Shown here in pieces: positions 1-64,000 of a stretch of DNA of 64,000 nucleotides (position 1 is the first letter of the stretch; every line of letters starts with the position of its first letter). This stretch comes from a virus (taxonomy: Duplodnaviria; Caudoviricetes): IMG/VR virus record IMGVR_UViG_3300014208_000002, positions 32,001-96,000 of that record, one strand, 5' to 3'. The notes under the pieces were generated by a model, which saw only the letters and a program-made list of their open reading frames with translations, searched no databases and was not told the DNA's origin. A program made the position numbers and the translations under genes.

Positions 1-572
1 ATTCTAATATGCTAGGGGCTAGTGCTGGATATAATTCTTGTTGTGTTTCTCATTCTGTTTTTATAGGAAGATCAGCGGGTGCTGTTTCCGATAACTCATG
101 CTACGCAGTAATGATAGGTACTTGTGCTGGAAATGTATCAAGTAGTTCTTCTTATTCCACCTTTATTGGAACTTGTGCTGGTATTTGTACTATATGCGCC
201 ATCAACTCTATTTTTATGGGATATGGTGCAGGATTTAATGCTGACTACTCTAATAATTCAATTTTTATAGGAAGAGCTACGGGTAATTATGCATGTTGTT
301 CTTCTTGTTCTACTTATATAGGTTACTTTGCAGGAGTGTCGGCTTACTGTTCTTCATGTTCAATTTTCATTGGAGTGTGTACCGGATTTAATGTGTGTTC
401 TTCCCCAAATACTTTAATGATCGGAAATAATACTGGCATAACCCCCCTTCTCTGCGGAATAATGGCTACTACTGCGGTGGCATCTAAACTTACTATAAAT
501 GGTGCATTAGAACCAATTTATTTAATACTCCCTACTACTTGTGGTGGAGCGAATTCTATATGGCTAGTCTAA
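1..572 (+). CDS. Tail-fibre-like beta-solenoid repeat protein, 5'-truncated by the window edge
   Basis: Frame open from the window start; nine exact 17-aa units with (F/M/Y)(I/M/L)G-x3-G; Ser/Cys-rich (16 Cys in 187 aa). Confidence 0.65.
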   Translation, partial: SNMLGASAGYNSCCVSHSVFIGRSAGAVSDNSCYAVMIGTCAGNVSSSSSYSTFIGTCAGICTICAINSIFMGYGAGFNADYSNNSIFIGRATGNYACCSSCSTYIGYFAGVSAYCSSCSIFIGVCTGFNVCSSPNTLMIGNNTGITPLLCGIMATTAVASKLTINGALEPIYLILPTTCGGANSIWLV

Positions 573-588
573 AAAGGAGAACAGATAA

Positions 589-1221
589 ATGGCTTTAGCG
601 GCAGAAAAATTATGTTATAATCGTGGTGGAACAAACTACGCTATAAATACCTATACTGCTTTTGCCGATGTTCAGTGTGCTATAAAAGCTTTGTGTTTAA
701 AAAATGCAAGTGGTGATTTTAGATATACTCCTATTGGTATTACTACTGACCCAAGAGCCGGATATCTTAGAGTAGGGATAGGAAGTACAGCTTATGCAGT
801 AGAAAATACAGCAACTATTTCTTGGGCACGACAACTAATAAATTGTTCAATTCCTTCTTATAATAATACTTCACAGCCTATTGCAAGAATGTATTGTAGC
901 TCTGTTACTAATCCTGTTGTTAGTTATTTTATTATAGATTTTTCCGCAGGATATAATATAAGATTTGATTGGAATGTTACTATTTCTTCTTCCCCCCAAG
1001 CGGCACGGTTTTATGTAGTAGACCCAATCGATTCAGTTATAATAGATACTGGGTGGAAAACTTCAACCTCTGGTGGGGCCAGCTTTACAAATGATTGTAC
1101 TGACTCCATTACTCAATGCTATAGGATTTGTGTTTTAACTTGTAGATATAGCACCACAGATGGATATACTACTTGGTATTGGCACCCAGCTTTTAATTTT
1201 CAAGTTTATACTCATGGATAA
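589..1221 (+). CDS. Putative tail fibre / receptor-binding-associated protein
   Basis: AGGAG SD; beta-rich Thr/Ser/Tyr composition; follows the repeat fibre gene. Confidence 0.45.
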   Translation: MALAAEKLCYNRGGTNYAINTYTAFADVQCAIKALCLKNASGDFRYTPIGITTDPRAGYLRVGIGSTAYAVENTATISWARQLINCSIPSYNNTSQPIARMYCSSVTNPVVSYFIIDFSAGYNIRFDWNVTISSSPQAARFYVVDPIDSVIIDTGWKTSTSGGASFTNDCTDSITQCYRICVLTCRYSTTDGYTTWYWHPAFNFQVYTHG

Positions 1222-1232
1222 GGAGAAATAAT

Positions 1233-1907
1233 ATGGTAACTATTTGGTATAATTCAAAAGGTAAACCCTTTTTCTCAAAAGAATCTGCATTAAAGCAAGG
1301 AGAACAAGAAACTGATTTAAGTTCTGTTGAAGTAGAAAATATTCCTGATAGTTTTCCAATAAAATATTGTGGAAGACGCTATGTAGATAATATATCTCAA
1401 AGAATAATTGATGATGTAGAAATTGAATATCAATATATTGTGGATGTAATAAATAAGACTTTGAAAAAGCTTACTTGGGTAGATAGATTTTATCTAGGAG
1501 AGTTTACTCTCGCTGATTTTCAAGCAAAGGTGTTAAAGAAATTAAAAGTTGATTATTCTCTCATTACAAGAGAATCTGATTCAATTTTTTCTATGTACAC
1601 AAAACGAAAAAATCTTGACTTATTAGAAGAAGGGGATTTAGAAAAGTTCACCCTCTATATGACTGCATATAAAGACGCCACTATTCAATATCGAACGCTC
1701 CGAGATAGAGTAAAAAATGCTTCAACTATTGAAGAGCTTTATGAGGTTTGGGGAATACAATATTCTGTACTTGAGGGGGCGTATGTAAAACTTTCTGGAA
1801 TAGTTACTGAGCCTTCACAACTCATACTAACAGAAGAGGAAATAAATCAAATTACAAAAGAGTATGAATCTATTCTTACTGTACCAATGGAAGGAACAGG
1901 AGGTTAG
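1233..1907 (+). CDS. Putative tail fibre assembly/chaperone protein
   Basis: AGGAG SD; helical, with RDRVKNASTIEELYEVW resembling C-terminal motifs of fibre assembly proteins; position after fibre genes. Confidence 0.35.
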   Translation: MVTIWYNSKGKPFFSKESALKQGEQETDLSSVEVENIPDSFPIKYCGRRYVDNISQRIIDDVEIEYQYIVDVINKTLKKLTWVDRFYLGEFTLADFQAKVLKKLKVDYSLITRESDSIFSMYTKRKNLDLLEEGDLEKFTLYMTAYKDATIQYRTLRDRVKNASTIEELYEVWGIQYSVLEGAYVKLSGIVTEPSQLILTEEEINQITKEYESILTVPMEGTGG

Positions 1908-1912
1908 CATTA

Positions 1913-2803
1913 GTGTTAGCTCTACATACCTTTGATACTTTATCCACAACTGGATTGAAGTTTACTGGCTTAAAAAAAGCTGATACTGTTACCATGATTT
2001 TATCGGCGCTCCAATGGCGAAAAATTAACGGGGATATTAAACTCTATTGTGATAAGATATTTTATTCGTGGTTAGATGAAATTGGCTTTACAGATATATA
2101 TTCAGAAATTGATAAAGAACTTTTAGATAAATCCCGTGATCCAAATATAAATATAAGTAAGCAATATGGTTTTTGGGCATCTTCTAAATTCTATGCAATG
2201 AAAGAACAAATATATCCCTTTTTTATGCTTGATATGGATTTGATTGTAAATCTTAATCTAAAATATTATACTGAACAGGATTTTGGTTTAATAGCTTTTG
2301 GACAAGAGCGAATTAGTAATTCTTGGAGAGATATTCCAGTATATCCCCCAAAAGAAAATATATGGACGCCAGACGGATATGTTTTTGATGAGAGATTAGA
2401 TTGGGAAACTCCTCCAGTAAATTGTGCGCTTACTTATTTTGAAGATTTGGAATTAAAAGATGAATATATAAATGAAGCGTTTAGATTTATGAAAAATAAT
2501 ACCCTCCCTGATTATTCTAATAATAGCAAATTTCCTCCAATGATGATGTGTTATATTGAACAGAGATTTTTACCTATGTTAGCTAAACTTCGTGGTGTAA
2601 AATATAGTACATTTCTTTCAGGATATCTTGGTGGAACTTCAGTAGAAGCTTTAAGCAGTACTCGCTTTTTTCATTTATGGTGTGCCAAACATATTCCTAC
2701 TCTTAGAATAAGAATGTATAAATCATTGATAAAGGATTTAGAAAAGCGATATCCAATATTTTACAATAGGTATCTACAAATTGAAAACAAACTTCAAGAT
2801 TGA
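1913..2803 (+). CDS. GT-A-fold glycosyltransferase-like protein (DUF6734-like from memory)
   Basis: GTG start; FWASSKF...FFMLDMDLIV with DxD motif; first gene of the glycosylation island. Confidence 0.6.
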   Translation: MLALHTFDTLSTTGLKFTGLKKADTVTMILSALQWRKINGDIKLYCDKIFYSWLDEIGFTDIYSEIDKELLDKSRDPNINISKQYGFWASSKFYAMKEQIYPFFMLDMDLIVNLNLKYYTEQDFGLIAFGQERISNSWRDIPVYPPKENIWTPDGYVFDERLDWETPPVNCALTYFEDLELKDEYINEAFRFMKNNTLPDYSNNSKFPPMMMCYIEQRFLPMLAKLRGVKYSTFLSGYLGGTSVEALSSTRFFHLWCAKHIPTLRIRMYKSLIKDLEKRYPIFYNRYLQIENKLQD

Positions 2804-3704
2804 AAAAACTGGAATATCTGGCATCGCTCGATTACGAAATGAGGAAGAATATCTCCCTATTATTCTTGATAGATTCCTTCCATTCTTAGATGAAATTATT
2901 CTTGTTTGTGATAAAGGCAATACAGATAATACTCCTGATATTTGTGAAGACTATAGAAGGCGTTATCCAGACATAATTAAAACCTATTATTATCCTTATG
3001 AGGTATATCCTCCATTGTCCAAAGAAACTTTATTTTGTAAAGAAGCTGATCCAAGAGCTTTATGGAACTATAATAATTGGGCATTTAGTAAAGCTACTCG
3101 GTCATTCTCTATGAAGGTAGATGGCGACTTAATCCCTCGGGCTGATCTAATGAATTATAAAGACCTTATTTGGGATATAGTGAAAAAAAGTTATATTGTA
3201 GAATTACACGGTGCAAATTTAATTATTGATAATGATAAATTAAAAGTTTTTTCTCCTCCTGAATCTAACATTATTCTTTGTGGAATGAATGACCATTTTT
3301 TAAGACATAATGATATTTCTAATTTCTTTGGTAGACAAAAATCAAGCTCATGTGAAGTGTGGTGTGTTCCTTATCTTCCAAAAAAGTTTAATAAAGGATT
3401 CCCCTATTTCTTTTTTTATTATCATATGCGTTGGTGCAAAAAGGATATTTGCTCTAATCGAGGCAATATGGGAATTTCTAATTCTTATTATGACCATTAT
3501 GCTTATTATAAAGATTCATTAAAAATAGATGTGCCTGAAGCAAAAATAGATTGGGAAAGCTGGATTATCAGCTATAAAAATATTGTTGATACATACCGAG
3601 AAAACTACTATAATATAGATATAGGTATTCCTGATCCAAATATAGATACTGAGCTAATTAAATATATGAAGGATAAAAATCTATATAATGAAGCCAAATT
3701 ATAG
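2781..3704 (+). CDS. GT2/CgtA-like glycosyltransferase, copy 1
   Basis: TTG start; GISGIARLRNEEEYL, EIILVCD...DNT, KVDGD (DxD). Confidence 0.75.
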   Translation: MKTNFKIEKTGISGIARLRNEEEYLPIILDRFLPFLDEIILVCDKGNTDNTPDICEDYRRRYPDIIKTYYYPYEVYPPLSKETLFCKEADPRALWNYNNWAFSKATRSFSMKVDGDLIPRADLMNYKDLIWDIVKKSYIVELHGANLIIDNDKLKVFSPPESNIILCGMNDHFLRHNDISNFFGRQKSSSCEVWCVPYLPKKFNKGFPYFFFYYHMRWCKKDICSNRGNMGISNSYYDHYAYYKDSLKIDVPEAKIDWESWIISYKNIVDTYRENYYNIDIGIPDPNIDTELIKYMKDKNLYNEAKL

Positions 3705-4581
3705 TATAGAACATCAGGGTATTTCAGGGATCGCTCGACTACGAAATGAAGAGGACTTTCTTCCTATAGTCTTAGAAAGGTTTCTCCCCTTTCTTGATGA
3801 AATTATTTTAGTTTATGACGCCGGAAGTATTGATAAGACAAAAGAAATATGCGAGGATTTCCAAAGAAAAAACCCTCATAAGGTAAAAGTTTACAATTAT
3901 CCCTATAGGGTATATCCTGCTAACTCAAGAGAACTTCTTGTTTGTGAAGAAAATGATCCTTGCGCTCTTTGGAATTATTATAATTGGTCATTTAGCAAGT
4001 CTACTTGTTCTCATTCAATGAAAATAGATGGTGATCTTGTTCCTAGAAAAGACTTGCTGAATTATAAAGAATTGATTTGGGAAGAACTAAATAATTCAAA
4101 ACCATTTATTGAAGTGCATGGGGCCAATCTATTTATTCAGGACAATGAATTAAAAGTATTTACAACAGAGCATGATTTTACTGTTTGTACTGGATTAGAG
4201 GATCATTTCATACGAAAAAATGATGTGGCAAATTTATTCTATCGAAAGAAAGATGAGCCTTGGGAAAAATGGTTTTATCCTAAATTTATTGGCTTATGTA
4301 TTCCCTCCACTTTTTTCTACTATCACATGAGGGGGTGTAAACAAAACAAGTTCATAAACTGGGGTTATGCACCAATAATGGCAGAATATAATACTTATAA
4401 AGAATTTTCTAAAATTGGAAGACCTGAGTATAATAAAGACTGGGTTAATTGGGAAAAATCCTATCGTCAATTTATTAAAAAGCATCATCGACTAGATAAC
4501 TATATTGAATTGGGACTTCCGAATCCTAATGAAGATAAAGAGTTTATTGAATATTTAAAAAAGTGGGGTTTTCTAAAATGA
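3688..4581 (+). CDS. GT2/CgtA-like glycosyltransferase, copy 2 (paralog of 2781..3704)
   Basis: GISGIARLRNEEDFL, EIILVYDAGSID, KIDGD; collinear with the upstream paralog. Confidence 0.75.
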   Translation: MKPNYSIEHQGISGIARLRNEEDFLPIVLERFLPFLDEIILVYDAGSIDKTKEICEDFQRKNPHKVKVYNYPYRVYPANSRELLVCEENDPCALWNYYNWSFSKSTCSHSMKIDGDLVPRKDLLNYKELIWEELNNSKPFIEVHGANLFIQDNELKVFTTEHDFTVCTGLEDHFIRKNDVANLFYRKKDEPWEKWFYPKFIGLCIPSTFFYYHMRGCKQNKFINWGYAPIMAEYNTYKEFSKIGRPEYNKDWVNWEKSYRQFIKKHHRLDNYIELGLPNPNEDKEFIEYLKKWGFLK

Positions 4582-5399
4582 TGATTGAAATAACCACAAA
4601 TATATTAGATTGCGGCTGTATTATGAACTGTCTATTCTGCCCTCAGCCTACATTATTGAAAAATTATAAAAGTAATATACGAATGTTATCTTTCAATGAC
4701 TATAAAAAAGCAATAGATAAAATTCCTTCTAATATTGAAATTCGCTTTGCTGGATTTTCTGAACCCTGGCTTAATAAAAAAACTACAGATATGATTTTAT
4801 ATGCCCATGAAAAAGGACATAAGATTTATATTTTTACTACAGGGGTAGGACTATCAGCTGAGGCGTTTAAGCGAATAGAACATATAACCTTTGAAATGTT
4901 TGTTTTACACTTACCAGATAAGCAACAAAACGCCCATCATAATATTACTCCTGAATATATTGAAACAATTAAGTATCTAAAAGAAAATGTAAAAGTTTGT
5001 AGAAGCAGTACATGGACAAAAAGAAATCTTACTTTAGATACTATGCACATGGGGGTATTACATGATTCTGTAAAAGATATTTTTCCCGACTCTTTAAATT
5101 ATCAAATGTCCCCTCGGGCATATAACTTAAAAAACGAATATAATATAAAGCCGGAATTAAAAAAGAAGTTTCTCAGAGAAATAAATCATGGAGAAGGTAA
5201 TTATACTTGTAATTTTCCAGAAGGATTTCATAGAAATGTCATGCTCCCAAACGGGGATATGTATCTTTGCTGTATGGACTATGGGCTTGAACATAAATTA
5301 GGAAATATATTTGAAGAGGATTATTTAATTATAATAAATCGAACTAATAAAACCGACTGGCATCTCTGTCAATTTTGTGAGTGGGCTTGTAGGGTATAA
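4563..5399 (+). CDS. Radical SAM protein with C-terminal SPASM/twitch domain
   Basis: CIMNCLFC (CxxxCxxC), FAGFSEPWL, FTTG, and C-terminal C...LPNGDMYLCCMD...LGNI...CQFC; true start may be the ATG at 4578. Confidence 0.85.
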   Translation: MGFSKMMIEITTNILDCGCIMNCLFCPQPTLLKNYKSNIRMLSFNDYKKAIDKIPSNIEIRFAGFSEPWLNKKTTDMILYAHEKGHKIYIFTTGVGLSAEAFKRIEHITFEMFVLHLPDKQQNAHHNITPEYIETIKYLKENVKVCRSSTWTKRNLTLDTMHMGVLHDSVKDIFPDSLNYQMSPRAYNLKNEYNIKPELKKKFLREINHGEGNYTCNFPEGFHRNVMLPNGDMYLCCMDYGLEHKLGNIFEEDYLIIINRTNKTDWHLCQFCEWACRV

Positions 5400-5406
5400 A
5401 ATAAAG

Positions 5407-5417
5407 CTACTAACATA
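5407..5417 (+). promoter_or_regulatory. Candidate late-promoter motif CTACTAACATA
   Basis: Intergenic, 42 nt before ATG 5449; identical 11-mer at 9688. Confidence 0.55.
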
Positions 5418-5448
5418 AAACTAATAGAATATAAGGGAGAAATAAAAT

Positions 5449-6948
5449 ATGGACTACTATTTTAATAATTTATTTGGTGACGGGATTGGCTGGAACTTTG
5501 GCGTATCTACTTGGATTAAGAACACAAAAAAAGCATTAGAGTCTTTTGGTCTTAAAAATAAAATAGATGCAAAGTTAGCACTTTCTATTGGACTCCCCCG
5601 AGCGTTTAACCCAATACCTTCCCGATTTAATGTTTTCATGACCCTCTTTGAAACAGAGGATTTATTTGATGATGACTATGAAAAGTTAAATAAAGCCGAT
5701 GTAATTATTGTTCCTTGTCAAGCTAACCAAAAAGTATTAGAAAGAAACTTGAGAAAAGACATTCCCGTTTATGTAGCTATTGGGGGATTTGATCCTAAAA
5801 TCTTCAAATATAAAAAGAGAGAGAAAATTGACAAAGAGTTTATTTTCCTCTATGTCGGTGCGCTCAATCCCCGAAAGGGTTTTGACTTGGCGATTAAGGC
5901 GTTTAATAAATCAAAAGGATTATATCCTAAAGCAAAACTTTATATCAAGACGACTGAGGAAGGTAAAGATGGATTTGAATATAATTCCTTTGGAGATATT
6001 ATTTATGATTATCGAATACTCTCTACCAAAGAATTAGTGGATATTTACTATAAATCCCATTGTCTACTCCTCCCAAGCCACGGTGAAGGAATTGGTCTTA
6101 CTGCATTAGAAGCCGCCGCCACAGGTCTTCCTGTTATTCATACTGCATATGGTGGTACAGCAGAGTTTTTAGGTTTTCAAAATTCTCTTCCATTAAAATA
6201 TAGTCTTGAAGTAACTGAACTAACTTACCCCGGAGAACCAAAAAGAGTAAGAGCAACTAAGTGGGCAGAAGTCCACATTGATGAACTTATTTCTAAAATG
6301 GATTATGTATATGATAGATATGCACAAATAATTAAAGACTCTAAACCTTATTTATTAAATAATATAAAGCAATTCTCTTGGAAAAATTACGGAAAGAATC
6401 TTATTGCTATATTCAATAAATATAAAGAGGATATAGAACGAGCCATCCTCAAAAAAATACTTAATCTTGGTTGTGGAAATAGAAAATATCCAGGAACAGT
6501 CGGAGTGGATATTCGTAAAGATGTTGGCGCAGATATTGTATGGGACTTATCTAAGACTCCTTATAAGTTTGCTAAGGATGAATCATTTGATGAAGTAATT
6601 ATAATAAATACTCTTGAACACTTACTTGATCCCCTTCCCTTCATGAAAGAGGCTTATAGGATTTTGAAAACTGATGGACTACTTCATATACAGGTTCCTT
6701 ACTGGCGTTCAGAAAACTTTTTTATTGATCCAACTCATCATCATGCGTATCATGAACTGTCTATGGATTTTTTTGATCGGACTACTTTTCACGGAGGACT
6801 AAATAATTATATTCCCGTTAATTTCCGTATACTAAATAGACAGGTACTAGAGACTGGAGACATTTATTTTATTCTTCAAAAGAAATGTTATAATGATTTA
6901 GGAACTTGTGCTTGTTTAAATGGGGGTGGCTGTGACTGCAAAAAATAA
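5449..6948 (+). CDS. GT4 (GT-B) glycosyltransferase fused to a class I SAM-dependent methyltransferase
   Basis: FLYVGALNPRKGFD and PSHGEGIGLTALEAAATGLPVI (GT4); C-terminal LNLGCGNRK...VGVDI...LEHL...RILKTDG (methyltransferase). Confidence 0.85.
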   Translation: MDYYFNNLFGDGIGWNFGVSTWIKNTKKALESFGLKNKIDAKLALSIGLPRAFNPIPSRFNVFMTLFETEDLFDDDYEKLNKADVIIVPCQANQKVLERNLRKDIPVYVAIGGFDPKIFKYKKREKIDKEFIFLYVGALNPRKGFDLAIKAFNKSKGLYPKAKLYIKTTEEGKDGFEYNSFGDIIYDYRILSTKELVDIYYKSHCLLLPSHGEGIGLTALEAAATGLPVIHTAYGGTAEFLGFQNSLPLKYSLEVTELTYPGEPKRVRATKWAEVHIDELISKMDYVYDRYAQIIKDSKPYLLNNIKQFSWKNYGKNLIAIFNKYKEDIERAILKKILNLGCGNRKYPGTVGVDIRKDVGADIVWDLSKTPYKFAKDESFDEVIIINTLEHLLDPLPFMKEAYRILKTDGLLHIQVPYWRSENFFIDPTHHHAYHELSMDFFDRTTFHGGLNNYIPVNFRILNRQVLETGDIYFILQKKCYNDLGTCACLNGGGCDCKK

Positions 6949-8917
6949 TCGTGCTTTTATCACGGGAATTTCAGGACAGGACGGAAGTTATCTAGCTGAA
7001 CTTCTTTTATCTAAAGGGTATGAAGTAGCTGGGTTTATTCGTCGAAGCTCTAATCCCAACACTGCCTCTCGTATATCTCATCTAATAAATAAGATAAAAT
7101 TATATCAAGGTGATCTACTAGATATGAATTCTTTATCTATTGCAATAAGGGATTTTCAACCAACAGAAATTTATAATCTTGCGGCACAGAGCTTTGTAGG
7201 TATGAGTTGGGAACAGCCTTTTTACACCTCTGAAGTAAATGCACTTGGGGCATTAAATATTCTTTCTGTAATAAAAGATGTAAATAAAAATATTCGATTT
7301 TACCAAGCGAGTACATCTGAATTATTTGGAAAGACAACCTCTTCTATACAAGATGAGTTTACACCTTTTACTCCACGAAGTCCTTATGGTATTGCAAAAC
7401 TATTTGCTCATTGGACAACAGTAAACTATCGAGAGTCTTATGGTATGTATGCTTGTAGTGGAATATTATTTAATCATGAAAGCCCTAGAAGAGGTTTAGA
7501 GTTTATTACTAAGAAAATAACAAACCATATTCAAGAGTTTGGAAATTCAAAACCTTTACTGATTGGTAATATGTCCGCTCGACGAGATTGGGGTTATGCA
7601 AAAGAATATTGTATAAATACAGATGTTCCTATTTTAACTCTTTCTGGATGGAAATATTGTGATGAAGTAAAAGAGGGAGATAGTATAATTAACTTTGACC
7701 CCATAAATAATAATTTATCTACTGATATAATAAATAAAATAATAGTAAAAGAGGATGAAAGAAATAGAATACATTTAAGTGGAAGGTCTTTTGATCTTAC
7801 TTGTACGCCTGAACATAGAATTTATTATCAAAAAAAGAGTAAAAATAGCAAGGGCGGCTGGTCAGATTGGAAAGTTATATCTGCTCAAGATTTCGCTGGT
7901 ATGTTACAAGATAAGGTAACTCGAACAAAATATGATTATAGATTACCTCACTTTCAAGATTATAATGCTAAGGAAAATAATAAATGGTCTGATGAAGAAA
8001 TTTATCTTTTAGGGGCTTTATTAGCAGAAGGGTGTATTTCAGAAAAAAATAGAATAACATCTGTTTCTATTTCTCAATCTTTTATTAAAAATGAACCTAC
8101 TCATAAAAAGATAAAGGATTGCCTAGATAGATTATGTTTAATTTATCATACTAGGAATACTAACTCTGGTGTTACAGAGTGGGTGTTAACCTCAGAGTCT
8201 AGTAAAAAAATATTAGAATTATTTGATTCTAATGATATTCATATAGCCCCTAACTGGATATATAGTTTATCAAGCAGACAAGCAAATATTTTATTTAATT
8301 CTTTAATGGACTGTGATGGACATTGGGGAAGCCTAACTTATATTTCCAAACGATACCAATTGGCAGTAGCGTTTCAAACTATTGCTATATTGGCTGGATA
8401 TGCTTCAACAAAGATACATCAGAGGAAGTGTGGTGTTTATAGTTCTACAGTAATATCAAAAAGAAAAAAATATCAGTATATTACTGACATAGAACTTATA
8501 GAACCAGTAACACCTACAGTTTGGTGTGTAAATACTAACAATGGAACAATTATATCCAGGGATAATGACAAAATTTCTATTTCTGGTAATTGTGAAGCCA
8601 TGTGGTTAATGCTTCAACAGGACAAGCCGAATGATTTTGTTATTGCTACAGGAGAAACGCATACAGTAAAAGAGTTTATTATTCAAGCATATAAATACAT
8701 AGGGGCTGAAATTATATTTGAAGGGCAAGGGTTAGATGAAATTGGGATAGATAATAATTCTCAAAGAACTCTTGTTAAAATTGATCCTCAATTCTATCGG
8801 CCCGCAGAGGTAGATTATCTTAGAGGAGATTCTTCTAAAGCCAAGAAGATACTTAATTGGGAACCAAAAGTAAAATTTGAACAGCTTGTAGAAATTATGA
8901 TGGAGGACGAAGCATAA
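6920..8917 (+). CDS. gmd: GDP-mannose 4,6-dehydratase interrupted by an intein
   Basis: ITGISGQDGSYLAELLL, ASTSELFG, SPYGIAK, FNHESPRRG, RDWGYAKEY, DPQFYRPAEVDYLRGD; exteins total 338 aa. Confidence 0.95.
   Translation: MGVAVTAKNNRAFITGISGQDGSYLAELLLSKGYEVAGFIRRSSNPNTASRISHLINKIKLYQGDLLDMNSLSIAIRDFQPTEIYNLAAQSFVGMSWEQPFYTSEVNALGALNILSVIKDVNKNIRFYQASTSELFGKTTSSIQDEFTPFTPRSPYGIAKLFAHWTTVNYRESYGMYACSGILFNHESPRRGLEFITKKITNHIQEFGNSKPLLIGNMSARRDWGYAKEYCINTDVPILTLSGWKYCDEVKEGDSIINFDPINNNLSTDIINKIIVKEDERNRIHLSGRSFDLTCTPEHRIYYQKKSKNSKGGWSDWKVISAQDFAGMLQDKVTRTKYDYRLPHFQDYNAKENNKWSDEEIYLLGALLAEGCISEKNRITSVSISQSFIKNEPTHKKIKDCLDRLCLIYHTRNTNSGVTEWVLTSESSKKILELFDSNDIHIAPNWIYSLSSRQANILFNSLMDCDGHWGSLTYISKRYQLAVAFQTIAILAGYASTKIHQRKCGVYSSTVISKRKKYQYITDIELIEPVTPTVWCVNTNNGTIISRDNDKISISGNCEAMWLMLQQDKPNDFVIATGETHTVKEFIIQAYKYIGAEIIFEGQGLDEIGIDNNSQRTLVKIDPQFYRPAEVDYLRGDSSKAKKILNWEPKVKFEQLVEIMMEDEA
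7610..8590 (+). mobile_element. Intein (327 aa) with LAGLIDADG homing endonuclease, inside gmd
   Basis: Starts at Cys (EY|CINTDVPIL), block B TCTPEHRI, LAGLIDADG-like YLLGALLAEGCI and LFNSLMDCDGHW, ends ISGN|C; removal restores RDWGYAKEY-CEAMWLMLQ. Confidence 0.92.
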
Positions 8918-8918
8918 T

Positions 8919-9344
8919 ATGATAAAAGTAGCAATATCAGGTGGATTTGATCCCCTTCATGTAGGGCATATTAAATATATTCAAAATGCAATAGCCCTTG
9001 GCGATCATTTAATTGTTATTCTGAATGGTGATTCTTTTCTTATGCGAAAGAAAGGATTTATTTTCATGCCCGCAGAGGAACGAGTAGAGATTATTCGAGC
9101 AATTAGGGGAGTAGATGAGGTATGTTTATTTAATTCAGAAAAAGATGATGTTTGTGATGCTTTAGCAATGTTCAAACCCAATATTTTTGCAAAGGGTGGG
9201 GATCGTACTGGACCAGAGAATATTCCTGAATGGGATTTTTGTCAAAAAAATCATATTGATGTTGTAGTAGGAGTTGGAGGAGGAAAAATTCAGTCCTCTC
9301 AATGGCTTACTAAGAGTATTGAATTAAAGGAGAAAAATAAATGA
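8919..9344 (+). CDS. HIGH-motif cytidylyl/adenylyltransferase (RfaE2/HldE C-terminal or TagD-like)
   Basis: SGGFDPLHVGH, ERVEII...GVDEV, FAKGGDR, QSS motifs. Confidence 0.85.
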   Translation: MIKVAISGGFDPLHVGHIKYIQNAIALGDHLIVILNGDSFLMRKKGFIFMPAEERVEIIRAIRGVDEVCLFNSEKDDVCDALAMFKPNIFAKGGDRTGPENIPEWDFCQKNHIDVVVGVGGGKIQSSQWLTKSIELKEKNK

Positions 9345-9685
9345 TTTATTCTTCCGGGGATTTATTTGATAAATGCACAATTCTTGATATTAAGCTACGC
9401 AAGGGGCTTCATGTAGAGAATGAGTTTCAAGTGGTTTATAACGAAGTAAAAGAATTATTAAAAAAATATCCAAAGACAAAGGCTATTTACAAGAAACTTT
9501 TTGAATCCAATCTTGAACAGTATGATTTGGAGGATTTAATACGAACTGAGAAAGACCTTGCTGTAGTTGGAAATATTGCTCTTAATATTCGTAGTCATAA
9601 TGATGCAAGAGTGCTATTAAAAAATAAGATAAATGAAATTACACAGGAAGCTTTTAAGGAAGTTAAAGATTATAAGAGAAGTTAG
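9341..9685 (+). CDS. Conserved hypothetical protein (DUF6165-like from memory)
   Basis: SGDLFDKCTILDIK...YDLED.IR...ND.R..LKN.IN...EVKDY pattern; overlaps the upstream gene by 4 nt. Confidence 0.5.
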   Translation: MIYSSGDLFDKCTILDIKLRKGLHVENEFQVVYNEVKELLKKYPKTKAIYKKLFESNLEQYDLEDLIRTEKDLAVVGNIALNIRSHNDARVLLKNKINEITQEAFKEVKDYKRS

Positions 9686-9687
9686 GT

Positions 9688-9698
9688 CTACTAACATA
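9688..9698 (+). promoter_or_regulatory. Candidate late-promoter motif CTACTAACATA
   Basis: Intergenic, 38 nt before ATG 9726. Confidence 0.55.
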
Positions 9699-9725
9699 AC
9701 GAATCAAATATAAGGAGATTTTTAT

Positions 9726-10643
9726 ATGGCAAGTAATACAACGGTCGTCCTCAGCGGGGGAATTGGAAAATGTGTAGCGTTCACAGCGGCAATCCCAAAG
9801 ATGGTAAAGAAATATGGTCCTATCACAATTATGTCCCCTTGGCCCGATTTGTTTACAGACCTTGAAGGTGTGTATCGTTCTATTAGTTTCGGCGTGGAAT
9901 ATGGCTACGAGTACTTTCAAGGAAAGAATCGCCTTTCACCCGAACCCTACAACCGCAATGACTTTTTTCAAAAGAAGATTCATTTGATTGACGGCTTCAT
10001 GAAAGAGTGCGGATTAGAAGAAAACTATGATTCATTAACTGATCTTCCTCTTGCCCCGTCCTTTCTTGATATAAATTCAAAGAATAAAATTGATGCTATT
10101 CGCCAAAATGGAAAGTATATCGTAGTACAGTTTATGGGTGGAAATCAGGCTCAAAATGGTAAGATGAATGATAAGTTTATGGCAAAGGATTACCCTCCTC
10201 AGCTTATTGAAAATTTGATTATTGCTATTGGAAAGAAATATGGTAGTAAAATCCAGATTGTCAATTATGGGCTTCCTTTTGAATTTAATATTGCAAATAC
10301 CATTTCTGCGGCAGACTTGCCCTATACTGCGGCGGCTTATTTATTGAAGAACTCTGAAACTTTTATTGCAATAGACTCTAATCTTCAGCATTTCTCTGCT
10401 TGCAAAGGAGTAGAGAAGAAGGGCATAGTCCTTTGGGCGGCAACGGACCCAATAAACTTTGGATATCCTCATAATATAAACCTCTCGGCAGAGTGCCCAT
10501 ATAATGACCTTCATTGCAACAGACCCTATTTTCAGCATACCTCTGATATAGTTGGTAAGGGCATTCCTTGGTCTTGTAAGACAAAAGATTGTCTAAATAT
10601 TTCCCCAGAGAAAGTTCTCTCCGAATTAGAAAAGATTATTTAA
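9726..10643 (+). CDS. GT9 (heptosyltransferase-like) glycosyltransferase
   Basis: SGGIGKCVAFT N-terminal motif; FIAIDSNLQHFSA...GIVLWAATDP..FGY C-terminal GT9 motif. Confidence 0.75.
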   Translation: MASNTTVVLSGGIGKCVAFTAAIPKMVKKYGPITIMSPWPDLFTDLEGVYRSISFGVEYGYEYFQGKNRLSPEPYNRNDFFQKKIHLIDGFMKECGLEENYDSLTDLPLAPSFLDINSKNKIDAIRQNGKYIVVQFMGGNQAQNGKMNDKFMAKDYPPQLIENLIIAIGKKYGSKIQIVNYGLPFEFNIANTISAADLPYTAAAYLLKNSETFIAIDSNLQHFSACKGVEKKGIVLWAATDPINFGYPHNINLSAECPYNDLHCNRPYFQHTSDIVGKGIPWSCKTKDCLNISPEKVLSELEKII

Positions 10644-10660
10644 TAAGTTCTCTTAAATAT

Positions 10661-10705
10661 AAAGACTCGGAAGCTACTAATACAGTAGAATCCGAGTCTT
10701 TTTTA
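10661..10705 (+). terminator. Intrinsic terminator containing the late-promoter-like motif
   Basis: AAAGACTCGGA(10661-71)/TCCGAGTCTTT(10691-701) stem plus inner CTACT/AGTAG stem, then a T run; CTACTAATACA at 10674-84. Confidence 0.8.
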
Positions 10706-10719
10706 TTAGGGAAGATATA

Positions 10720-13425
10720 ATGGGAACAACTAATTACGGTACACAGACTACTACTTTTAAGTATAAGCAAGCGGCGTTATCCTCTACTTTCAATGCTTTA
10801 AATGATAGCCTTATTCCTACTGGGATATATTCCGGTGGGTTGCTATCCCGTGTATCTGATGGTTCTATACAAGTAGCCCCCCTTACTTGTTATATAAAAG
10901 ATACTACACCCAATTCCAATATTTCTCGAAGAGTACAGACAACATCGGCAGTTAGTATTGTTGGATTTACTTCCACCGATTGCTATTGTGTTTTAAGATA
11001 CTCTTGGGTTGCTTCTGAAACAGATTATATGGATATTTTAGCAGTAGACTATAATACTCTTTTTGCTACTGAAACTACATTAAATCAAGGTTATTTACTT
11101 TTAGGAAAAGCAATTTATGAAGGCGCTACTATGCTTTCTTATTTTGATTATACTTTCCGATCAGATGCCTCATTACAAGAGATAGAAGACGAAAAAAATA
11201 GTTTTTATGTAAAACCCTATAATGATCCTACTATACGCCGTATCTATGTTTATCCAGGAAAAGCCGTAGTAAATGGAAAATATATTGATTTTTCGGGAGA
11301 CACTTATCCCTCTGCCCCTAGTACCTTCGATAACACTACTCTTGGACGAATAGATGTAATTTATGTAGACGCCACGGGAACAATAAAAAAAGTTTCTTCA
11401 ACTGACCAAACATTAACAATAACGTATCCTTTAAATTTTAATACCTTTGAATCAGAAAATCCTGGAGCTATCCCTGATTTCCCAACAGACGGAATGGTTG
11501 TCGCTATTATTATTCGTGGTTTAACCCGAAATACAATTGAGGGAAGAGATATAATTCAAATTGAATATGAACGAAATAGTTTTACTGGCGCAGAAAATGA
11601 TATTACTTTTAAGGGCTGTGCTATTTTTGAACAAAATGTTCAAGTAGCTGGAAATCTTCATGTTCAAGGAAATATGATTATTGATGAAGGAACAATTACA
11701 GAATATGAAGATAATATAATAACACTCAATAAGCCCCCTACAGGATGTGCTTCACTCTATTCTACTTCAGGAATTGATTTTTATCAGGGTGGTCCAGCGT
11801 GTTGTACAACAGGATTTGGGCCTAATGATGCTCAGTTTCTATATGACTGTACTGTAGGATATTTCAAAGCGGGGGTAATGGATTGTTTTACTCCTCATCT
11901 TCAAAGAGTGGTAACCCAACAGCTTATTCCACAAGTATATGGTGTTCCTTTCTGGAGCGGAACAAAAGTTCCTAACTCAGATAGCATATTAGAATATGAC
12001 CAATTTTTTACTTTTAATAACGCTTGCAGTGCGAATAAAATTCTAAATATTGGAAATGTTACTTGTTCTGCCCCTGCTGATGTAAGAATATCCGGTGGAA
12101 TGACTATTGGACAATGCGCTCCAGGCGACTTTGATGTAAATATAAATCAATTTATTGTAAATGAAACTTCTGTCTTTAATAATAATGTAACAATAAAATG
12201 TGGATGCTCTATTCTATACCGAGAGCATGGGGTTCCTGAAGAATCTTTGGACACCCGCTATCTAAGAGCTTCAGCTTCAACTTATAATGTTGTTACACTA
12301 AATGATTTTTATATTGGAAATGGCTCAACTTCACAAAAAAGATTATTTGTCTATTTGAATGATGGTAGTGGTTGTGTTAATGCTACTCCTTTAGCACTTG
12401 AAGATGCATTCCTTTTTAAGAAATGTTGGGGGAGTGCTTTACCTGGATATATTCAACAATCTATTGAAACAAGTCTAATTATTTGCTGTGGTAAAACTCT
12501 TACTTATATGGGTGATGAATTAGATCAAAGGCATGTTAGAACCAACTATACTGCTATTGAGGGAAATACCCCGGCATTGGCTGTTACTATGTGGGGTGAC
12601 TATACCATTAAACAGGCGGGAAGTAATAATGCTTGTTTAAATATTCAGGGTACTCTTCGGTCTGGATTGTATAATACTTCTTGTTATCATTTACTTGCTA
12701 CTGAGGGTGGAACATTTACTTGGAATGGATGTAATATTATTTATGAAAATGGCTGTTCAGGAGCTTGTTGGAACGCCTTTGTTTCTCATGCTCAATATGC
12801 TTTACAAACTTGTGGAAACTCTACTACAGCCTCTAATTTTAATACTAATCGTTGCGCTCAAATAAATGGTGTAGGTGGAAGCTGTGCTTATTCTATCTGT
12901 GCTACAGGAGACTATGTTTGGGATATTTCCGCAGTAAAAATTAACCTTGCTACTTGCTCACAATATCTATATAGTTGCACTACACTAATTCCTCATGCAA
13001 AAATAGTTACAACAGATGGAACGGGAGGAACAACAAACTTAGCTACTACTCCTGTAGGAAATGCAGACATGGTAGATGGATATCACGCTAGTAGTAGTGC
13101 TACAGGTAATACCGTTGCTGTTAGAGATGGGGGAGGAATACTTCATGCTTATGGATTCAATGTTGTTTCCAAGAGAGCTTTGAAGGAAAATATAAAAGTA
13201 TTTAATAAATCTGCCCTTGGGTTAGTAAAAACGGTTGAAGTAGTAGAATACAATTATATTCTTGATCCAGAAAAATCATCTAAAATAGGGTTTATTGCAG
13301 ATGATACCAGAGAAGAATTTTCCACTTCCTGTCATAATACAATGGATGTTACTTCTTCCATTGGAATTTTATTAAAGGCCGTTCAAGAACTTGATAAAAA
13401 GATTTCTTGTTTGGAGAATAAGTAA
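10720..13425 (+). CDS. Long tail fibre protein with C-terminal intramolecular chaperone (peptidase S74-like)
   Basis: N-terminal virion-anchor-like region, Gly/Thr/Cys-rich shaft, C-terminal SKRALKENI...IGFIADD...LLKAVQELDKKI with Ser-x4-Lys dyad. Confidence 0.8.
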   Translation: MGTTNYGTQTTTFKYKQAALSSTFNALNDSLIPTGIYSGGLLSRVSDGSIQVAPLTCYIKDTTPNSNISRRVQTTSAVSIVGFTSTDCYCVLRYSWVASETDYMDILAVDYNTLFATETTLNQGYLLLGKAIYEGATMLSYFDYTFRSDASLQEIEDEKNSFYVKPYNDPTIRRIYVYPGKAVVNGKYIDFSGDTYPSAPSTFDNTTLGRIDVIYVDATGTIKKVSSTDQTLTITYPLNFNTFESENPGAIPDFPTDGMVVAIIIRGLTRNTIEGRDIIQIEYERNSFTGAENDITFKGCAIFEQNVQVAGNLHVQGNMIIDEGTITEYEDNIITLNKPPTGCASLYSTSGIDFYQGGPACCTTGFGPNDAQFLYDCTVGYFKAGVMDCFTPHLQRVVTQQLIPQVYGVPFWSGTKVPNSDSILEYDQFFTFNNACSANKILNIGNVTCSAPADVRISGGMTIGQCAPGDFDVNINQFIVNETSVFNNNVTIKCGCSILYREHGVPEESLDTRYLRASASTYNVVTLNDFYIGNGSTSQKRLFVYLNDGSGCVNATPLALEDAFLFKKCWGSALPGYIQQSIETSLIICCGKTLTYMGDELDQRHVRTNYTAIEGNTPALAVTMWGDYTIKQAGSNNACLNIQGTLRSGLYNTSCYHLLATEGGTFTWNGCNIIYENGCSGACWNAFVSHAQYALQTCGNSTTASNFNTNRCAQINGVGGSCAYSICATGDYVWDISAVKINLATCSQYLYSCTTLIPHAKIVTTDGTGGTTNLATTPVGNADMVDGYHASSSATGNTVAVRDGGGILHAYGFNVVSKRALKENIKVFNKSALGLVKTVEVVEYNYILDPEKSSKIGFIADDTREEFSTSCHNTMDVTSSIGILLKAVQELDKKISCLENK

Positions 13426-14523
13426 ATGAGTGGTTTTACTAATAATGGTATAGCAATTGAATCTTGCATCTGTCTCGCTCCTTCTGTTTTTTCATCTTGT
13501 CAGATTAGATTTTGTCAATTAGGTGTTGACTTAGGAAGACAATTTGTTTTAACCAATACTGCTCCTTATATAGGGCATCGTCCTAGTTTTCAAGCTAATT
13601 TAGGTTTTACCTCTTGTGGTGTAGCCGGAGGAGATTTAGGGTGGTGTGTTTCACATTGGCAAAGATCAGTTACTACAGGTGTCTCTTTAAGTAGATATAA
13701 AGAATATTCTACGCCTATGAATATTCAATACTCGTGTGACCTCTATGGATGTAGGTCTGTAGTAACAGTAGTTCTTATTGGCGGCGGCGGGGGTGGTGGA
13801 GGCGGTAAACAGACTTTATCAGATGACGGCGGCGGGGGCGGGGGTGGTGGAGGAACTACAGTTATAGCTCAATCTGTTTTTATTCCTAATTTGAGTATAA
13901 TATGTGTAGGTGCTGGTGGGGCGAGAGGGCTTGTAGGCTATAATGGTAGTAATGGTAGTAGTTCTTATATTCAGAATATAAGCTATGATTTATCAGGAAT
14001 TGGTTGTAGCGGTGGATATTATTATAATTTTTGTGTAGTAGCTCCCGGTGGTAGAGGTGGGGGTGTAGGAGGAGATGCGGGAAGTTGTCCTGGAAATGGG
14101 GGAGGAGCAGGAATTGTATCAGTAACTAATGGAGCTTGCTTTGCTGGAGCAACAGGTTGGACAAGTGGAGGAGCAGGAGGAGCGGGGACTAAAGAGAGTA
14201 GTCCCTCTCATCCTAATTCTTGTGGAATGCAAACGGGGCCTAGTATAACATTAGTAGACTACTACGGCAATAGTATAAGTACTTCTGCTAACTCCGGGAG
14301 AGCATTATTTGAAATAAGCGAAGCTGGAAATGGAGGACCGGGGGGGTCATCTACTTTCTGTAAGGGAGGAAGAGAGGGCTATAACTACGCAGGAGTACCA
14401 GCGGTAAATGGTAGTCCAGGGTGTTTTGGTTCGGGTGGTGGAGGAGGACATGGTGATTGGAATGAAGGAGAGTCTTCTAATGGTGGCAATGGTGGGGATG
14501 GTTATATAATTATTTATTGGTAA
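13426..14523 (+). CDS. Glycine-rich tail-fibre-associated protein
   Basis: VVLIGGGGGGGGG, GGGGGT, GSGGGGG and terminal GGNGGDGYIIIYW typical of phage Gly-rich domains; 16 Cys. Confidence 0.7.
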   Translation: MSGFTNNGIAIESCICLAPSVFSSCQIRFCQLGVDLGRQFVLTNTAPYIGHRPSFQANLGFTSCGVAGGDLGWCVSHWQRSVTTGVSLSRYKEYSTPMNIQYSCDLYGCRSVVTVVLIGGGGGGGGGKQTLSDDGGGGGGGGGTTVIAQSVFIPNLSIICVGAGGARGLVGYNGSNGSSSYIQNISYDLSGIGCSGGYYYNFCVVAPGGRGGGVGGDAGSCPGNGGGAGIVSVTNGACFAGATGWTSGGAGGAGTKESSPSHPNSCGMQTGPSITLVDYYGNSISTSANSGRALFEISEAGNGGPGGSSTFCKGGREGYNYAGVPAVNGSPGCFGSGGGGGHGDWNEGESSNGGNGGDGYIIIYW

Positions 14524-14533
14524 GGAGTTTTAT

Positions 14534-15097
14534 ATGGGTTTTAGATTATCAAAAGAAGGATCAAAAAGATTTCCTTTGGGTGCAGAAATAGAAGGAATCT
14601 ATGGAAAAATAGACAAACTCATTTATGATGCTCAAGAAGAAACTTGGCAAGCAACTGTCATTTATTATATAAACGAACAAGCGGCAGAGAGAGCAAGGTT
14701 AATAAATTATTTAAGACAAACTTTTTTGGACTATTCAAAACCAAATAATAATCTACCTTTAGGATATGAGTTTATCCTGCGTCCTAAAAAATATTCTATA
14801 AATGAATGGGCTTTAATAATACAAACTGCTAACTCCCCTCTTCCAGCATCTATTTTTTCTTTTAAATACGGAGTATTAACAAAAATAATCGGTCCTATTG
14901 AATTAAAAAAAGCAAATGTTGTGGGAAAAATTTACAAAGACTTTATGGAACAATGCGAACCGGGGTCAGAATCTATATTAGAAGATCGGCCTATGGAGGG
15001 GATAAATGGTGTTCTAACGGAGCTTCTTCTCACTGTAAAAAAAGACAAACCAGTAAAAGAAGAGACAAATATTACTACTAATATAACGAACGGATAA
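14534..15097 (+). CDS. Hypothetical protein (tail region)
   Basis: AAGGAG SD; no recognised motif. Confidence 0.6.
   Translation: MGFRLSKEGSKRFPLGAEIEGIYGKIDKLIYDAQEETWQATVIYYINEQAAERARLINYLRQTFLDYSKPNNNLPLGYEFILRPKKYSINEWALIIQTANSPLPASIFSFKYGVLTKIIGPIELKKANVVGKIYKDFMEQCEPGSESILEDRPMEGINGVLTELLLTVKKDKPVKEETNITTNITNG
15075..15085 (+). promoter_or_regulatory. Candidate late-promoter motif CTACTAATATA
   Basis: In the last codons of 14534..15097, 50 nt before ATG 15125. Confidence 0.4.
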
Positions 15098-15124
15098 AGA
15101 CTTTAATATATAAGGGGTTAATAA

Positions 15125-15508
15125 ATGAAGGTGTTTATTGGAGACATTGTAGGTGCTAAAGATGTATTCGCAAAGCTTATTCAGCTTGAATTTGGTGCAA
15201 AGACCGCACTAAAACTCATGCTCATTACCAATGAAATGCAACGGTATTTAGAGTCTTATGAAAAGACAAGAATCTCTCTTGTAAAGAAGTATGGACAAGA
15301 GGATGAAGCGGGACAGATTATTGTCAAGGCAGGAACAGAAGAATATGGAAAGTTCATTGATGAAATCAATTCTATCTCTACTGAAGCAGTTGAATTAAAT
15401 GTTCCTGAATTGACTCAAGATGAGTTGACAAAAGATGATTCTATTAAGTTCTCTGCGCTTGACCTGTTAAAGATTATGCCATTCTTGAAAAAGGATGATA
15501 CAATTTAA
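15125..15508 (+). CDS. Conserved phage protein (DUF1617-like from memory)
   Basis: KL...NE..RYLESYEKTRISLVKKYG...E..KF..EI..I..E.VEL pattern; after tail fibre genes. Confidence 0.55.
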   Translation: MKVFIGDIVGAKDVFAKLIQLEFGAKTALKLMLITNEMQRYLESYEKTRISLVKKYGQEDEAGQIIVKAGTEEYGKFIDEINSISTEAVELNVPELTQDELTKDDSIKFSALDLLKIMPFLKKDDTI

Positions 15509-15600
15509 AAATGTGGTTTAATTTATTTAATAATAATGTAAAAAAGTTTTTTTTCTTTCCAAAGATTAAATTAGAAAATAAAAAGGAGGAGGAAGTTATT

Positions 15601-16209
15601 ATGGAAAATACATTATCTTTTGATTCTCTTCCTGTTATTGATGATTTTCTAACAATAAATAAATATAGTAGACCCGGTAGAAAGCGTCCTGAGACTCTTG
15701 CTGTTGTACTTCATTGGACAGCGAATCCAAACGCAAGTGCAAAAGCTAACCGTGACTTTTTTGAAAGTAAAAAAGATGGAAAAACAAGTTATGGTTCTAC
15801 AGAGTATATTGTAGGGTTAAAAGGTGAAATTATTCGATGTATGCCTGATGAAGAAATTTCATATAATTGTGGAACCTCTTCTGTCGATCCTATATCTGGA
15901 AAGATTTATACTGATTATGCAAGAGAAAAGTTTGGAAAGTATGTTTTAAGACCGGATATAGAATCTCCAAATAGCTGTACTGTAGCAATTGAAATGTGTC
16001 CTATTGATTGGAAAGGAAATTTTAAACCTGAAACATGGGAAAGTACAAAGAAGTTAGTTGTTTGTCTATTAAAAAAATATAATCTAGGTTTGAATGATAT
16101 TACTACGCACGAAAAAATTGTAGGATATAAGTTCTGTCCTCAATTATTTCACGATCATCCTGAAGAATTTGATAGGTTTGTAAAAGAAGTCGGAGAACTT
16201 CTTGTATAG
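15601..16209 (+). CDS. Endolysin, N-acetylmuramoyl-L-alanine amidase (Amidase_2 / T7 lysozyme-like)
   Basis: VVLHWTAN, EYIVG, AIEMC, TTHEKIVGYKFCP (His/His/Cys Zn ligands); start moved from 15511 to the ATG behind AAGGAGGAGG. Confidence 0.85.
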   Translation: MENTLSFDSLPVIDDFLTINKYSRPGRKRPETLAVVLHWTANPNASAKANRDFFESKKDGKTSYGSTEYIVGLKGEIIRCMPDEEISYNCGTSSVDPISGKIYTDYAREKFGKYVLRPDIESPNSCTVAIEMCPIDWKGNFKPETWESTKKLVVCLLKKYNLGLNDITTHEKIVGYKFCPQLFHDHPEEFDRFVKEVGELLV

Positions 16210-16218
16210 GAGATTTTT

Positions 16219-16554
16219 ATGTCTACTTCACTAAGACTTAGAACGCATGTTCTCACAACTTCTGATACAGTAAATGGTCACCTTGTCACACCTCTACTTT
16301 TTGATGCGGATTTTACTGCAACACGATATAGATTTAAGACTTTAACTCTTTCTTGCATGACCGCTCCTGCTACTCGCATCTATGTAAAAGGTGCTTTGAC
16401 AGACCCTTGGGTAGAAGTAACACAACTTCTTGCGAACGGAGCGGCTGGATGGATAATCTACGCAATAGATCAAATTTATATTAAAACAAATAGTGCCACA
16501 GGAACAATCGGATTAGTTGCGTATATTTCCGATGCTCAAGGCTCTGGATATTAG
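16219..16554 (+). CDS. Small beta-rich protein, paralog 1
   Basis: AGGAGAT SD; about 50% identical to the next ORF. Confidence 0.7.
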   Translation: MSTSLRLRTHVLTTSDTVNGHLVTPLLFDADFTATRYRFKTLTLSCMTAPATRIYVKGALTDPWVEVTQLLANGAAGWIIYAIDQIYIKTNSATGTIGLVAYISDAQGSGY

Positions 16555-16563
16555 GAGATTATC

Positions 16564-16896
16564 ATGGCATCAGCTATAAGGTTTAGGACTCTTGTACTCA
16601 CTACAGATGACAACACAGACGGGGTACTTGTAACTCCAACACTCTTTGATGCTACTTTTTTAGCAGGGCAACACCGCTTTCGGAGTATAACTTTTGCGAC
16701 CCTTACTACTGCAACAACTCTTTCCATGAAAGGTGATGTAGCAGACGATTGGGTAGATATTACTGAGCTTCTTACTAATGGGGCGGCAACTTGGCTTGTA
16801 AATGGGATTGATAGTTTCTATATAAAATCAAATAACCTAGCCGGAACTATAGGCATTATAGCCTATGTCACTGACGCTAGGCAAAGTGGGTATTAA
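16564..16896 (+). CDS. Small beta-rich protein, paralog 2
   Basis: AGGAGAT SD; 56/111 identities to the previous ORF by manual alignment. Confidence 0.7.
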   Translation: MASAIRFRTLVLTTDDNTDGVLVTPTLFDATFLAGQHRFRSITFATLTTATTLSMKGDVADDWVDITELLTNGAATWLVNGIDSFYIKSNNLAGTIGIIAYVTDARQSGY

Positions 16897-16916
16897 ATAA
16901 TAGTGGAGATAAACAA

Positions 16917-17267
16917 ATGGAAGGCGACGAAGTAAATACAAACGAAGAAACTTATGATAACCCTATTCCAATTCCACAATATCATATTGGAAAAACAGAG
17001 AAAAAGCCCACAAGCTTTTTAGATGATGGAGAAGGAAACGCCTCTTCGGGACGACTAATAAAAGTAATGGCGTTTATTCTTTCTTGTGTTGTAACAATTA
17101 CTGGGTTAACAATTGCAGGATTTTTACTATTTACTCCTAAGCCAATTGATACAACTTCTATGCTTATGGATGGCACTACCTTTGTTTCTCTTATTTTAGG
17201 TCTAGTTGGACTTCTTTCCTCTATAGCTCTTGGTGCAGAAATAACTCAGAAAATAACTAAGCAATAA
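16917..17267 (+). CDS. Holin-like protein with two transmembrane helices
   Basis: Hydrophilic N-terminus, SSGRL, two ~22-aa hydrophobic segments; near the endolysin. Confidence 0.55.
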   Translation: MEGDEVNTNEETYDNPIPIPQYHIGKTEKKPTSFLDDGEGNASSGRLIKVMAFILSCVVTITGLTIAGFLLFTPKPIDTTSMLMDGTTFVSLILGLVGLLSSIALGAEITQKITKQ

Positions 17268-17280
17268 TTTGCAGTCTTCC

Positions 17281-17291
17281 CTACTAATACA
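17281..17291 (+). promoter_or_regulatory. Candidate late-promoter motif CTACTAATACA
   Basis: Intergenic, 32 nt before TTG 17313; identical 11-mer at 10674. Confidence 0.55.
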
Positions 17292-17312
17292 TTATATAAA
17301 AGTTTCTCAATT

Positions 17313-18185
17313 TTGGGGGATACTGTGTTTTCAAACTTCAACTGGTGGCAATTAGCAATAACTTTTTCTGTAATTACTCTTTGTATAATAAGTATAATTA
17401 TTGCATTAAAAAAAACAAAAACTTCTGTAAAGGTAGAAGACAGTAAGGGAAATAAAATTCAAGTAGGGGATAACTCTGATCCTCAGAAACCTACTATTGA
17501 AGCCGTTACCACTTTTGAACCCGTTCCTGAAAAAGAAGAATCTTTTATTCCAGCACAAGAAGAAATAGCGCATTTGATTCCTTATTGCGATCAAACACTT
17601 CTCGCTCTTGTAATAAAAAAATCAATTCTCTTTGGTAATAAACAAACAGAAATTTCCATGGTGCTAAAAGTTCAAGATCAAATGAACTCTGCCCAAATAA
17701 AAATAAACCTATTTAAGGGACACCTAATGAAGGTTTATCAAGATTTAATTATAGAGAAGAAAGGCAACAATGCTAATCTTTTACATGACACAGCATATAT
17801 AATTTTTTCCAGTGTAGTTCATAATCAAGCGGAACAAATACTATTAAATTTAAAACAACGATTTAGAGAAAATCATTTTACAGATAAACATGAAGAAGAA
17901 TTTGAAGAATATGTAGAAGGTTATATTTCTTTTTATATGGATGACTGGTATAGTGCTTTATCTACATTTTATCCCGCCGCTCTTGATCCATCCCGAGAAG
18001 AAATTCGTAATACTATAACAAGAAATGATGATAATATATTACGAGAATTTTTAAGAGATTGTTTTTTTCAAGCAAGAACAATCTCTATGCGTAACAAAAC
18101 TGCATTACAGCTTATGGAAGCCAAATTTGATAAAGATATTGAAGACATTATTAAAGCACATGAAACAAATAGGCTTAATATATAA
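17313..18185 (+). CDS. Membrane-anchored hypothetical protein (lysis region)
   Basis: TTG start; N-terminal TM helix (WWQLAITFSVITLCIISIIIAL) followed by KK, linker and helical domain. Confidence 0.6.
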   Translation: MGDTVFSNFNWWQLAITFSVITLCIISIIIALKKTKTSVKVEDSKGNKIQVGDNSDPQKPTIEAVTTFEPVPEKEESFIPAQEEIAHLIPYCDQTLLALVIKKSILFGNKQTEISMVLKVQDQMNSAQIKINLFKGHLMKVYQDLIIEKKGNNANLLHDTAYIIFSSVVHNQAEQILLNLKQRFRENHFTDKHEEEFEEYVEGYISFYMDDWYSALSTFYPAALDPSREEIRNTITRNDDNILREFLRDCFFQARTISMRNKTALQLMEAKFDKDIEDIIKAHETNRLNI

Positions 18186-18819
18186 TTTTCTTTACATACT
18201 CATATGTTCTCTCTGGTATTTGATTATTCTTTACAGCATTGTATCCACAGTTATAAGCCATAAATGCTTCAGGCCAATTACCAAATGTTTCGTATAAATC
18301 TTCAATATAATTCATACTTACTTGAAGATTATGTTGCCAATTAAATACATCAAAAACTTCTCCTTCGTATGAAGGAATAAAAAAGAGTAAAGCTAAATCT
18401 TTTTCATATTTTGAGTTTATCTGTCCAAGCCCTCTATCATAGGAAACTATTTTTCCTTTATAATAATTTTTTCCAACTGCCCACCAACGCCAACGAGATT
18501 CATTCCATATCATACGATAATAATAGGTAATGGGAATATTTCTTTTAACACAATTTTCATATACATAGTCTCTATATTCTTCAGGTACTAAAGTAAGATA
18601 GTAAGCATCCTGAAGGCTTATAGTAAGGGCAGGGCTTCTTGAGACATTTTTATTAGAAGGAGGAAAAACAGCACTGGAGAATATAAAAATAGAAAAAATA
18701 GGGAGAAACAAAAAAAAGAGCATTGTCTTTCGTCTTGTTTTCTTTTTTTGAATCATTATCTCCTGTTTCTTTCTGTGGCTATAGATAAAATCTTCTATAC
18801 CCTTATGATTAGTCTTCAT
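18175..18819 (-). CDS. Lytic transglycosylase (SLT domain) with N-terminal membrane anchor
   Basis: Catalytic WNESRW, GLGQIN, AFMAYNCG; basic then hydrophobic N-terminus. Confidence 0.85.
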   Translation of the reverse strand: MKTNHKGIEDFIYSHRKKQEIMIQKKKTRRKTMLFFLFLPIFSIFIFSSAVFPPSNKNVSRSPALTISLQDAYYLTLVPEEYRDYVYENCVKRNIPITYYYRMIWNESRWRWWAVGKNYYKGKIVSYDRGLGQINSKYEKDLALLFFIPSYEGEVFDVFNWQHNLQVSMNYIEDLYETFGNWPEAFMAYNCGYNAVKNNQIPERTYEYVKKIIY

Positions 18820-18928
18820 GGAAAACTCCTTTAGATAGACTAATTTTTAAATATTGGGGATAGGCTTTGGTTGTAGGTAGGAAATATCCTATATACAATT
18901 AGTACCTCTTTTTCATAAAAGCTAAATA

Positions 18929-18957
18929 AAATAGGGGGAATTATCTTCCCCCTATTT
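18929..18957 (-). terminator. Intrinsic terminator after rIIB
   Basis: AAATAGGGGGAA/TTCCCCCTATTT 12-bp stem, T-rich tail on the - strand. Confidence 0.8.
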
Positions 18958-18979
18958 CTTATCTAACCTTTGATTTTAA

Positions 18980-19933
18980 TTAACAGGACAGACCATTATG
19001 GCTATCTTCCCTATCAGGACAATCGGGGGCATCACAATCTCCACATGATCCCATACAATCGTCATCATCATCATCGTCGTCAAAATCATCATCCCTGTCC
19101 GAGCAATCATAGTCATCACAGTCCGGGCAACAGCCAGGGCAGGAGTTGTCTTCTCCATCTACTTCATCTTCCTCATCCTCTGGCGAAGAATAAGAATTAG
19201 GTGCATACTTGGAAGGAATACTGTAATCAGCAACTTCCATAATTACTTCATAAGCGCACACCCTCATCTTCGTAAAGTTGCACTCCTCGGGGACAGAAAC
19301 TACATCCTCGGGATTTACCTTCACCACGATAAGACGGTTTCCATCGCCTGAGCCATAGCCAGACTCATTGTAGTATTCCTTGGATGCGACATGATAGCCC
19401 TTAGAACACCCTACCCGAAAATCATCATCTACCTTATTGCGAGACATTCGGGGCTTGGCTCCAATAACATTGGAGACTGTACCGGAGTATAAATCCATCC
19501 AATCCTCACGAACCTTCTTGTATGCCAAGAAATAACCGTCCTCAGTAATGGGGAGATTACACTTTTCCAAGAAAGTATAAAGCTCCTCCACCGAGCGGCG
19601 GGAGGGATTCTTTTCCAGGTTTACAAGGAAGTTTTCAATGGGGGATAGATCAATTCCTTCATCTGCCATGAAGAGAATTCTATCTACAATTGGCCCTTCA
19701 CACTTGTACCCATTGAAGAAAACTTCTCCATACTGAATTTCGATTTTCCCGTGCGCCCTCTTAATAAGCGCCTGAGCCTTATCTACAATATCATAGATGA
19801 AATCTTCATCTTGATTGTTTTTTATTGCCTCCTTAATGTCCTCGTACTCCGGGGAATCCTTACGGATATTGTACATCTTTCCCTTGAGCATGACATTCAA
19901 GGAATCCTGCAAGAACATGAACGGTACTGCCAT
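18980..19933 (-). CDS. rIIB: rIIB-like protein with acidic Cys-rich tail
   Basis: F..NLEKNPSRRSVEELYTFLE...LPITEDGYFLAYKKV...D.YSGT...MSRNKVDDD...CSKGYHV...VKVNPEDVVSVP...KMRVCAYEV. Confidence 0.9.
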   Translation of the reverse strand: MAVPFMFLQDSLNVMLKGKMYNIRKDSPEYEDIKEAIKNNQDEDFIYDIVDKAQALIKRAHGKIEIQYGEVFFNGYKCEGPIVDRILFMADEGIDLSPIENFLVNLEKNPSRRSVEELYTFLEKCNLPITEDGYFLAYKKVREDWMDLYSGTVSNVIGAKPRMSRNKVDDDFRVGCSKGYHVASKEYYNESGYGSGDGNRLIVVKVNPEDVVSVPEECNFTKMRVCAYEVIMEVADYSIPSKYAPNSYSSPEDEEDEVDGEDNSCPGCCPDCDDYDCSDRDDDFDDDDDDDDCMGSCGDCDAPDCPDREDSHNGLSC

Positions 19934-19953
19934 AATGCGCTCCTTTCTTTACG

Positions 19954-22089
19954 CTATATAGAATGTTGATCCACAAAGTTAATATAGTCTACAAGTTCCT
20001 TATTTGCATTATTTATTTCCCAAGGCGATAAATAAGACAACATAGGGTAGCAATCTTTTAAAAGTTTTATATTATATTTTTTCTTCAAATTTATAGCAGA
20101 AAAAGGAATATCAATATAAAACATATTGCGAAGACTATCTAGCACTCTATTCTTTTTATCTATTATTTCTTCGTTTTTCTTAAAATCCTCCCATAAGGCT
20201 TTATAGGCTTCTATTGTAGCATATCCTTTGCCTTTTGTGTCAAGTTTTTTCTGAAGAGTAATAATTTCATCATTATAAGGAACTAAGTCAGAGCGATAAG
20301 ATTTCTTAAAGCATAGTGCTTCAAAATAGTCTGGTCTATTTTTTATCTCCTTCTCTACATATTTTTTCATATACTCTTGGAATTCTTGTAGGTGGGTTGC
20401 TTTTTGAAACTTCTTAGAATTAAGAATTGTATTTTTTGTAAAATGATAAATGACTAATTCTTCTGTTTGAGGAATTATTTTAAGTTCATCTAAAAAAGAG
20501 CAAACAAAATCTTTTATATTCTCAGTAGCGTTGGTAAGATAATATTTTATGTCATCTAATTGAGAAAGGTTAACCTCGGCATTTTCTGAGCCAAAGTCCC
20601 AAATATTCTTTTTATCATTATAAAAATAAGTATATTTGATTGCGGGCTGAGTAGTAGCACGGGCATATTTTACAACATTTCCCGTAGTATCTTTTAGAAC
20701 AATAGAAGAACAGTAGGTAACTGGGGGATTTCCTATGAGAGAAAGAAATATTTTCATATAAGCTTCATCAGTAAAAGCTAATATATTTACTCTTGATCCT
20801 TTGTCCGCCGCATATTGTTTCATTTTCTTGCTACAGAGAGAGGATTTTTCATCAAGATAAATATAATGTAAACCGTAGATTGGAACCTCTATTCCTTTAT
20901 CATGATAGGAAATATCTGCTTTGTGTCGAGTACTTTTCTTTGTGCATTTTTCTGTTGCCACATAGTATATGGTTTTTTCTTCATGCTCTGATTTTTTTAC
21001 CACTAAACGAAAATGAGAAAAATTACTATCAAACTTATAGTTGGGAACCAGAGTTTTAAATTCTTCAAAGAAAGGGTCCCTTGCATTCCAATGAAGAGTT
21101 CTAATTAACTCTAATCCAAAACATATTTTTTCATAATCAGTATCAAAATGAGTGGAGGTTATTTTTCCTATAAACTGATTCTTAAATTCATCAAATACTT
21201 TTTCACAAATCTTTACTATAGATTTTAATGCGGGAGCCGTCATGGAAATTTCTTCCCTAGAAGGAGTAACTTCAAATGTCCCAATAGGAACTGTGATCAA
21301 AAAATTATTGTTAATTATAAAGGTTGCTTTATTATTCTTTTGGAAAACCTCTGCTGATTTAACATCATAGTCAGTAAGAGGATAAGCAATATTTCCTTGA
21401 ATAAGAGTAGTTCCAATACTCGCACTATAAACCCAATTACCCCCTTTCATATCAGAAGAGGAGGTTATCTTTGGAATATCAAGATTAACCCCTACTACAA
21501 TTGGTTTCTTTTCAAAATACATAAATACTGATTTTGCTTCTTCTTTGAATGAATAAAAATCACTTTGACTAACATTGAAAGAAACCTCAAGACCATCTGC
21601 CTCTTTCGTTTCTTCAGAGGAAAGCCGCATTATTTGGGGTTCATGGGAAGCAGATAAGAAACAAGTATAATTTGATTTCTTTCCCTTGAAATGAGAAACT
21701 ACATTGAAAGAGTCTGTATAGGAAAAAGGAGTCTTTGAACCAAGACCTAATGCTCCAATAAGATCATTGGAATTAGTTTTATTGGATTCAAAAAAAGTAG
21801 TATAAAGATTCATTACATCATCATCGGAAAGCCCAGTGCCAAAATCTTTTACAGAAAAGAAAGGTTCAAGGGAATTAGGCAAGTGAACAATGAAAGGTTC
21901 AGAATTATTTGCTATTACATGGGCGTCAATTGCATTACAGGATAATTCACGGATAATTGCTTTGATTTTATTTTTATAGAGATTAGAGGTAAGAATCTTA
22001 AATGCTTTCCCAGTAGTTTTTATCCTAAAGGTGGTAGGAGTAGCATCAATGTTTGATTCAAACTCTCGGGTATTTTCGTGCAATATCAT
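19954..22089 (-). CDS. rIIA: rIIA-like protein (N-terminal GHKL/Hsp90-like ATPase domain)
   Basis: LYKNKIKAIIRELSCNAIDAH, VKDFGTGLS, IGALGLGSKTPFSYTDSF, TPSREEI; adjacent to rIIB. Confidence 0.9.
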   Translation of the reverse strand: MILHENTREFESNIDATPTTFRIKTTGKAFKILTSNLYKNKIKAIIRELSCNAIDAHVIANNSEPFIVHLPNSLEPFFSVKDFGTGLSDDDVMNLYTTFFESNKTNSNDLIGALGLGSKTPFSYTDSFNVVSHFKGKKSNYTCFLSASHEPQIMRLSSEETKEADGLEVSFNVSQSDFYSFKEEAKSVFMYFEKKPIVVGVNLDIPKITSSSDMKGGNWVYSASIGTTLIQGNIAYPLTDYDVKSAEVFQKNNKATFIINNNFLITVPIGTFEVTPSREEISMTAPALKSIVKICEKVFDEFKNQFIGKITSTHFDTDYEKICFGLELIRTLHWNARDPFFEEFKTLVPNYKFDSNFSHFRLVVKKSEHEEKTIYYVATEKCTKKSTRHKADISYHDKGIEVPIYGLHYIYLDEKSSLCSKKMKQYAADKGSRVNILAFTDEAYMKIFLSLIGNPPVTYCSSIVLKDTTGNVVKYARATTQPAIKYTYFYNDKKNIWDFGSENAEVNLSQLDDIKYYLTNATENIKDFVCSFLDELKIIPQTEELVIYHFTKNTILNSKKFQKATHLQEFQEYMKKYVEKEIKNRPDYFEALCFKKSYRSDLVPYNDEIITLQKKLDTKGKGYATIEAYKALWEDFKKNEEIIDKKNRVLDSLRNMFYIDIPFSAINLKKKYNIKLLKDCYPMLSYLSPWEINNANKELVDYINFVDQHSI

Positions 22090-22262
22090 CTATTATTCCT
22101 TCTCTCAATTTTTTCTTCTATTCTAGCAAGAACTTCCTCTTGCTTTTCCGATAATTCTCTACCATTTAAAGCCCATTCATGTATTGATTGGAGAAAGTCA
22201 TCTTCCCATTCAGAGGTATAGACAGAGTTTATACAGTTTTCAATTCTATCTAAATCATCCAT
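22086..22262 (-). CDS. Small hypothetical protein (58 aa, absent from the ORF track)
   Basis: MDDLDRIENC...WEDDFLQSI...RELSEKQ; GAGGA SD; stop overlaps the rIIA start (ATGA). Confidence 0.65.
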   Translation of the reverse strand: MDDLDRIENCINSVYTSEWEDDFLQSIHEWALNGRELSEKQEEVLARIEEKIERRNNR

Positions 22263-22288
22263 TTCATCCTCTTAAAAATAAATTTTAA

Positions 22289-22306
22289 GGGGGAATTTCT
22301 TCCCCC
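22289..22306 (-). terminator. Intrinsic terminator with GAAA tetraloop
   Basis: GGGGGAA-GAAA-TTCCCCC then AT-rich tail on the - strand. Confidence 0.65.
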
Positions 22307-22317
22307 ATTACTATGTC

Positions 22318-22605
22318 TTAATAGTTTTCCGTGTCAATGATAGGCTCTACTGGAAGGAAATCCTCCAAACGGCTGTTGACTGTATGGAAGAACTTCCGAA
22401 TATACTTGGGAATCCAGATCGTGTTCCTGACCGGGATTTCAAGGTCAGTGTAATTGAAATGAAGGTTATAAACCCTCACCCCTTCGTCATTCTTGTGAAT
22501 GCTCTTACGGTTGACCCACAGGGCCTTACCGTTCAAGTCCTCGAACCAAGACCCCTCTTTGGCTCCCACAACGAGTACCTTACGCCTACGGCTAATATGG
22601 AACAT
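22318..22605 (-). CDS. Hypothetical early protein (95 aa; start MFHISRR)
   Basis: GGAGG SD and a sigma70 promoter directly upstream; GC-richer than its neighbours. Confidence 0.65.
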   Translation of the reverse strand: MFHISRRRKVLVVGAKEGSWFEDLNGKALWVNRKSIHKNDEGVRVYNLHFNYTDLEIPVRNTIWIPKYIRKFFHTVNSRLEDFLPVEPIIDTENY

Positions 22606-22630
22606 ATTTGTCCTCCCTGTCCTATAATTA

Positions 22631-22659
22631 AGTATACCCGAAGAAATGCTCCCTGTCAA
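22631..22659 (-). promoter_or_regulatory. sigma70-type promoter TTGACA-N17-TATACT
   Basis: Read directly; CTTCGGG precedes the -10. Confidence 0.8.
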
Positions 22660-22672
22660 GAAATATTTATGA

Positions 22673-23740
22673 TTATTTATCTAAAGAATTAAGGAAAACT
22701 TTTCCTGGGGATATTTCATCTTTTCTGTCAAAAGGATCAACTTTGTCATAATTGTAGTCATTATAAGGAATTACATTCAATAAAAAATTATCTATTTCTT
22801 CGGCTGTAAAATCTCCAAGGTCAAGAGCCTTACCTTTATCATTTAAAATATATGGAAGTTTGCAGATAAATAGAGAGTCCTTATTTAGCCCTTTAATTAT
22901 TGTTTCTATTGCTCTCTCCCCCGCATCATCATTATCAGGAAAATAAATTATCTCTTTGAATTTTTTAAGTATTGATATTTGTTTAGCAGAGACGCTTGCC
23001 CCAAAAGTACAAGATATATTCCTTCGCCCAGTATTGAAAAGGGAAGGAAGATGAAATACACCTTCTGCAAGGTATAAGGGTTCATCAGGATTTAAATTAT
23101 CAATGTTTAATAAAGTATCTACACAGCTATTTTTTGGATAAAGGACTTTTGGACTTCCTCCATTATAACTTCGTCCCTCAAGCCCTACCAACACTTTGTT
23201 TTCAATAATGGGAACAGTCAAACGATGATTAAAGAATGTTCCTCGCTCTTTAGAATCTTTTGGGCGGTTTATCTCGGCTTGAATCGTATACTTAATCCCA
23301 TAGTAATCCAGAAATTCTCTCGATATCGGCTCTTTAGTATTACGACTCAATAAATAGTTCATGACCTCTTGATTGTCGTATGGGAGAAGTAATGCCCCAT
23401 CTATAGAATCAATTTTTCGTGATCGTATCTCTCCAAATACTCTTGGTTGCGATTTAGCCGTAAAAAATGAATAGGACTCTTGATTTATTCCATAATCCTT
23501 ATAAAAACTGCGCCCAGTCATTCTAAAATAAAGAGAAAAAATAGTTCCAGATTCCCCACAACCGAAACAATTAAAACGATATGGCTCCTCTGTTTCAATA
23601 TACCAAGAAGGAGTTTTTTCATCATGAAAAGGACAACGGGCTTTTAGTCGTCCAGCCATATTTTTAGCTTCTATACCAAGAGAGGCAACTATAGATGGAA
23701 CATCTATTAAAAAATTATCCATTAGATATATTTTATCCAC
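22673..23740 (-). CDS. dnaG: DnaG-type DNA primase
   Basis: CHC2 zinc finger CPFHDEKTPS...CFGC; Toprim LAEG and FPDNDDAG. Confidence 0.9.
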   Translation of the reverse strand: MDKIYLMDNFLIDVPSIVASLGIEAKNMAGRLKARCPFHDEKTPSWYIETEEPYRFNCFGCGESGTIFSLYFRMTGRSFYKDYGINQESYSFFTAKSQPRVFGEIRSRKIDSIDGALLLPYDNQEVMNYLLSRNTKEPISREFLDYYGIKYTIQAEINRPKDSKERGTFFNHRLTVPIIENKVLVGLEGRSYNGGSPKVLYPKNSCVDTLLNIDNLNPDEPLYLAEGVFHLPSLFNTGRRNISCTFGASVSAKQISILKKFKEIIYFPDNDDAGERAIETIIKGLNKDSLFICKLPYILNDKGKALDLGDFTAEEIDNFLLNVIPYNDYNYDKVDPFDRKDEISPGKVFLNSLDK

Positions 23741-23919
23741 TTCAAAAAATAAAATATAAATCTACTCTTTGTATAAATTAGGTCTAAAGCTCTTTGATAA
23801 GAGAAATAATTAGTATCTTCATTTATAGACCAAACATAGCCATTTCCTCTTTTTTCTACATATAGGGGGCGATTTTTTATACTATGCGCTAATTTTATTG
23901 CTTTAATTAGTTTATTCAT
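23722..23919 (-). CDS. Hypothetical protein
   Basis: AGGAG SD; tightly packed with neighbours. Confidence 0.55.
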   Translation of the reverse strand: MNKLIKAIKLAHSIKNRPLYVEKRGNGYVWSINEDTNYFSYQRALDLIYTKSRFIFYFLKWIKYI

Positions 23920-23928
23920 TTTCCTCTC

Positions 23929-24099
23929 CTAGTCTCTCCAATGCCTCATTACCCCTAGAACGATTATAGCATTCGTAATTAAATAAATCAAGGTAATTCC
24001 TGTGCGAATAAGAGCAATGATATTCGCCTCTCTACTATCATCGCTGGCTTTTGCTCCCAGTGCTTTTGCCCATAGACGCCAAAGATTTATAAACTTCAA
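23929..24099 (-). CDS. Small membrane protein (56 aa, TTG start, absent from the ORF track)
   Basis: WRLWAKALGAKA...IRT.I.LIYLITNAIIVLGVMRHW resembles a small family I recall from many large phages; one TM segment. Confidence 0.7.
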   Translation of the reverse strand: MKFINLWRLWAKALGAKASDDSREANIIALIRTGITLIYLITNAIIVLGVMRHWRD

Positions 24100-24108
24100 A
24101 CTATCCCC

Positions 24109-24588
24109 CTATGCTGGATAATAAGTAAATACATTCTTAAAATTCTTTCTACAAAGCTCAAGACTGTCCTCTTCATACCACGGGGGGACATAAGAGCAAA
24201 TAGCAAAGGTTGTATTTAAGTCTAATTGAGAATATAATTCACTACCAATAAACATTCCCGTAGTTCCCTTAAATCTTTCACAATTAGGGGTCATGAATAT
24301 ATTCTCTATATGAGGCTGAACTGCAATATATTTTTTGTATTTAAGGAAATAGAATGATTGTGCATTATACGCCGAGCCTAAGTCTACAATAGTAAAATGG
24401 TAAGGAATCAATTCTGCTAATCTTTTGTAAATAGATACAAAACCTAAAAATTCTGGTTCAATATCTGCATCTACCATATAGCCCGACATTACTTTTTCAA
24501 TTTGATCTTTAGGGAGAATATCCCACAATGCTAAAGAGTCAGCTTCCCAATCTGTAGGTGGATACTCACGAATATTGGTAGGTATCAT
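24109..24588 (-). CDS. Hypothetical protein, possibly a minimal Rossmann-fold methyltransferase
   Basis: TIVDLGSAY resembles SAM-binding motif I. Confidence 0.4.
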   Translation of the reverse strand: MIPTNIREYPPTDWEADSLALWDILPKDQIEKVMSGYMVDADIEPEFLGFVSIYKRLAELIPYHFTIVDLGSAYNAQSFYFLKYKKYIAVQPHIENIFMTPNCERFKGTTGMFIGSELYSQLDLNTTFAICSYVPPWYEEDSLELCRKNFKNVFTYYPA

Positions 24589-24593
24589 TTTCT

Positions 24594-25751
24594 CTACTTT
24601 CTGCCTCTTATAGGCAAGGGGGGTTTTGTTTCAACAGGGGGTTTGGATACTCCATTAGGCATAGGCTTGTAGAATTTTAATAATATATTCGTCATAAAGA
24701 AATTATAAGTAATATTCCCTGAGCTTGCATTGAACATATTAGAGTAAATTTCCAATAGCTCTTTTACATTCCCCGTATTATTCAATGAGGAATAAAAATT
24801 TTCATAGAAGGGGCTTTTAGCAGTATCAGGGTTCATTTCAAATAGTGCGGATTTGTATAATGCGTCCCAAGAAATTCCTAAGAAGGAGTTAAAAATGCGC
24901 TCCTGATTATTTTCTTTTTTCTTATAATTTTCAAAATCTTCAAAGAATTTCTTATTCTTCTTTACAAGGAGTGATAATGTTTCATAGGCAGTTTTTTCAT
25001 CCATTACTCCCATATAAGAGATTAGTTCTTCTTTTGTAGTTATAGGAGTTGTTATACATTGTTCATATAATTGAACCGCCTCACGAAGAGAACCACAAGC
25101 GAGAGTAGCAACAGTATAGAGAACTTCAATCATTGTGTCGGGCAATTCACTCTTTGGGTCGTGGGTTGGAAGAAGAGTGTTAATAAGATAATCAGCTATA
25201 TCATCTTCTTTTATTGCCTTGAAGGAATATCTTTGTGTTCGGCCAATGATGGAAGTATCAAATTTAGATATATCCATCGTATTCATAATAATATAAGCAT
25301 GCTTATATACTTTTTCCAAGAGAAGAAGTAATGCACCTTTTGTAGTTGCATTTCCAAGATTTTGTGCTTCATCTAATATGAATATCTTGTTCTTATCATA
25401 CATAGGGGAAACAGAAAGTTTTTGTTTTAGCCCCAATACATCTTCTTTTACCATGCCCGCACAATCAAAAACTCGTGTGTCCCGACCAAATTTTCCAGAA
25501 ATTATATCTTTACAAGAAGGACACTCCTGACAAGCTTCATGAGTTCCATCTTCTTTAGTTATTGGAGCTTGACAGTTTAATAATTGTGCAATGATCTGAG
25601 CGGTTGTAGTTTTTCCCGATCCAGTACTTCCCTCCAACAAGATAACTTGAGGAAAATCCATAGTCTTAGACCTATTTTTAAGATTTTGAATAATTAGTTT
25701 TTGTCCTACTATATCATTAAAATTTCTCGGTCGTAAATCAAGACTATACAT
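24594..25751 (-). CDS. dnaX: Clamp-loader AAA+ ATPase, DNA polymerase III gamma/tau-like
   Basis: LRPRNFNDIVGQ, GSTGSGKTT, C..C...CQECPSC zinc module, LDEAQNL, GSLREA. Confidence 0.9.
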   Translation of the reverse strand: MYSLDLRPRNFNDIVGQKLIIQNLKNRSKTMDFPQVILLEGSTGSGKTTTAQIIAQLLNCQAPITKEDGTHEACQECPSCKDIISGKFGRDTRVFDCAGMVKEDVLGLKQKLSVSPMYDKNKIFILDEAQNLGNATTKGALLLLLEKVYKHAYIIMNTMDISKFDTSIIGRTQRYSFKAIKEDDIADYLINTLLPTHDPKSELPDTMIEVLYTVATLACGSLREAVQLYEQCITTPITTKEELISYMGVMDEKTAYETLSLLVKKNKKFFEDFENYKKKENNQERIFNSFLGISWDALYKSALFEMNPDTAKSPFYENFYSSLNNTGNVKELLEIYSNMFNASSGNITYNFFMTNILLKFYKPMPNGVSKPPVETKPPLPIRGRK

Positions 25752-25768
25752 GAGGACTCCTTATATTA

Positions 25769-25797
25769 AGTATACCTGGATTTTATGATAAGGTCAA
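25769..25797 (-). promoter_or_regulatory. sigma70-type promoter TTGACC-N17-TATACT
   Basis: Read directly ahead of dnaX; AAGGAG SD follows. Confidence 0.75.
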
Positions 25798-25807
25798 TAT
25801 TAAAAAA

Positions 25808-26302
25808 CTACCTATGATCCCCTGAGCCGGTAATTACCCCCCGCTCTTTGCGAGAGTTTAATTTTTCAATATTCATTCGGAAGATGTCTTCAAGCGGAAA
25901 ACTAATATCAAGACAATAAGTTCTCAATGCTATAAAAATGCGAGAGAGGTGGGTTTGTAATTCAAATATTTTTTCTACAGAGAATGTTCTATTAGAGTCT
26001 CGTAGCCACTTCTTTATAATTCCTGCGATAACAGATGCTTCAAAATACATTGAATCTAATTCACAAAAATCATCACCTTCTAGAGAAGACATATTTAATC
26101 CTAAATCAGTACATAATGCGGCGATATACCACATTACATCCCCCACCTCATAAAGGACTTCATCTATTTTATATTTATCAGGATCAACATATTTTTCAGA
26201 TATTTCCCCTATTTCATTTATTAGTCCTAAAGTAGGATAAATTACTTTATCAGTATAGATTGCTGTTTTATATGCCTCTAATTGATATTCATTTATTTTC
26301 AT
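25808..26302 (-). CDS. mazG: MazG-like nucleoside triphosphate pyrophosphohydrolase
   Basis: NEYQ..A.KTAIY...YPTLGL.NEIGEI.EK...EVGDVMWYIA...MNIEKL.SRKERG...GSGD.R; start placed at the ATG behind GGAGG (ORF track extends to 26476). Confidence 0.85.
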   Translation of the reverse strand: MKINEYQLEAYKTAIYTDKVIYPTLGLINEIGEISEKYVDPDKYKIDEVLYEVGDVMWYIAALCTDLGLNMSSLEGDDFCELDSMYFEASVIAGIIKKWLRDSNRTFSVEKIFELQTHLSRIFIALRTYCLDISFPLEDIFRMNIEKLNSRKERGVITGSGDHR

Positions 26303-26423
26303 ACCGCTTCCTCCACAATGGATGATACCTACAGAAGTAATATGTTTTATTACCTTACTATTAAAATCGGCTACCCAGTCTTTACATGCTCCCTTTCTAA
26401 ATTCTTTTTCAGCATCTATCATA

Positions 26424-27425
26424 TTACCCCTTTTCCCGTTTGGGGAAATTAAAAAGCCTACCGTCTGAGGGAACAATCTTTGGAATTAGAGGAATTTCCT
26501 CCCTCACTTCATTAGTAGGAATAATTTCGGGGGGAGTTATTTCTTCCTCTTTCTCTTCTTCAAAATCCTCTTCTAACATTTCCGTTACTGGATTTTCCGC
26601 AGGGGTTATTATATTAGGATTAGAAGTATACTTTTCTTTCTGCCCTCTTTTTTGTTTCTTTCGTATTATTCTTGGAGAAGTATTAGGATGAACAGAAGTA
26701 ACAACTAATCCAGCCTCTACAATGATAACTAAAAGTGCAAAAGAAATAATAGTTACTACAGTTATATTCCACTTAAACAAATCTGCAATAAGAGTATACA
26801 TAGTTTTTTCAATAGCTATGTTTTCTACTTTTGCCTTTTTATGTAGCTCTGTTATTTCTGATCGAATTGTAGCAATCTCACCATTTAACTTGTCAATTTC
26901 TCTTTGAGTTATATCAATAGTTCTCTGAATTCGTTCTATCTCTGTAAGTTTTTCAGGAGGTAGCAAGTCCCGAGCGGCTTTACGCTTTTCAATAATTTCT
27001 AATCTATCAGCTATTTTTCCCTGTGCTACAACTATTGCGGCATTTTTATTAGCTATGTCTTCTTCGTATGAAACTGTAGCAGATATAGCGGTTTTCTTAT
27101 CTACAATGACAAGCCCCGAGCCTAATCCAGATACTAACGAAGCAATAAGAGCAAAGGCATAGACAGCAAAGTAAGCAGTAGCCTTTTTCTTAAACCCATA
27201 GTCCCAAGCAAAATTGCCTTTAGTTAAAGTAAATGCTTTAATGATCTCTTGAATGATTGCTACCGCCAACATGATATAAAAATCAAGTCGGGTGATAGCA
27301 AGGTTTAGATAGAAATTAAGTGCAAGAGAAAATGATACTGCCAAGCATAATCCAAATGCGAGAAAACCAATAAAATTTATTATTTTCATTCCTATAGATT
27401 GGTTTGGATCATAAGTAGTTACCAT
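26424..27425 (-). CDS. Multi-pass membrane protein with central coiled coil
   Basis: Three N-terminal TM segments, long heptad region, one further TM, acidic tail. Confidence 0.6.
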   Translation of the reverse strand: MVTTYDPNQSIGMKIINFIGFLAFGLCLAVSFSLALNFYLNLAITRLDFYIMLAVAIIQEIIKAFTLTKGNFAWDYGFKKKATAYFAVYAFALIASLVSGLGSGLVIVDKKTAISATVSYEEDIANKNAAIVVAQGKIADRLEIIEKRKAARDLLPPEKLTEIERIQRTIDITQREIDKLNGEIATIRSEITELHKKAKVENIAIEKTMYTLIADLFKWNITVVTIISFALLVIIVEAGLVVTSVHPNTSPRIIRKKQKRGQKEKYTSNPNIITPAENPVTEMLEEDFEEEKEEEITPPEIIPTNEVREEIPLIPKIVPSDGRLFNFPKREKG

Positions 27426-27434
27426 TAAAGCCCC

Positions 27435-28013
27435 CTAAAAGGAATAATCTTTTTTCATATAAGAAAATACTAAGTCCACATTTGTTTTTAAATCCATAAG
27501 AGTTCCATCGTTTTCAATAATATATTGTGCTGGAATAGAAGATATATATTTTTCACTTTCGTGTACTTCTCCAGTTGGAATCTTTTCCTTTCTCACCACT
27601 TTAATAATAGGAAAATTATTTTTACTAAAAAATTCAATTTCGTGGGGAAAACGAACATCCGGTATTATCCAATTATTAGTAGGGTATTCTTGTAGTTTCT
27701 TCTCAAATAATCGAACCCATAGCGTTCGTCCTGTAATCTTTTTAAATGCTTCAGATTTTTCACAGAGAAGATATTGAGAAAACTCCGTTCCAAGAAGCTG
27801 AAGAACCAACCGAGGAGAAATTCCCCAATAAGGGTCTACAACATCTTTAAGCTCCCCATAGGTATATTTATAATCCCAGCCAAACATTACTTCAGCGGCG
27901 TGTTTAATAGGGTCGGCAAAACTATAGCGAGAAAAAGAAGGGTCAAGTCCCATTAACATATTTGCTACGGTGTCTTTACCAGAGCGTAAAAAACCAGTTA
28001 TACCAATTACCAT
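27435..28013 (-). CDS. Deoxynucleoside monophosphate kinase (T4 gp1-like)
   Basis: IGITGFLRSGKDTVA, SFADPIK, SPRLVLQLLGTE, IPDVRFPHE, HESE, IENDGT. Confidence 0.9.
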   Translation of the reverse strand: MVIGITGFLRSGKDTVANMLMGLDPSFSRYSFADPIKHAAEVMFGWDYKYTYGELKDVVDPYWGISPRLVLQLLGTEFSQYLLCEKSEAFKKITGRTLWVRLFEKKLQEYPTNNWIIPDVRFPHEIEFFSKNNFPIIKVVRKEKIPTGEVHESEKYISSIPAQYIIENDGTLMDLKTNVDLVFSYMKKDYSF

Positions 28014-28229
28014 TTATTTCTCCAGCCTAGAATAGTGTTTTATGGATAAGCTATAGTCCCCCGCAGGGAGTTTTAATAGATTCTTTTTTAGAATACTGTA
28101 GGTAGTTTCAGTATCTCCATTCCATAAGTCAATAAAAGATTCTGATACTACTGAGCCATATTCAGAATGTTCTTCATATATAGTAATTTTAATCAAATCA
28201 GGAGAATTATCAGATTCAATCTTAGCCAT
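28014..28229 (-). CDS. Hypothetical protein
   Basis: Packed ORF with SD. Confidence 0.55.
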   Translation of the reverse strand: MAKIESDNSPDLIKITIYEEHSEYGSVVSESFIDLWNGDTETTYSILKKNLLKLPAGDYSLSIKHYSRLEK

Positions 28230-28230
28230 T

Positions 28231-28422
28231 TTATTCCTCTCCTAATATAACTCGCTTAGTAGCCCTAGCTTCAGACGCTCCACATATTACAAAAACTTTA
28301 TCAAAAGCCTGATTAGATGCCTGTTCAAGAATTTCTTTACGCCAACTCTCTAATGCTATTTCTATAGATTTAGCATTGGGACATCCTACAAGACAATTAG
28401 AAAGTTCTTTAGCAGTAGTCAT
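28231..28422 (-). CDS. Hypothetical protein
   Basis: Packed ORF. Confidence 0.55.
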   Translation of the reverse strand: MTTAKELSNCLVGCPNAKSIEIALESWRKEILEQASNQAFDKVFVICGASEARATKRVILGEE

Positions 28423-28653
28423 TTATTTATGTTCTCCCCCATCACAAAAAATATCTAAGGCTAAATCAATTTCAATCTTTGTAGTTCTTAGCGCCGCTAA
28501 GTCTTCTTTCTTTACTTTTCCTTCACTGACAAGTTTTATAGCATAAGTTCTTATATGGTCAAAAGAATTATTGGAACCCAATACATACCATTCATTTGAC
28601 CCATCAGCTAAATGAACATTTTGTTTAAGCTCATATATAATCCATTCTTTCAT
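28423..28653 (-). CDS. Hypothetical protein
   Basis: Packed ORF, GGAGG SD. Confidence 0.55.
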   Translation of the reverse strand: MKEWIIYELKQNVHLADGSNEWYVLGSNNSFDHIRTYAIKLVSEGKVKKEDLAALRTTKIEIDLALDIFCDGGEHK

Positions 28654-29453
28654 AGATATTCCTCCGTTACTATTCTTACTGGATACCCACCTTGGAAAGT
28701 TCCGGGGAGGGGCACCATTTCATTTTTATTTTGTTTAATTTCTCCCCCAACTTCGGAGGCAATTCTGTCAAAAACTTCCAAAGTTTTTAAGTAGTTATAT
28801 TTTATTGTTTCTCTTTTTAGAAGAATATGGTATCCTGAGTGAGTATCTATCACTTCAAACTTTATTTGATTTTCCTTTAGTTCCTTAATATATTCAGAAA
28901 GAAGAGGACTATTTTTAGGTACATCAAAGTCAATGTCTATCCATACTCTTCGACCCCGAGCTTTTTGAATCTTGTCTAAAAGAAGTCGATCTATTCGAGA
29001 GAGCCTATCTGATATATCATCCAAGCTTCTACCATTTAAGGCATTTAGAGAGAGTTCAAGAATATATTCCTGCATAACATAATTAAACTCAGTGTATGCC
29101 TTTAACATATTGGAGGGATTTATATTGACATAACAAATAATACACTTTGATGGAATAATTGAATTATTCTTTGTAGTGTAGGCGGCTGGATTACATTCAA
29201 ATTTATGAATCAGTCTAATAAACTTTTGATAATCATAAGTACGAAGAGTGCGCCTTTCAAACATTTCAGTACGACCTAAACAAAGCTCTTCTCGTTCTTC
29301 CTCTGTTAAATATTTATTTCGTGCTGAAAGAGAAAAGAAATAAGTTTCCTGACTTTCAAGAGGAGGCATAATTTCCTCAAAATACCGAGTAAGTTCTTTT
29401 TCATCTGATATTAAATTAAAATATTCACCCATACTTAGCTCCCCACTCCCCAA
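28650..29453 (-). CDS. Putative archaeo-eukaryotic primase (AEP) superfamily protein
   Basis: WIDIDFD (DxD), DTHSGYHILL (sGxH) and MVPLPGTFQ in the AEP motif order. Confidence 0.55.
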   Translation of the reverse strand: MGSGELSMGEYFNLISDEKELTRYFEEIMPPLESQETYFFSLSARNKYLTEEEREELCLGRTEMFERRTLRTYDYQKFIRLIHKFECNPAAYTTKNNSIIPSKCIICYVNINPSNMLKAYTEFNYVMQEYILELSLNALNGRSLDDISDRLSRIDRLLLDKIQKARGRRVWIDIDFDVPKNSPLLSEYIKELKENQIKFEVIDTHSGYHILLKRETIKYNYLKTLEVFDRIASEVGGEIKQNKNEMVPLPGTFQGGYPVRIVTEEYL

Positions 29454-29749
29454 CCTAAATCTTGAGCTTCAGAGATTGCTTTATAATTAGCTTTTATATA
29501 GTCGTGGATACCTACTCCAAAGATATAATATTTTTGTTTTGTATCACTAATTATTCTTATATTTCTATTACGATTTGCAAGTATTCTTGTTTCTGCCATT
29601 TGAACTAAACCCACTTCATCATTAGGGCTTAATGCTACAATTGATAAAATAGTTAATCCTATAAGCTGTTCTCCTCTTGTTACCTCTTTTATTACAAATT
29701 CATTTAATTTCTTATGAGTTATATTTGAAGAGTCTATAATTACGAGCAT
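29435..29749 (-). CDS. Hypothetical protein
   Basis: Packed ORF. Confidence 0.55.
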   Translation of the reverse strand: MLVIIDSSNITHKKLNEFVIKEVTRGEQLIGLTILSIVALSPNDEVGLVQMAETRILANRNRNIRIISDTKQKYYIFGVGIHDYIKANYKAISEAQDLGWGVGS

Positions 29750-30297
29750 TTATTTATCTCCTCAAGAATAGAGGGAACAACCCCCCAATTATTTATTGAA
29801 TATTCTGTTTCAATATGAGCATTATATGGGTAGAAAAATTTAATCCTTGTCATCGGCGCTCGTTCTAACACCTCTGGCTTATCATCTATAATTATGTCTC
29901 CAGGGATTTCCCATTTTTCTTTCTTAAAGATTACTTCAGTAAAAGGAATTGAAGGGAAGTTAGTCTCTAGCCAAGTCTTTTTTGTCTGCTTGAATCGTTC
30001 CTCATCCTTCCAAGGGATAGTTACAATAACTAATTCATAATCTAAAATAAGAAGATATTCTAAAATTGTATTGACACTTTTCTTTGGGGGGATGGTCAAC
30101 CAAAAATCATCAGAGTCCATTATCTCTGCCATTATTTTCTTTTGTTCTTTTTTAGATAGAAGAATACAGGTTTCAATATGGTAAGTCTCATCAGAGTAAT
30201 TAGGGTCTATTGGATACCCTAACTTTTTTGCATAGGTAATGAAATGATTAGAGAAACAATTTATGGTATTGTCCATATCTATGAGAATTCTTTTCAA
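29740..30297 (-). CDS. 5'(3')-deoxyribonucleotidase (HAD/NT5C family)
   Basis: ILIDMDNTI, IVT, K..WL, IIIDDKP; TTG start. Confidence 0.85.
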   Translation of the reverse strand: MKRILIDMDNTINCFSNHFITYAKKLGYPIDPNYSDETYHIETCILLSKKEQKKIMAEIMDSDDFWLTIPPKKSVNTILEYLLILDYELVIVTIPWKDEERFKQTKKTWLETNFPSIPFTEVIFKKEKWEIPGDIIIDDKPEVLERAPMTRIKFFYPYNAHIETEYSINNWGVVPSILEEINKCS

Positions 30298-30315
30298 TTT
30301 TTTGCTCCTCTATAG

Positions 30316-30344
30316 AGTATACCCGAGAATAGTAAAACTATCAA
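30316..30344 (-). promoter_or_regulatory. sigma70-type promoter TTGATA-N17-TATACT
   Basis: Read directly; TCTCGGG precedes the -10. Confidence 0.7.
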
Positions 30345-30691
30345 TCTGTTTTTTTAACTTTATGTCCCCTCGGGCGACCAACTGGACCAGAAGTAATTCG
30401 TTCAAAAGGCTCATTAAAAGCTTTTTCAAGGGCCTCTTTTATATGGAGGGTAAGTGTTCTAATGTCAAAATCATCTTCTACGCCATGAACCTGAACAAGC
30501 ATCATATCTGGTTTGACAAGAACAAAAACAAATAAAGGATGCTCCGGGTCATTACAGGATTTCTTAAATGAAAAACTATCTCCTGTCTGTTCCAATAATT
30601 CAAGATCAAAATTAGAATACGCCATAGACAGCTTTAACATAACCTTTGTGGCCTCATAGGGTATAGTAAATTCAGCATCAAGAGATTTCAT
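30341..30691 (-). CDS. Hypothetical protein
   Basis: Packed ORF; basic C-terminus PVGRPRGHK. Confidence 0.55.
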   Translation of the reverse strand: MKSLDAEFTIPYEATKVMLKLSMAYSNFDLELLEQTGDSFSFKKSCNDPEHPLFVFVLVKPDMMLVQVHGVEDDFDIRTLTLHIKEALEKAFNEPFERITSGPVGRPRGHKVKKTD

Positions 30692-30948
30692 TTAAAATGC
30701 TTCATTTTTATTACAGTATTCCAAGCCCTATTCATCCTTTTTTTATTAAACCATTCAATATGCTTTCCAGGATGCCCTTTTGCCCTCATGCAACAACTAC
30801 CTGTTGCATGAGGTTTCTCTGTCCATCTGTATTGAAATGATAGTGTACATTCATTTACAAAAGGACACTGATGACCATGATAGCCCTTTATATGCCACAT
30901 GAAAAAATGATAAAACCATTTAAACATTTCTATCTCCTCTATTTTCAC
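30688..30948 (-). CDS. Small Cys/His-rich hypothetical protein
   Basis: QCP...C...CCMRAKGHPGKH. Confidence 0.5.
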   Translation of the reverse strand: MKIEEIEMFKWFYHFFMWHIKGYHGHQCPFVNECTLSFQYRWTEKPHATGSCCMRAKGHPGKHIEWFNKKRMNRAWNTVIKMKHFK

Positions 30949-31035
30949 AAATCTGTATATAATACTTTTTCAACTTGAATATAAAAATTGAAGGAAAAAA
31001 TATTAAACAAATGGTTGCTATAGTATAAACAATTG

Positions 31036-31575
31036 TCACCTTATTGCTCCTCTTCTACTACCAATAATTATAAGAATAAATCTTAAAAAAGCAATATAAA
31101 AATCATTGAAGTATTCTTTCATCGTCATTTTGTATTTAGAACAATTAGTAGTTGGAAATTCTTTATCAAGCCAATCTTGTGCCTCTATCAGATCACTTTC
31201 TTCTTTTGTAATGGAAGAGTAAAGATAAGGAGAAACATATGGAGCGCAAAACCACGGAGAATCTACTTCTTTATCTTTATCCAACTTTTGTCTTATTTCA
31301 GCAAGCATATCTTTTGCACGATCTTGACTTGATCTAATTTCAGAAATCATGAGATCAATATGGTTTACATCCTGTATTTCATTATATAAATCAGCATCCA
31401 CAGTATTTGTAGAATAAAACTCTACCGGTAGCGAATTAAGAATTCCACAACTATTTGGTGGGGAAGGGATTAACATTCGGATATGAATAGGGCCTTCTCC
31501 ATCTTTTACTTCTACTTGAATATTCTCTAGGCCAAAAAGAGGAGAACTTGGAAGTACCATGTCACTCATCCTCAT
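31036..31575 (-). CDS. Hypothetical protein
   Basis: ORF overlapping the upstream stop; no motif. Confidence 0.5.
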   Translation of the reverse strand: MRMSDMVLPSSPLFGLENIQVEVKDGEGPIHIRMLIPSPPNSCGILNSLPVEFYSTNTVDADLYNEIQDVNHIDLMISEIRSSQDRAKDMLAEIRQKLDKDKEVDSPWFCAPYVSPYLYSSITKEESDLIEAQDWLDKEFPTTNCSKYKMTMKEYFNDFYIAFLRFILIIIGSRRGAIR

Positions 31576-31855
31576 ATTCCGCTATATTTTTTATATAAGA
31601 TATACAAACATTTTGAGCATGGAGAGCTTCTATTTTTTTCTCTATCATTTTTTTCTCTTCATACTCTTTTAATATTTCATCAATTTCAATGTTAGCTTCG
31701 TCGGCTCCACAGGTACATTCATAAAATTCATCGTATCTTGGATCACAGCACCCGCCCTCTGCTTTAGGGCATGAATAGAAATAGTCTTCACAAGAATAAT
31801 GTTTTCTTCTATTTTTGAGAAGAATAGCCGCAAGTCTGTCTTCCAAATTTGTCAT
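31562..31855 (-). CDS. Small Cys-rich hypothetical protein
   Basis: HYSCED..YSCPK...CCD...CTCGAD. Confidence 0.55.
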   Translation of the reverse strand: MTNLEDRLAAILLKNRRKHYSCEDYFYSCPKAEGGCCDPRYDEFYECTCGADEANIEIDEILKEYEEKKMIEKKIEALHAQNVCISYIKNIAEYEDE

Positions 31856-31858
31856 TTA

Positions 31859-32089
31859 CTATTCCTCAAAATTAGGGGCTTTATCGTAATAGATAGAACC
31901 ATCATGAGACACATAAGCATACCATGTATCTCCATTAAAGTCAAAGGAAAAAACACCAGAAGTTACAAATTCTATATTTGTAGATGTCGGGGGGAAAAGG
32001 TCAGAAAACTCTTTTGTAAGCGGCTTTTTAGGGGCCGAGCAACCGAAGAAAACGAGCGAAAAAACCAGGGTAATAATTGCCTTGTTCAT
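31859..32089 (-). CDS. Small lipoprotein (76 aa)
   Basis: MNKAIITLVFSLVFFG-C lipobox; GGGAG SD; ORF-track extension to 32182 judged spurious. Confidence 0.65.
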   Translation of the reverse strand: MNKAIITLVFSLVFFGCSAPKKPLTKEFSDLFPPTSTNIEFVTSGVFSFDFNGDTWYAYVSHDGSIYYDKAPNFEE

Positions 32090-32168
32090 GTTTGTTCTCC
32101 CTACACTTATATTGTCGGGAAGATTTTTCCCCTCTTTAGAACAAAAAAGATAAAATATATCTAATTTT

Positions 32169-32357
32169 TTACCAAAATTCATGCTGAATTAGCTCATCCC
32201 CACGCCCATTATATACCTTTCCACAGTTAGGACAAGCCCTATCCCCAAGAGTAATTTTTCCTTGTTTATAAAATTCTATAACATACCCACAAGAGCATTT
32301 TCCAATAAGATTTTTTCCAGTTTCTAAATCTCGCTCTTGAATAATGTCTATTTTAAT
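32169..32357 (-). CDS. Zinc-ribbon micro-protein (62 aa), probable ATT start
   Basis: KIDIIQERDLETGKNLIGKCSCGY...CPNCGKVYNG; GAGGGGG SD; ATT overlaps the upstream TAA; no ATG/GTG/TTG available in frame. Confidence 0.55.
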   Translation of the reverse strand: MKIDIIQERDLETGKNLIGKCSCGYVIEFYKQGKITLGDRACPNCGKVYNGRGDELIQHEFW

Positions 32358-32727
32358 TTTTTACCCCCTCATGAATATTTCCTATTACCGTTGCTTGAGA
32401 TATATTAGCATGATGAATATAATGAATGTCCCCGGCGAATTCTCCATCATGTTCGCCACCATAAAAAGCAAGACAAAAGGCTCCCTCGATAAATTTAATT
32501 TGTTGAATACCTTCCCAAGAATCAAGTTTTATCAAATCCCCTTCAAAAATATCTACACCTTCTTTATCATATAATCCAGTGAATTGTTCTATATCTAATT
32601 TTATATATTCTGGACAACTCTCATATTGTGGAAAAGTAGATCGTTCAATATAGGGTCGTTTATTAAAAATACCTTCATAAAATCTATATTTTTTTTCACC
32701 CCATGCTCTAAATTTTATTATATTCAT
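32353..32727 (-). CDS. YopX family protein
   Basis: IKFRAW...EQFTGLYDKEGVDIFEGDLI...VIGNIHE. Confidence 0.85.
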   Translation of the reverse strand: MNIIKFRAWGEKKYRFYEGIFNKRPYIERSTFPQYESCPEYIKLDIEQFTGLYDKEGVDIFEGDLIKLDSWEGIQQIKFIEGAFCLAFYGGEHDGEFAGDIHYIHHANISQATVIGNIHEGVKN

Positions 32728-32730
32728 ATC

Positions 32731-33198
32731 TTATACTCCCCTATCAAGCGCATGATTAGCAATTTCCCATACATCATCTGCCAAACGAACCCAAGGCTTC
32801 TCTTTTCCATATCCAAATTGTGTTATAGGGTTCGCACCTCGTTTAGCAATCTCTAATAGAGCATTTCTTAAATGAGAAATCTCGTTATCTTTGTTTTTTA
32901 TGGCTTCAGTAACTTTTCTCAAGTCTATCCACTTTTTTGTTTTTGATCCACTCCCCCAACAATCATCACATACATCATAGGTCATTGCACAACCGCCGAT
33001 GCCCCCATGCCAAGTAGAAGTAGAGCCATACATGGCAATTCCTTCTCCATTACATCTAGGACAAGCATCTTCATTATTTTTTTCTTCATCATAAGCGGCT
33101 GATGCCTCTAAACTATGGCTACAAAGACAGCCTTGGCGGGCTTCCTCTATCTTTAATCCTTTATATAGTGATTCTGCAACTTGCCTCCACCTATTCAT
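32731..33198 (-). CDS. Hypothetical protein with DnaJ-type zinc finger
   Basis: CPRCNGEG and CDDCWGSG. Confidence 0.6.
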   Translation of the reverse strand: MNRWRQVAESLYKGLKIEEARQGCLCSHSLEASAAYDEEKNNEDACPRCNGEGIAMYGSTSTWHGGIGGCAMTYDVCDDCWGSGSKTKKWIDLRKVTEAIKNKDNEISHLRNALLEIAKRGANPITQFGYGKEKPWVRLADDVWEIANHALDRGV

Positions 33199-33277
33199 TT
33201 TTTAATTTCCTTCTGCGTAATTTCAGCAATGAGAATAGATATCTCTGGTACTGGATAGGGTGGACCACTAAAATCTT

Positions 33278-33571
33278 TCATATTTTATCCTCTCCTTTAG
33301 TATTATTAAGCACTTCTCTACAAGTTTCCATATCATCACAAGAGGTACATTCCGAATGCTGTGGATTTACAATCTTACATAAGACACAAATGGTTGTTGT
33401 AGATTCCTCTAACCATTCTCGTAAAATTTTAACCTGTTCTTTTAGTTTTAGAATTTCAGAGTCTCGTTTAGAAATTTCTTCAGCCGCAATTTTACTAAGA
33501 GATTGGAAAGCTGACAAACTTTCAGGATGCTCTACAAGTGTTATCTTATTAGATTGAGTATCCATCTTCAT
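33278..33571 (-). CDS. Hypothetical coiled-coil protein with CxxC pairs
   Basis: CVLC...CTSCDD. Confidence 0.5.
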   Translation of the reverse strand: MKMDTQSNKITLVEHPESLSAFQSLSKIAAEEISKRDSEILKLKEQVKILREWLEESTTTICVLCKIVNPQHSECTSCDDMETCREVLNNTKGEDKI

Positions 33572-34011
33572 TCTCCCTTTGGTCTTATCTCCAAACCTAC
33601 GGCCTCAAGAATTTCTCCAACCTCTGAACATTCGCATAAAGCCTTACTAAATTTTTCTCTCTCTTCTTTAACCTTTTGTGCGGCGTAGGCTTTAGCAAAA
33701 CGCTGGATGGCTTCTTTAATTGCTTCAGGGTCAGGATAAGGAATCCATCTTCCATCTGAATCTGAGGTTTCTCCTGTCCATAGAGAACTTCCACACTCAC
33801 AAATATTGTCAACAAGTTCATCTATACTCATTTCCATTTCTTCCTCCAAAACTTCCGTATCAGCAAAAGTTGTAACCAATAAATCTCCACCAGCTATCGT
33901 GTCAGATTTTACTAAAAAAGATTTGCCCTCAAGCACAGTATCGCTTTGCTTTCTTTTAGCAATCTCTTGTTCAAATATAGTTTCAATTATTCCATCAAAA
34001 ATATTACTCAT
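33568..34011 (-). CDS. Hypothetical protein
   Basis: Packed ORF. Confidence 0.5.
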   Translation of the reverse strand: MSNIFDGIIETIFEQEIAKRKQSDTVLEGKSFLVKSDTIAGGDLLVTTFADTEVLEEEMEMSIDELVDNICECGSSLWTGETSDSDGRWIPYPDPEAIKEAIQRFAKAYAAQKVKEEREKFSKALCECSEVGEILEAVGLEIRPKGE

Positions 34012-34016
34012 TTGAT

Positions 34017-34619
34017 TTACCCCTTTACTGATGTTTCCTTATCATACAAGCCAAGTCCCCAGGCAATTGCGTAGCAAGCCCAAATAAATCGGTAAGTTTT
34101 TATTTTACATGAGCTTTCCCAAAAATCAGTTAAAGGAATAGTTTTAGATGAATGATTTCTATATTCGGCAACCGCCTCATATTCATCCTCGGCGCTCAAG
34201 AGATGATCTATCTCTTCTTTAATCTCTTCAGGAATAGGATCATCTTCCTCAAGATCAAGCCACATCCGAGTATGGCTAATCACTTCCTCTCGGAATTGAT
34301 CTATATCAAATTCTCGTATTCCTTCACTATGAGTATCTTCTGCTTGACACTTTTCCGCCCAATACTGTGTATCAATCTTTTTTAGATCACGCCCAAAGAA
34401 TTGAGTCATGTCTTCAATACGAGAAAATACAAAAGAACCCATATCACCTACGAAGGCAAGATAGTTAGGCCAAGTGACAAGTTCAAATCTTTGATTGAAA
34501 CTCCCATTATTGCTGAAAATTAAATGACGATAAAACCCCTCATCCTTCTTTATAGATATTGTATGATCTTTCACATCCCGCAAAAAATCATCAATGCTTG
34601 GTTGTTTATTTTCCCTCAT
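34017..34619 (-). CDS. Conserved phage hypothetical protein (start MRENK)
   Basis: YRHLIF...FELVTWP...GDMGSFVFSR..DM..FF...YWAEK pattern recalled from other phages. Confidence 0.6.
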   Translation of the reverse strand: MRENKQPSIDDFLRDVKDHTISIKKDEGFYRHLIFSNNGSFNQRFELVTWPNYLAFVGDMGSFVFSRIEDMTQFFGRDLKKIDTQYWAEKCQAEDTHSEGIREFDIDQFREEVISHTRMWLDLEEDDPIPEEIKEEIDHLLSAEDEYEAVAEYRNHSSKTIPLTDFWESSCKIKTYRFIWACYAIAWGLGLYDKETSVKG

Positions 34620-34792
34620 TTTTCTTCCTTTGATAAAATACCAAACATCAGAAAAAAAGAGCCGGTCATTAGTCCTATTGCTACCAATAAAGCGGCAAGA
34701 CCTTTTGTATGCCAACAGTTATCAGAAAAGGCCATTGTTAATATGAGACTCAATCCTAATGACGATGAAAATATTCTATTGGGATAAGTCAT
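34616..34792 (-). CDS. Small two-TM membrane protein (58 aa, absent from the ORF track)
   Basis: Start and stop both overlap neighbouring stop/start codons (TGATG, ATGA). Confidence 0.55.
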   Translation of the reverse strand: MTYPNRIFSSSLGLSLILTMAFSDNCWHTKGLAALLVAIGLMTGSFFLMFGILSKEEK

Positions 34793-35049
34793 CAAAAGAC
34801 TCCTTTGTCTTTATTTCTTCTGGACCACCAAGCCCACTGAATCTTTTTGAAAATCCAGACCTTGCCTTTTCCGTGGCAAAAATTGCAAGTATAGAAAGGA
34901 GTGTCAGGATCATCTTGCATCTTTCCATAGCCATCACAGCAAGGACAATCAAACCCCATTTTATATCCTCCTTTAGCCATATTCCATCCATATAAAAAAC
35001 CAATTAAAACACCTACAAAAAAGCATAATACTGCATAACTTCCTATCAT
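34792..35049 (-). CDS. Membrane-anchored zinc-finger micro-protein
   Basis: N-terminal TM; CPCCDGYG and CNFCHGKG. Confidence 0.55.
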   Translation of the reverse strand: MIGSYAVLCFFVGVLIGFLYGWNMAKGGYKMGFDCPCCDGYGKMQDDPDTPFYTCNFCHGKGKVWIFKKIQWAWWSRRNKDKGVF

Positions 35050-35306
35050 TTTATGTCTTCCGGCTTAATTGTCGTAGCACAATGAATAGTTGAATCGTAG
35101 CGACCTTCACAAGTATCATTACATTTTTCTGGATCAAACTCACACCTTTTTTTATATGCCATCTCACATCCCATAGGGTCGCCCCCGCAAGGCATAAAAT
35201 CATCAAGAAAACACCCATAGTTATCAGCATCTTGACAATAAAGTGCTGAGTAGCCATGTTCTATCATTTGTTCAATAAGAAATTCTTTTACTGTTTTTCC
35301 AGACAT
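35046..35306 (-). CDS. Small Cys-rich hypothetical protein
   Basis: G...LYC....GC.LDD.MPCG...C pattern. Confidence 0.55.
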   Translation of the reverse strand: MSGKTVKEFLIEQMIEHGYSALYCQDADNYGCFLDDFMPCGGDPMGCEMAYKKRCEFDPEKCNDTCEGRYDSTIHCATTIKPEDIK

Positions 35307-35307
35307 A

Positions 35308-35463
35308 TTATTCCTCCTTTGTATATTTCATTTTCCTATATTTTATAGCACAATCTGCGTGTTGTACTCTCCAACCTCCACCAATTACCTTTTCAAAATG
35401 TCCTTCTCCTATCTTTACTAATTTTCCACAGCGATAACAAATACCTGGATATTTATTTCGCAT
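35308..35463 (-). CDS. Zinc-finger micro-protein (51 aa, absent from the ORF track)
   Basis: MRNKYPGICYRCG...GHFE...WRVQHADC. Confidence 0.6.
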   Translation of the reverse strand: MRNKYPGICYRCGKLVKIGEGHFEKVIGGGWRVQHADCAIKYRKMKYTKEE

Positions 35464-35468
35464 TTATT

Positions 35469-35783
35469 TTATTTATCTCTTCCAAGATTAAGGACTATAG
35501 AAGTAAGGTTTTCTACCGCAGAAAATAACATATCTACTCGCTCGTTCTGCTCCTTTACTTTCTGTTCCAACTCTTTTACAATGTCGGCTATAAAAGGGGA
35601 TTCATTTATTCTCTCTTCATACCTTAAAGTATTACTCCAAAAAGTAGGATCTCCGAATTTATCAAATACTATTGGACAAGCCAATGCTCCGTATTCATGT
35701 AAGCCCTTCTCTTTACCGCAATTCTTGCATATATTAGATGTCATATCTTTCCTCCAAATAATTCTTCCCATTGTACACCACAA
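35469..35783 (-). CDS. Hypothetical protein
   Basis: CKNCG...H...CP then coiled coil; true start probably MTSNIC. Confidence 0.5.
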   Translation of the reverse strand: MWCTMGRIIWRKDMTSNICKNCGKEKGLHEYGALACPIVFDKFGDPTFWSNTLRYEERINESPFIADIVKELEQKVKEQNERVDMLFSAVENLTSIVLNLGRDK

Positions 35784-35825
35784 TCACCCATATGTCTATT
35801 AAATAATATTTTTTTGGGATACATA

Positions 35826-36326
35826 TTATTCTATCCTTTGAAAAAATTCTTCATTCTTTTCTTGGAGCCAAGTGTATACTTCTTCAAATTCTTCATACTG
35901 TTTCTTTTCCATTAACCATTTTCGTATAGTCATAATCAATATTCCAAGAGTATTCTTACCTTCTCCATATTTTAAGTCAATCCCCCAAAATGTATCATTC
36001 CACCAATTTCCTTCTTGTATCTCTTCTGTACCAGTAAGGATAAGGGCAGACTTATAAGGCTCTTGCGAGTATTTTTGCTCAAGACATTTCCGCATTACTA
36101 AAAGTTTTTTTGTATCCCAATCCTCTACAAGTTCAACTTCTTTTGAAGCTCTTTTAATCTTTCCAGCAGACTCAGTATTTAAACAAAATAACTTCCAGTA
36201 ACAATCATGTGATTTTGCAGACATATAGGCGTGTTCTACGGATCGGTATTCAAAACCGAGTAAAATTATTTTACAAGGGGCAAAATTACTGAGCCAATGA
36301 TAGTCCCCTTTGAATTCTTTTATCAT
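35826..36326 (-). CDS. NADAR family N-glycosidase / ADP-ribosylhydrolase
   Basis: WLSNFAP, SVEHAYMSAK, K..VMR..L.QKY, EGNWWNDTFWGI, GKNTLG.LIM.IR. Confidence 0.9.
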   Translation of the reverse strand: MIKEFKGDYHWLSNFAPCKIILLGFEYRSVEHAYMSAKSHDCYWKLFCLNTESAGKIKRASKEVELVEDWDTKKLLVMRKCLEQKYSQEPYKSALILTGTEEIQEGNWWNDTFWGIDLKYGEGKNTLGILIMTIRKWLMEKKQYEEFEEVYTWLQEKNEEFFQRIE

Positions 36327-36499
36327 ACCATTTTCCCCTCAATAAGCTCCTCTACAAATCCTATAACACGATCTATGCCACAGTTACATTCTTTTCCCCA
36401 TTGTACTTCACAATCATCAGAGTGTCTATTAGATAGAATTTCTTTTATATACCTAATCTTTTTCTCCTTTGACCAATTTTTTACTTTAGACTTATCCAT
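36323..36499 (-). CDS. Small hypothetical protein (58 aa, absent from the ORF track)
   Basis: H.DDC...CNCG; coupled overlaps with both neighbours. Confidence 0.55.
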   Translation of the reverse strand: MDKSKVKNWSKEKKIRYIKEILSNRHSDDCEVQWGKECNCGIDRVIGFVEELIEGKMV

Positions 36500-37074
36500 T
36501 ATGGAGCCTCCAACTCAAAAATGGCACTAAGAGAATAACTTGCACTATCTATCATTACATCCACAGGATTTTCTGTACTAAATACAATACTCGGATATTC
36601 TGTAGACCAATATGAAAATACATAACCCTCCATAGGGGTTGCAGTAGCGGTTATGGTATCATTTAGATTATAGTTTGTTTGACGGTTATCTACATGCACA
36701 TATCCACCGCCAATTGGATAAACTCCATAAGCAGGAGATACACTCCAAGTATTTAAGAAACAATCCCCCCTTGTTACTACAGCAAACTCCGCTGTAACTG
36801 TAGTATCTTTGTAGACTATTATGTAAGTTGGATTTTCTCTACCAGCATCCTTTCCATCAATGACCCAATTAACAAACATGATGCCGTTTCTTGGAGTTGC
36901 CATAAGAGAAAACCCTTGCCCATTTTCAGTATGAGGTTGCACAAATCTCGTATATATCTGGTCATAATCCAATTCAGGTTCTATGACCGTGATTGTGTAT
37001 TCCTGAACTTCAGGAGGAACTACCGGACAGCCCGCAAGAAGAAGCGCAATAAAAACCAAACAAAAGTATTTCAT
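36499..37074 (-). CDS. Lipoprotein with two InlB B-repeat-like beta domains
   Basis: Lipobox LLAG-C; repeats ATPRNGIMFVNW and ATPMEGYVFSYW, each ending in an AEF/AIF strand. Confidence 0.7.
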   Translation of the reverse strand: MKYFCLVFIALLLAGCPVVPPEVQEYTITVIEPELDYDQIYTRFVQPHTENGQGFSLMATPRNGIMFVNWVIDGKDAGRENPTYIIVYKDTTVTAEFAVVTRGDCFLNTWSVSPAYGVYPIGGGYVHVDNRQTNYNLNDTITATATPMEGYVFSYWSTEYPSIVFSTENPVDVMIDSASYSLSAIFELEAP

Positions 37075-37346
37075 ATCTTTTCCTCCTCTTTCTTGTCTTC
37101 ATCCTTTTCTTCTATCATCTCTCCAACAGCAGTTTGAACCGCTACCTTTATAATGGTAAGAAGAGAAGAAACAACACCCAAGGCGGCGCAGAAAAGGGCA
37201 AGTACCTTCACTGCCAAACCACTTGTGTTGTATTCAGGAGAATACAAAGCTTGGAGTAATCTTAGAGTAAAGATAGTCGTGCCTAAACCCCATAGAGCGC
37301 CCATGAGCCTTTCAAAAAGATCGACCTTCTTTAGCTTCATATTCAA
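37071..37346 (-). CDS. Two-TM membrane protein
   Basis: Two hydrophobic segments and a charged tail. Confidence 0.55.
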   Translation of the reverse strand: MNMKLKKVDLFERLMGALWGLGTTIFTLRLLQALYSPEYNTSGLAVKVLALFCAALGVVSSLLTIIKVAVQTAVGEMIEEKDEDKKEEEKI

Positions 37347-37360
37347 TTCCTTTCTCTTCC

Positions 37361-37678
37361 TTACTTAGGAAGATATTCCTTAATCTTTTCGCACTGATAC
37401 CCAAACCACTCTTCAATGGTAAGCTTCGCCCCGCCAAGGCTCATTCCCGAATAAATCCTTCCCTCATATTCGTATTCATAGCCTTTAGACATGGCTATTT
37501 CACGAAGTTGTTTGATAAGAGTAATCTTCGCACAAGAGGGGTCTTCATCCACCCTACCTACATTGTGGATGACAAATTCCTTTGCGAATTTTATCATAGA
37601 CTTCTTGAGGTCAATCAAAGAAGGCTTTGATTTCTCAATAGTCAATAGAACCTTCCACCCAAAAATCGTAAAAGTCAT
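37361..37678 (-). CDS. Hypothetical protein
   Basis: AAGGAG SD. Confidence 0.55.
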   Translation of the reverse strand: MTFTIFGWKVLLTIEKSKPSLIDLKKSMIKFAKEFVIHNVGRVDEDPSCAKITLIKQLREIAMSKGYEYEYEGRIYSGMSLGGAKLTIEEWFGYQCEKIKEYLPK

Positions 37679-37709
37679 ATTTGACTCCTTATATTCAGTC
37701 TTAGAAAGA

Positions 37710-38153
37710 TTACTCTTTCACCCATTCTTTCAGTTCGGTCTTGGTCATATCCTTGACGGAAATAGATGCCGCCCGAGTTTTTCCAGTGTTGATTCTGAAA
37801 CGCTCTACCAATTCAGCCCCATCCTGAATTTTTTCAAGTGCGGTTTGAGAGACAGAACATACCGAAAGAAAATCGTCAATTCGTTCCACGCTGTTCAGGA
37901 GAGCAAAAAGCTTCGGAACATCTATTTCCGTTACATCTACTTCCTGCTGGAAGGCTACCTTGCGACGCTCTTCGGGGAGGTAGACAGTGGTTTCTTCCTT
38001 GAGAAGAATATCCTTCGGCCCCCCCATCCGAATCTTGACATCTTCGGCAATATCAGTGAGCCGAGCGTAATATTCCGCCTGTTCAGTAATCTTTTTTCCG
38101 TAGTTGGCGGCAAGCTTGTCCAGCCAAGTTGCGATTCCCTTCCGTGCTTCCAT
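37710..38153 (-). CDS. Hypothetical early protein
   Basis: GC-richer codon usage; coupled to the upstream ORF (TAATG). Confidence 0.6.
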   Translation of the reverse strand: MEARKGIATWLDKLAANYGKKITEQAEYYARLTDIAEDVKIRMGGPKDILLKEETTVYLPEERRKVAFQQEVDVTEIDVPKLFALLNSVERIDDFLSVCSVSQTALEKIQDGAELVERFRINTGKTRAASISVKDMTKTELKEWVKE

Positions 38154-38365
38154 TATAGTGCCCCCTTAGTCTGTTTCTTCCAACATTGAAAAGTACAATC
38201 AAATGCATATCCAGCTTTTTGTGCTTCAATCAACATCTGTTTCCGTCCAAATTTCGTATCTGCATTCCAACGACTCAGGTTAAACGCAAGATCAAAATCC
38301 ATAGATGTTGCAGACTCTTTCTTCCCCAGTGCCAAAACCCATATTATGTCTTTCGTAATGGTCAT
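38153..38365 (-). CDS. Hypothetical early protein
   Basis: GAGGAG SD; first gene behind the promoter at 38398-38426. Confidence 0.6.
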   Translation of the reverse strand: MTITKDIIWVLALGKKESATSMDFDLAFNLSRWNADTKFGRKQMLIEAQKAGYAFDCTFQCWKKQTKGAL

Positions 38366-38397
38366 TGGGTCTTAATCTCCTCTCAATTCCTACCTAA

Positions 38398-38426
38398 AGA
38401 ATACACCATCATAGACCTCTTGTCAA
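38398..38426 (-). promoter_or_regulatory. sigma70-type promoter TTGACA-N17-TATTCT
   Basis: Read directly. Confidence 0.75.
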
Positions 38427-38485
38427 TAGTTTAGATAAACTTTTTTTACCTATGAGGAGGTGTATATAAAAGTATACACTATTGG

Positions 38486-39073
38486 TTAGGCCAGCTTCAT
38501 ACAGAAAACATCCTCGGCAACCTTTTTTGCCTCTTGTATTTCTTTAATTATAGTGTAGGAGCATAACCCTATTTTTTTGGCTGTTTCCTTTAGAGTAAGT
38601 CCATCTCTTCTACAAGAGAGTATTCTTTTTTGTCTTTCTGTTATTTTATCAAAAAATTCTTTGGAAACAAAATCATCTAACCTATCTTCAAAAGGGGTAG
38701 TAGGAGTATTTCTTTTTAAATCATCTAAAGTAAAAATAAAACTAAAATTATGCTTTCTTTTTCTTTGTTCTTTCTGAAAAAAACCTCTGTCCATGTTTTT
38801 AAGGTAGAGGGAAAATACCAAAGAAAATTTCCACTCATCTCCAAAAATATATTTTTCATCTACATAGTTAATAGCCTTTAATATAACAAAATAAGCTTCT
38901 TGTTCGTAGTCAAGAATAAATTCTTGTTTATCTACTGGTATATACATACTTGCTTTTCTTGCATGTTTGTCTATCATGGGTAAATATCGTTTATAAAGTA
39001 CTGTAGGGGATTCTTCTCCCCTTTTTATAGCGAGAACTAATTCACCATCTGTCATATTTTTCTCCTTATTCAA
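38486..39073 (-). CDS. Phage RNA polymerase sigma factor (sigma70 family, regions 2 and 4 only)
   Basis: ELV.AIK.G...LYKRY.PMI...A...DYEQEA...L.A (region 2); TERQK.IL..R.DG.TLKE.AK.IG (region 4 HTH). Confidence 0.75.
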   Translation of the reverse strand: MNKEKNMTDGELVLAIKRGEESPTVLYKRYLPMIDKHARKASMYIPVDKQEFILDYEQEAYFVILKAINYVDEKYIFGDEWKFSLVFSLYLKNMDRGFFQKEQRKRKHNFSFIFTLDDLKRNTPTTPFEDRLDDFVSKEFFDKITERQKRILSCRRDGLTLKETAKKIGLCSYTIIKEIQEAKKVAEDVFCMKLA

Positions 39074-40382
39074 ATGAAGCTATATCATCTTCCCAAAGAG
39101 ACTTTTCTGTTTTCTTTTTTAGAAGATTTATCTTTTCATTTACCTCCTTTTGTTTTAATTTCAAATCTTCTACCTTCTCCTTTGTAAGACTCCATATAGG
39201 CATTTGAAGTAAATAATCAAACGAGTCATTTATCTTATTGAAAGAAAGACTTTCCAACTTCTTTTCAATTATATTTTTAGACACATTCCTGACTTCAATT
39301 TCTTTATTTATAATGGCTAAGATAAATTTCACTCTATTAAAAATTAAATCATATTCGCCGTCCAGTAAATAAAGTAGATTCTTCTTTCTCTTTTTGTAAT
39401 ACTCTATACGAATAGAATAATATTTTTCTAATAAATCAAGCTCATTAGAGAATTCAATAATCTTATTTTCTTCATCAATGCAAGTAAAGTTCTCTGTATA
39501 TCGTTTAATCAACTTCAACTCTTCAAGAATCTGGTCATCCTCTAATTTTCCAAATTCTCTTTGAACATCAATCTCAAATAAAAACTTATCATTATCAGAT
39601 TTATCGGTATAGTCCTTTATTATCTTCTTATCCACAAGAGTATTGAGAACTTTTAAGTAGGAGTCTAAATCATATTGAAAGGGCAATTCTTTAATAATAA
39701 TTGTATTGAGATTCTTTTTCTCAATAACGCCCTTAATTATTATCTTATTGTCTTCCTCTCCAAATTCAATAGTTCCCCCAAACCCTTTAATAAATGGGAG
39801 AAGGCGCTTAGGCTTCTTTCCTTCTTGAATAGACTTCAAAGCCAATAAAATATCAAAGAGTTTCCTCGGGAGAATCTTTTGGGCAAATCCGTTGCCAACA
39901 CCTTCAGAACCGTTTAAGAGAATAATAGGGAGTATTGGAACATAAAATCTTGGTTCAATTTGTTCGCCTTCAAAAGATTGCTTTATCAAAATATCATAAT
40001 CGGACTTGATAAATAGTTTGTCAAACCACTCTGACTTCCTAGTGAATATATACCTACTTGCAGAGGCTTCGTGATTAAATCTATTCCCAAAGTTTCCTTC
40101 AGGCTTCAGTAAATTAAAATTATTCGTACCTACGAAATTCTGAGCCAGTGTAACAATCGCACCCTCAAGAGATACTTGTCCATGAAGATAGGCTTCTGAT
40201 TCTACTACCTTTGCGGCAAGGGAGGAATTCTTTATTTCAGTTATAATATTATTCTTGTCTACCACATGGATGATTTTTCTTGCGCCATTCTTTAGACCAT
40301 CTAAGTATGATGCACACGCTCTAAAACTTTGGTATAAAGCTGTTGCAGAATATTCATCCTGATAGAACTTAGTTATTTTCAT
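39066..40382 (-). CDS. Type IIA topoisomerase breakage-reunion subunit (T4 gp52 / GyrA-like)
   Basis: DGLKNGARK, YLHGQVSL, GNFG.R....ASASRYI (catalytic Tyr), LLNGSEGVGNGFA. Confidence 0.95.
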   Translation of the reverse strand: MKITKFYQDEYSATALYQSFRACASYLDGLKNGARKIIHVVDKNNIITEIKNSSLAAKVVESEAYLHGQVSLEGAIVTLAQNFVGTNNFNLLKPEGNFGNRFNHEASASRYIFTRKSEWFDKLFIKSDYDILIKQSFEGEQIEPRFYVPILPIILLNGSEGVGNGFAQKILPRKLFDILLALKSIQEGKKPKRLLPFIKGFGGTIEFGEEDNKIIIKGVIEKKNLNTIIIKELPFQYDLDSYLKVLNTLVDKKIIKDYTDKSDNDKFLFEIDVQREFGKLEDDQILEELKLIKRYTENFTCIDEENKIIEFSNELDLLEKYYSIRIEYYKKRKKNLLYLLDGEYDLIFNRVKFILAIINKEIEVRNVSKNIIEKKLESLSFNKINDSFDYLLQMPIWSLTKEKVEDLKLKQKEVNEKINLLKKKTEKSLWEDDIASFE

Positions 40383-42245
40383 CTATACCCTCTCTATATC
40401 AAATGATAAATTACGAAGAACATTCTGTTTTTCTTCATTATTATCTGACATCCAAATTTTAATATAGTCTTCGGAAGATTTATCTGGTTCAAATGTTTCT
40501 ACAAAACTATCAAACTTGTCATGCTCTAATATGTATTTGAGTGATTCAGGTTTCCAAGAGCCAAGACCTTTAAAATACTTAAATTCAAGTCCTCTGACAT
40601 CATTTTTACTAATCCATTGATTATATTCTTGAAAGGTAAAAAACCAATTAGTAGGAACCCCTTTCTTAAAAAAACAAATCATGGGGGTCTTTAAATATTT
40701 GATTTTCCCCGCCTTAATAAGTCCAGGCATGAAACGATGAAAAAATGTAAGCAACAACCCTCTTATATGAATACCATCAAGGTCTTGATCCGTTGTCATC
40801 AATATATTTTCAAAATTGACTTCTACTACTGGTTTAGATATATCAGCGCCTAATATTGTTATTATTGACTTTAGCTCTTCGTTCCCTGCTATCTTTGCCA
40901 TATTCGTATCTTGTACATTTAATGGCTTTCCTCGAAGTGCGAAGTAGCCAAAATTCTTCCGTCCAAGAATAGGCAACAGTGCGCTCGATGCGGAATCACC
41001 CTCGGACAAACAAAGATAAGTATTATTCTCAATCGGGGGAACATATTTATCAATATGAATCTTCTTTGTTCCTTTAGATATTTCCTTCAAGTCCTTTCGC
41101 TTTTGGAACTCTTCCTTGATCTTATAGGTTTCCTCTATTGCCCCAAGGATAGGCTCATTGCGAAGAACTGCACGAGCGAACTTATCGAAGTCAATTTCTC
41201 CAAGGAAGTCCTTTATTTCAGATACCGCATTCGTTAGATTTTCTTTTGTCTGTGAATTATATTTTGGATTAGGGAAGTCTTTAAAGAAAGCAATAATACG
41301 AAGTTTATTCTTTATATCGCCCGGCTTAATGTTCTTGTACTTCTTTTCAAGTTTCTCTCGGATACGATTAACTATTTCGGAAGATAGATAATTTACATGA
41401 TTACCGCCATCTTTAATATACAGACCATTAACATAAGTAAAAAAGCGGAAATCATCTGTGTCAGAAAGAGTAACCGCAAAGAAATAATTGTCAGCCTTAA
41501 AGTATTCATAAGTATCCGAGAACATAGAAATAAAAGTTGCTTCGTTTAGAACCCTAATCTTCTCCTCATTAAAGGTAAACTTAATTTGAGGAAAAGAAAT
41601 TGAAAGAAAATAAAGCCGCTGTTTGATTAAATCTTGGTATACTCGTCCTATAGTTTTTAACCCAAATCGCTTCAAATCAGGCCAGAAGGTAACCTCTGTT
41701 CCGGTACGAGTCCCCTGTGTAATTTTATAAGAGGATTTGCTATTATTATCAATACAAGTTAGATGAAGTTTCTTTTTCCCGTCGCATGTAGTAACATCAA
41801 ATTTATTAGAAAATACATTTGTTATCGTTGAACCTATGCCATTTAGCCCTATGGTTGTACGATTTTCATCATTGAAATTACTTCCTGCTTTCGCCTCAGT
41901 GAATAAAACTACGGGAATATATTCATCTGTCCCCTTCATAATTTCTACAGGGATGCCTCGACCATTATCAGAAATAGAAATATGCCCACCATCCATTTCT
42001 ATTACTATTTTATTTGCGTATTCAAAATTAGTTCGCACTGCTTCATCAATAGAGTTATCTAATATTTCGTTAATAATTTTAATAAGCCCAGGAACATAGG
42101 ATACTTTCTTTTGGATAAACTTATCTTTTTCAAGAAAATAGTCTTCTATCTCTGTCTCATCCACAGACCCAAGATACATAGATGGTCGGAGAAGTATGTG
42201 TTCAGTGTCAGTTAGCTTTTGATAAGAGGAAATGTCCTGTTTCAT
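40383..42245 (-). CDS. Type IIA topoisomerase ATPase/Toprim subunit (unsplit T4 gp39+gp60 / GyrB-like)
   Basis: EHILLRPSMYLGS, EILDNSIDE, DNGRGIP, G.NGIGS, SEGDSA, LRGKPLN, TDQDLDGIHI, YFKGLG. Confidence 0.95.
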   Translation of the reverse strand: MKQDISSYQKLTDTEHILLRPSMYLGSVDETEIEDYFLEKDKFIQKKVSYVPGLIKIINEILDNSIDEAVRTNFEYANKIVIEMDGGHISISDNGRGIPVEIMKGTDEYIPVVLFTEAKAGSNFNDENRTTIGLNGIGSTITNVFSNKFDVTTCDGKKKLHLTCIDNNSKSSYKITQGTRTGTEVTFWPDLKRFGLKTIGRVYQDLIKQRLYFLSISFPQIKFTFNEEKIRVLNEATFISMFSDTYEYFKADNYFFAVTLSDTDDFRFFTYVNGLYIKDGGNHVNYLSSEIVNRIREKLEKKYKNIKPGDIKNKLRIIAFFKDFPNPKYNSQTKENLTNAVSEIKDFLGEIDFDKFARAVLRNEPILGAIEETYKIKEEFQKRKDLKEISKGTKKIHIDKYVPPIENNTYLCLSEGDSASSALLPILGRKNFGYFALRGKPLNVQDTNMAKIAGNEELKSIITILGADISKPVVEVNFENILMTTDQDLDGIHIRGLLLTFFHRFMPGLIKAGKIKYLKTPMICFFKKGVPTNWFFTFQEYNQWISKNDVRGLEFKYFKGLGSWKPESLKYILEHDKFDSFVETFEPDKSSEDYIKIWMSDNNEEKQNVLRNLSFDIERV

Positions 42246-42271
42246 TTTTGCTCCCGTATATTTATCTTTCT

Positions 42272-42300
42272 ACTTTACTCTGATTCACTGTTTTTGTCAA
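42272..42300 (-). promoter_or_regulatory. sigma70-type promoter TTGACA-N17-TAAAGT
   Basis: Read directly ahead of the topoisomerase genes. Confidence 0.6.
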
Positions 42301-42319
42301 CAAGAATCTTTTTCCAATG

Positions 42320-44971
42320 TTAAGCGGCTTCCCAATCCTTTCCACAATCCCACACTTGCCCTTTTAATGGATCAGCAATATTTCCTTCAAAGACAATTGG
42401 AATCCCCTCATATTCTTCATGTGCATATTCAGCCAACTCAATAACTTTGTCTCGGATAATTTTAATTTCACTTCTATGAACATACATTTCGATGGCATCA
42501 TGTATATTTCCGAATATAAAAGACTTTAGATTATTTTCTTGTATAAAATCGTGCAACGCCACCATTACTCGGTGCATCACTACACTCTCCATATTTTGAA
42601 TAGGGGAATTTAAACTAATATTTAATAGATTTGCTTCTCTCTTTTTTCCCAACTCGCTCGTATCATTTTGTACAGTTAGCTCTGGAAGTCTTCTAATCGC
42701 CCCATAAATAGAACGAATATATCCGTGCTTCTTTGCAAAGGCATGAGAATCTTCATGCCACTTAGTTAATCCTACATAAGTCTCAAAAAAGTTATCACGG
42801 AGTTTTTTTGCAACAGTAAAAAATACATCCTTCTTTTCTTTGTATGTTAGTGTAGTCAAACTATTGTCTTTGATAAAATCTTTACATTGTTTTTCTGTCC
42901 AATTGGGCATAACATCCATTGTCATTAACGCTGTTGCACCCTTGCCGAAAAGTGCGCCGAAGTTGACAGATTTAGACTTATACCGCATATCCGCAGGGAT
43001 AAACTCTGTTAATACTCTCCAATCTTTATGTTCTAAATCTCCCTTTAATATAAGTTTTCGTTCACCATTATGATTTTCTACAATCTGATAATACTTTTCT
43101 TTTTCCTTTTTTACTTTCAAGAAATCAGCTAGTAATATTCTATCTCCAAGAAGAATACTAACAGTTGTTTTACTATGAACATCACCCGACTGATTGATAA
43201 ATACATCAGTAAGTTCAGGGTCTTTAGAGACAATCGTAGCGAGTCTCATCTGTAGCCCTGAAGCATCCGCCGACATAAATACATAATCATCATTTGGAAC
43301 GGCAAAATGCCCACGCACAAATTCTGCATATTCTCCATGTGCAACTTGATTTTGTAAATTCGGGTCTTTACATTTATTGCGGCCTGAGTCGGCAAGCATA
43401 ACACTATAATGCGGATGAACTCTAACTGATCCATCAGCCCGATATTTTAGATATTGCCAGAAACCAGTATTTTCGCTCTTATCCCCAATGAAGGTTTTAT
43501 GAATAGTAGAGAGTGACCTATAACGAGATAATATCTCTGCCTCTTTATACCCCATCTTTCTATACTTCTCTAACACCTCATCATTAGATAAGTATATTCC
43601 CTTCTTACTCAACTCAATAAGAGGGAATCCTCTTTCCTTAAAAAGATTTCCAACAGCATCATGCGATTCTATATTAAAATCTGCTTTTTTCATCCCTACA
43701 TAGTCTAAGAATTCTTTTTCTACTTCTTCCAACTTTTGACGCATTATTTTACTTTCTTCTTCAAGCTTATCTGTGTTTACATACGCTCCTGTATATTCAA
43801 CATCACAAAACATATTTACTGCGGGAATAACAATTTCATAATAATAACGAGATAATCCCCAGCCATTAGTCATTGGAAAGTCTCTGTCTATTTGGTCTAT
43901 ATGTGCCTTCATTTTATGATATACCTGATAGGTTATCATTGCATCTTTTGTAGCATAGGGAATAAGAATTTTTTTAGGAATCTTGGAATAATCTTTTATA
44001 TTAAATTTAGTTTTGTAATCATCTAGGTCTTTATCATATCCCCCATAGTTGGTATAAATCCAAGCATGGGACTTTAGACTATTTCTGCGTATCTCATTTA
44101 GATTATGACCAGCATTCAAAGTATCAAAATCAATATGAAGATATTTTCTTGGTACTCCCATAGCACGAAACATATTTACATCGAACTTTCCATTGGCATA
44201 TATTTGAAATTTATCTTTTATGAATTCGGAGAAAAAGTTTACTCCATGATTTTCAATCGTTTTCCAATCTATAAAAAATCCTTCATTATTAGAGAAAGCC
44301 ATAGTAACACAAATGACCTTATTTACAGTAAAATCTAATCCATTTGTTTCTGTGTCGATTGCCATTAGCTTTTCATTTTTATATCTTTCATAGAATGAGT
44401 CTAAGTCTATAATTTCACTATAAGATAAAGTAGCTATTCGAGGAAGTATAGGCTTAAATGCTCTAATTTTTTTACACTGGAGAAGAATATGTGATTTTTC
44501 CCAAGTGTTAGTCTCTTTCATTTTACTTTGAGAGAAGGTAGGAAAAATATGGGATTTTAAATTAGGATCAAAAAAATGAGTCTTATTAAATACAATATCA
44601 GTAAAAGAGTCTGTTCCTATATCAAGAGACTTAGATATTGAATAGATTGATCTTCCGAAACAAAGAATTTTAGAGTTAGGTTTTATATAATTTCCAAGAT
44701 TTATAGATTCTTCAGAATAAACTTTGACAACAGCCTTTACATCTTCTCCTGCATTTAGAGGATAAGGGAGTACAGAAATAACAGAATAGGGTACACGAAG
44801 AAACTCATTCAGCAAATTTTTAAAAGAGACTAAATCTTTATCAAAAATAGGCTCATCCAAAAGAACAATAACTTCTGCATTCTCATTGTAGACAAGAACA
44901 GGGTCATTGAGGAATTTCTTTCGTTTCTTTATATTTGCATTTATAGGGATTTTCTGAAAAAAATCACTCAT
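42320..44971 (-). CDS. polA: Family A DNA polymerase with 3'-5' exonuclease
   Basis: Exo AIDTETNGL, NGKFDV, YATKDA; motif A DASGLQMR, motif B RYKSKSVNFGALFG, motif C IHDAI. Confidence 0.95.
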   Translation of the reverse strand: MSDFFQKIPINANIKKRKKFLNDPVLVYNENAEVIVLLDEPIFDKDLVSFKNLLNEFLRVPYSVISVLPYPLNAGEDVKAVVKVYSEESINLGNYIKPNSKILCFGRSIYSISKSLDIGTDSFTDIVFNKTHFFDPNLKSHIFPTFSQSKMKETNTWEKSHILLQCKKIRAFKPILPRIATLSYSEIIDLDSFYERYKNEKLMAIDTETNGLDFTVNKVICVTMAFSNNEGFFIDWKTIENHGVNFFSEFIKDKFQIYANGKFDVNMFRAMGVPRKYLHIDFDTLNAGHNLNEIRRNSLKSHAWIYTNYGGYDKDLDDYKTKFNIKDYSKIPKKILIPYATKDAMITYQVYHKMKAHIDQIDRDFPMTNGWGLSRYYYEIVIPAVNMFCDVEYTGAYVNTDKLEEESKIMRQKLEEVEKEFLDYVGMKKADFNIESHDAVGNLFKERGFPLIELSKKGIYLSNDEVLEKYRKMGYKEAEILSRYRSLSTIHKTFIGDKSENTGFWQYLKYRADGSVRVHPHYSVMLADSGRNKCKDPNLQNQVAHGEYAEFVRGHFAVPNDDYVFMSADASGLQMRLATIVSKDPELTDVFINQSGDVHSKTTVSILLGDRILLADFLKVKKEKEKYYQIVENHNGERKLILKGDLEHKDWRVLTEFIPADMRYKSKSVNFGALFGKGATALMTMDVMPNWTEKQCKDFIKDNSLTTLTYKEKKDVFFTVAKKLRDNFFETYVGLTKWHEDSHAFAKKHGYIRSIYGAIRRLPELTVQNDTSELGKKREANLLNISLNSPIQNMESVVMHRVMVALHDFIQENNLKSFIFGNIHDAIEMYVHRSEIKIIRDKVIELAEYAHEEYEGIPIVFEGNIADPLKGQVWDCGKDWEAA

Positions 44972-45921
44972 GCAGTCTCCGGCATATTGTAGTCAAGATA
45001 TGAATTACTTTCCCAAAAGTCTCGTAAGAAGTCAATAGGGAACTCTCCTCCTCCAGCCTTCTCATGTCCTTTAATTCCTGTTAGATAATTTACATTTATT
45101 TTCCCTTCTTTCTGCGCTCGGACAGAAACCTTGCCATTTATTCCTCTATAGGAATTGATTGCTATAATATAATCTAAACCTTTATAGGTATTCAATAGAT
45201 TAAAACACACAATAGAAATTTTAGAAGGAAGAACTATGACTCCAAAAGTATTTCCTACATTATCTTTGCGAGTTTTAATCTCTTTTTTTGCTTTTTGAAA
45301 AAGCTCGTTCTCCTTTTGTATAACCTCTTGAATAAGACTCTTTTCATAGTCTGAAAAGAAAAAGGATTCAACAAGCTTATTATTTAGTTTCCTTACCTGG
45401 ATTTGAATAAACCGTTGTACTGCCTCATAACGATTTTTTAGTCCATAGGAGTATATCTTATAAAATATGCGGTTCAAGTTCTGCGCTTCTTCCCAAAGAG
45501 GAGAAGCATCATTAAAAGTATCATAGGTATTTACAAGATCAATAAATTTCTTTAACTTCAAAGGAACTCGCTGTCCCTTTGTAATATACTCAAAATAAAG
45601 AAGAGAGCCTGATTTGGTTTTACTGTAAGTTACATTCGGGTCATCTACAATAAGCGCCGTTTCATCATGATGGTCAAAGATTATATAAGACTTTGCAGTC
45701 TTTATATATTCGTATAATTCAGGCATCATAGATATATCCGTAACTGTTACTTCATCTTCTGGTCGAATAGAAAAATTATTTGGGAATATAAAATTGTTTT
45801 GATTATCTTTTATATCCTCGTAGGAGATAATATATACCTTATCAAAGTTAATCCCATAAAAATCGTTTATGATTAGTGGGCCGACCCCATCGAGATCGGA
45901 ATGGGAACAGAGAATTTTCAT
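44968..45921 (-). CDS. DHH/DHHA1 phosphoesterase
   Basis: SHSDLDG, VTDIS, FDHH, SVR...GHEKAGGG. Confidence 0.85.
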   Translation of the reverse strand: MKILCSHSDLDGVGPLIINDFYGINFDKVYIISYEDIKDNQNNFIFPNNFSIRPEDEVTVTDISMMPELYEYIKTAKSYIIFDHHDETALIVDDPNVTYSKTKSGSLLYFEYITKGQRVPLKLKKFIDLVNTYDTFNDASPLWEEAQNLNRIFYKIYSYGLKNRYEAVQRFIQIQVRKLNNKLVESFFFSDYEKSLIQEVIQKENELFQKAKKEIKTRKDNVGNTFGVIVLPSKISIVCFNLLNTYKGLDYIIAINSYRGINGKVSVRAQKEGKINVNYLTGIKGHEKAGGGEFPIDFLRDFWESNSYLDYNMPETA

Positions 45922-46208
45922 TTATTTATCCTTCTTATTCTCTTCTTATCTTTAGAGATATACTCATCATGTGAGTAAAAAAATATTCCTTTTTTGAACT
46001 CTTCCGCTGTTACAAGTTTCCGCCCAAGAAAACCATAAACTTCCACTTCAATAATACAGCAATTGTGCGGAAGCACCTTGATTACTTTTGCTTTTGTTTT
46101 CTTGTCTCCAAGGAGAATAATGGCATTCTCTTTAAGAGTAATAATCTTCTTTTTCTTTTTCTCAAATTGTTTCTGAAAGTTTAGTAACATCCGACTATTG
46201 CTCTTCAT
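45918..46208 (-). CDS. Hypothetical basic protein
   Basis: Packed ORF. Confidence 0.5.
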   Translation of the reverse strand: MKSNSRMLLNFQKQFEKKKKKIITLKENAIILLGDKKTKAKVIKVLPHNCCIIEVEVYGFLGRKLVTAEEFKKGIFFYSHDEYISKDKKRIRRINK

Positions 46209-46740
46209 ATTTCTCTCCTATAAAATCCCAATTATTATGACGATTACCCATATATTTCTTTACTTCATCAAAAGAAATAGGGATACCTTTTAATGCTTCC
46301 CAAGAAACCGTCATGTGCTTGCCTAGCATAGGAAACTTATCTTCTATTATAGTAGAATGATGGTGGCCTGTCAAACACCATGCACCATAATGTGAACAAT
46401 TCCATGTTAACATCGGATAATGACAAAGAGTAATTTTCTGATCGTGTAATTTTATATCATAATATCCATCAACCCAATGAACTATTTTTTTATGCTTAAT
46501 TATTTTCTGGTCATGGTTTCCACGAATAAAATAAAAACGACCGTTTAGCCTATCAAGTAAAATATTTGGGTCACCCCTAAAATTAAAATCGCCTTCATAA
46601 TAAACATTATCTTTCTCAGTAATAACACTATTATGAGTAGCAATAATATGTTCATTCATTTCTTCATAAGAGGAAAATCCTCTCATATCTGCCATACGAG
46701 TATGATTTAAATGATAATCAGATATAAAGAACTCATTCAT
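46195..46740 (-). CDS. Calcineurin-like metallophosphoesterase
   Basis: ISDYHLNH, EGDF, RGNHD, CHYP, GHHH. Confidence 0.9.
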   Translation of the reverse strand: MNEFFISDYHLNHTRMADMRGFSSYEEMNEHIIATHNSVITEKDNVYYEGDFNFRGDPNILLDRLNGRFYFIRGNHDQKIIKHKKIVHWVDGYYDIKLHDQKITLCHYPMLTWNCSHYGAWCLTGHHHSTIIEDKFPMLGKHMTVSWEALKGIPISFDEVKKYMGNRHNNWDFIGEKYEEQ

Positions 46741-47129
46741 TTATATATGCTCCAAAAGGATTTTGGTAGAAATATATTTTCTACTTCTTTAGCTTCCTTA
46801 AAGAGTGGTGCCATTTGTGATACTTTAAAACCGGCGAGTCCACAGCCAACTTCGGTGACAAGGAAATTCAAATGAGGTCTTGATATTGCAAAAAGAATAA
46901 AGTCATTTACATATTCTTGAATCATTTCAAGCGATAGCTGTTCAAGATACTTATTAAGAGTAGGAATAGCATAAGTCTGCCCAAAGAGTCCTACACCTTG
47001 CCCATAAACTGCGCCCCACTTTAATGCAGTCTTCGCCGCTCCAGCACCGTGCCTTCCACCTGTATTACTTCCAAAGCAAAAGATTTCATTAGGAGATAAT
47101 TCCGTAATTAACTGAGGGGATATTCTCAT
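46737..47129 (-). CDS. Conserved phage protein (A1S_2505-like from memory; macrodomain-like Gly-rich loop)
   Basis: IFCFGSN..GRHGAGAAKTA...GA.YG.G.GL.GQTYAIPT...F.VTEVGCGLAG. Confidence 0.65.
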   Translation of the reverse strand: MRISPQLITELSPNEIFCFGSNTGGRHGAGAAKTALKWGAVYGQGVGLFGQTYAIPTLNKYLEQLSLEMIQEYVNDFILFAISRPHLNFLVTEVGCGLAGFKVSQMAPLFKEAKEVENIFLPKSFWSIYK

Positions 47130-47305
47130 GACACATCCTTTATGTCTATAATCTTATCAGATTGTTGATTTACAATTTCTTCCCAAGTTCTTTTTCGTAT
47201 TTCATAATTGTATCCAAACAAATTCATATCAGTCCTATCAAAGATTGTTAATGATCCTTCAAGCACTCTAATTAAAACTGATAACTGTTTTTCTGTTATT
47301 TTCAT
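47126..47305 (-). CDS. Small hypothetical protein (59 aa, absent from the ORF track)
   Basis: GGAGG SD; stop overlaps the next ATG. Confidence 0.55.
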   Translation of the reverse strand: MKITEKQLSVLIRVLEGSLTIFDRTDMNLFGYNYEIRKRTWEEIVNQQSDKIIDIKDVS

Positions 47306-47331
47306 ATTATAAAAATCCTCCCTATAAAAAT

Positions 47332-47367
47332 AAAGCCCATAAAGAATCTTCTCTCTATGGGCTTTTT
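47332..47367. terminator. Probable bidirectional intrinsic terminator
   Basis: AAAGCCCATA/TATGGGCTTT stem with A/T runs on both sides. Confidence 0.7.
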
Positions 47368-47381
47368 TAAGAAATAAAAAA

Positions 47382-47696
47382 TTACTTTGCCTTCTTGGGC
47401 TTTGTTTCAGTTTTCGTCTTAGGCTTCGCAGGAGTTTTCTTTATAGGAGCCTTTGGCTTTACTGGAGCCTTTGTAGCCTTCTTGGTAGGAGTCTTTGGAG
47501 AAGCTACTTTGCTATTCTTCTTAGGCGGAACCTTAGCCTTAGTTGGAAGAGCGTTTGAAACATCTTCAAAAAAAGATTCAATTGCTTCTCTATTCTCAAA
47601 GCCAAATCCCTGTAGAAGAATATCTTCATCCTTTTGTTCAGTTCCCTTATAGAGAATATAATCCCAATCCTCTTCTCCTGCAATAATTACAAGCAT
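47382..47696 (-). CDS. Protein with histone H1-like Lys/Pro/Ala/Thr tail
   Basis: C-terminal PTKAKVPPKK...KKATKAPVKPKAPIKKTPAKPKTK. Confidence 0.65.
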   Translation of the reverse strand: MLVIIAGEEDWDYILYKGTEQKDEDILLQGFGFENREAIESFFEDVSNALPTKAKVPPKKNSKVASPKTPTKKATKAPVKPKAPIKKTPAKPKTKTETKPKKAK

Positions 47697-47698
47697 TA

Positions 47699-47944
47699 TT
47701 ATTCCTCCTTTATAGATTCAAATATTGTTACAATCTCATCCAAAGGGTCATCTCCATTTTCATGGAGAACCTTCCAATACCGATATGCGGCAGAAAGAGA
47801 CTTCTTATCAGTTTGAAGTACATCTGCCATCGTCTTTATAAGCTCTGTATTAGAACTATTAAGTGCCTTAGCATTTTCCTTATTCTCATAGATAGTCTTG
47901 AAGGCTTCTATGAGTTGCTTCTTGAGATTGTCGTCAATTACCAT
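47699..47944 (-). CDS. Small helical protein, T4 DsbA / GapR-like DNA-binding candidate
   Basis: Amphipathic helices LKKQLIEAF...ELIK.MAD.L..DKKSL..A. Confidence 0.4.
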   Translation of the reverse strand: MVIDDNLKKQLIEAFKTIYENKENAKALNSSNTELIKTMADVLQTDKKSLSAAYRYWKVLHENGDDPLDEIVTIFESIKEE

Positions 47945-48302
47945 TATAACCTTCCTTAAAGTATTTTTCAGCCCTAGTTTTCATAGCAGAGAGTTCCTGC
48001 ATAACCATCAGAAGCTTGGGAAAAGTTTTCTCTACAAGCCAGGGGTCAGGAAAAGTACCAAAACGAGTAGAGACTTTGGATTTAAAATCTTCTGCCCAAT
48101 GATCGTACCCTCGCTCTGCCTTTCTTACTGCCTTTCCAATAGCAGTATCTTCATCAAAGAGTTCATAGCAACCTCCTGAACCCCTCCATTCCATGTCAAG
48201 ATCGTGAAGGATACTCCAACCGATACGATTCTTGTCAAGGGCTACGACGACACCGATCTTCCTACGGCTTTCGTCCCGAAGATACTTTACGAGCATTCGC
48301 AT
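47934..48302 (-). CDS. Hypothetical early protein
   Basis: AAGGAG SD; directly behind a consensus promoter; GC-richer. Confidence 0.65.
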   Translation of the reverse strand: MRMLVKYLRDESRRKIGVVVALDKNRIGWSILHDLDMEWRGSGGCYELFDEDTAIGKAVRKAERGYDHWAEDFKSKVSTRFGTFPDPWLVEKTFPKLLMVMQELSAMKTRAEKYFKEGYNGN

Positions 48303-48329
48303 ATTATATATCTCCTTTCTTACGCTATT

Positions 48330-48358
48330 ATTATAACCGGAAAGCTATAAGAAGTCAA
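48330..48358 (-). promoter_or_regulatory. sigma70-type promoter TTGACT-N17-TATAAT
   Basis: Read directly; TTCCGGT precedes the -10. Confidence 0.85.
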
Positions 48359-50457
48359 ATTATTCTTCCATCAGCAATCTCTATAATTTTTGATCCATAA
48401 GAAAATTCGAACTTTTGTTTTATAGTGTCATTATGAGTAATAATAAATATCTGATTTAGCTCTTCTTTATCTAACATATCATAAAGTACTCGTATAACAG
48501 TCTCCGTTATGCTAGTGGACATATATGCGTCGATTTCGTCTAAAATTAACACCTTTAATCCCGATATCTGTGTAAAGGCGATTTTAGTCGCAAGTTGGAA
48601 TAATGATTGTTCCGCTCCAGAGGCTAAACTAATTTCTTTTTCTCGCTTTCCATACACAATAGCAAGACCATTTTTTGTCTCTGCTATCTTTACATGATAC
48701 CTGCCCTTATATGTTTTGTCAAGAAAAAGATTCATGCCATCTTCAATTTCTTTAGACATTTGAGAAATTATAAAATTGGGAAGTTCTTTTTTAAAGATTA
48801 TAATTCCCCGTTTCCACATCTCTACATCTTCAACAAGGGCGTCTTTATCCTTTTTAAGAGCTATTAACTTTTCTTCGTCCAGTATTTTTTGTTTCTCTGC
48901 TTCTTTATTGTGCTGTTCATAAGAAGTAATTAAGATAAGGGTTTCTTCATACTTTTTAATCAATCCTTCTTTTACCACAATAGCAGAGGTAATTTCATCA
49001 GGAATTTCTACTTTCTCAAGAAGGAGGCTATCCAGTTCTTTAAGAGTAACTTTCTTTTCATCAAGAATAGTTTGGTCAGAGGAAAGCCTACAAAGCAAAT
49101 CAGCTATCTTAGCTCGATTATTTTCAATAAGTGCCTTTCTCATTTCTACTGATGAAAGTTCTGATTCAATTATTTTTTGACGAGCGATAATTTCTTTTTC
49201 ATGAGTAGAAACCATTGTAGCCAAGCTTGTAATCAGATTATTCTTTTCTTGAAGTAATCTTTGCCCTTCTAATAGCTTCTCTTGAACTACCTTTTGCCGA
49301 TCTTCTAATCCAGAAACATCTTTTTCCAATACTGGAATAGATAGTTTCAAATCTTCAATTATTACTCTTGTCTCTTCCAAATCCTCAGAATGATAAGGTC
49401 TTCCACACTCCGAACATTTTCCATTTAATTTATTTTCATAACTTTTTTCAGCGGAAGACAGCATATATTGAGATTTGCGTAACTCATCCGTCTTTTCCTT
49501 AATCTCTTTTTCTAAAGATAGTGGTGGGCGGGAAAGAATAATTTTTTGAATTCTGTTACTTAGTTCTTCCTCCTCCTCTTTAGATTTTATTTTAAATGAG
49601 TCAAGTTCGGATTTAAGAGAACTTATTCTAATAGATATATCCGAAGAAAGAAACTTCTCTGCATCCTCAATGACTATCTGTGTAGTACTGATAGAATCAA
49701 TATCTTTTTGAACGATAACTTCATAAGATTTTATATCATTTACTGTCTTTATCTGCTTTGCTAAATTACTTTCATACTCATTTTTTCTCTGTTGAATTAT
49801 GGAAAGTTTTTCCTTTAAAACTATTAGGGACTCTTTCCAGTCATTGTATTCCTCTTCAGAGAAAACTAAATCAGGAATAACCTTAAATAAATATTCTTTG
49901 TTTTCCAAAATAAGAATGTCTTTCTCAAGAGCGGTTATTTTAATAGTCAAAGAGGCTATATCATTTTCTAATGCTTCTGCTTGTGAACTAAAATCTAAAT
50001 TATATATTTTCTTTAAATTTTCTCTTCGGTCGGTAGGTGTGGCCTTTACTACATCATTCTCTCCCTGTGTATGAATCATAGAAGCTTTACAAAGAGAAGG
50101 ATCAAAAAGACTATAAAGTCGCTCGTTCACTGGAGTAGCGCCTTTTATTTTTTCAGTCGTTCCTATAGTTAATATCTTATCAGTTTTATTAGTCTTTCGC
50201 TCAAAAGAGTTTTCAATAGAGTAAGGGATATTTTCGTGGGAAAAGTGTATATAAGCATTGAAAGTCTCTGCATCCCAATTAAGTAAATCTTCTATTGTCT
50301 TTGGAATATGATTATTAAGAAGATAGGGAAATGAATTAAATATAGAAGATTTCCCACTACCATTTTCACCAATGATTACATTAAATCCTTTTTGAAAATT
50401 GATGTCTATATTTTTTGTGAATTGAAAATTGGTTAGTCTAACTTTATCAATAATCAA
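48355..50457 (-). CDS. sbcC: SbcC/Rad50-like SMC ATPase (T4 gp46-like)
   Basis: GENGSGKSS, coiled coils with central zinc hook CSECG, LASGAEQ, ILDEID, FIITH. Confidence 0.9.
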   Translation of the reverse strand: MIIDKVRLTNFQFTKNIDINFQKGFNVIIGENGSGKSSIFNSFPYLLNNHIPKTIEDLLNWDAETFNAYIHFSHENIPYSIENSFERKTNKTDKILTIGTTEKIKGATPVNERLYSLFDPSLCKASMIHTQGENDVVKATPTDRRENLKKIYNLDFSSQAEALENDIASLTIKITALEKDILILENKEYLFKVIPDLVFSEEEYNDWKESLIVLKEKLSIIQQRKNEYESNLAKQIKTVNDIKSYEVIVQKDIDSISTTQIVIEDAEKFLSSDISIRISSLKSELDSFKIKSKEEEEELSNRIQKIILSRPPLSLEKEIKEKTDELRKSQYMLSSAEKSYENKLNGKCSECGRPYHSEDLEETRVIIEDLKLSIPVLEKDVSGLEDRQKVVQEKLLEGQRLLQEKNNLITSLATMVSTHEKEIIARQKIIESELSSVEMRKALIENNRAKIADLLCRLSSDQTILDEKKVTLKELDSLLLEKVEIPDEITSAIVVKEGLIKKYEETLILITSYEQHNKEAEKQKILDEEKLIALKKDKDALVEDVEMWKRGIIIFKKELPNFIISQMSKEIEDGMNLFLDKTYKGRYHVKIAETKNGLAIVYGKREKEISLASGAEQSLFQLATKIAFTQISGLKVLILDEIDAYMSTSITETVIRVLYDMLDKEELNQIFIITHNDTIKQKFEFSYGSKIIEIADGRII

Positions 50458-50888
50458 AATTTCCCTCCGGGATAATAGGATAAAAGAACTTTATACATAT
50501 TAGGTGTCAAGAATTTCTTCGCCTCTTGTATTGTAACATATTGGAATTTATCTAACTCAGGAATAAACTTCCAGTCAAATCCTAAACACATAGATTTACA
50601 ATGAAAGGATTGAATAGGGGGAAGATTTATTCTCAGTTCAAACATAAATAAATCTTTATTTGACTGATAGGGTCTTCTTCCTAATGGACTAATTTTCGTT
50701 ATATATTTCTTTGCATCAAATCCCGTTTCTTCATGAAATTCTCGAACAGCACATTGAAGCTCATTCTCAAAAAGATGAATTCCGCCTTTCGGAATATCCC
50801 AATGAACTTGTCCTGTTACATGGCCGATAAGAAACTTTTCATGATCATGTAAAATAATTCCACAAGAACGCTTCATTATATTTTCCAC
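50454..50888 (-). CDS. NUDIX hydrolase
   Basis: Nudix box GGIHLFENELQCAVREFHEETG. Confidence 0.9.
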   Translation of the reverse strand: MENIMKRSCGIILHDHEKFLIGHVTGQVHWDIPKGGIHLFENELQCAVREFHEETGFDAKKYITKISPLGRRPYQSNKDLFMFELRINLPPIQSFHCKSMCLGFDWKFIPELDKFQYVTIQEAKKFLTPNMYKVLLSYYPGGKF

Positions 50889-51052
50889 TCACAGAGATGG
50901 CAATAATGAGTATCAGGATTATGTATTGCTACCCATAGGGGATTGTAAGTACACTGTGCTGGAGTAACAAGCTGAGTACCTCCTATACTTATATTATGCT
51001 CCTCTTTTGGTTTTAGATACATACAATTTTTACAGCTACCTATATTTTCCAT
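50876..51052 (-). CDS. Small Cys-rich hypothetical protein (start MENIGSC)
   Basis: AAGGAG SD right after the tRNA; CKNC...C...C..C. Confidence 0.55.
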   Translation of the reverse strand: MENIGSCKNCMYLKPKEEHNISIGGTQLVTPAQCTYNPLWVAIHNPDTHYCHLCEWKI

Positions 51053-51065
51053 ATTTTCTCCTTTC

Positions 51066-51138
51066 TGCGAGTAGAGGGAATCGAACCCCCAAATACCTGT
51101 TCCGAAGACAGGAGCCATATCCATTAGGCAATACTCGC
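51066..51138 (-). tRNA. trnR-UCG: tRNA-Arg, anticodon UCG (CCA not encoded)
   Basis: Acceptor GCGAGTA/TACTCGC + A73; D arm GCC-TAATGGATAT-GGC with A20; anticodon arm CCTGT-CT-TCG-GA-ACAGG; T arm GGGGG-TTCGATT-CCCTC. Confidence 0.92.
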
Positions 51139-52974
51139 CTATTCAAACAGTAAAAAAGCATCCGATTTACCAGAGAATATTTTATTCCATTCTTCGTTCG
51201 ACAAAATATCTTTCTTCATAAGATTATTATTCAGATTTACCTTCCCGTCAAGTGCATTATCTTGAATAAGTTCCAAAGTTTCATCCATAAGAAGAACATA
51301 TTGTGTTACATCTTTAGTAGAAGTCGCCCTATGATTTCTTCCTATTGACTGAAGATATACTACTGCCGACCAATTCCTATCAAAATGAATCGCAATACTT
51401 GACTCAGGAATATTTACTCCTACACCTAAACAGAGCGGAGAAATTATTGCAAGATTACAATCTTTTGAAGTACGAAAGCGAGTTAGTTCATTATCTCTAT
51501 ACTCTGCTGAGGATAAATCCCCTGTATCCGTTTGTCCATGAATGACAATAGGAACATATTTTTTGTAGTATTCACCCAACAAATCTAAAGTAACAGGATG
51601 TGTACTCCAAATTATTATTTTCTCTCCCTTATGTTCAGCTAACAAATCGTTGACAATAGTTAGCTTTGGATTTTTATTTATCTTCCAATTATTTATTCGT
51701 GTTGTCAAGTCAAAAGACCAAGAAGCATCAAACTTTTCTTTAAGAATAGAGGGGTCACTACACGCCAAAGTAAGGTAGGGAAATTTATTCTTTACTTCCT
51801 TAAAAGTAATACTTCCTTTCTCCTCCTTTATTCGCACAAGTTCCCGAGTAATAACAGCTTGATAAATTTCAAGAAAATCCTTAGAAGGCTCTACATAAAT
51901 CTTTTTGATAATCAAATCGGGAAGATTAGGAAGACATTCTTTCTTGAATCTACGAATAAGAAAAGGCTTTAATTTATCTACAACTTTTTCTACTTCTTTA
52001 ATCTTAAAATAATTTATTGCATACGCAGAAAAACGGTTTCCTATGGAAGCTACCCGTTCCAAAAATTCATAGTAGTCGTCTCCCAGAACACTTTCATCAA
52101 GGAGATTCATCAGACTCCAAACTTCTGTAATATCATTAGGATATGGAGTTGCCGTAAGAATATATCTGTAATCAAAAAACTTCTTATGAAGATTTAGCGT
52201 TTTATATGTCCGGGAGCTATGATTTTTTGCTTTATGACCTTCATCAAGAATTAGACATCGGGAAGTTCCCCACTGTGAAAAATCTATAGGAGGTTTTCTA
52301 TAACCTTTTACACCCTTCTTTCCTCCAGCATCTTGATAGTAATAATCAGAACACAGTATAAAAGTATTATATGTCATTATAATTATTTTTTTATCATTCC
52401 ACTGTTCCATGATATTTCGGTTGTCTTTTATAATAATGAGAATATCTTCATCAGTGAAGTTTCCAAATATCTTTAATTCTCTTTTCCAATTATAGACAGT
52501 TTCAGAAACAGTAACTATTAAAATTTTATCAATTTGATTGTCGGCAAGATAATGACTAAAACCAACTATGGAAATCGGAGTTTTTCCCAAACCTACTTCG
52601 TGTCCACAGATAAGTCTATTTTGCGTTATGAATTTTTTTATATCCTCGGATTGAAAATCTCCAAGCGGAGTAAAATTACATAAGTTAGACCGATACGCCT
52701 TCCGAACAAACTTAGTTTCTTTTTCCCCATATTCATACTTCTTTAGTTTCTCCATAAGAGTATCATCAATTTCTAATGGTTCAATGTCATTTATATCATC
52801 AAGAATAGATAATAATTTTCCAGGAGTCGCTTCCCAAACTTTTCGTGTAATGTCAAAAGAAAAATGATGAAGTTTGAACATTCCTACAAAATTAGTAAAA
52901 TTATTTCCTGAGAATTTTATTTCCGCCTTTTTTGAATCATTATTAAAATCAATAGAGATCATTTTCCTGTCCAC
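51139..52974 (-). CDS. SNF2-family helicase-like ATPase
   Basis: HEVGLGKT, LILDEGH, LTATP..N, LIRRFK, LGVGVNI, QSIGRNHR. Confidence 0.9.
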   Translation of the reverse strand: MDRKMISIDFNNDSKKAEIKFSGNNFTNFVGMFKLHHFSFDITRKVWEATPGKLLSILDDINDIEPLEIDDTLMEKLKKYEYGEKETKFVRKAYRSNLCNFTPLGDFQSEDIKKFITQNRLICGHEVGLGKTPISIVGFSHYLADNQIDKILIVTVSETVYNWKRELKIFGNFTDEDILIIIKDNRNIMEQWNDKKIIIMTYNTFILCSDYYYQDAGGKKGVKGYRKPPIDFSQWGTSRCLILDEGHKAKNHSSRTYKTLNLHKKFFDYRYILTATPYPNDITEVWSLMNLLDESVLGDDYYEFLERVASIGNRFSAYAINYFKIKEVEKVVDKLKPFLIRRFKKECLPNLPDLIIKKIYVEPSKDFLEIYQAVITRELVRIKEEKGSITFKEVKNKFPYLTLACSDPSILKEKFDASWSFDLTTRINNWKINKNPKLTIVNDLLAEHKGEKIIIWSTHPVTLDLLGEYYKKYVPIVIHGQTDTGDLSSAEYRDNELTRFRTSKDCNLAIISPLCLGVGVNIPESSIAIHFDRNWSAVVYLQSIGRNHRATSTKDVTQYVLLMDETLELIQDNALDGKVNLNNNLMKKDILSNEEWNKIFSGKSDAFLLFE

Positions 52975-53171
52975 ACTATTTTAGCGTCGTGACCTTTTCT
53001 TTCACTCTCTATATCTTTTATTATACACCTAAAAGTACTATTCAAAGAATAAAAGGGTCCACACTGACAAAAAGTTCCTCGTATATAAAAAAAGAATACC
53101 CCGTTAGATTCTTCTTTAATATAATATTTTTTTGACTCAGGCATACTTTCTAATTTTTCTTTTAAGCTCAT
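52959..53171 (-). CDS. Hypothetical protein
   Basis: Packed ORF. Confidence 0.5.
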   Translation of the reverse strand: MSLKEKLESMPESKKYYIKEESNGVFFFYIRGTFCQCGPFYSLNSTFRCIIKDIESERKGHDAKIVWTGK

Positions 53172-53389
53172 TATTGTACCTTCTTTCCTTCTTCTATATA
53201 ATCATAAAGAATATTATTTATAGCCATTCCTCCAGCTAAGTAGAGAGGAGTATAGGCTTCTGTACCATAACCCATAGTGTCATAAATAAGATAGCGAAAA
53301 GAGCCATGCTCCTTTGCATTTTTTATGAGACAGGATATAACCCATGCAGTTTGTTCTACAGTTGGTTTTGTAAAATTTCCTTCGGGCAT
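53171..53389 (-). CDS. Hypothetical protein
   Basis: GAGG SD; behind the promoter at 53407-53435. Confidence 0.6.
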   Translation of the reverse strand: MPEGNFTKPTVEQTAWVISCLIKNAKEHGSFRYLIYDTMGYGTEAYTPLYLAGGMAINNILYDYIEEGKKVQ

Positions 53390-53406
53390 AGTTAACCTCT
53401 ATATTA

Positions 53407-53435
53407 AATATACCCGGAAAATTAAAGAAGCTCAA
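53407..53435 (-). promoter_or_regulatory. sigma70-type promoter TTGAGC-N17-TATATT
   Basis: Read directly; TTCCGGG precedes the -10. Confidence 0.55.
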
Positions 53436-53441
53436 TTCATT

Positions 53442-53798
53442 TTAATCTTCTTTTTGGGCGTCCTTTAATCCATTCCGTGCAATAGAGACAAGTTCATCAA
53501 TAAGCTCTCCCAAATCCTTTGCATTTTTATATCCATCGTGGTCAAACCCTATATCAATTATTAACTGTAGTGTATCTGCAAGAATATCTGTTCGTTTACT
53601 TCGTTGTATAGCTATATAATAGCCTTTATCATAATTTCTTTTTCGATCAATGCGAATAAGTTCTGCAATGTAATCGTCTTCTACAGCATCACACATAAGT
53701 TTTGCAATATAATCATTTTTAGGGCGTTCATGATTTTCATGAAGAATAAATTGGGCGAATTCCTCGGGGGAGTAGTCTTTTGAAAAATCAAACAGCAT
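53442..53798 (-). CDS. Hypothetical protein
   Basis: GGAGG SD; ID.G.DHDG motif. Confidence 0.55.
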   Translation of the reverse strand: MLFDFSKDYSPEEFAQFILHENHERPKNDYIAKLMCDAVEDDYIAELIRIDRKRNYDKGYYIAIQRSKRTDILADTLQLIIDIGFDHDGYKNAKDLGELIDELVSIARNGLKDAQKED

Positions 53799-54000
53799 CT
53801 TTCACCTCCGTGAAAATAACATCTTCAAAATTATTTTTACGCTTATCCCGTGCGAAAGCGAGTCGCATATAAATAGTTTCATAGAAAGAATATAGCTTAT
53901 TTATATCAAGTTCCCCCCGTCCATTTAGCATTTGCTGAATAAGTCCTTGGTGAGGTTTTAATATATCTATAGCCATAGTTTCTGCGGGGGAAATTTCCAC
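53788..54000 (-). CDS. Hypothetical protein
   Basis: GTG start with AGGAG SD. Confidence 0.5.
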   Translation of the reverse strand: MEISPAETMAIDILKPHQGLIQQMLNGRGELDINKLYSFYETIYMRLAFARDKRKNNFEDVIFTEVKDAV

Positions 54001-54184
54001 TCTCTGCTCCTTTTGTTTTAGTTTTTATTTCTTGTAACCAGAAGAATAATAATTAAAACTATAACAAAATAATTCATTCGTTTTCTTCCCAAGGAAAAGG
54101 ATCACATATTCCTTCTTCAACAAAAATATTTATAGTGAGGCAACAAAAAACAAGTACTCCTAGAAGAATTAAAAATATGTCCAT

Positions 54185-54556
54185 TTAGTTTTCTTCCTCC
54201 CATACTTCTACATCTATCCATGGTGGATTGTATACGCTTGAAAGATATTTTATATACCCATCTACCTTTTTTTCTATTCTTCGCTTTGCATTTTCAAGAC
54301 ACTGCTTAGGGTTATTTTCAAAATAAACATAATCTACTTCATACCCTGCTTCTATTAAATCACTGGTCAATTTATTTCTTACTTTTTCTTCACAGAAAAC
54401 TGGATGAGAAATCAAAATATTTTTATAATCATCGTTTTCTTTAACATTAAAAAATACATCATCAAACACAGCATCGAACTGACCCATAATTGTTTTTATG
54501 TAAGAAGATTTTCCCGAAGCGGGCAAACCTATAACAAGAGTAGCTTGCTTTTTCAT
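54185..54556 (-). CDS. Small P-loop kinase (AAA_33 / polynucleotide-kinase-like)
   Basis: VIGLPASGKS, VFDD, R, C..NA..R lid. Confidence 0.7.
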   Translation of the reverse strand: MKKQATLVIGLPASGKSSYIKTIMGQFDAVFDDVFFNVKENDDYKNILISHPVFCEEKVRNKLTSDLIEAGYEVDYVYFENNPKQCLENAKRRIEKKVDGYIKYLSSVYNPPWIDVEVWEEEN

Positions 54557-55017
54557 ATAAGCCCCATTTTCGTCATAGAATTATACAAATCTTCCAGGAT
54601 ACAATATATAACTAATTTATTTGAACTATTTCCGTAATATTCATTTTGAGAATAAGTATCTCTTTTAGTTACTTCACTATAAATCATCTTATAGGGAAGA
54701 AAAGATATATTCGGACAAAATATCATCATAATCTTGTCGAAACAAGAATCATATTCAGTCGTTGCTTCTTGAACACCTTCTGGATTGGAATAAGATTGAC
54801 TATCGCCTTCATCTCTATCACCACTTCCCCATGAGCCTATTCCACGAGTTCCCCCAATACATGCCTCTCCAAAGAAACAATAGTCCTCTATATCTTTTTC
54901 TGATTTTTTATTTCCATGACAATAATTATAAGAATCAATTCTTGCCATCAAACGAATCTTTGAATAAAGGTCTATTCCACCATCCTTTATATTTCTTACA
55001 AAGTCTTCAAAGGTCAT
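54553..55017 (-). CDS. Hypothetical protein
   Basis: GG..G..SWG...Y.EYYGN pattern. Confidence 0.55.
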   Translation of the reverse strand: MTFEDFVRNIKDGGIDLYSKIRLMARIDSYNYCHGNKKSEKDIEDYCFFGEACIGGTRGIGSWGSGDRDEGDSQSYSNPEGVQEATTEYDSCFDKIMMIFCPNISFLPYKMIYSEVTKRDTYSQNEYYGNSSNKLVIYCILEDLYNSMTKMGLI

Positions 55018-55020
55018 ATT

Positions 55021-55203
55021 TTACCTCTTTTCCTTATATATGCGAATTCGAGGATCATAATTATCATGATTTATGAGGGATTTTTTTACTGTATCCTCAT
55101 CCATATCCGCCTCAAAAAATACTGTATCATAATACTTTCCATTTAGAAAGACTTCCCAGCCAATATGACTCATATTGTATTTCCTCCCTCCACGCAATCC
55201 CAA
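55021..55203 (-). CDS. Hypothetical protein
   Basis: Packed ORF; true start may be MSHIGW. Confidence 0.5.
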   Translation of the reverse strand: MGLRGGRKYNMSHIGWEVFLNGKYYDTVFFEADMDEDTVKKSLINHDNYDPRIRIYKEKR

Positions 55204-55400
55204 AAAGCATCTTTAACCAATTTAACTTTGCTGTCCACATAGAATGGATCAGCATCCGTTCCGGCTACCTTATTATAAATATCAGGATAGAGCTTATTAA
55301 GAACAATCATAAGAGACTGACCAAAACGAAGCTGAGGATTTTCATTTTTATATTTATAGGCCCCGTTCAACACTTCTTCCCACATTCTGTAAGTTTCCAT
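55170..55400 (-). CDS. Hypothetical protein
   Basis: P.LRFGQ...N...DADPFY.D. Confidence 0.55.
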   Translation of the reverse strand: METYRMWEEVLNGAYKYKNENPQLRFGQSLMIVLNKLYPDIYNKVAGTDADPFYVDSKVKLVKDAFWDCVEGGNTI

Positions 55401-55401
55401 T

Positions 55402-55752
55402 TTAAGCCCTTTCCCTTACATATATTGAAAGAACTTCATCCCTTGTAGCAAAACAAATATAATCTTTCACCTCTTCAAGACTGAGAGGACAATCAGTCCC
55501 TTCCCCCATTGAATCATATCCGAGAAGCACGGCTTTTCCCGCAAGCCAATCTGTTGTTATTTCGGGGAGTCTAAAGAAACTTTCTATGTTTTTAAGAAGA
55601 CCTTCTTCATCAACATAGACTGCAAGACCGGGGGAGATTGAGCCGTTTTCAATATACCCATCAATAAAATAATGAAGCTCTTCTAAATCCCAAGACTTTT
55701 CTACTTCTTCTATCTTTTTTGTTTTAGGGTCAATAGTTATTGCTTTCATCAA
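55402..55752 (-). CDS. DUF3846-like protein (from memory)
   Basis: AITIDP...LEEL...IDGYIE...YVDEEGLLK...F...LAG.AV.LG. Confidence 0.65.
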   Translation of the reverse strand: MMKAITIDPKTKKIEEVEKSWDLEELHYFIDGYIENGSISPGLAVYVDEEGLLKNIESFFRLPEITTDWLAGKAVLLGYDSMGEGTDCPLSLEEVKDYICFATRDEVLSIYVRERA

Positions 55753-55770
55753 TTTCCCCTTTATATAAAA

Positions 55771-55799
55771 ATAATAGACTACTTCTCTTCCTTTGTCAA
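55771..55799 (-). promoter_or_regulatory. sigma70-type promoter TTGACA-N17-TATTAT
   Basis: Read directly. Confidence 0.75.
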
Positions 55800-55872
55800 G
55801 AAGAAAAATAGCCTACTTTTATAGAAAAAGAAATAGCAAGAATGACAAAATAAACAAAAGTGTCCTAATCCT

Positions 55873-56076
55873 TCAGGTAGGGGATTCTGTCCGATAATGA
55901 AGGATAAATACCGATCCAACCTGTTCAACTGCGAAGAATTCAAACTTCGGATTTGCCGCTACAAATTCATTTATTTCCTTTACGATTGACGGATAGGAAA
56001 TACTCCCGCTGACCAGTGTGTGAAAGAGCTTCAACTTTTCCATGTTCTCTCCTTTAGAGTAAAGTGACATTATCAA
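55873..56076 (-). CDS. Hypothetical protein
   Basis: AGGAG SD; probable start MEKLK. Confidence 0.5.
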   Translation of the reverse strand: MIMSLYSKGENMEKLKLFHTLVSGSISYPSIVKEINEFVAANPKFEFFAVEQVGSVFILHYRTESPT

Positions 56077-56347
56077 AAGAATAACTGGTAGTGCTTATTC
56101 CGTTTGGAAAATCTCCGACAAGAATAGTATTAGTATTCTCACAAGGAATAGTTTTATAGGTTCCTGAACCAGAATACCAAGGCGTTACAGGAATAGGATA
56201 GACTGGGTATGGTGTAATGGTTGTCTTTGGTGCAAACATTGTCTCCAGTTTAGCATATAATTCCCGTGCGGCTTTTTCAGTAAGAGTAAGGTACTTGTCT
56301 CCAATTTTAATTCCAACGATGACTTCAACTTCTGTTTTCTCTTCCAT
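56054..56347 (-). CDS. Hypothetical protein
   Basis: GAGGAG SD; Pro/Tyr-rich C-terminal half. Confidence 0.55.
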   Translation of the reverse strand: MEEKTEVEVIVGIKIGDKYLTLTEKAARELYAKLETMFAPKTTITPYPVYPIPVTPWYSGSGTYKTIPCENTNTILVGDFPNGISTTSYSFDNVTLL

Positions 56348-56357
56348 AGCATTCTCC

Positions 56358-56546
56358 TCATCCGTAGATCGTTTCGGATATTTTTAGTTTCTTATAAATA
56401 CTCTTATCCACCTTAGAAAGAGCTTCATAAACCATTTGTAATTCTCGCATTTTTGATTCATTATTTGATTCTACTGGAGCAAAAATAATCTCCCAATTAT
56501 TAGTATCTTCTCGCAAGCCAATAATAAACTTTAAAGAAATCTCCAT
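56358..56546 (-). CDS. Hypothetical protein
   Basis: AAGGAG SD. Confidence 0.55.
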   Translation of the reverse strand: MEISLKFIIGLREDTNNWEIIFAPVESNNESKMRELQMVYEALSKVDKSIYKKLKISETIYG

Positions 56547-56557
56547 TCGTATTCTCC

Positions 56558-56752
56558 TTATTTAGATTTTTTCCCACAATATTTACAGACTAACTCACCC
56601 CAACCAGACTGATCCTTTTCAGAATCCGAAGCGGGAATATAGTCATGTCCAGAAATATAATTTCCAGTAACAGCTAAAGTAAGAAAACCTTCTTTTAGGT
56701 TTAGCCAAATACAATGAAATAGACAAAAAATAAAACCAAAAATCTTTTTCAT
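56558..56752 (-). CDS. Hypothetical protein
   Basis: AAGGAG SD; GH.Y...CKYCG. Confidence 0.55.
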   Translation of the reverse strand: MKKIFGFIFCLFHCIWLNLKEGFLTLAVTGNYISGHDYIPASDSEKDQSGWGELVCKYCGKKSK

Positions 56753-56761
56753 GTTCTCTCC

Positions 56762-57073
56762 TTAATCATCAAATTCTATTGGAATAAAAACCTTTTTTAA
56801 GCGAATTGAGTTATTAGCTCCGGCATACATTATATAGTAAGTAGAATTTTCCGAGGGAGGCTTGTCTTTTAATGAAAATAGAAAGTTCTTACAAATTTCT
56901 CTCCACTCTTTTATCATTCGTCTTTGTCCCTCATGGGGAATAATGTTTTTAGATAAGAGAGTAACTATCTCTTTGATCCTTTTATAAGAGAAGTTCTTAA
57001 AATAATACTCATATTTTTGGGTGTCATTAAGTTCAAAGTCGTCATTACCTACTTCTAAAACATAATAATACAT
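56762..57073 (-). CDS. Hypothetical protein
   Basis: AAGGAG SD. Confidence 0.55.
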   Translation of the reverse strand: MYYYVLEVGNDDFELNDTQKYEYYFKNFSYKRIKEIVTLLSKNIIPHEGQRRMIKEWREICKNFLFSLKDKPPSENSTYYIMYAGANNSIRLKKVFIPIEFDD

Positions 57074-57084
57074 ATTTTATCTCC

Positions 57085-57285
57085 TTAATATATACTTCCT
57101 TCCTGCCCTGGCTCATTACTATTCGTACAGGGGAACTTATGATTAGTAGCATGGGGACATCGCTTAAACCCACAGGTCGAACAAACAACCATAATAGATA
57201 AACCATCAGGAAGTCCATGTTCTTTCCAAGGAGTTTCGTTCATTCTTTCTATTAAGCATTCTCTACAATTACAGTTTGAAAGCAT
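57085..57285 (-). CDS. Cys-rich zinc-binding micro-protein
   Basis: CNCREC...M.VCSTCG.KRCPHA..H...CT.SNEPGQ.GS.Y. Confidence 0.65.
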   Translation of the reverse strand: MLSNCNCRECLIERMNETPWKEHGLPDGLSIMVVCSTCGFKRCPHATNHKFPCTNSNEPGQEGSIY

Positions 57286-57583
57286 GTTAATCTCCTTCCA
57301 AAGGTGGGGTAATCCAGCAAAGACAAATAAAACCTAAGTTAATACTATTCTGCCACCCATCGTAGTATATAGAAGTATAACCTAATTTACAATCCCAAGC
57401 CCAAAAGAAGAATTTGAAACTATTGGCGTATTTAAGTCGGATTTTCATGTATATTTCCTATTATTATCTTGCTGTCTTCTCTTAGTCCTTTTTCAAAACA
57501 AACATAACAAATATATATTTTTTTGGCAGGATAGCATTCAAAAAATAAAACATCCTCATTTTCATAACTACAGAAAGTACACT

Positions 57584-57997
57584 TCATAATAGTTTATATT
57601 CTCCAGTAATCAAATCAATCTTTTCTGATTCATCTGGGCCGACTGCAATACAAGTGTAAGTTTTTACTCCACCAAATTCAGTTAGCCCGTTGTCTAAAAT
57701 AATAGCACAAGGAATATTTGCCGCATTGCATTTTTCTTCAATAGAGTGAAGTTCCTGTTCACCTTCGCAACCTACAACAATCTTGGTAAAACCGGGTTCG
57801 CCTTCTTTCCAATCAAGCCAAGTCATCATGGCAGGAGTGTACTCTGTTATAAATAATTGACTGCCTTCTGGCATAGTAGTACAAGATCGAGTCATCCTAT
57901 CAAAAAATACCTTCATAGAGGCGTGACTGCACTGACTTGCAATTTTGCCCTTACGCATATTCAAGTTTTTGCGAACTACAATTACTTGCTTAATCAT
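57584..57997 (-). CDS. pth2: Peptidyl-tRNA hydrolase, Pth2 (archaeal/eukaryal) type
   Basis: KQVIVVRKNLNMRKGKIASQCSHAS, KIVV, DNGLTEF, T.IAVGP, ID.ITG.YKLL. Confidence 0.92.
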   Translation of the reverse strand: MIKQVIVVRKNLNMRKGKIASQCSHASMKVFFDRMTRSCTTMPEGSQLFITEYTPAMMTWLDWKEGEPGFTKIVVGCEGEQELHSIEEKCNAANIPCAIILDNGLTEFGGVKTYTCIAVGPDESEKIDLITGEYKLL

Positions 57998-58281
57998 GCC
58001 TCTTCCCCGAATATTTCTTTTTGAAGAGCTTTATACAAGTCAAGCTCTAATTTATAGTTAGCCTTTTCCTTGTCTATTTTTATTATTTCCTTTATGTCAT
58101 CATAGATATCTTCAGAATCTACGCAAGCTATCCGCCCAATAAAGAAATCTCTTCGTGAATTATTATTCAATTCCCGTTCATAGGAACATATTTTAGTTTC
58201 CAAAAACCTTTTAATGTCCTCTATTCTTCTTTTTCTTAAAACCTCTAAACGAGCATCTATCATTTCAAATAGTTCTTCCAT
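57994..58281 (-). CDS. Hypothetical protein
   Basis: AAGGAG SD. Confidence 0.5.
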   Translation of the reverse strand: MEELFEMIDARLEVLRKRRIEDIKRFLETKICSYERELNNNSRRDFFIGRIACVDSEDIYDDIKEIIKIDKEKANYKLELDLYKALQKEIFGEEA

Positions 58282-58296
58282 GTTATTTCTCCTTAA

Positions 58297-58644
58297 TTAT
58301 ATCAGCTCTCTCTTGAAAAACCCTTCAGAAAGCTTCTCCATTACTGTTACATTTTCTCCATCACAGATAAAACCCTTAATACTTTTTTGAGGAAAAGCGT
58401 AAGCTAAAAACTCTTCTATGTTTTCTATAAAATATTTATTTCCAGTATCCATTCCCAAACCGGAAGATAAAAACTCTGAATAAGAAATAGGATCAGGTAT
58501 AATATACCCCAAATTATGAGCGGTTTCTCTAATAGCCTCTGTTAACCATTCTTTCCTAACTACAATAGTAAACCTCTTAATATGCGCTTGCTTTATCATT
58601 TCAAGAGTTTTGCCTGTACCAACTTTTCCAGTTATAATTTTCAT
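58297..58644 (-). CDS. Short P-loop-containing protein
   Basis: ITGKVGTGKT; only 115 aa. Confidence 0.5.
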   Translation of the reverse strand: MKIITGKVGTGKTLEMIKQAHIKRFTIVVRKEWLTEAIRETAHNLGYIIPDPISYSEFLSSGLGMDTGNKYFIENIEEFLAYAFPQKSIKGFICDGENVTVMEKLSEGFFKRELI

Positions 58645-58645
58645 T

Positions 58646-58882
58646 CTAATCTCCTTTTTTGCATGGACACCACTCAGGAATTTTTATTCTAATTCCTTCA
58701 TTCCATCCTACAGAATTTCTAATTTCCTTACTATTCACTTTGCATGTCCAATCATATTCCATTTCAAAAGGATCAGGAGTATAGTGTCTTTGCGTATAAA
58801 GATTCGGACATTGTTCACAATTAAAAACTTCTATTACTATCTGTGACTTCTTAATTTTTTGAGTCATTACATTATCCTCCAA
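58646..58882 (-). CDS. Cys-rich micro-protein
   Basis: CEQCP...C...IPEWCP. Confidence 0.55.
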   Translation of the reverse strand: MEDNVMTQKIKKSQIVIEVFNCEQCPNLYTQRHYTPDPFEMEYDWTCKVNSKEIRNSVGWNEGIRIKIPEWCPCKKGD

Positions 58883-58969
58883 AATTCCTAATAATCACAT
58901 CTAAAACTAAAATTATTCCAACACAGCCCACGAGAACAAAATATAGTACGCTCTGCCATTTAGACATTT

Positions 58970-59311
58970 CTATTTCCTCTCATATAGAAAAACCAAATTG
59001 GCTTTTTTCGCTTCATTCCTCATAGAGTCTGTACCTCTACCTCCGGGAAGAAGAATAACCGCATCTGCATATTTAGCCATAACATGATTTCTGAAAGGAC
59101 CAGCTCTTTTTCCAAACTTATCCCAATCAGGTAAAAATTGTGTTATAGGAATTTCTAAACGATTTGCCAGCATTTCTCCAAATTCATCAGCCCCCTTTGC
59201 TCCTCCACTAACAACTTCTGTTACCTTATTTTTTATAAGTAATTCTTCTATGGCCTTATAGTCTTCTTCGGTTTGGATATAATCCCGCCCCCCAGCAATT
59301 ATAACTTTCAT
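58970..59311 (-). CDS. SLOG-family protein (YspA/DUF2493-like)
   Basis: VIIAGGRDY, VVSGGAKGAD, PDW...GKRAGPFRN..MA.YADA, PGGRGT..M. Confidence 0.85.
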   Translation of the reverse strand: MKVIIAGGRDYIQTEEDYKAIEELLIKNKVTEVVSGGAKGADEFGEMLANRLEIPITQFLPDWDKFGKRAGPFRNHVMAKYADAVILLPGGRGTDSMRNEAKKANLVFLYERK

Positions 59312-59312
59312 T

Positions 59313-59570
59313 TTAATCTTTTACTGACTCATACTTGCTGGCAAAAACATTTGCACGAAGAGAATAAAACTCTCCCCGTTCATCCTTAATTACATAGTCA
59401 CCCTTCTCCACTCGCATATTTCCTCGGAGAGCAGGAATAATCATAAACTCTCCATCCTGAGAAAAATCAAAATCACCTTCTTTTATCCAGTTATTAGGAA
59501 TTCCTGATTCAACCTCGCCCCCAGCAAACTGATAAGCCTCTACTGTTACTGCCTTCTTAATGTACTTCAT
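59313..59570 (-). CDS. Conserved small phage protein
   Basis: KK.V.VEA.QF...I..L.G.M....GDY.IK...GEFY.....F...YE. Confidence 0.65.
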   Translation of the reverse strand: MKYIKKAVTVEAYQFAGGEVESGIPNNWIKEGDFDFSQDGEFMIIPALRGNMRVEKGDYVIKDERGEFYSLRANVFASKYESVKD

Positions 59571-59580
59571 ATATTTCTCC

Positions 59581-60678
59581 TTAATTCCCTATCTTTAAAT
59601 GTGCATACGCATCATTATGGGTACGATTCACTTTAATGAAAGTTGCCCGTTTATTCAAGTGCTTTAATCTTGTTGCCCCTACATAAGTAAGAGTTGAACG
59701 AAGCCCACCGAGGATTTCGTTTATAGTATCTTCAATTTTTCCCCTATATTCAATAAGAGAAGTAGCCCCCTCGCTTGCCTTATAAGTAGCTTTTCCACCA
59801 TAGTGTTTTTCCATTGCAGTATTTGAAGACATTCCATATACTTTTACTGATATACTATCTACATATTCTCCACTATAATTTTCTACAAGATTTTCTTTAT
59901 CTGTGTTTTCTTGGTGGGCCGCAAGCATAGAACCAAGCATTACAAACCCATCAGAGGATGCCAATGCTTTTGCCACATCTCCAGAGTTAGAGCATCCTCC
60001 ATCTGAAATTATCCAACCGCCTAAGCCTTTTACTGCATCGGCGCATTCCATATTTGAAGAAAGTTGTGGATACCCAATCCCTGTTACAACCCGAGTGCGA
60101 CATTGCTGTCCTCCACCAATTCCAACCTTTACAATATCCGCCCCTGCTTGAATTACTTGTTCTGCCATATTAGGAGTACAGACATTTCCCGCTATTATTC
60201 GTAAGTCAGGATATTGAGAACGAACCTTAATAATAAAATCAATAAAAGGCTGTGTATATCCATTAGGTACATCTATACAAACCCATTTTTGAAGTTTACT
60301 ATTTGCTTTATGAATAGCATGGACACCTAATAGTTTATCATAGTCAGTATCTTTAATTCCAAAAGTAGGAATAACATATTCAGGACTATACCAAGTAGAT
60401 TTAACAGCCTCTTCCCAATCAGCCGAACCATAAAACTTATGAATAGAAGTTAGCATCTTGTATTTAGACAGAATTTCAGCCGCCCCAAAAGTTCCAACAG
60501 TGTCCATATTAGAAGCAATTATAGGAACACCTGTCCAAGAATTTTTAGAATAAGGAAAAGAAAAAGTTCGTTCAAGACTTATTTCTTCCCTTGATTTTAT
60601 TTCAGTATCATGAGTTGCCCGCTGTGGAATAATCAAAACATCATTAAAATCTAACTTTACATCTTCTATTATTCGCAT
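59581..60678 (-). CDS. guaC: GMP reductase (IMPDH/GMPR family)
   Basis: KLDFNDVLIIP, PIIASNMDTVG, IDVPNGY, AGNV, KVGIG...C.TR, ISDGGC, MLGSMLA, YGMSS, ASEG. Confidence 0.9.
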   Translation of the reverse strand: MRIIEDVKLDFNDVLIIPQRATHDTEIKSREEISLERTFSFPYSKNSWTGVPIIASNMDTVGTFGAAEILSKYKMLTSIHKFYGSADWEEAVKSTWYSPEYVIPTFGIKDTDYDKLLGVHAIHKANSKLQKWVCIDVPNGYTQPFIDFIIKVRSQYPDLRIIAGNVCTPNMAEQVIQAGADIVKVGIGGGQQCRTRVVTGIGYPQLSSNMECADAVKGLGGWIISDGGCSNSGDVAKALASSDGFVMLGSMLAAHQENTDKENLVENYSGEYVDSISVKVYGMSSNTAMEKHYGGKATYKASEGATSLIEYRGKIEDTINEILGGLRSTLTYVGATRLKHLNKRATFIKVNRTHNDAYAHLKIGN

Positions 60679-61016
60679 AGTTTGTCTCCATCATACCTGT
60701 CATAGTCATCTTCAATTCTTTCAATATCACTTTCATCACATTTTCCAAATTGAATTTCTAATATTCGTAGTGGCTTTGTTCCTGTATTAGATAAACGGTG
60801 GACTGATCCCTTTTTTATCCAAAAAATAAAACCAGTAATCCAAGCCCTATGCCATTTTTGTACAATAAAGCTCTTCTCAAATAGAACCCACAATTCACTT
60901 CTATGAAAATGTTTTTGTAAAGAAAATCTTTGCTGTGGATTCATTATAAGAATTTTTACTTTAATAAAATAGAGATTCAATAAAACATAAAATCTTCCCC
61001 ACGGTCTTGTTTCCAT
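60669..61016 (-). CDS. Cupin, type II mannose-6-phosphate isomerase C-terminal domain
   Basis: RPWGRF.VL, KVK.L...P.Q..SLQKH.HRSE.W, HRL.N, EIQ.G...E.DIER.EDDY. Confidence 0.8.
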   Translation of the reverse strand: METRPWGRFYVLLNLYFIKVKILIMNPQQRFSLQKHFHRSELWVLFEKSFIVQKWHRAWITGFIFWIKKGSVHRLSNTGTKPLRILEIQFGKCDESDIERIEDDYDRYDGDKLCE

Positions 61017-61021
61017 AAAAT

Positions 61022-61291
61022 TTATTCACCTTCTTCCATAAGTTGTTTTCTTAATTTTATTATTTGCTCGGCAAGAATAATATCAGTACCCGCAGAGAGA
61101 TTTTGTTCATGCCTAAGCATGATACCTTGCCCCTCATGAAATTCATAGTAACGAATAATTGTTTCTGAGGAATTAGACTCTATTTCATAATGATATGTAT
61201 CATCAAATCTTATTATACTCTTTACAGTTATTTCAGAAGCAACTGCCCAAGGAAACTCTTTCTTAACTTTTTCTCTAAGTTCTTTTTCCAT
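61022..61291 (-). CDS. Hypothetical protein
   Basis: Coupled to the upstream ORF. Confidence 0.55.
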   Translation of the reverse strand: MEKELREKVKKEFPWAVASEITVKSIIRFDDTYHYEIESNSSETIIRYYEFHEGQGIMLRHEQNLSAGTDIILAEQIIKLRKQLMEEGE

Positions 61292-61599
61292 TATATTTTC
61301 CTTTCTGCATAGATAACATCTGCTTGTTCAAAAGCAGGGGAAAGAATAAGAAGGTTATCTTTGAACTCATAATAGTAACCAAGCCCCGAGATGATAATTA
61401 AATTAGTCTCAGGAATTTTTTTCCAGATAAAAATGGAAGAGGAATCTTCATTTTTTAGGGTTATTGTTTCAGGGGAAAATTCCATGCTTGTGAAAATAGA
61501 TTTTGATTTAGGGAGGATATTATATACCCCCTCAAAATCCTGTGCTATTAGGCAAAACGCCAGAAGAAGAAAAATAGAAGCTAGGATTATCCGCCTCAT
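61291..61599 (-). CDS. Small exported protein with signal peptide
   Basis: MRR + hydrophobic core + LIA-QD; lipocalin-like G.Y...F. Confidence 0.6.
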   Translation of the reverse strand: MRRIILASIFLLLAFCLIAQDFEGVYNILPKSKSIFTSMEFSPETITLKNEDSSSIFIWKKIPETNLIIISGLGYYYEFKDNLLILSPAFEQADVIYAERKI

Positions 61600-61623
61600 T
61601 ATATTTACCCCTTTCTCCTTATA

Positions 61624-61652
61624 ATTATAGGGAGAAAAGGATGTAATGTCAA
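61624..61652 (-). promoter_or_regulatory. Perfect-consensus sigma70 promoter TTGACA-N17-TATAAT
   Basis: Read directly. Confidence 0.9.
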
Positions 61653-61657
61653 GAAAA

Positions 61658-62404
61658 TTATATCGAAATTATCAAATAATTGGGTTTCTCATAATCACTA
61701 CCAGAGTTGTAGCAAATCGTTCCACTACCGAGAATTTCTCCATTTATAAGATGATGAGTATGCCCAAAAAAGAGGTAGTCTACCCCTGTCATTCCCCGTG
61801 CCATTGCAGGATCACCACCATAATATTCTAAACTATTATCCTGACCAGACAGAGAAGGTACTATGCCAAAATGAGTCATATATATTATTTTCTTTCTACC
61901 AAGATAATTTTGTTTCAACCGCATAGCAAGGTCAAAAGATTCTCTTGCCCTCTTATTTAAATAATCAAAACCTTCATCAGGAATATTATATAAAGGAATA
62001 AAGTTCCGATCATTTGAGCTTTGATTATCATACATGTACCAACCATCTGCCCCTAATATGACAATTTCCTCATTTTCGTAAATCTGGGAACCAGCATGAA
62101 CTATGCCAAATTGCTGAAAAATATCAGTGTTAATCTGTAGTTTGTCTCGTATAGGCTTTTTATTTTTATTAGACTGCCAAAGACAGTGATTACCCCAGTT
62201 AGCAACAATAGGAGTTTTAGGAAAAAGACTACGAATAAGAATCAAATATTCTTTTAATTGAGAAGTACACTCCGAAGCTATATCTCCTGTATGACAGATA
62301 ATATCTGGATTTTCTGTCAATAGTTTCTTGAGTAAGTCTTTATTTTTTAAATCTCCACGGGAAGAATATCCCCAATGGGTATCTGTCAATAATGCAATCT
62401 TCAT
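61658..62404 (-). CDS. Calcineurin-like metallophosphoesterase
   Basis: LLTDTHWG, HTGDI, WGNH, THF, FGHTH. Confidence 0.85.
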   Translation of the reverse strand: MKIALLTDTHWGYSSRGDLKNKDLLKKLLTENPDIICHTGDIASECTSQLKEYLILIRSLFPKTPIVANWGNHCLWQSNKNKKPIRDKLQINTDIFQQFGIVHAGSQIYENEEIVILGADGWYMYDNQSSNDRNFIPLYNIPDEGFDYLNKRARESFDLAMRLKQNYLGRKKIIYMTHFGIVPSLSGQDNSLEYYGGDPAMARGMTGVDYLFFGHTHHLINGEILGSGTICYNSGSDYEKPNYLIISI

Positions 62405-62421
62405 AAGAATAAACCCTCAAA

Positions 62422-62431
62422 GTATTAGTAG
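62422..62431 (-). promoter_or_regulatory. Candidate late-promoter motif CTACTAATAC
   Basis: Immediately downstream of the terminator, 27 nt before ATG 62404. Confidence 0.45.
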
Positions 62432-62442
62432 AGAGTAAATAG

Positions 62443-62477
62443 AAAAGGGGCCATAGAGCTAACCTTTCTATGACCCC
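62443..62477 (-). terminator. Intrinsic terminator closing the structured RNA
   Basis: GGGGTCATAG/CTATGGCCCC stem followed by TTTT. Confidence 0.85.
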
Positions 62478-62790
62478 AAAATAACATCATTATGTTACGG
62501 ATTTCAATTCCGCATTTAATTGATTCAGCTTCCAACTTGTCCGAGTCACTAGACCGTTTATGCTAAAAGCGCCGCTCTTCCATCTGAGCTACCCTCCCAC
62601 AAAAAATTCTTATTAAAAAAATTCTTTGTGGGCGGGATTGGGGTCGAACCAATGCACACGCTGATTTTACGATCTAAACCCATTCTTCTACTTGGAAGAC
62701 TAACTACTATGGTGCAAGAATCTGAATCTGACCCCTCTCCCAAGTGGAGGGTATTCATACTACTGCTTATGCTGATACTAGCACCATATA
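62478..62790 (-). ncRNA. Structured RNA with a circularly permuted tRNA-like core (YrlA/Y-RNA-like architecture); core 62550-62676
   Basis: T arm ATTGG-TTCGACC-CCAAT (62653-62637); CCCGCCC-A (62636-62629) pairs with GGGAGGG (62598-62592) across a 30-nt hairpin; D arm GCTC-AGATGGAA-GAGC (62589-62574); GCGCT/AGCGT closes the anticodon-stem position; outer helices TAGATCG/CGGTCTA and CTTCCAA/TTGGAAG. Confidence 0.75.
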
Positions 62791-62794
62791 ATAT

Positions 62795-62827
62795 AAGTAG
62801 AGAAGAGTAATAAACCCCCCTCTACCT
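62795..62827 (-). other. 13-bp G-U-rich hairpin between the 249-aa gene and the RNA
   Basis: AGGTAGAGGGGGG/CTCTTCTCTACTT with four G-U pairs; 3' arm carries CTACTTATAT, one mismatch from the late motif. Confidence 0.6.
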
Positions 62828-62835
62828 TTATTTAT

Positions 62836-63585
62836 CTAACTGTGAATGAAACTGAAAATAGCCTCCCCAAGCTTAATCTGCTTTGCCTCTGCCTGATTTG
62901 CCATTTCCTTTGCTTGCTTGACAGCAAGGATAAGCTCATCAATGTTAGAAAGGAGTGTAAACTTCTCACCAGGGGACAGGCGACCGGAAGTATAGGTAGT
63001 ATCATACTTTCCTACCTGGACTTCATCCTGAACAAGCTGAGTCTGTGCGGGATGCTTGTCGGTCGGAGGAGCGAGAGTGATTACCTTCGTCTTCTTCACC
63101 GTGCGATACTTGACCTCGGGAGAAGCCTGATAGAGATTTCGTCCACTCTGCTTTTCGGTTTCCCAAGCCCTTGCAGGATCAAGAGTAGGAATAGCCTTAT
63201 ACTGCTCACGAATGCGAGTAAGGAACCGCTCCAGAGCAATATAAGTAGTTGCCGCAAAGGTGCCGAAAGACACCCCCTTGACAACAAGTTCCGCCTTTGC
63301 TTCGCCAGAAGCATTTGTCTCTTCCTTGGAAATCGTGGCATCAAGGGAACGAATGACGGACTCCTTTACATAGTCCAGCTTTTCCTTGACTGTCGTTACC
63401 ACTTCCTTCGTCTCGGGAGGAATAAGTTCTTCTCCCTCATTGAAAGAGGAGTAGAGCTTCGTGATTCCATCGAAGTGTTCCTGCTTCTTGGTAAAAGTGT
63501 TGACACACTCATCCATGATGTTTTTGGCTTGCTGATCCAAACTCGGCTCTACTGCGAGAAGGGCGTGAAGTGCATTCTTTCCCAT
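62836..63585 (-). CDS. Conserved 249-aa helical phage protein of unknown function (DUF7873-like from memory)
   Basis: LHALLAVE...F..K..HF.G..K.Y...K..TNA...A...L..L..L...Y..IPTLDP...W...Y..G......K......I..L..AVKQA...AN; AAGGAG SD; GC-richer. Confidence 0.75.
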   Translation of the reverse strand: MGKNALHALLAVEPSLDQQAKNIMDECVNTFTKKQEHFDGITKLYSSFNEGEELIPPETKEVVTTVKEKLDYVKESVIRSLDATISKEETNASGEAKAELVVKGVSFGTFAATTYIALERFLTRIREQYKAIPTLDPARAWETEKQSGRNLYQASPEVKYRTVKKTKVITLAPPTDKHPAQTQLVQDEVQVGKYDTTYTSGRLSPGEKFTLLSNIDELILAVKQAKEMANQAEAKQIKLGEAIFSFIHS

Positions 63586-63619
63586 GTTTCGTCTCCTTTA
63601 GTTTACTGTTGCTATGAAT

Positions 63620-63648
63620 ATTATAACCAAGATACTAAAGACTATCAA
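63620..63648 (-). promoter_or_regulatory. sigma70-type promoter TTGATA-N17-TATAAT
   Basis: Read directly ahead of the 249-aa gene. Confidence 0.85.
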
Positions 63649-63667
63649 ATTAAATTTTCTTTTTTTC

Positions 63668-64000
63668 CTACTTGTAGAAAGGATACCAAGTATAGGAAAG
63701 ACTCTTTATCTCCCCATCCCCAATAACTAAATCCGCAATAGAAAATCCTACATGGGCGGCAAGTTTCTTCCCTCGCATCCAAGAAGACTGATACTGCAAA
63801 GTTCCTGCTTCAATATAATGAACATTGCGATTGAACATATAAATTTGCTTGTGTGTATGCCCTGTTATGGCGAGCGCAGGTTTTTCACCACCGGAAAATG
63901 ATTCAATAAGCTTTTGACCACGATAGCTGGTAGCATATGAACTTCCATCGCCTCCATGAAATAAACGAATAACAATATTCTTTATATGAATATCACCTTC
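63668..64000 (-). CDS. Metallophosphoesterase C-terminal part, 5'-truncated by the window edge (absent from the ORF track)
   Basis: Open frame ...LFHGGDGSSYATSYRGQKLIESFSGGEKP..AITGHTHK...RNVH..EAGTLQ.Q..WMRGK.LAAHVGF, 110 aa to TAG. Confidence 0.75.
   Translation of the reverse strand, partial: EGDIHIKNIVIRLFHGGDGSSYATSYRGQKLIESFSGGEKPALAITGHTHKQIYMFNRNVHYIEAGTLQYQSSWMRGKKLAAHVGFSIADLVIGDGEIKSLSYTWYPFYK

Follow-up and report, generated by a model that had tools for sequence, protein, structure and literature searches.

The chlorovirus PBCV-1 encodes a Gmd (GDP-mannose 4,6-dehydratase) and the transferase-methyltransferase A064R, and mimivirus has a sugar cluster for its fibrils. There, a Gmd of viral origin works with transferases and a fused sugar methyltransferase to glycosylate surface proteins or fibrils of the virus itself. 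The enzyme set resembles that of the genes described below, although PBCV-1 and mimivirus are giant viruses of eukaryotes with transferase sequences unrelated to those found here.

In mycobacteriophages, structural proteins are glycosylated in the cytoplasm by transferases that the phage itself encodes (Freeman et al. 2023, Cell Host Microbe, via PMC12363180 and PMC12619734). As these systems are summarised there, a few transferases modify actinobacteriophage capsid and tail-tube subunits at their C-termini, and genes for donor synthesis, radical SAM enzymes or methyltransferases are not part of that description. Our locus differs in having nine genes, donor and tailoring enzymes included, beside fibres that are its putative target.

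Glycan genes within fibre modules have already been published. The fibre-containing "host recognition cluster" cassettes of pelagimyophages and cyanomyophages were read, without tests, as serving to modify the O-chain or cell wall of the host, or as "antibiotic synthesis" genes (PMC7029224, PMC12801897). They too belong to large aquatic contractile-tailed phages, interleave rfaE-type, transferase and radical SAM genes with fibre genes, and have a hypervariable sugar-gene content; the island studied here differs in pointing to the fibres, by its late motif, soluble enzymes, gene fusions and the fibre-GT9 cassettes of small phages.

The sugar-handling island and its enzymes

Nine sugar-handling ORFs, all on the plus strand, lie among the tail-fibre genes of a 200-kb groundwater phage, at positions 1913-10643 of the window (the 64,000-nt stretch analysed), with small gaps or short overlaps between neighbours (Table 1). 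The sequence-only reading had proposed a nine-gene glycan island inside the fibre module; all nine co-oriented ORFs are where it placed them. Every GT2, GT4 and SDR match in a genome-wide profile search falls within the island, a real glycan-assembly locus and the sole one of its kind in the genome. Fibre genes flank it on both sides, as had been claimed: Cys-rich fibres with 17-residue repeats upstream (those of the 1279-aa protein ending in ...SNFIG), and an S74-chaperone fibre with a Gly-rich protein downstream. The island sits in the late structural module, the replication genes being on the opposite strand. None of its nine proteins has a hydrophobic stretch at the typical transmembrane level, nor is a flippase, polymerase, priming transferase or export function recognisable alongside them; judged from their sequences, they look soluble and wholly cytoplasmic.

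Table 1. Features of the island and its flanks (window positions).
Feature	Position	Strand	Evidence or remark
C-terminal end of 1279-aa Cys-rich (6%) fibre protein	1..572	+	genome 28733-32572
210-aa protein, 4.3% Cys; presumed fibre-associated	589..1221	+	no family
224-aa acidic protein	1233..1907	+	no family
DUF6734 protein with LDMD (DxD-like) motif; putative transferase	1913..2803	+	34.1 bits vs cut-off 27
GT2-like transferase, paralogue a	2781..3704	+	Glycos_transf_2, N-terminal part only
GT2-like transferase, paralogue b	3688..4581	+	Glycos_transf_2, N-terminal part only
Radical SAM enzyme, compact, 278 aa	4563..5399	+	Radical_SAM + SPASM, both above cut-off
CTACTAACA promoter-like motif	5407..5415	+	33 nt before GT4-methyltransferase start
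GT4 fused to class-I SAM methyltransferase domain	5449..6948	+	Glycos_transf_1 E 2.7e-18; methyltransferase C-terminal
GDP-mannose 4,6-dehydratase (Gmd), intein-split	6920..8917	+	TIGR01472 423 bits vs cut-off 415, two stretches
Intein, 327 aa, one LAGLIDADG-type motif	7610..8590	+	Gmd aa 231-557; Cys1 ... Gly-Asn / Cys+1
HxGH nucleotidyltransferase	8919..9344	+	CTP_transf_like, HVGH motif
DUF6165-like helical protein, 114 aa	9341..9685	+	no Pfam match itself; assigned via homologues
CTACTAACA promoter-like motif	9688..9696	+	29 nt before GT9-like start
GT9-fold glycosyltransferase	9726..10643	+	Pfam GT9 E 0.0065, below cut-off; AlphaFold model match
Terminator-like hairpin + U-run	10661..10705	+	-28.6 kcal/mol, z -7.35
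901-aa fibre, S74 intramolecular chaperone at C-terminus	10720..13425	+	syntenic in relatives
365-aa Gly-rich tail protein, 4.4% Cys	13426..14523	+

The most enriched upstream 7-mer of the genome is (C/T)TACTAATA (32-33 observed against about 3 expected), which occurs upstream of the tail sheath, the tail tube, three fibre genes, the GT4-methyltransferase and the GT9-like gene; a TACTAATA-type motif also stands 33 nt 5' of the start of the 1279-aa Cys-rich fibre. CTACTAAYA has seven copies in the window where 1.4 are expected (0 of 100 shuffles reach 7), including those reported earlier at 5407, 9688 and 10674. The island thus has its promoter-like motif in common with the fibre genes, as first proposed, and with the sheath and tube genes as well, which suggests that it would be expressed late. 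Since the copy at 10674-10682 (CTACTAATA) sits within the strong terminator-like hairpin, the island and the downstream S74 fibre are probably separate transcripts.

The family assignments of the first reading stand for the two GT2 proteins, the radical SAM/SPASM enzyme, the GT4-methyltransferase, Gmd, the nucleotidyltransferase and the GT9 fold. The label "GT-A-like" for the first ORF is only tentative: beyond the LDMD motif nothing speaks for it, PDB sequence searches with this DUF6734 protein gave no match, and its sole homologue among 5.8 billion clusters is 48% identical. The GT2-like paralogues share 50% identity and score 20.7 bits (below the Glycos_transf_2 cut-off) in one case and 24.3 bits (above it) in the other; the best PDB sequence match of paralogue b, GmaR (E 0.002), spans 50 residues only. 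The GT4-methyltransferase has an orthologue in the viral locus L089, and tblastn gave weak matches only, to Streptomyces phage transferases.

The radical SAM enzyme has its CX3CX2C motif at C19/C23/C26 and an abbreviated SPASM/Twitch-type C-terminus. Its nearest solved structure is the sugar-type dehydrogenase BtrN (PDB 4m7t; profile E 6e-7, Foldseek E 7e-9, TM-score about 0.56-0.62, identity 16%), which is likewise small, with CX3CX2C and a short auxiliary-cluster C-terminus; peptide-modifying SPASM enzymes match the island enzyme almost as well, and CteB, SuiB, EpeE and anSME are among its structural neighbours.

Gmd scores above the TIGR01472 cut-off, and to its earlier description we add the intein, whose boundaries were set by alignment to the intein-less Gmd orthologue of L089; in contigs with an intein-less Gmd, the junction is at 7609. 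For the HxGH nucleotidyltransferase, the best matches fall short of the cut-off; they are TagD and heptose-1-P adenylyltransferase (RfaE domain II). A genome-wide search found no GmhA, PfkB kinase, NTP_transferase or second SDR. The idea that the phage makes its own sugar donors is therefore only partly right, as the genome encodes just two donor steps, Gmd and one nucleotidyltransferase.

The AlphaFold model of the GT9-like protein matches 3tov, WaaF, TibC and WaaC with Z 19-21.6, compared with about 12 for other GT-B enzymes. The protein has a DSNLQH donor-site motif, and the donor-site-like D217-S218...Q221-H222, with other polar residues, is invariant in 21 homologues, the most divergent of which is 29% identical. 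TibC and AAH (BAHT, GT9; PDB 4rap/4rb4; PMC4358343) resemble it in the GT9 GT-B fold (Z 19.8-19.9, 263 residues aligned), in being cytoplasmic enzymes encoded beside a repeat beta-solenoid adhesin-like substrate (here a putative one), and in having an ADP-heptose-type nucleotidyltransferase gene nearby. Four conserved Cys near the C-terminus (257, 264, 284, 289) may correspond in the C-lobe to the iron finger of TibC (Cys339, 342, 358, 370). The island protein lacks the N-terminal beta-barrel, the alignment beginning at TibC residue 95; identity is merely 11%, and in the structure search TibC is inseparable from WaaC, WaaF and 3tov, which match equally well. The candidate substrate, moreover, is a phage fibre rather than an autotransporter.

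Gene neighbourhoods in other phages

In most of the nearer viral relatives, the GT9-like gene comes after a tail-fibre gene. In Pelagibacter phage HTVC111P, gp53 (GT9-like) begins at the stop codon of the tail fibre gene gp52. The 17-residue repeats of gp52 and of the groundwater phage's Cys-rich fibres run in register, a shared substrate-like architecture in which N-T-T of gp52 stands where the Cys-rich fibres have A-C-C. A fibre-like ORF occurs at most two genes from the GT9-like gene in 37 of the 40 evaluable viral loci of the two largest sequence clusters, counts that are not independent since many of these loci are mutually related; in more distant clusters (27-31% identity), no fibre neighbour is recognisable. 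In one locus (L134), the entire fibre-GT9 cassette is duplicated.

The order nucleotidyltransferase, DUF6165, GT9, S74 fibre is kept in relatives with different upstream sugar genes. This core beside the S74 fibre is conserved, and the upstream sugar-tailoring part is swappable. Of the island's components, the GT9-like and radical SAM genes recur beside fibre genes in other phages. One DUF6165 homologue (P0272) is fused to TPR-GT9; in others the fusion partner is a sugar-tailoring domain, GNAT or DegT-GNAT.

Members of the radical SAM family are present in 484 IMG/VR viral contigs. In most of the best 80 loci, GH130-like and FkbM-type enzymes are either fused to the radical SAM protein or encoded next to it, and many of these loci have collagen-like or S74 fibre genes a few genes away at most; among cultured phages, Synechococcus phage DSL-LC02 shows the family beside fibres. 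One homologue belongs to a sugar cluster with a T4 AGT-like gene among its members.

Proposed fibre glycosylation and its alternatives

The likeliest reading, to which we give roughly even odds, is a cytoplasmic glycosylation of the phage's own tail fibres, resembling adhesin heptosylation by TibC/AAH. The earlier proposal of virion glycosylation would hold, by guilt by association, for the fibres: they are favoured as target because unrelated phages have GT9-like genes immediately after fibre genes, and because radical SAM family members are accompanied, near fibres, by glycosyl and methyl enzymes. The capsid as a target and the "branched" character of the glycan are pure conjecture.

On this scheme, the intein-spliced Gmd would turn host GDP-mannose into GDP-4-keto-6-deoxyhexose, and the nucleotidyltransferase would activate a host sugar-1-phosphate, plausibly heptose-1-P. 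The GT9-fold enzyme, with the DUF6165-like protein, could then attach the first sugar to the fibres, at the Ser/Thr-type turn positions (perhaps Cys in this phage) of their 17-residue beta-roll repeats, as TibC/AAH do on autotransporter adhesins. GT4, both GT2 proteins and perhaps the DUF6734 protein would lengthen the glycan, the fused methyltransferase would O-methylate it, and the BtrN-like enzyme might epimerise or oxidise a sugar. Against the fibre target, all the island enzyme families are equally typical of LPS and capsule pathways, genes modifying a receptor could likewise cluster with receptor-binding genes, and the fibre adjacency of GT9-like genes is not universal. The missing TibC beta-barrel, a structural match that fits WaaC and WaaF as well as TibC, and the probable transcription of the island apart from the S74 fibre also count against it.

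The main rival, somewhat unlikely by our estimate, is a remodelling of the host envelope, in which the enzymes would work at the cytoplasmic face on LPS or capsule intermediates of the host that are linked to lipid, and alter the receptor glycan, either blocking superinfection or stopping progeny from re-adsorbing to debris; sugar and fibre genes would then be neighbours since each set follows one shared receptor. LPS and O-antigen pathways are the classic setting of GT9, the RfaE-like nucleotidyltransferase, Gmd, GT2 and GT4, the island relies on host sugar precursors, its sugar-tailoring content is swapped among relatives in the manner of an O-antigen locus, and this is the published reading of the pelagimyophage and cyanomyophage cassettes (PMC7029224, PMC12801897). 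Such a role would, however, have to do without membrane protein, flippase, polymerase or priming transferase, and late-type motifs common to sheath, tube and fibres leave little time for host surface turnover. It also fits poorly with a 31-kb lytic-type pelagiphage that has the GT9-like gene only, exactly behind a fibre gene, with the duplication of the L134 cassette as one unit, and with a radical SAM module whose neighbours, collagen-like fibres and a 2OG oxygenase, suggest protein modification.

It is improbable that the GT9-like protein, perhaps with others of the island, has kept no more than a transferase fold and serves as a non-catalytic fibre assembly factor or chaperone, the remainder being an unrelated metabolic moron: the one-to-one pairing with fibre genes, the Pfam score under cut-off and an N-terminal GGIGK position without a confirmed catalytic base agree with it, and are opposed by the invariant donor-site-like residues, by the adjacent nucleotidyltransferase kept in relatives and by the DUF6165 fusions to sugar-tailoring enzymes.

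Very improbable, in turn, is a glycosylation of modified phage DNA bases to evade restriction, a common role of phage glycosyltransferases (PMC12619734), for which the T4 AGT-like gene clustered with one radical SAM homologue might also be cited. A PF00303 search, which was positive in 10 of 14 control genomes, turned up no thymidylate-synthase/hydroxymethylase homologue in the complete genome, and this weakens the alternative; moreover, the island is in the late structural module, away from the opposite-strand replication genes, and GT2, GT4 and GT9 differ from known DNA glucosyltransferase families. The first reading had likewise noted that DNA-glycosylating enzymes normally sit with replication genes.

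The least probable alternative is that the island makes a glycosylated product, a RiPP or glycocin-like peptide or a small molecule, which the radical SAM/SPASM enzyme matures: peptide maturation is frequent among SPASM/Twitch enzymes, CteB, SuiB, EpeE and anSME are structural neighbours, and GT2 enzymes are able to S-glycosylate peptides, but at 278 aa the enzyme is too short for an N-terminal peptide-recognition domain before the radical SAM core, the island has no precursor-like small ORF, protease or exporter, the sugar-type BtrN is the best match in both sequence and structure, and the conserved partners of the radical SAM family are glycosyl and methyl enzymes.

Gene content and setting of the island

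All nine island ORFs were found as the sequence-only reading had described them. The island belongs to a 200,726-bp viral genome from groundwater, which has terminal repeats and is rated complete. The identical sequence occurs in the source run and in a second, independent groundwater study, and identical short pieces occur in a landfill metagenome; the pieces in the contigs of the second groundwater study and the landfill are at low depth. By megablast, the first 12 kb matched nothing among GenBank phages. Since genes for a tail sheath and a tail tube are present, the phage is contractile-tailed. In its lysis cassette, a single strong hydrophobic segment occurs in each of two small proteins.

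Features of the phage genome and of related viral loci (window coordinates unless stated otherwise)
Feature	Coordinates	Strand	Remarks
Homing endonuclease gene (GIY-YIG/HNH)	genome 2402-3178		TACTAATA motif 17-19 nt upstream
Tail sheath	genome 3182-5062		
Tail tube	genome 6225-6749		
Cys-rich repeat fibre, 652 aa	genome 25307-27265		10% Cys; 17-residue repeats
Cys-rich repeat fibre, 1279 aa	genome 28733-32572		6% Cys; 17-residue repeats; ends at window 572
Homing endonuclease gene (GIY-YIG/HNH)	genome 103678-104436	-	TACTAATA motif 17-19 nt upstream
Homing endonuclease gene (GIY-YIG/HNH)	genome 135481-136341		TACTAATA motif 17-19 nt upstream
Homing endonuclease gene (GIY-YIG/HNH)	genome 155590-156363		TACTAATA motif 17-19 nt upstream
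Block of fibre genes, island and lysis cassette	from before window start to ~18.2 kb	+	
Cys-rich fibre-module protein	589-1221	+	4.3% Cys
ORF1	1913-2803	+	DUF6734
ORF4	4563-5399	+	radical SAM, 278 aa
ORF5	5449-6948	+	GT4-methyltransferase
Cys-rich tail of ORF5	6850-6948	+	short; five Cys in last 15 residues
ORF6	6920-8917	+	Gmd, 665 aa
Insertion in ORF6	7610-8590	+	327 aa
ORF7	8919-9344	+	HxGH nucleotidyltransferase
ORF8	9341-9685	+	DUF6165-like
ORF9	9726-10643	+	GT9-like
Hairpin	10661-10705		-28.6 kcal/mol, z -7.35; then U-run
S74 fibre gene	10720-13425	+	901 aa
Cys-rich fibre-module protein	13426-14523	+	4.4% Cys; Gly-rich
Lysis cassette downstream of fibre module	15125-18185	+	phrog_1401 protein, Amidase_2 endolysin, small proteins
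Amidase_2 endolysin	15511-16209	+	part of lysis cassette
Genes beyond the block	beyond ~18.2 kb	-	
Module of Synechococcus phage DSL-LC02 (L006)	47489-51199 of that phage		GH130-like, FkbM, radical SAM between annotated tail-fibre genes
Tandem duplicate cassette of viral locus L134	2-6465 of that locus		fibre, GT9-like and two small ORFs in each

ORF1 scores 34.1 bits with DUF6734. Its designation as "GT-A-like" is tentative: the sole basis was an LDMD motif, and two PDB sequence searches, with the single sequence and with a two-sequence profile, gave no match. It has a single homologue (48% identical) among 5.8 billion protein clusters, and a tblastn search of GenBank phages gave no match. 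No mention of DUF6734 or DUF6165 was found in a literature search. ORF2 and ORF3 are tandem GT2 paralogues (50% identity), with the GT2 signature in the N-terminal part only of each; their best solved sequence relative is GmaR, a flagellin O-GlcNAc transferase, and this match (50 residues, E 0.002) is too weak for use. By tblastn against GenBank phages, the second paralogue gave one partial unannotated match and ORF5, which joins a GT4 domain to a class-I methyltransferase domain, only weak matches to Streptomyces phage transferases.

ORF4 is a radical SAM enzyme with a SPASM/Twitch auxiliary domain: the cluster motif, the Cys-rich C-terminus, the Pfam scores (PF04055, 30.4 against a cut-off of 29.5; PF13186, 23.4 against 21.5) and the fold agree. 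In the family alignment, C19, C23 and C26 (CX3CX2C) are invariant, as are C236, C237, C269 and C272, with C216 nearly so. Single-sequence searches of the PDB and of viral contigs gave no match; the best PDB profile matches are BtrN (E 6e-7) and DesII. BtrN is also the nearest structure to the model (pLDDT 89.6; Foldseek E 7e-9), with CteB, DesII, EpeE and anSME next at similar TM-scores. Homologues of 40-49% identity are plentiful in metagenomes, without names.

ORF6 reaches 423.4 bits with the Gmd model TIGR01472 (trusted cut-off 415) in two stretches, which flank an insertion located between ...GYAKEY and CEAMW... by alignment to the collinear orthologue of the related contig L089. This insertion is predicted to be an intein with a homing endonuclease; its first residue is Cys231 and its last Asn557, Cys558 comes next, and it carries one LAGLIDADG-type motif (LLGALLAEG, residue 363); its penultimate residue is Gly, as compared to the usual His. 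In intein-less Gmd contigs from metagenomes, the junction lies at 7609.

ORF7, with the motif HVGH, certainly belongs to the nucleotidyltransferase superfamily, and its two best equivalog matches score far below their cut-offs: 68.7 bits (cut-off 181.5) for rfaE_dom_II (HldE domain II, heptose-1-P adenylyltransferase) and 57.4 bits (cut-off 165.4) for TagD (glycerol-3-P cytidylyltransferase). For ORF8, an exhaustive HMMER search found 158 relatives at E <= 0.001, of which the longer ones carry DUF6165; fusions of this domain type are with a GNAT acetyltransferase, with a DegT aminotransferase and GNAT together, or with TPR and Glyco_transf_9.

ORF9 scores 16.3 bits (E 0.0065) with PF01075, below the gathering cut-off of 22; some of its homologues (32-41% identity) do carry PF01075. 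The AlphaFold model (pLDDT 86.5) predicts a GT-B fold nearest to the solved GT9 members: the top 30 Foldseek matches are all GT9, and Z-scores are 19-21.6 to 3tov, WaaF, TibC and WaaC over 247-264 aligned residues, as compared to ~12 for other GT-B enzymes. In WaaC and WaaF, the GT9 donor-site motif in the C-lobe is of the type D-(S/T)-x-x-x-H. D217, S218, Q221 and H222 do not vary among 21 ORF9 homologues, and a weak WaaC/WaaF profile match spans this stretch. The BAHT enzymes, to which TibC belongs, use ADP-heptose as donor, heptosylate Ser and form a dodecameric ring. TibC and AAH modify Ser in the repeat beta-helix of TibA and AIDA-I, and TibC has an N-terminal beta-barrel (residues 1-97) and a four-Cys iron finger, a C-lobe insertion touching the substrate helix (PMC4358343). 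ORF9 lacks the barrel, its catalytic domain beginning at the start of the protein and its alignment at TibC residue 95; like a BAHT gene beside its repeat-solenoid substrate, it adjoins the S74 fibre gene, here and in relatives, and in HTVC111P-type phages its counterpart follows fibres with 17-residue repeats, the fibre being a putative substrate by adjacency. C257, C264, C284 and C289 directly precede the last helix; the closer homologues keep all four, and the pelagiphage-type ones lack them. This region is poorly modelled (pLDDT < 50 at residues 268-279). A link between this candidate four-Cys finger and Cys-rich fibres was rejected as inconsistent, locus L102 having a Cys-rich fibre and a finger-less GT9. 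A complex prediction for the GT9-like and DUF6165-like proteins scored 0.00, which is no evidence either way.

Promoter-like motif and terminator-like hairpin

CTACTAAYA occurs seven times in the window (1.4 expected) and 25 times in the genome; for 17 of the genome copies, an ORF on the same strand starts 4-50 nt downstream. When k-mers are counted across all upstream regions, ACTAATA/TACTAAT proves to be the most enriched 7-mer (32-33 observed, ~3 expected), at a level comparable to Shine-Dalgarno words. With one mismatch permitted, the motif precedes 37 ORFs, mostly in + strand structural blocks; they include tail sheath, tail tube, the 652-aa, 1279-aa and 901-aa fibres, the GT4-methyltransferase and the GT9-like gene, and also several homing endonucleases. 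A sigma-70 consensus scan showed no enrichment (81 sites, 79.5 expected). We infer that CTACTAAYA is a late-type promoter element of this phage. ORF1 to ORF4 lack individual copies, and their transcription presumably reads through from the upstream fibre promoter.

Directly before the S74 fibre gene, the CTACTAATA motif (copy at 10674) forms part of the inner stem and the loop of a hairpin followed by a U-run, a long-loop structure overlooked by the terminator scan; the island therefore ends in a terminator-like element. Transcription of the S74 fibre gene would restart from the motif embedded in this hairpin.

Recurrence beside fibre genes

GT9-like relatives of ORF9 were found in 133 viral contigs. 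Among the best 80 of these, in the two largest sequence clusters, a fibre-like ORF lies no more than two genes away in 37 of the 40 evaluable loci, which are phylogenetically non-independent. A few small clusters are also fibre-adjacent, the more distant clusters (27-31% identity) are not, and a simple representative test scored five of 17 clusters as positive (background 9%). In Pelagibacter phage HTVC111P (31.6 kb), gp53, a 34%-identical GT9-like protein, starts right at the stop of tail fibre gp52. Between the duplicated cassettes of L134, identity is 75% for the transferases and 38-47% for the fibres.

Amongst close GT9 relatives, the core is conserved and the upstream content swappable. 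Locus L089 (70% identity) has MT24, GT4-methyltransferase, intein-less Gmd, nucleotidyltransferase, DUF6165, a small ORF, GT9, S74 fibre and Gly-rich genes; the contig of P0127 (69%) has an N6_N4 methyltransferase, the nucleotidyltransferase, small ORFs, GT9 and S74 fibre, with an amidase further on; and a 125-kb contig (L088/L099, 60%) has GT4, DegT, a dTDP-sugar isomerase, epimerases and FkbM, then GT9 and DUF6165.

An alignment-based scan detected ORF4 relatives in 484 viral contigs. In most of the best 80 of these loci, the radical SAM gene is within a recurring module: a GH130-like/beta-mannosyltransferase-like protein (~325 aa), a TPR/FkbM-methyltransferase-like protein, the radical SAM enzyme and often a small FkbM. 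Gene fusions exist in both combinations (GH130-like with radical SAM; TPR/FkbM with radical SAM), and long collagen-like or S74-chaperone fibre genes are often a few genes away, the module there being sometimes accompanied by 2OG-Fe(II) oxygenase, gp13 and sheath genes. One radical SAM homologue sits instead in a large deoxysugar cluster. The recurring module and its fusions thus tie this large phage family functionally to glycosyl and methyl transfer, and by itself the module resembles a system for post-translational modification of fibres. In the present phage, the same triad occurs with non-homologous partners, namely GT2/GT4 and a class-I methyltransferase. The module (loci L002-L087) is widespread, recurring in hundreds of aquatic phage contigs with every fusion combination, beside collagen-like fibres and often with a 2OG-Fe(II) oxygenase.

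Candidate targets of the island enzymes

We see about an even chance that the island modifies the phage's own fibres. Four lines favour this reading: the late-type motif, the soluble nature of the enzymes, the finding that two island components with no relation to each other recur next to the fibre genes of unrelated phages, and the fusions (DUF6165 with GT9; the radical SAM enzyme with glycosyl and methyl enzymes). None of the nine island proteins has a stretch of transmembrane-strength hydrophobicity, the top 19-residue hydropathy (1.64) being in a Rossmann-type segment.

Remodelling of the host O-chain or cell wall, the published reading of such islands (PMC7029224; PMC12801897), is less probable. 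The enzyme families are typical of LPS, and genes altering a receptor could co-localise with receptor-binding genes. Pfam and NCBIfam scans detected no flippase, polymerase or priming transferase, nor any bactoprenol transferase or periplasmic-face transferase of the kind used in Gtr-type O-antigen seroconversion.

DNA modification is unlikely: the complete genome has no homologue of PF00303 (thymidylate-synthase/hydroxymethylase), which weakens a DNA-glycosylation alternative, and the families matched by the island are GT2, GT4 and GT9, not the AGT/BGT of T4-type DNA glucosylation. It is likewise unlikely that the island makes a peptide natural product or that its role is purely structural.

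The claim that the phage makes its own sugar donors stands in part. All GT2, GT4 and SDR matches of the genome fall within the island, and no GmhA-type SIS, PfkB kinase, NTP_transferase or second SDR was found in the genome, so that the phage supplies only two donor steps; for the rest, it relies on host GDP-mannose and a host sugar-1-phosphate.

Glycan genes within fibre modules have been described (PMC7029224), and virion glycosylation in mycobacteriophages is cited as demonstrated (Freeman et al. 2023, as cited in PMC12363180). Particular to this phage are the core of nucleotidyltransferase, DUF6165 and GT9 beside an S74 fibre, the intein-bearing Gmd, an enzyme from a phage radical SAM family that is very large and uncharacterised, and fibre Cys residues replacing Thr-Thr turns. 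If fibres are the target, sugar genes among the tail-fibre genes of many aquatic phages, which current annotation treats as host LPS-modifying "auxiliary metabolic genes", would need re-reading as a virion-maturation system that bears on host range, on the stability of particles and on how host defences recognise them. Key modules lie beside fibres in two isolated phages, HTVC111P and DSL-LC02, which makes the question testable in culture.

The repeats of HTVC111P gp52 have the same period and register as those of the unusually Cys-rich fibres; ahead of the ...IG anchor, at positions -6 to -4, gp52 has N-T-T where the latter have A-C-C. It is a highly improbable idea that the island transferases S-glycosylate these paired Cys at Thr-Thr turn positions, or that the radical SAM enzyme cross-links or oxidises them; if true, the virion fibre would bear S-linked glycans or thioether-type links, which in proteins are known, to our knowledge, only from small bacteriocin-like peptides. 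Cys-rich fibres accompany the radical SAM family in only one of 80 loci (L019), and a supposed link between the two was dropped. In a 159.8-kb contig (L100), a clear Cys-rich fibre homologue lies ~3 kb from a GT4-methyltransferase and GT9-like pair.
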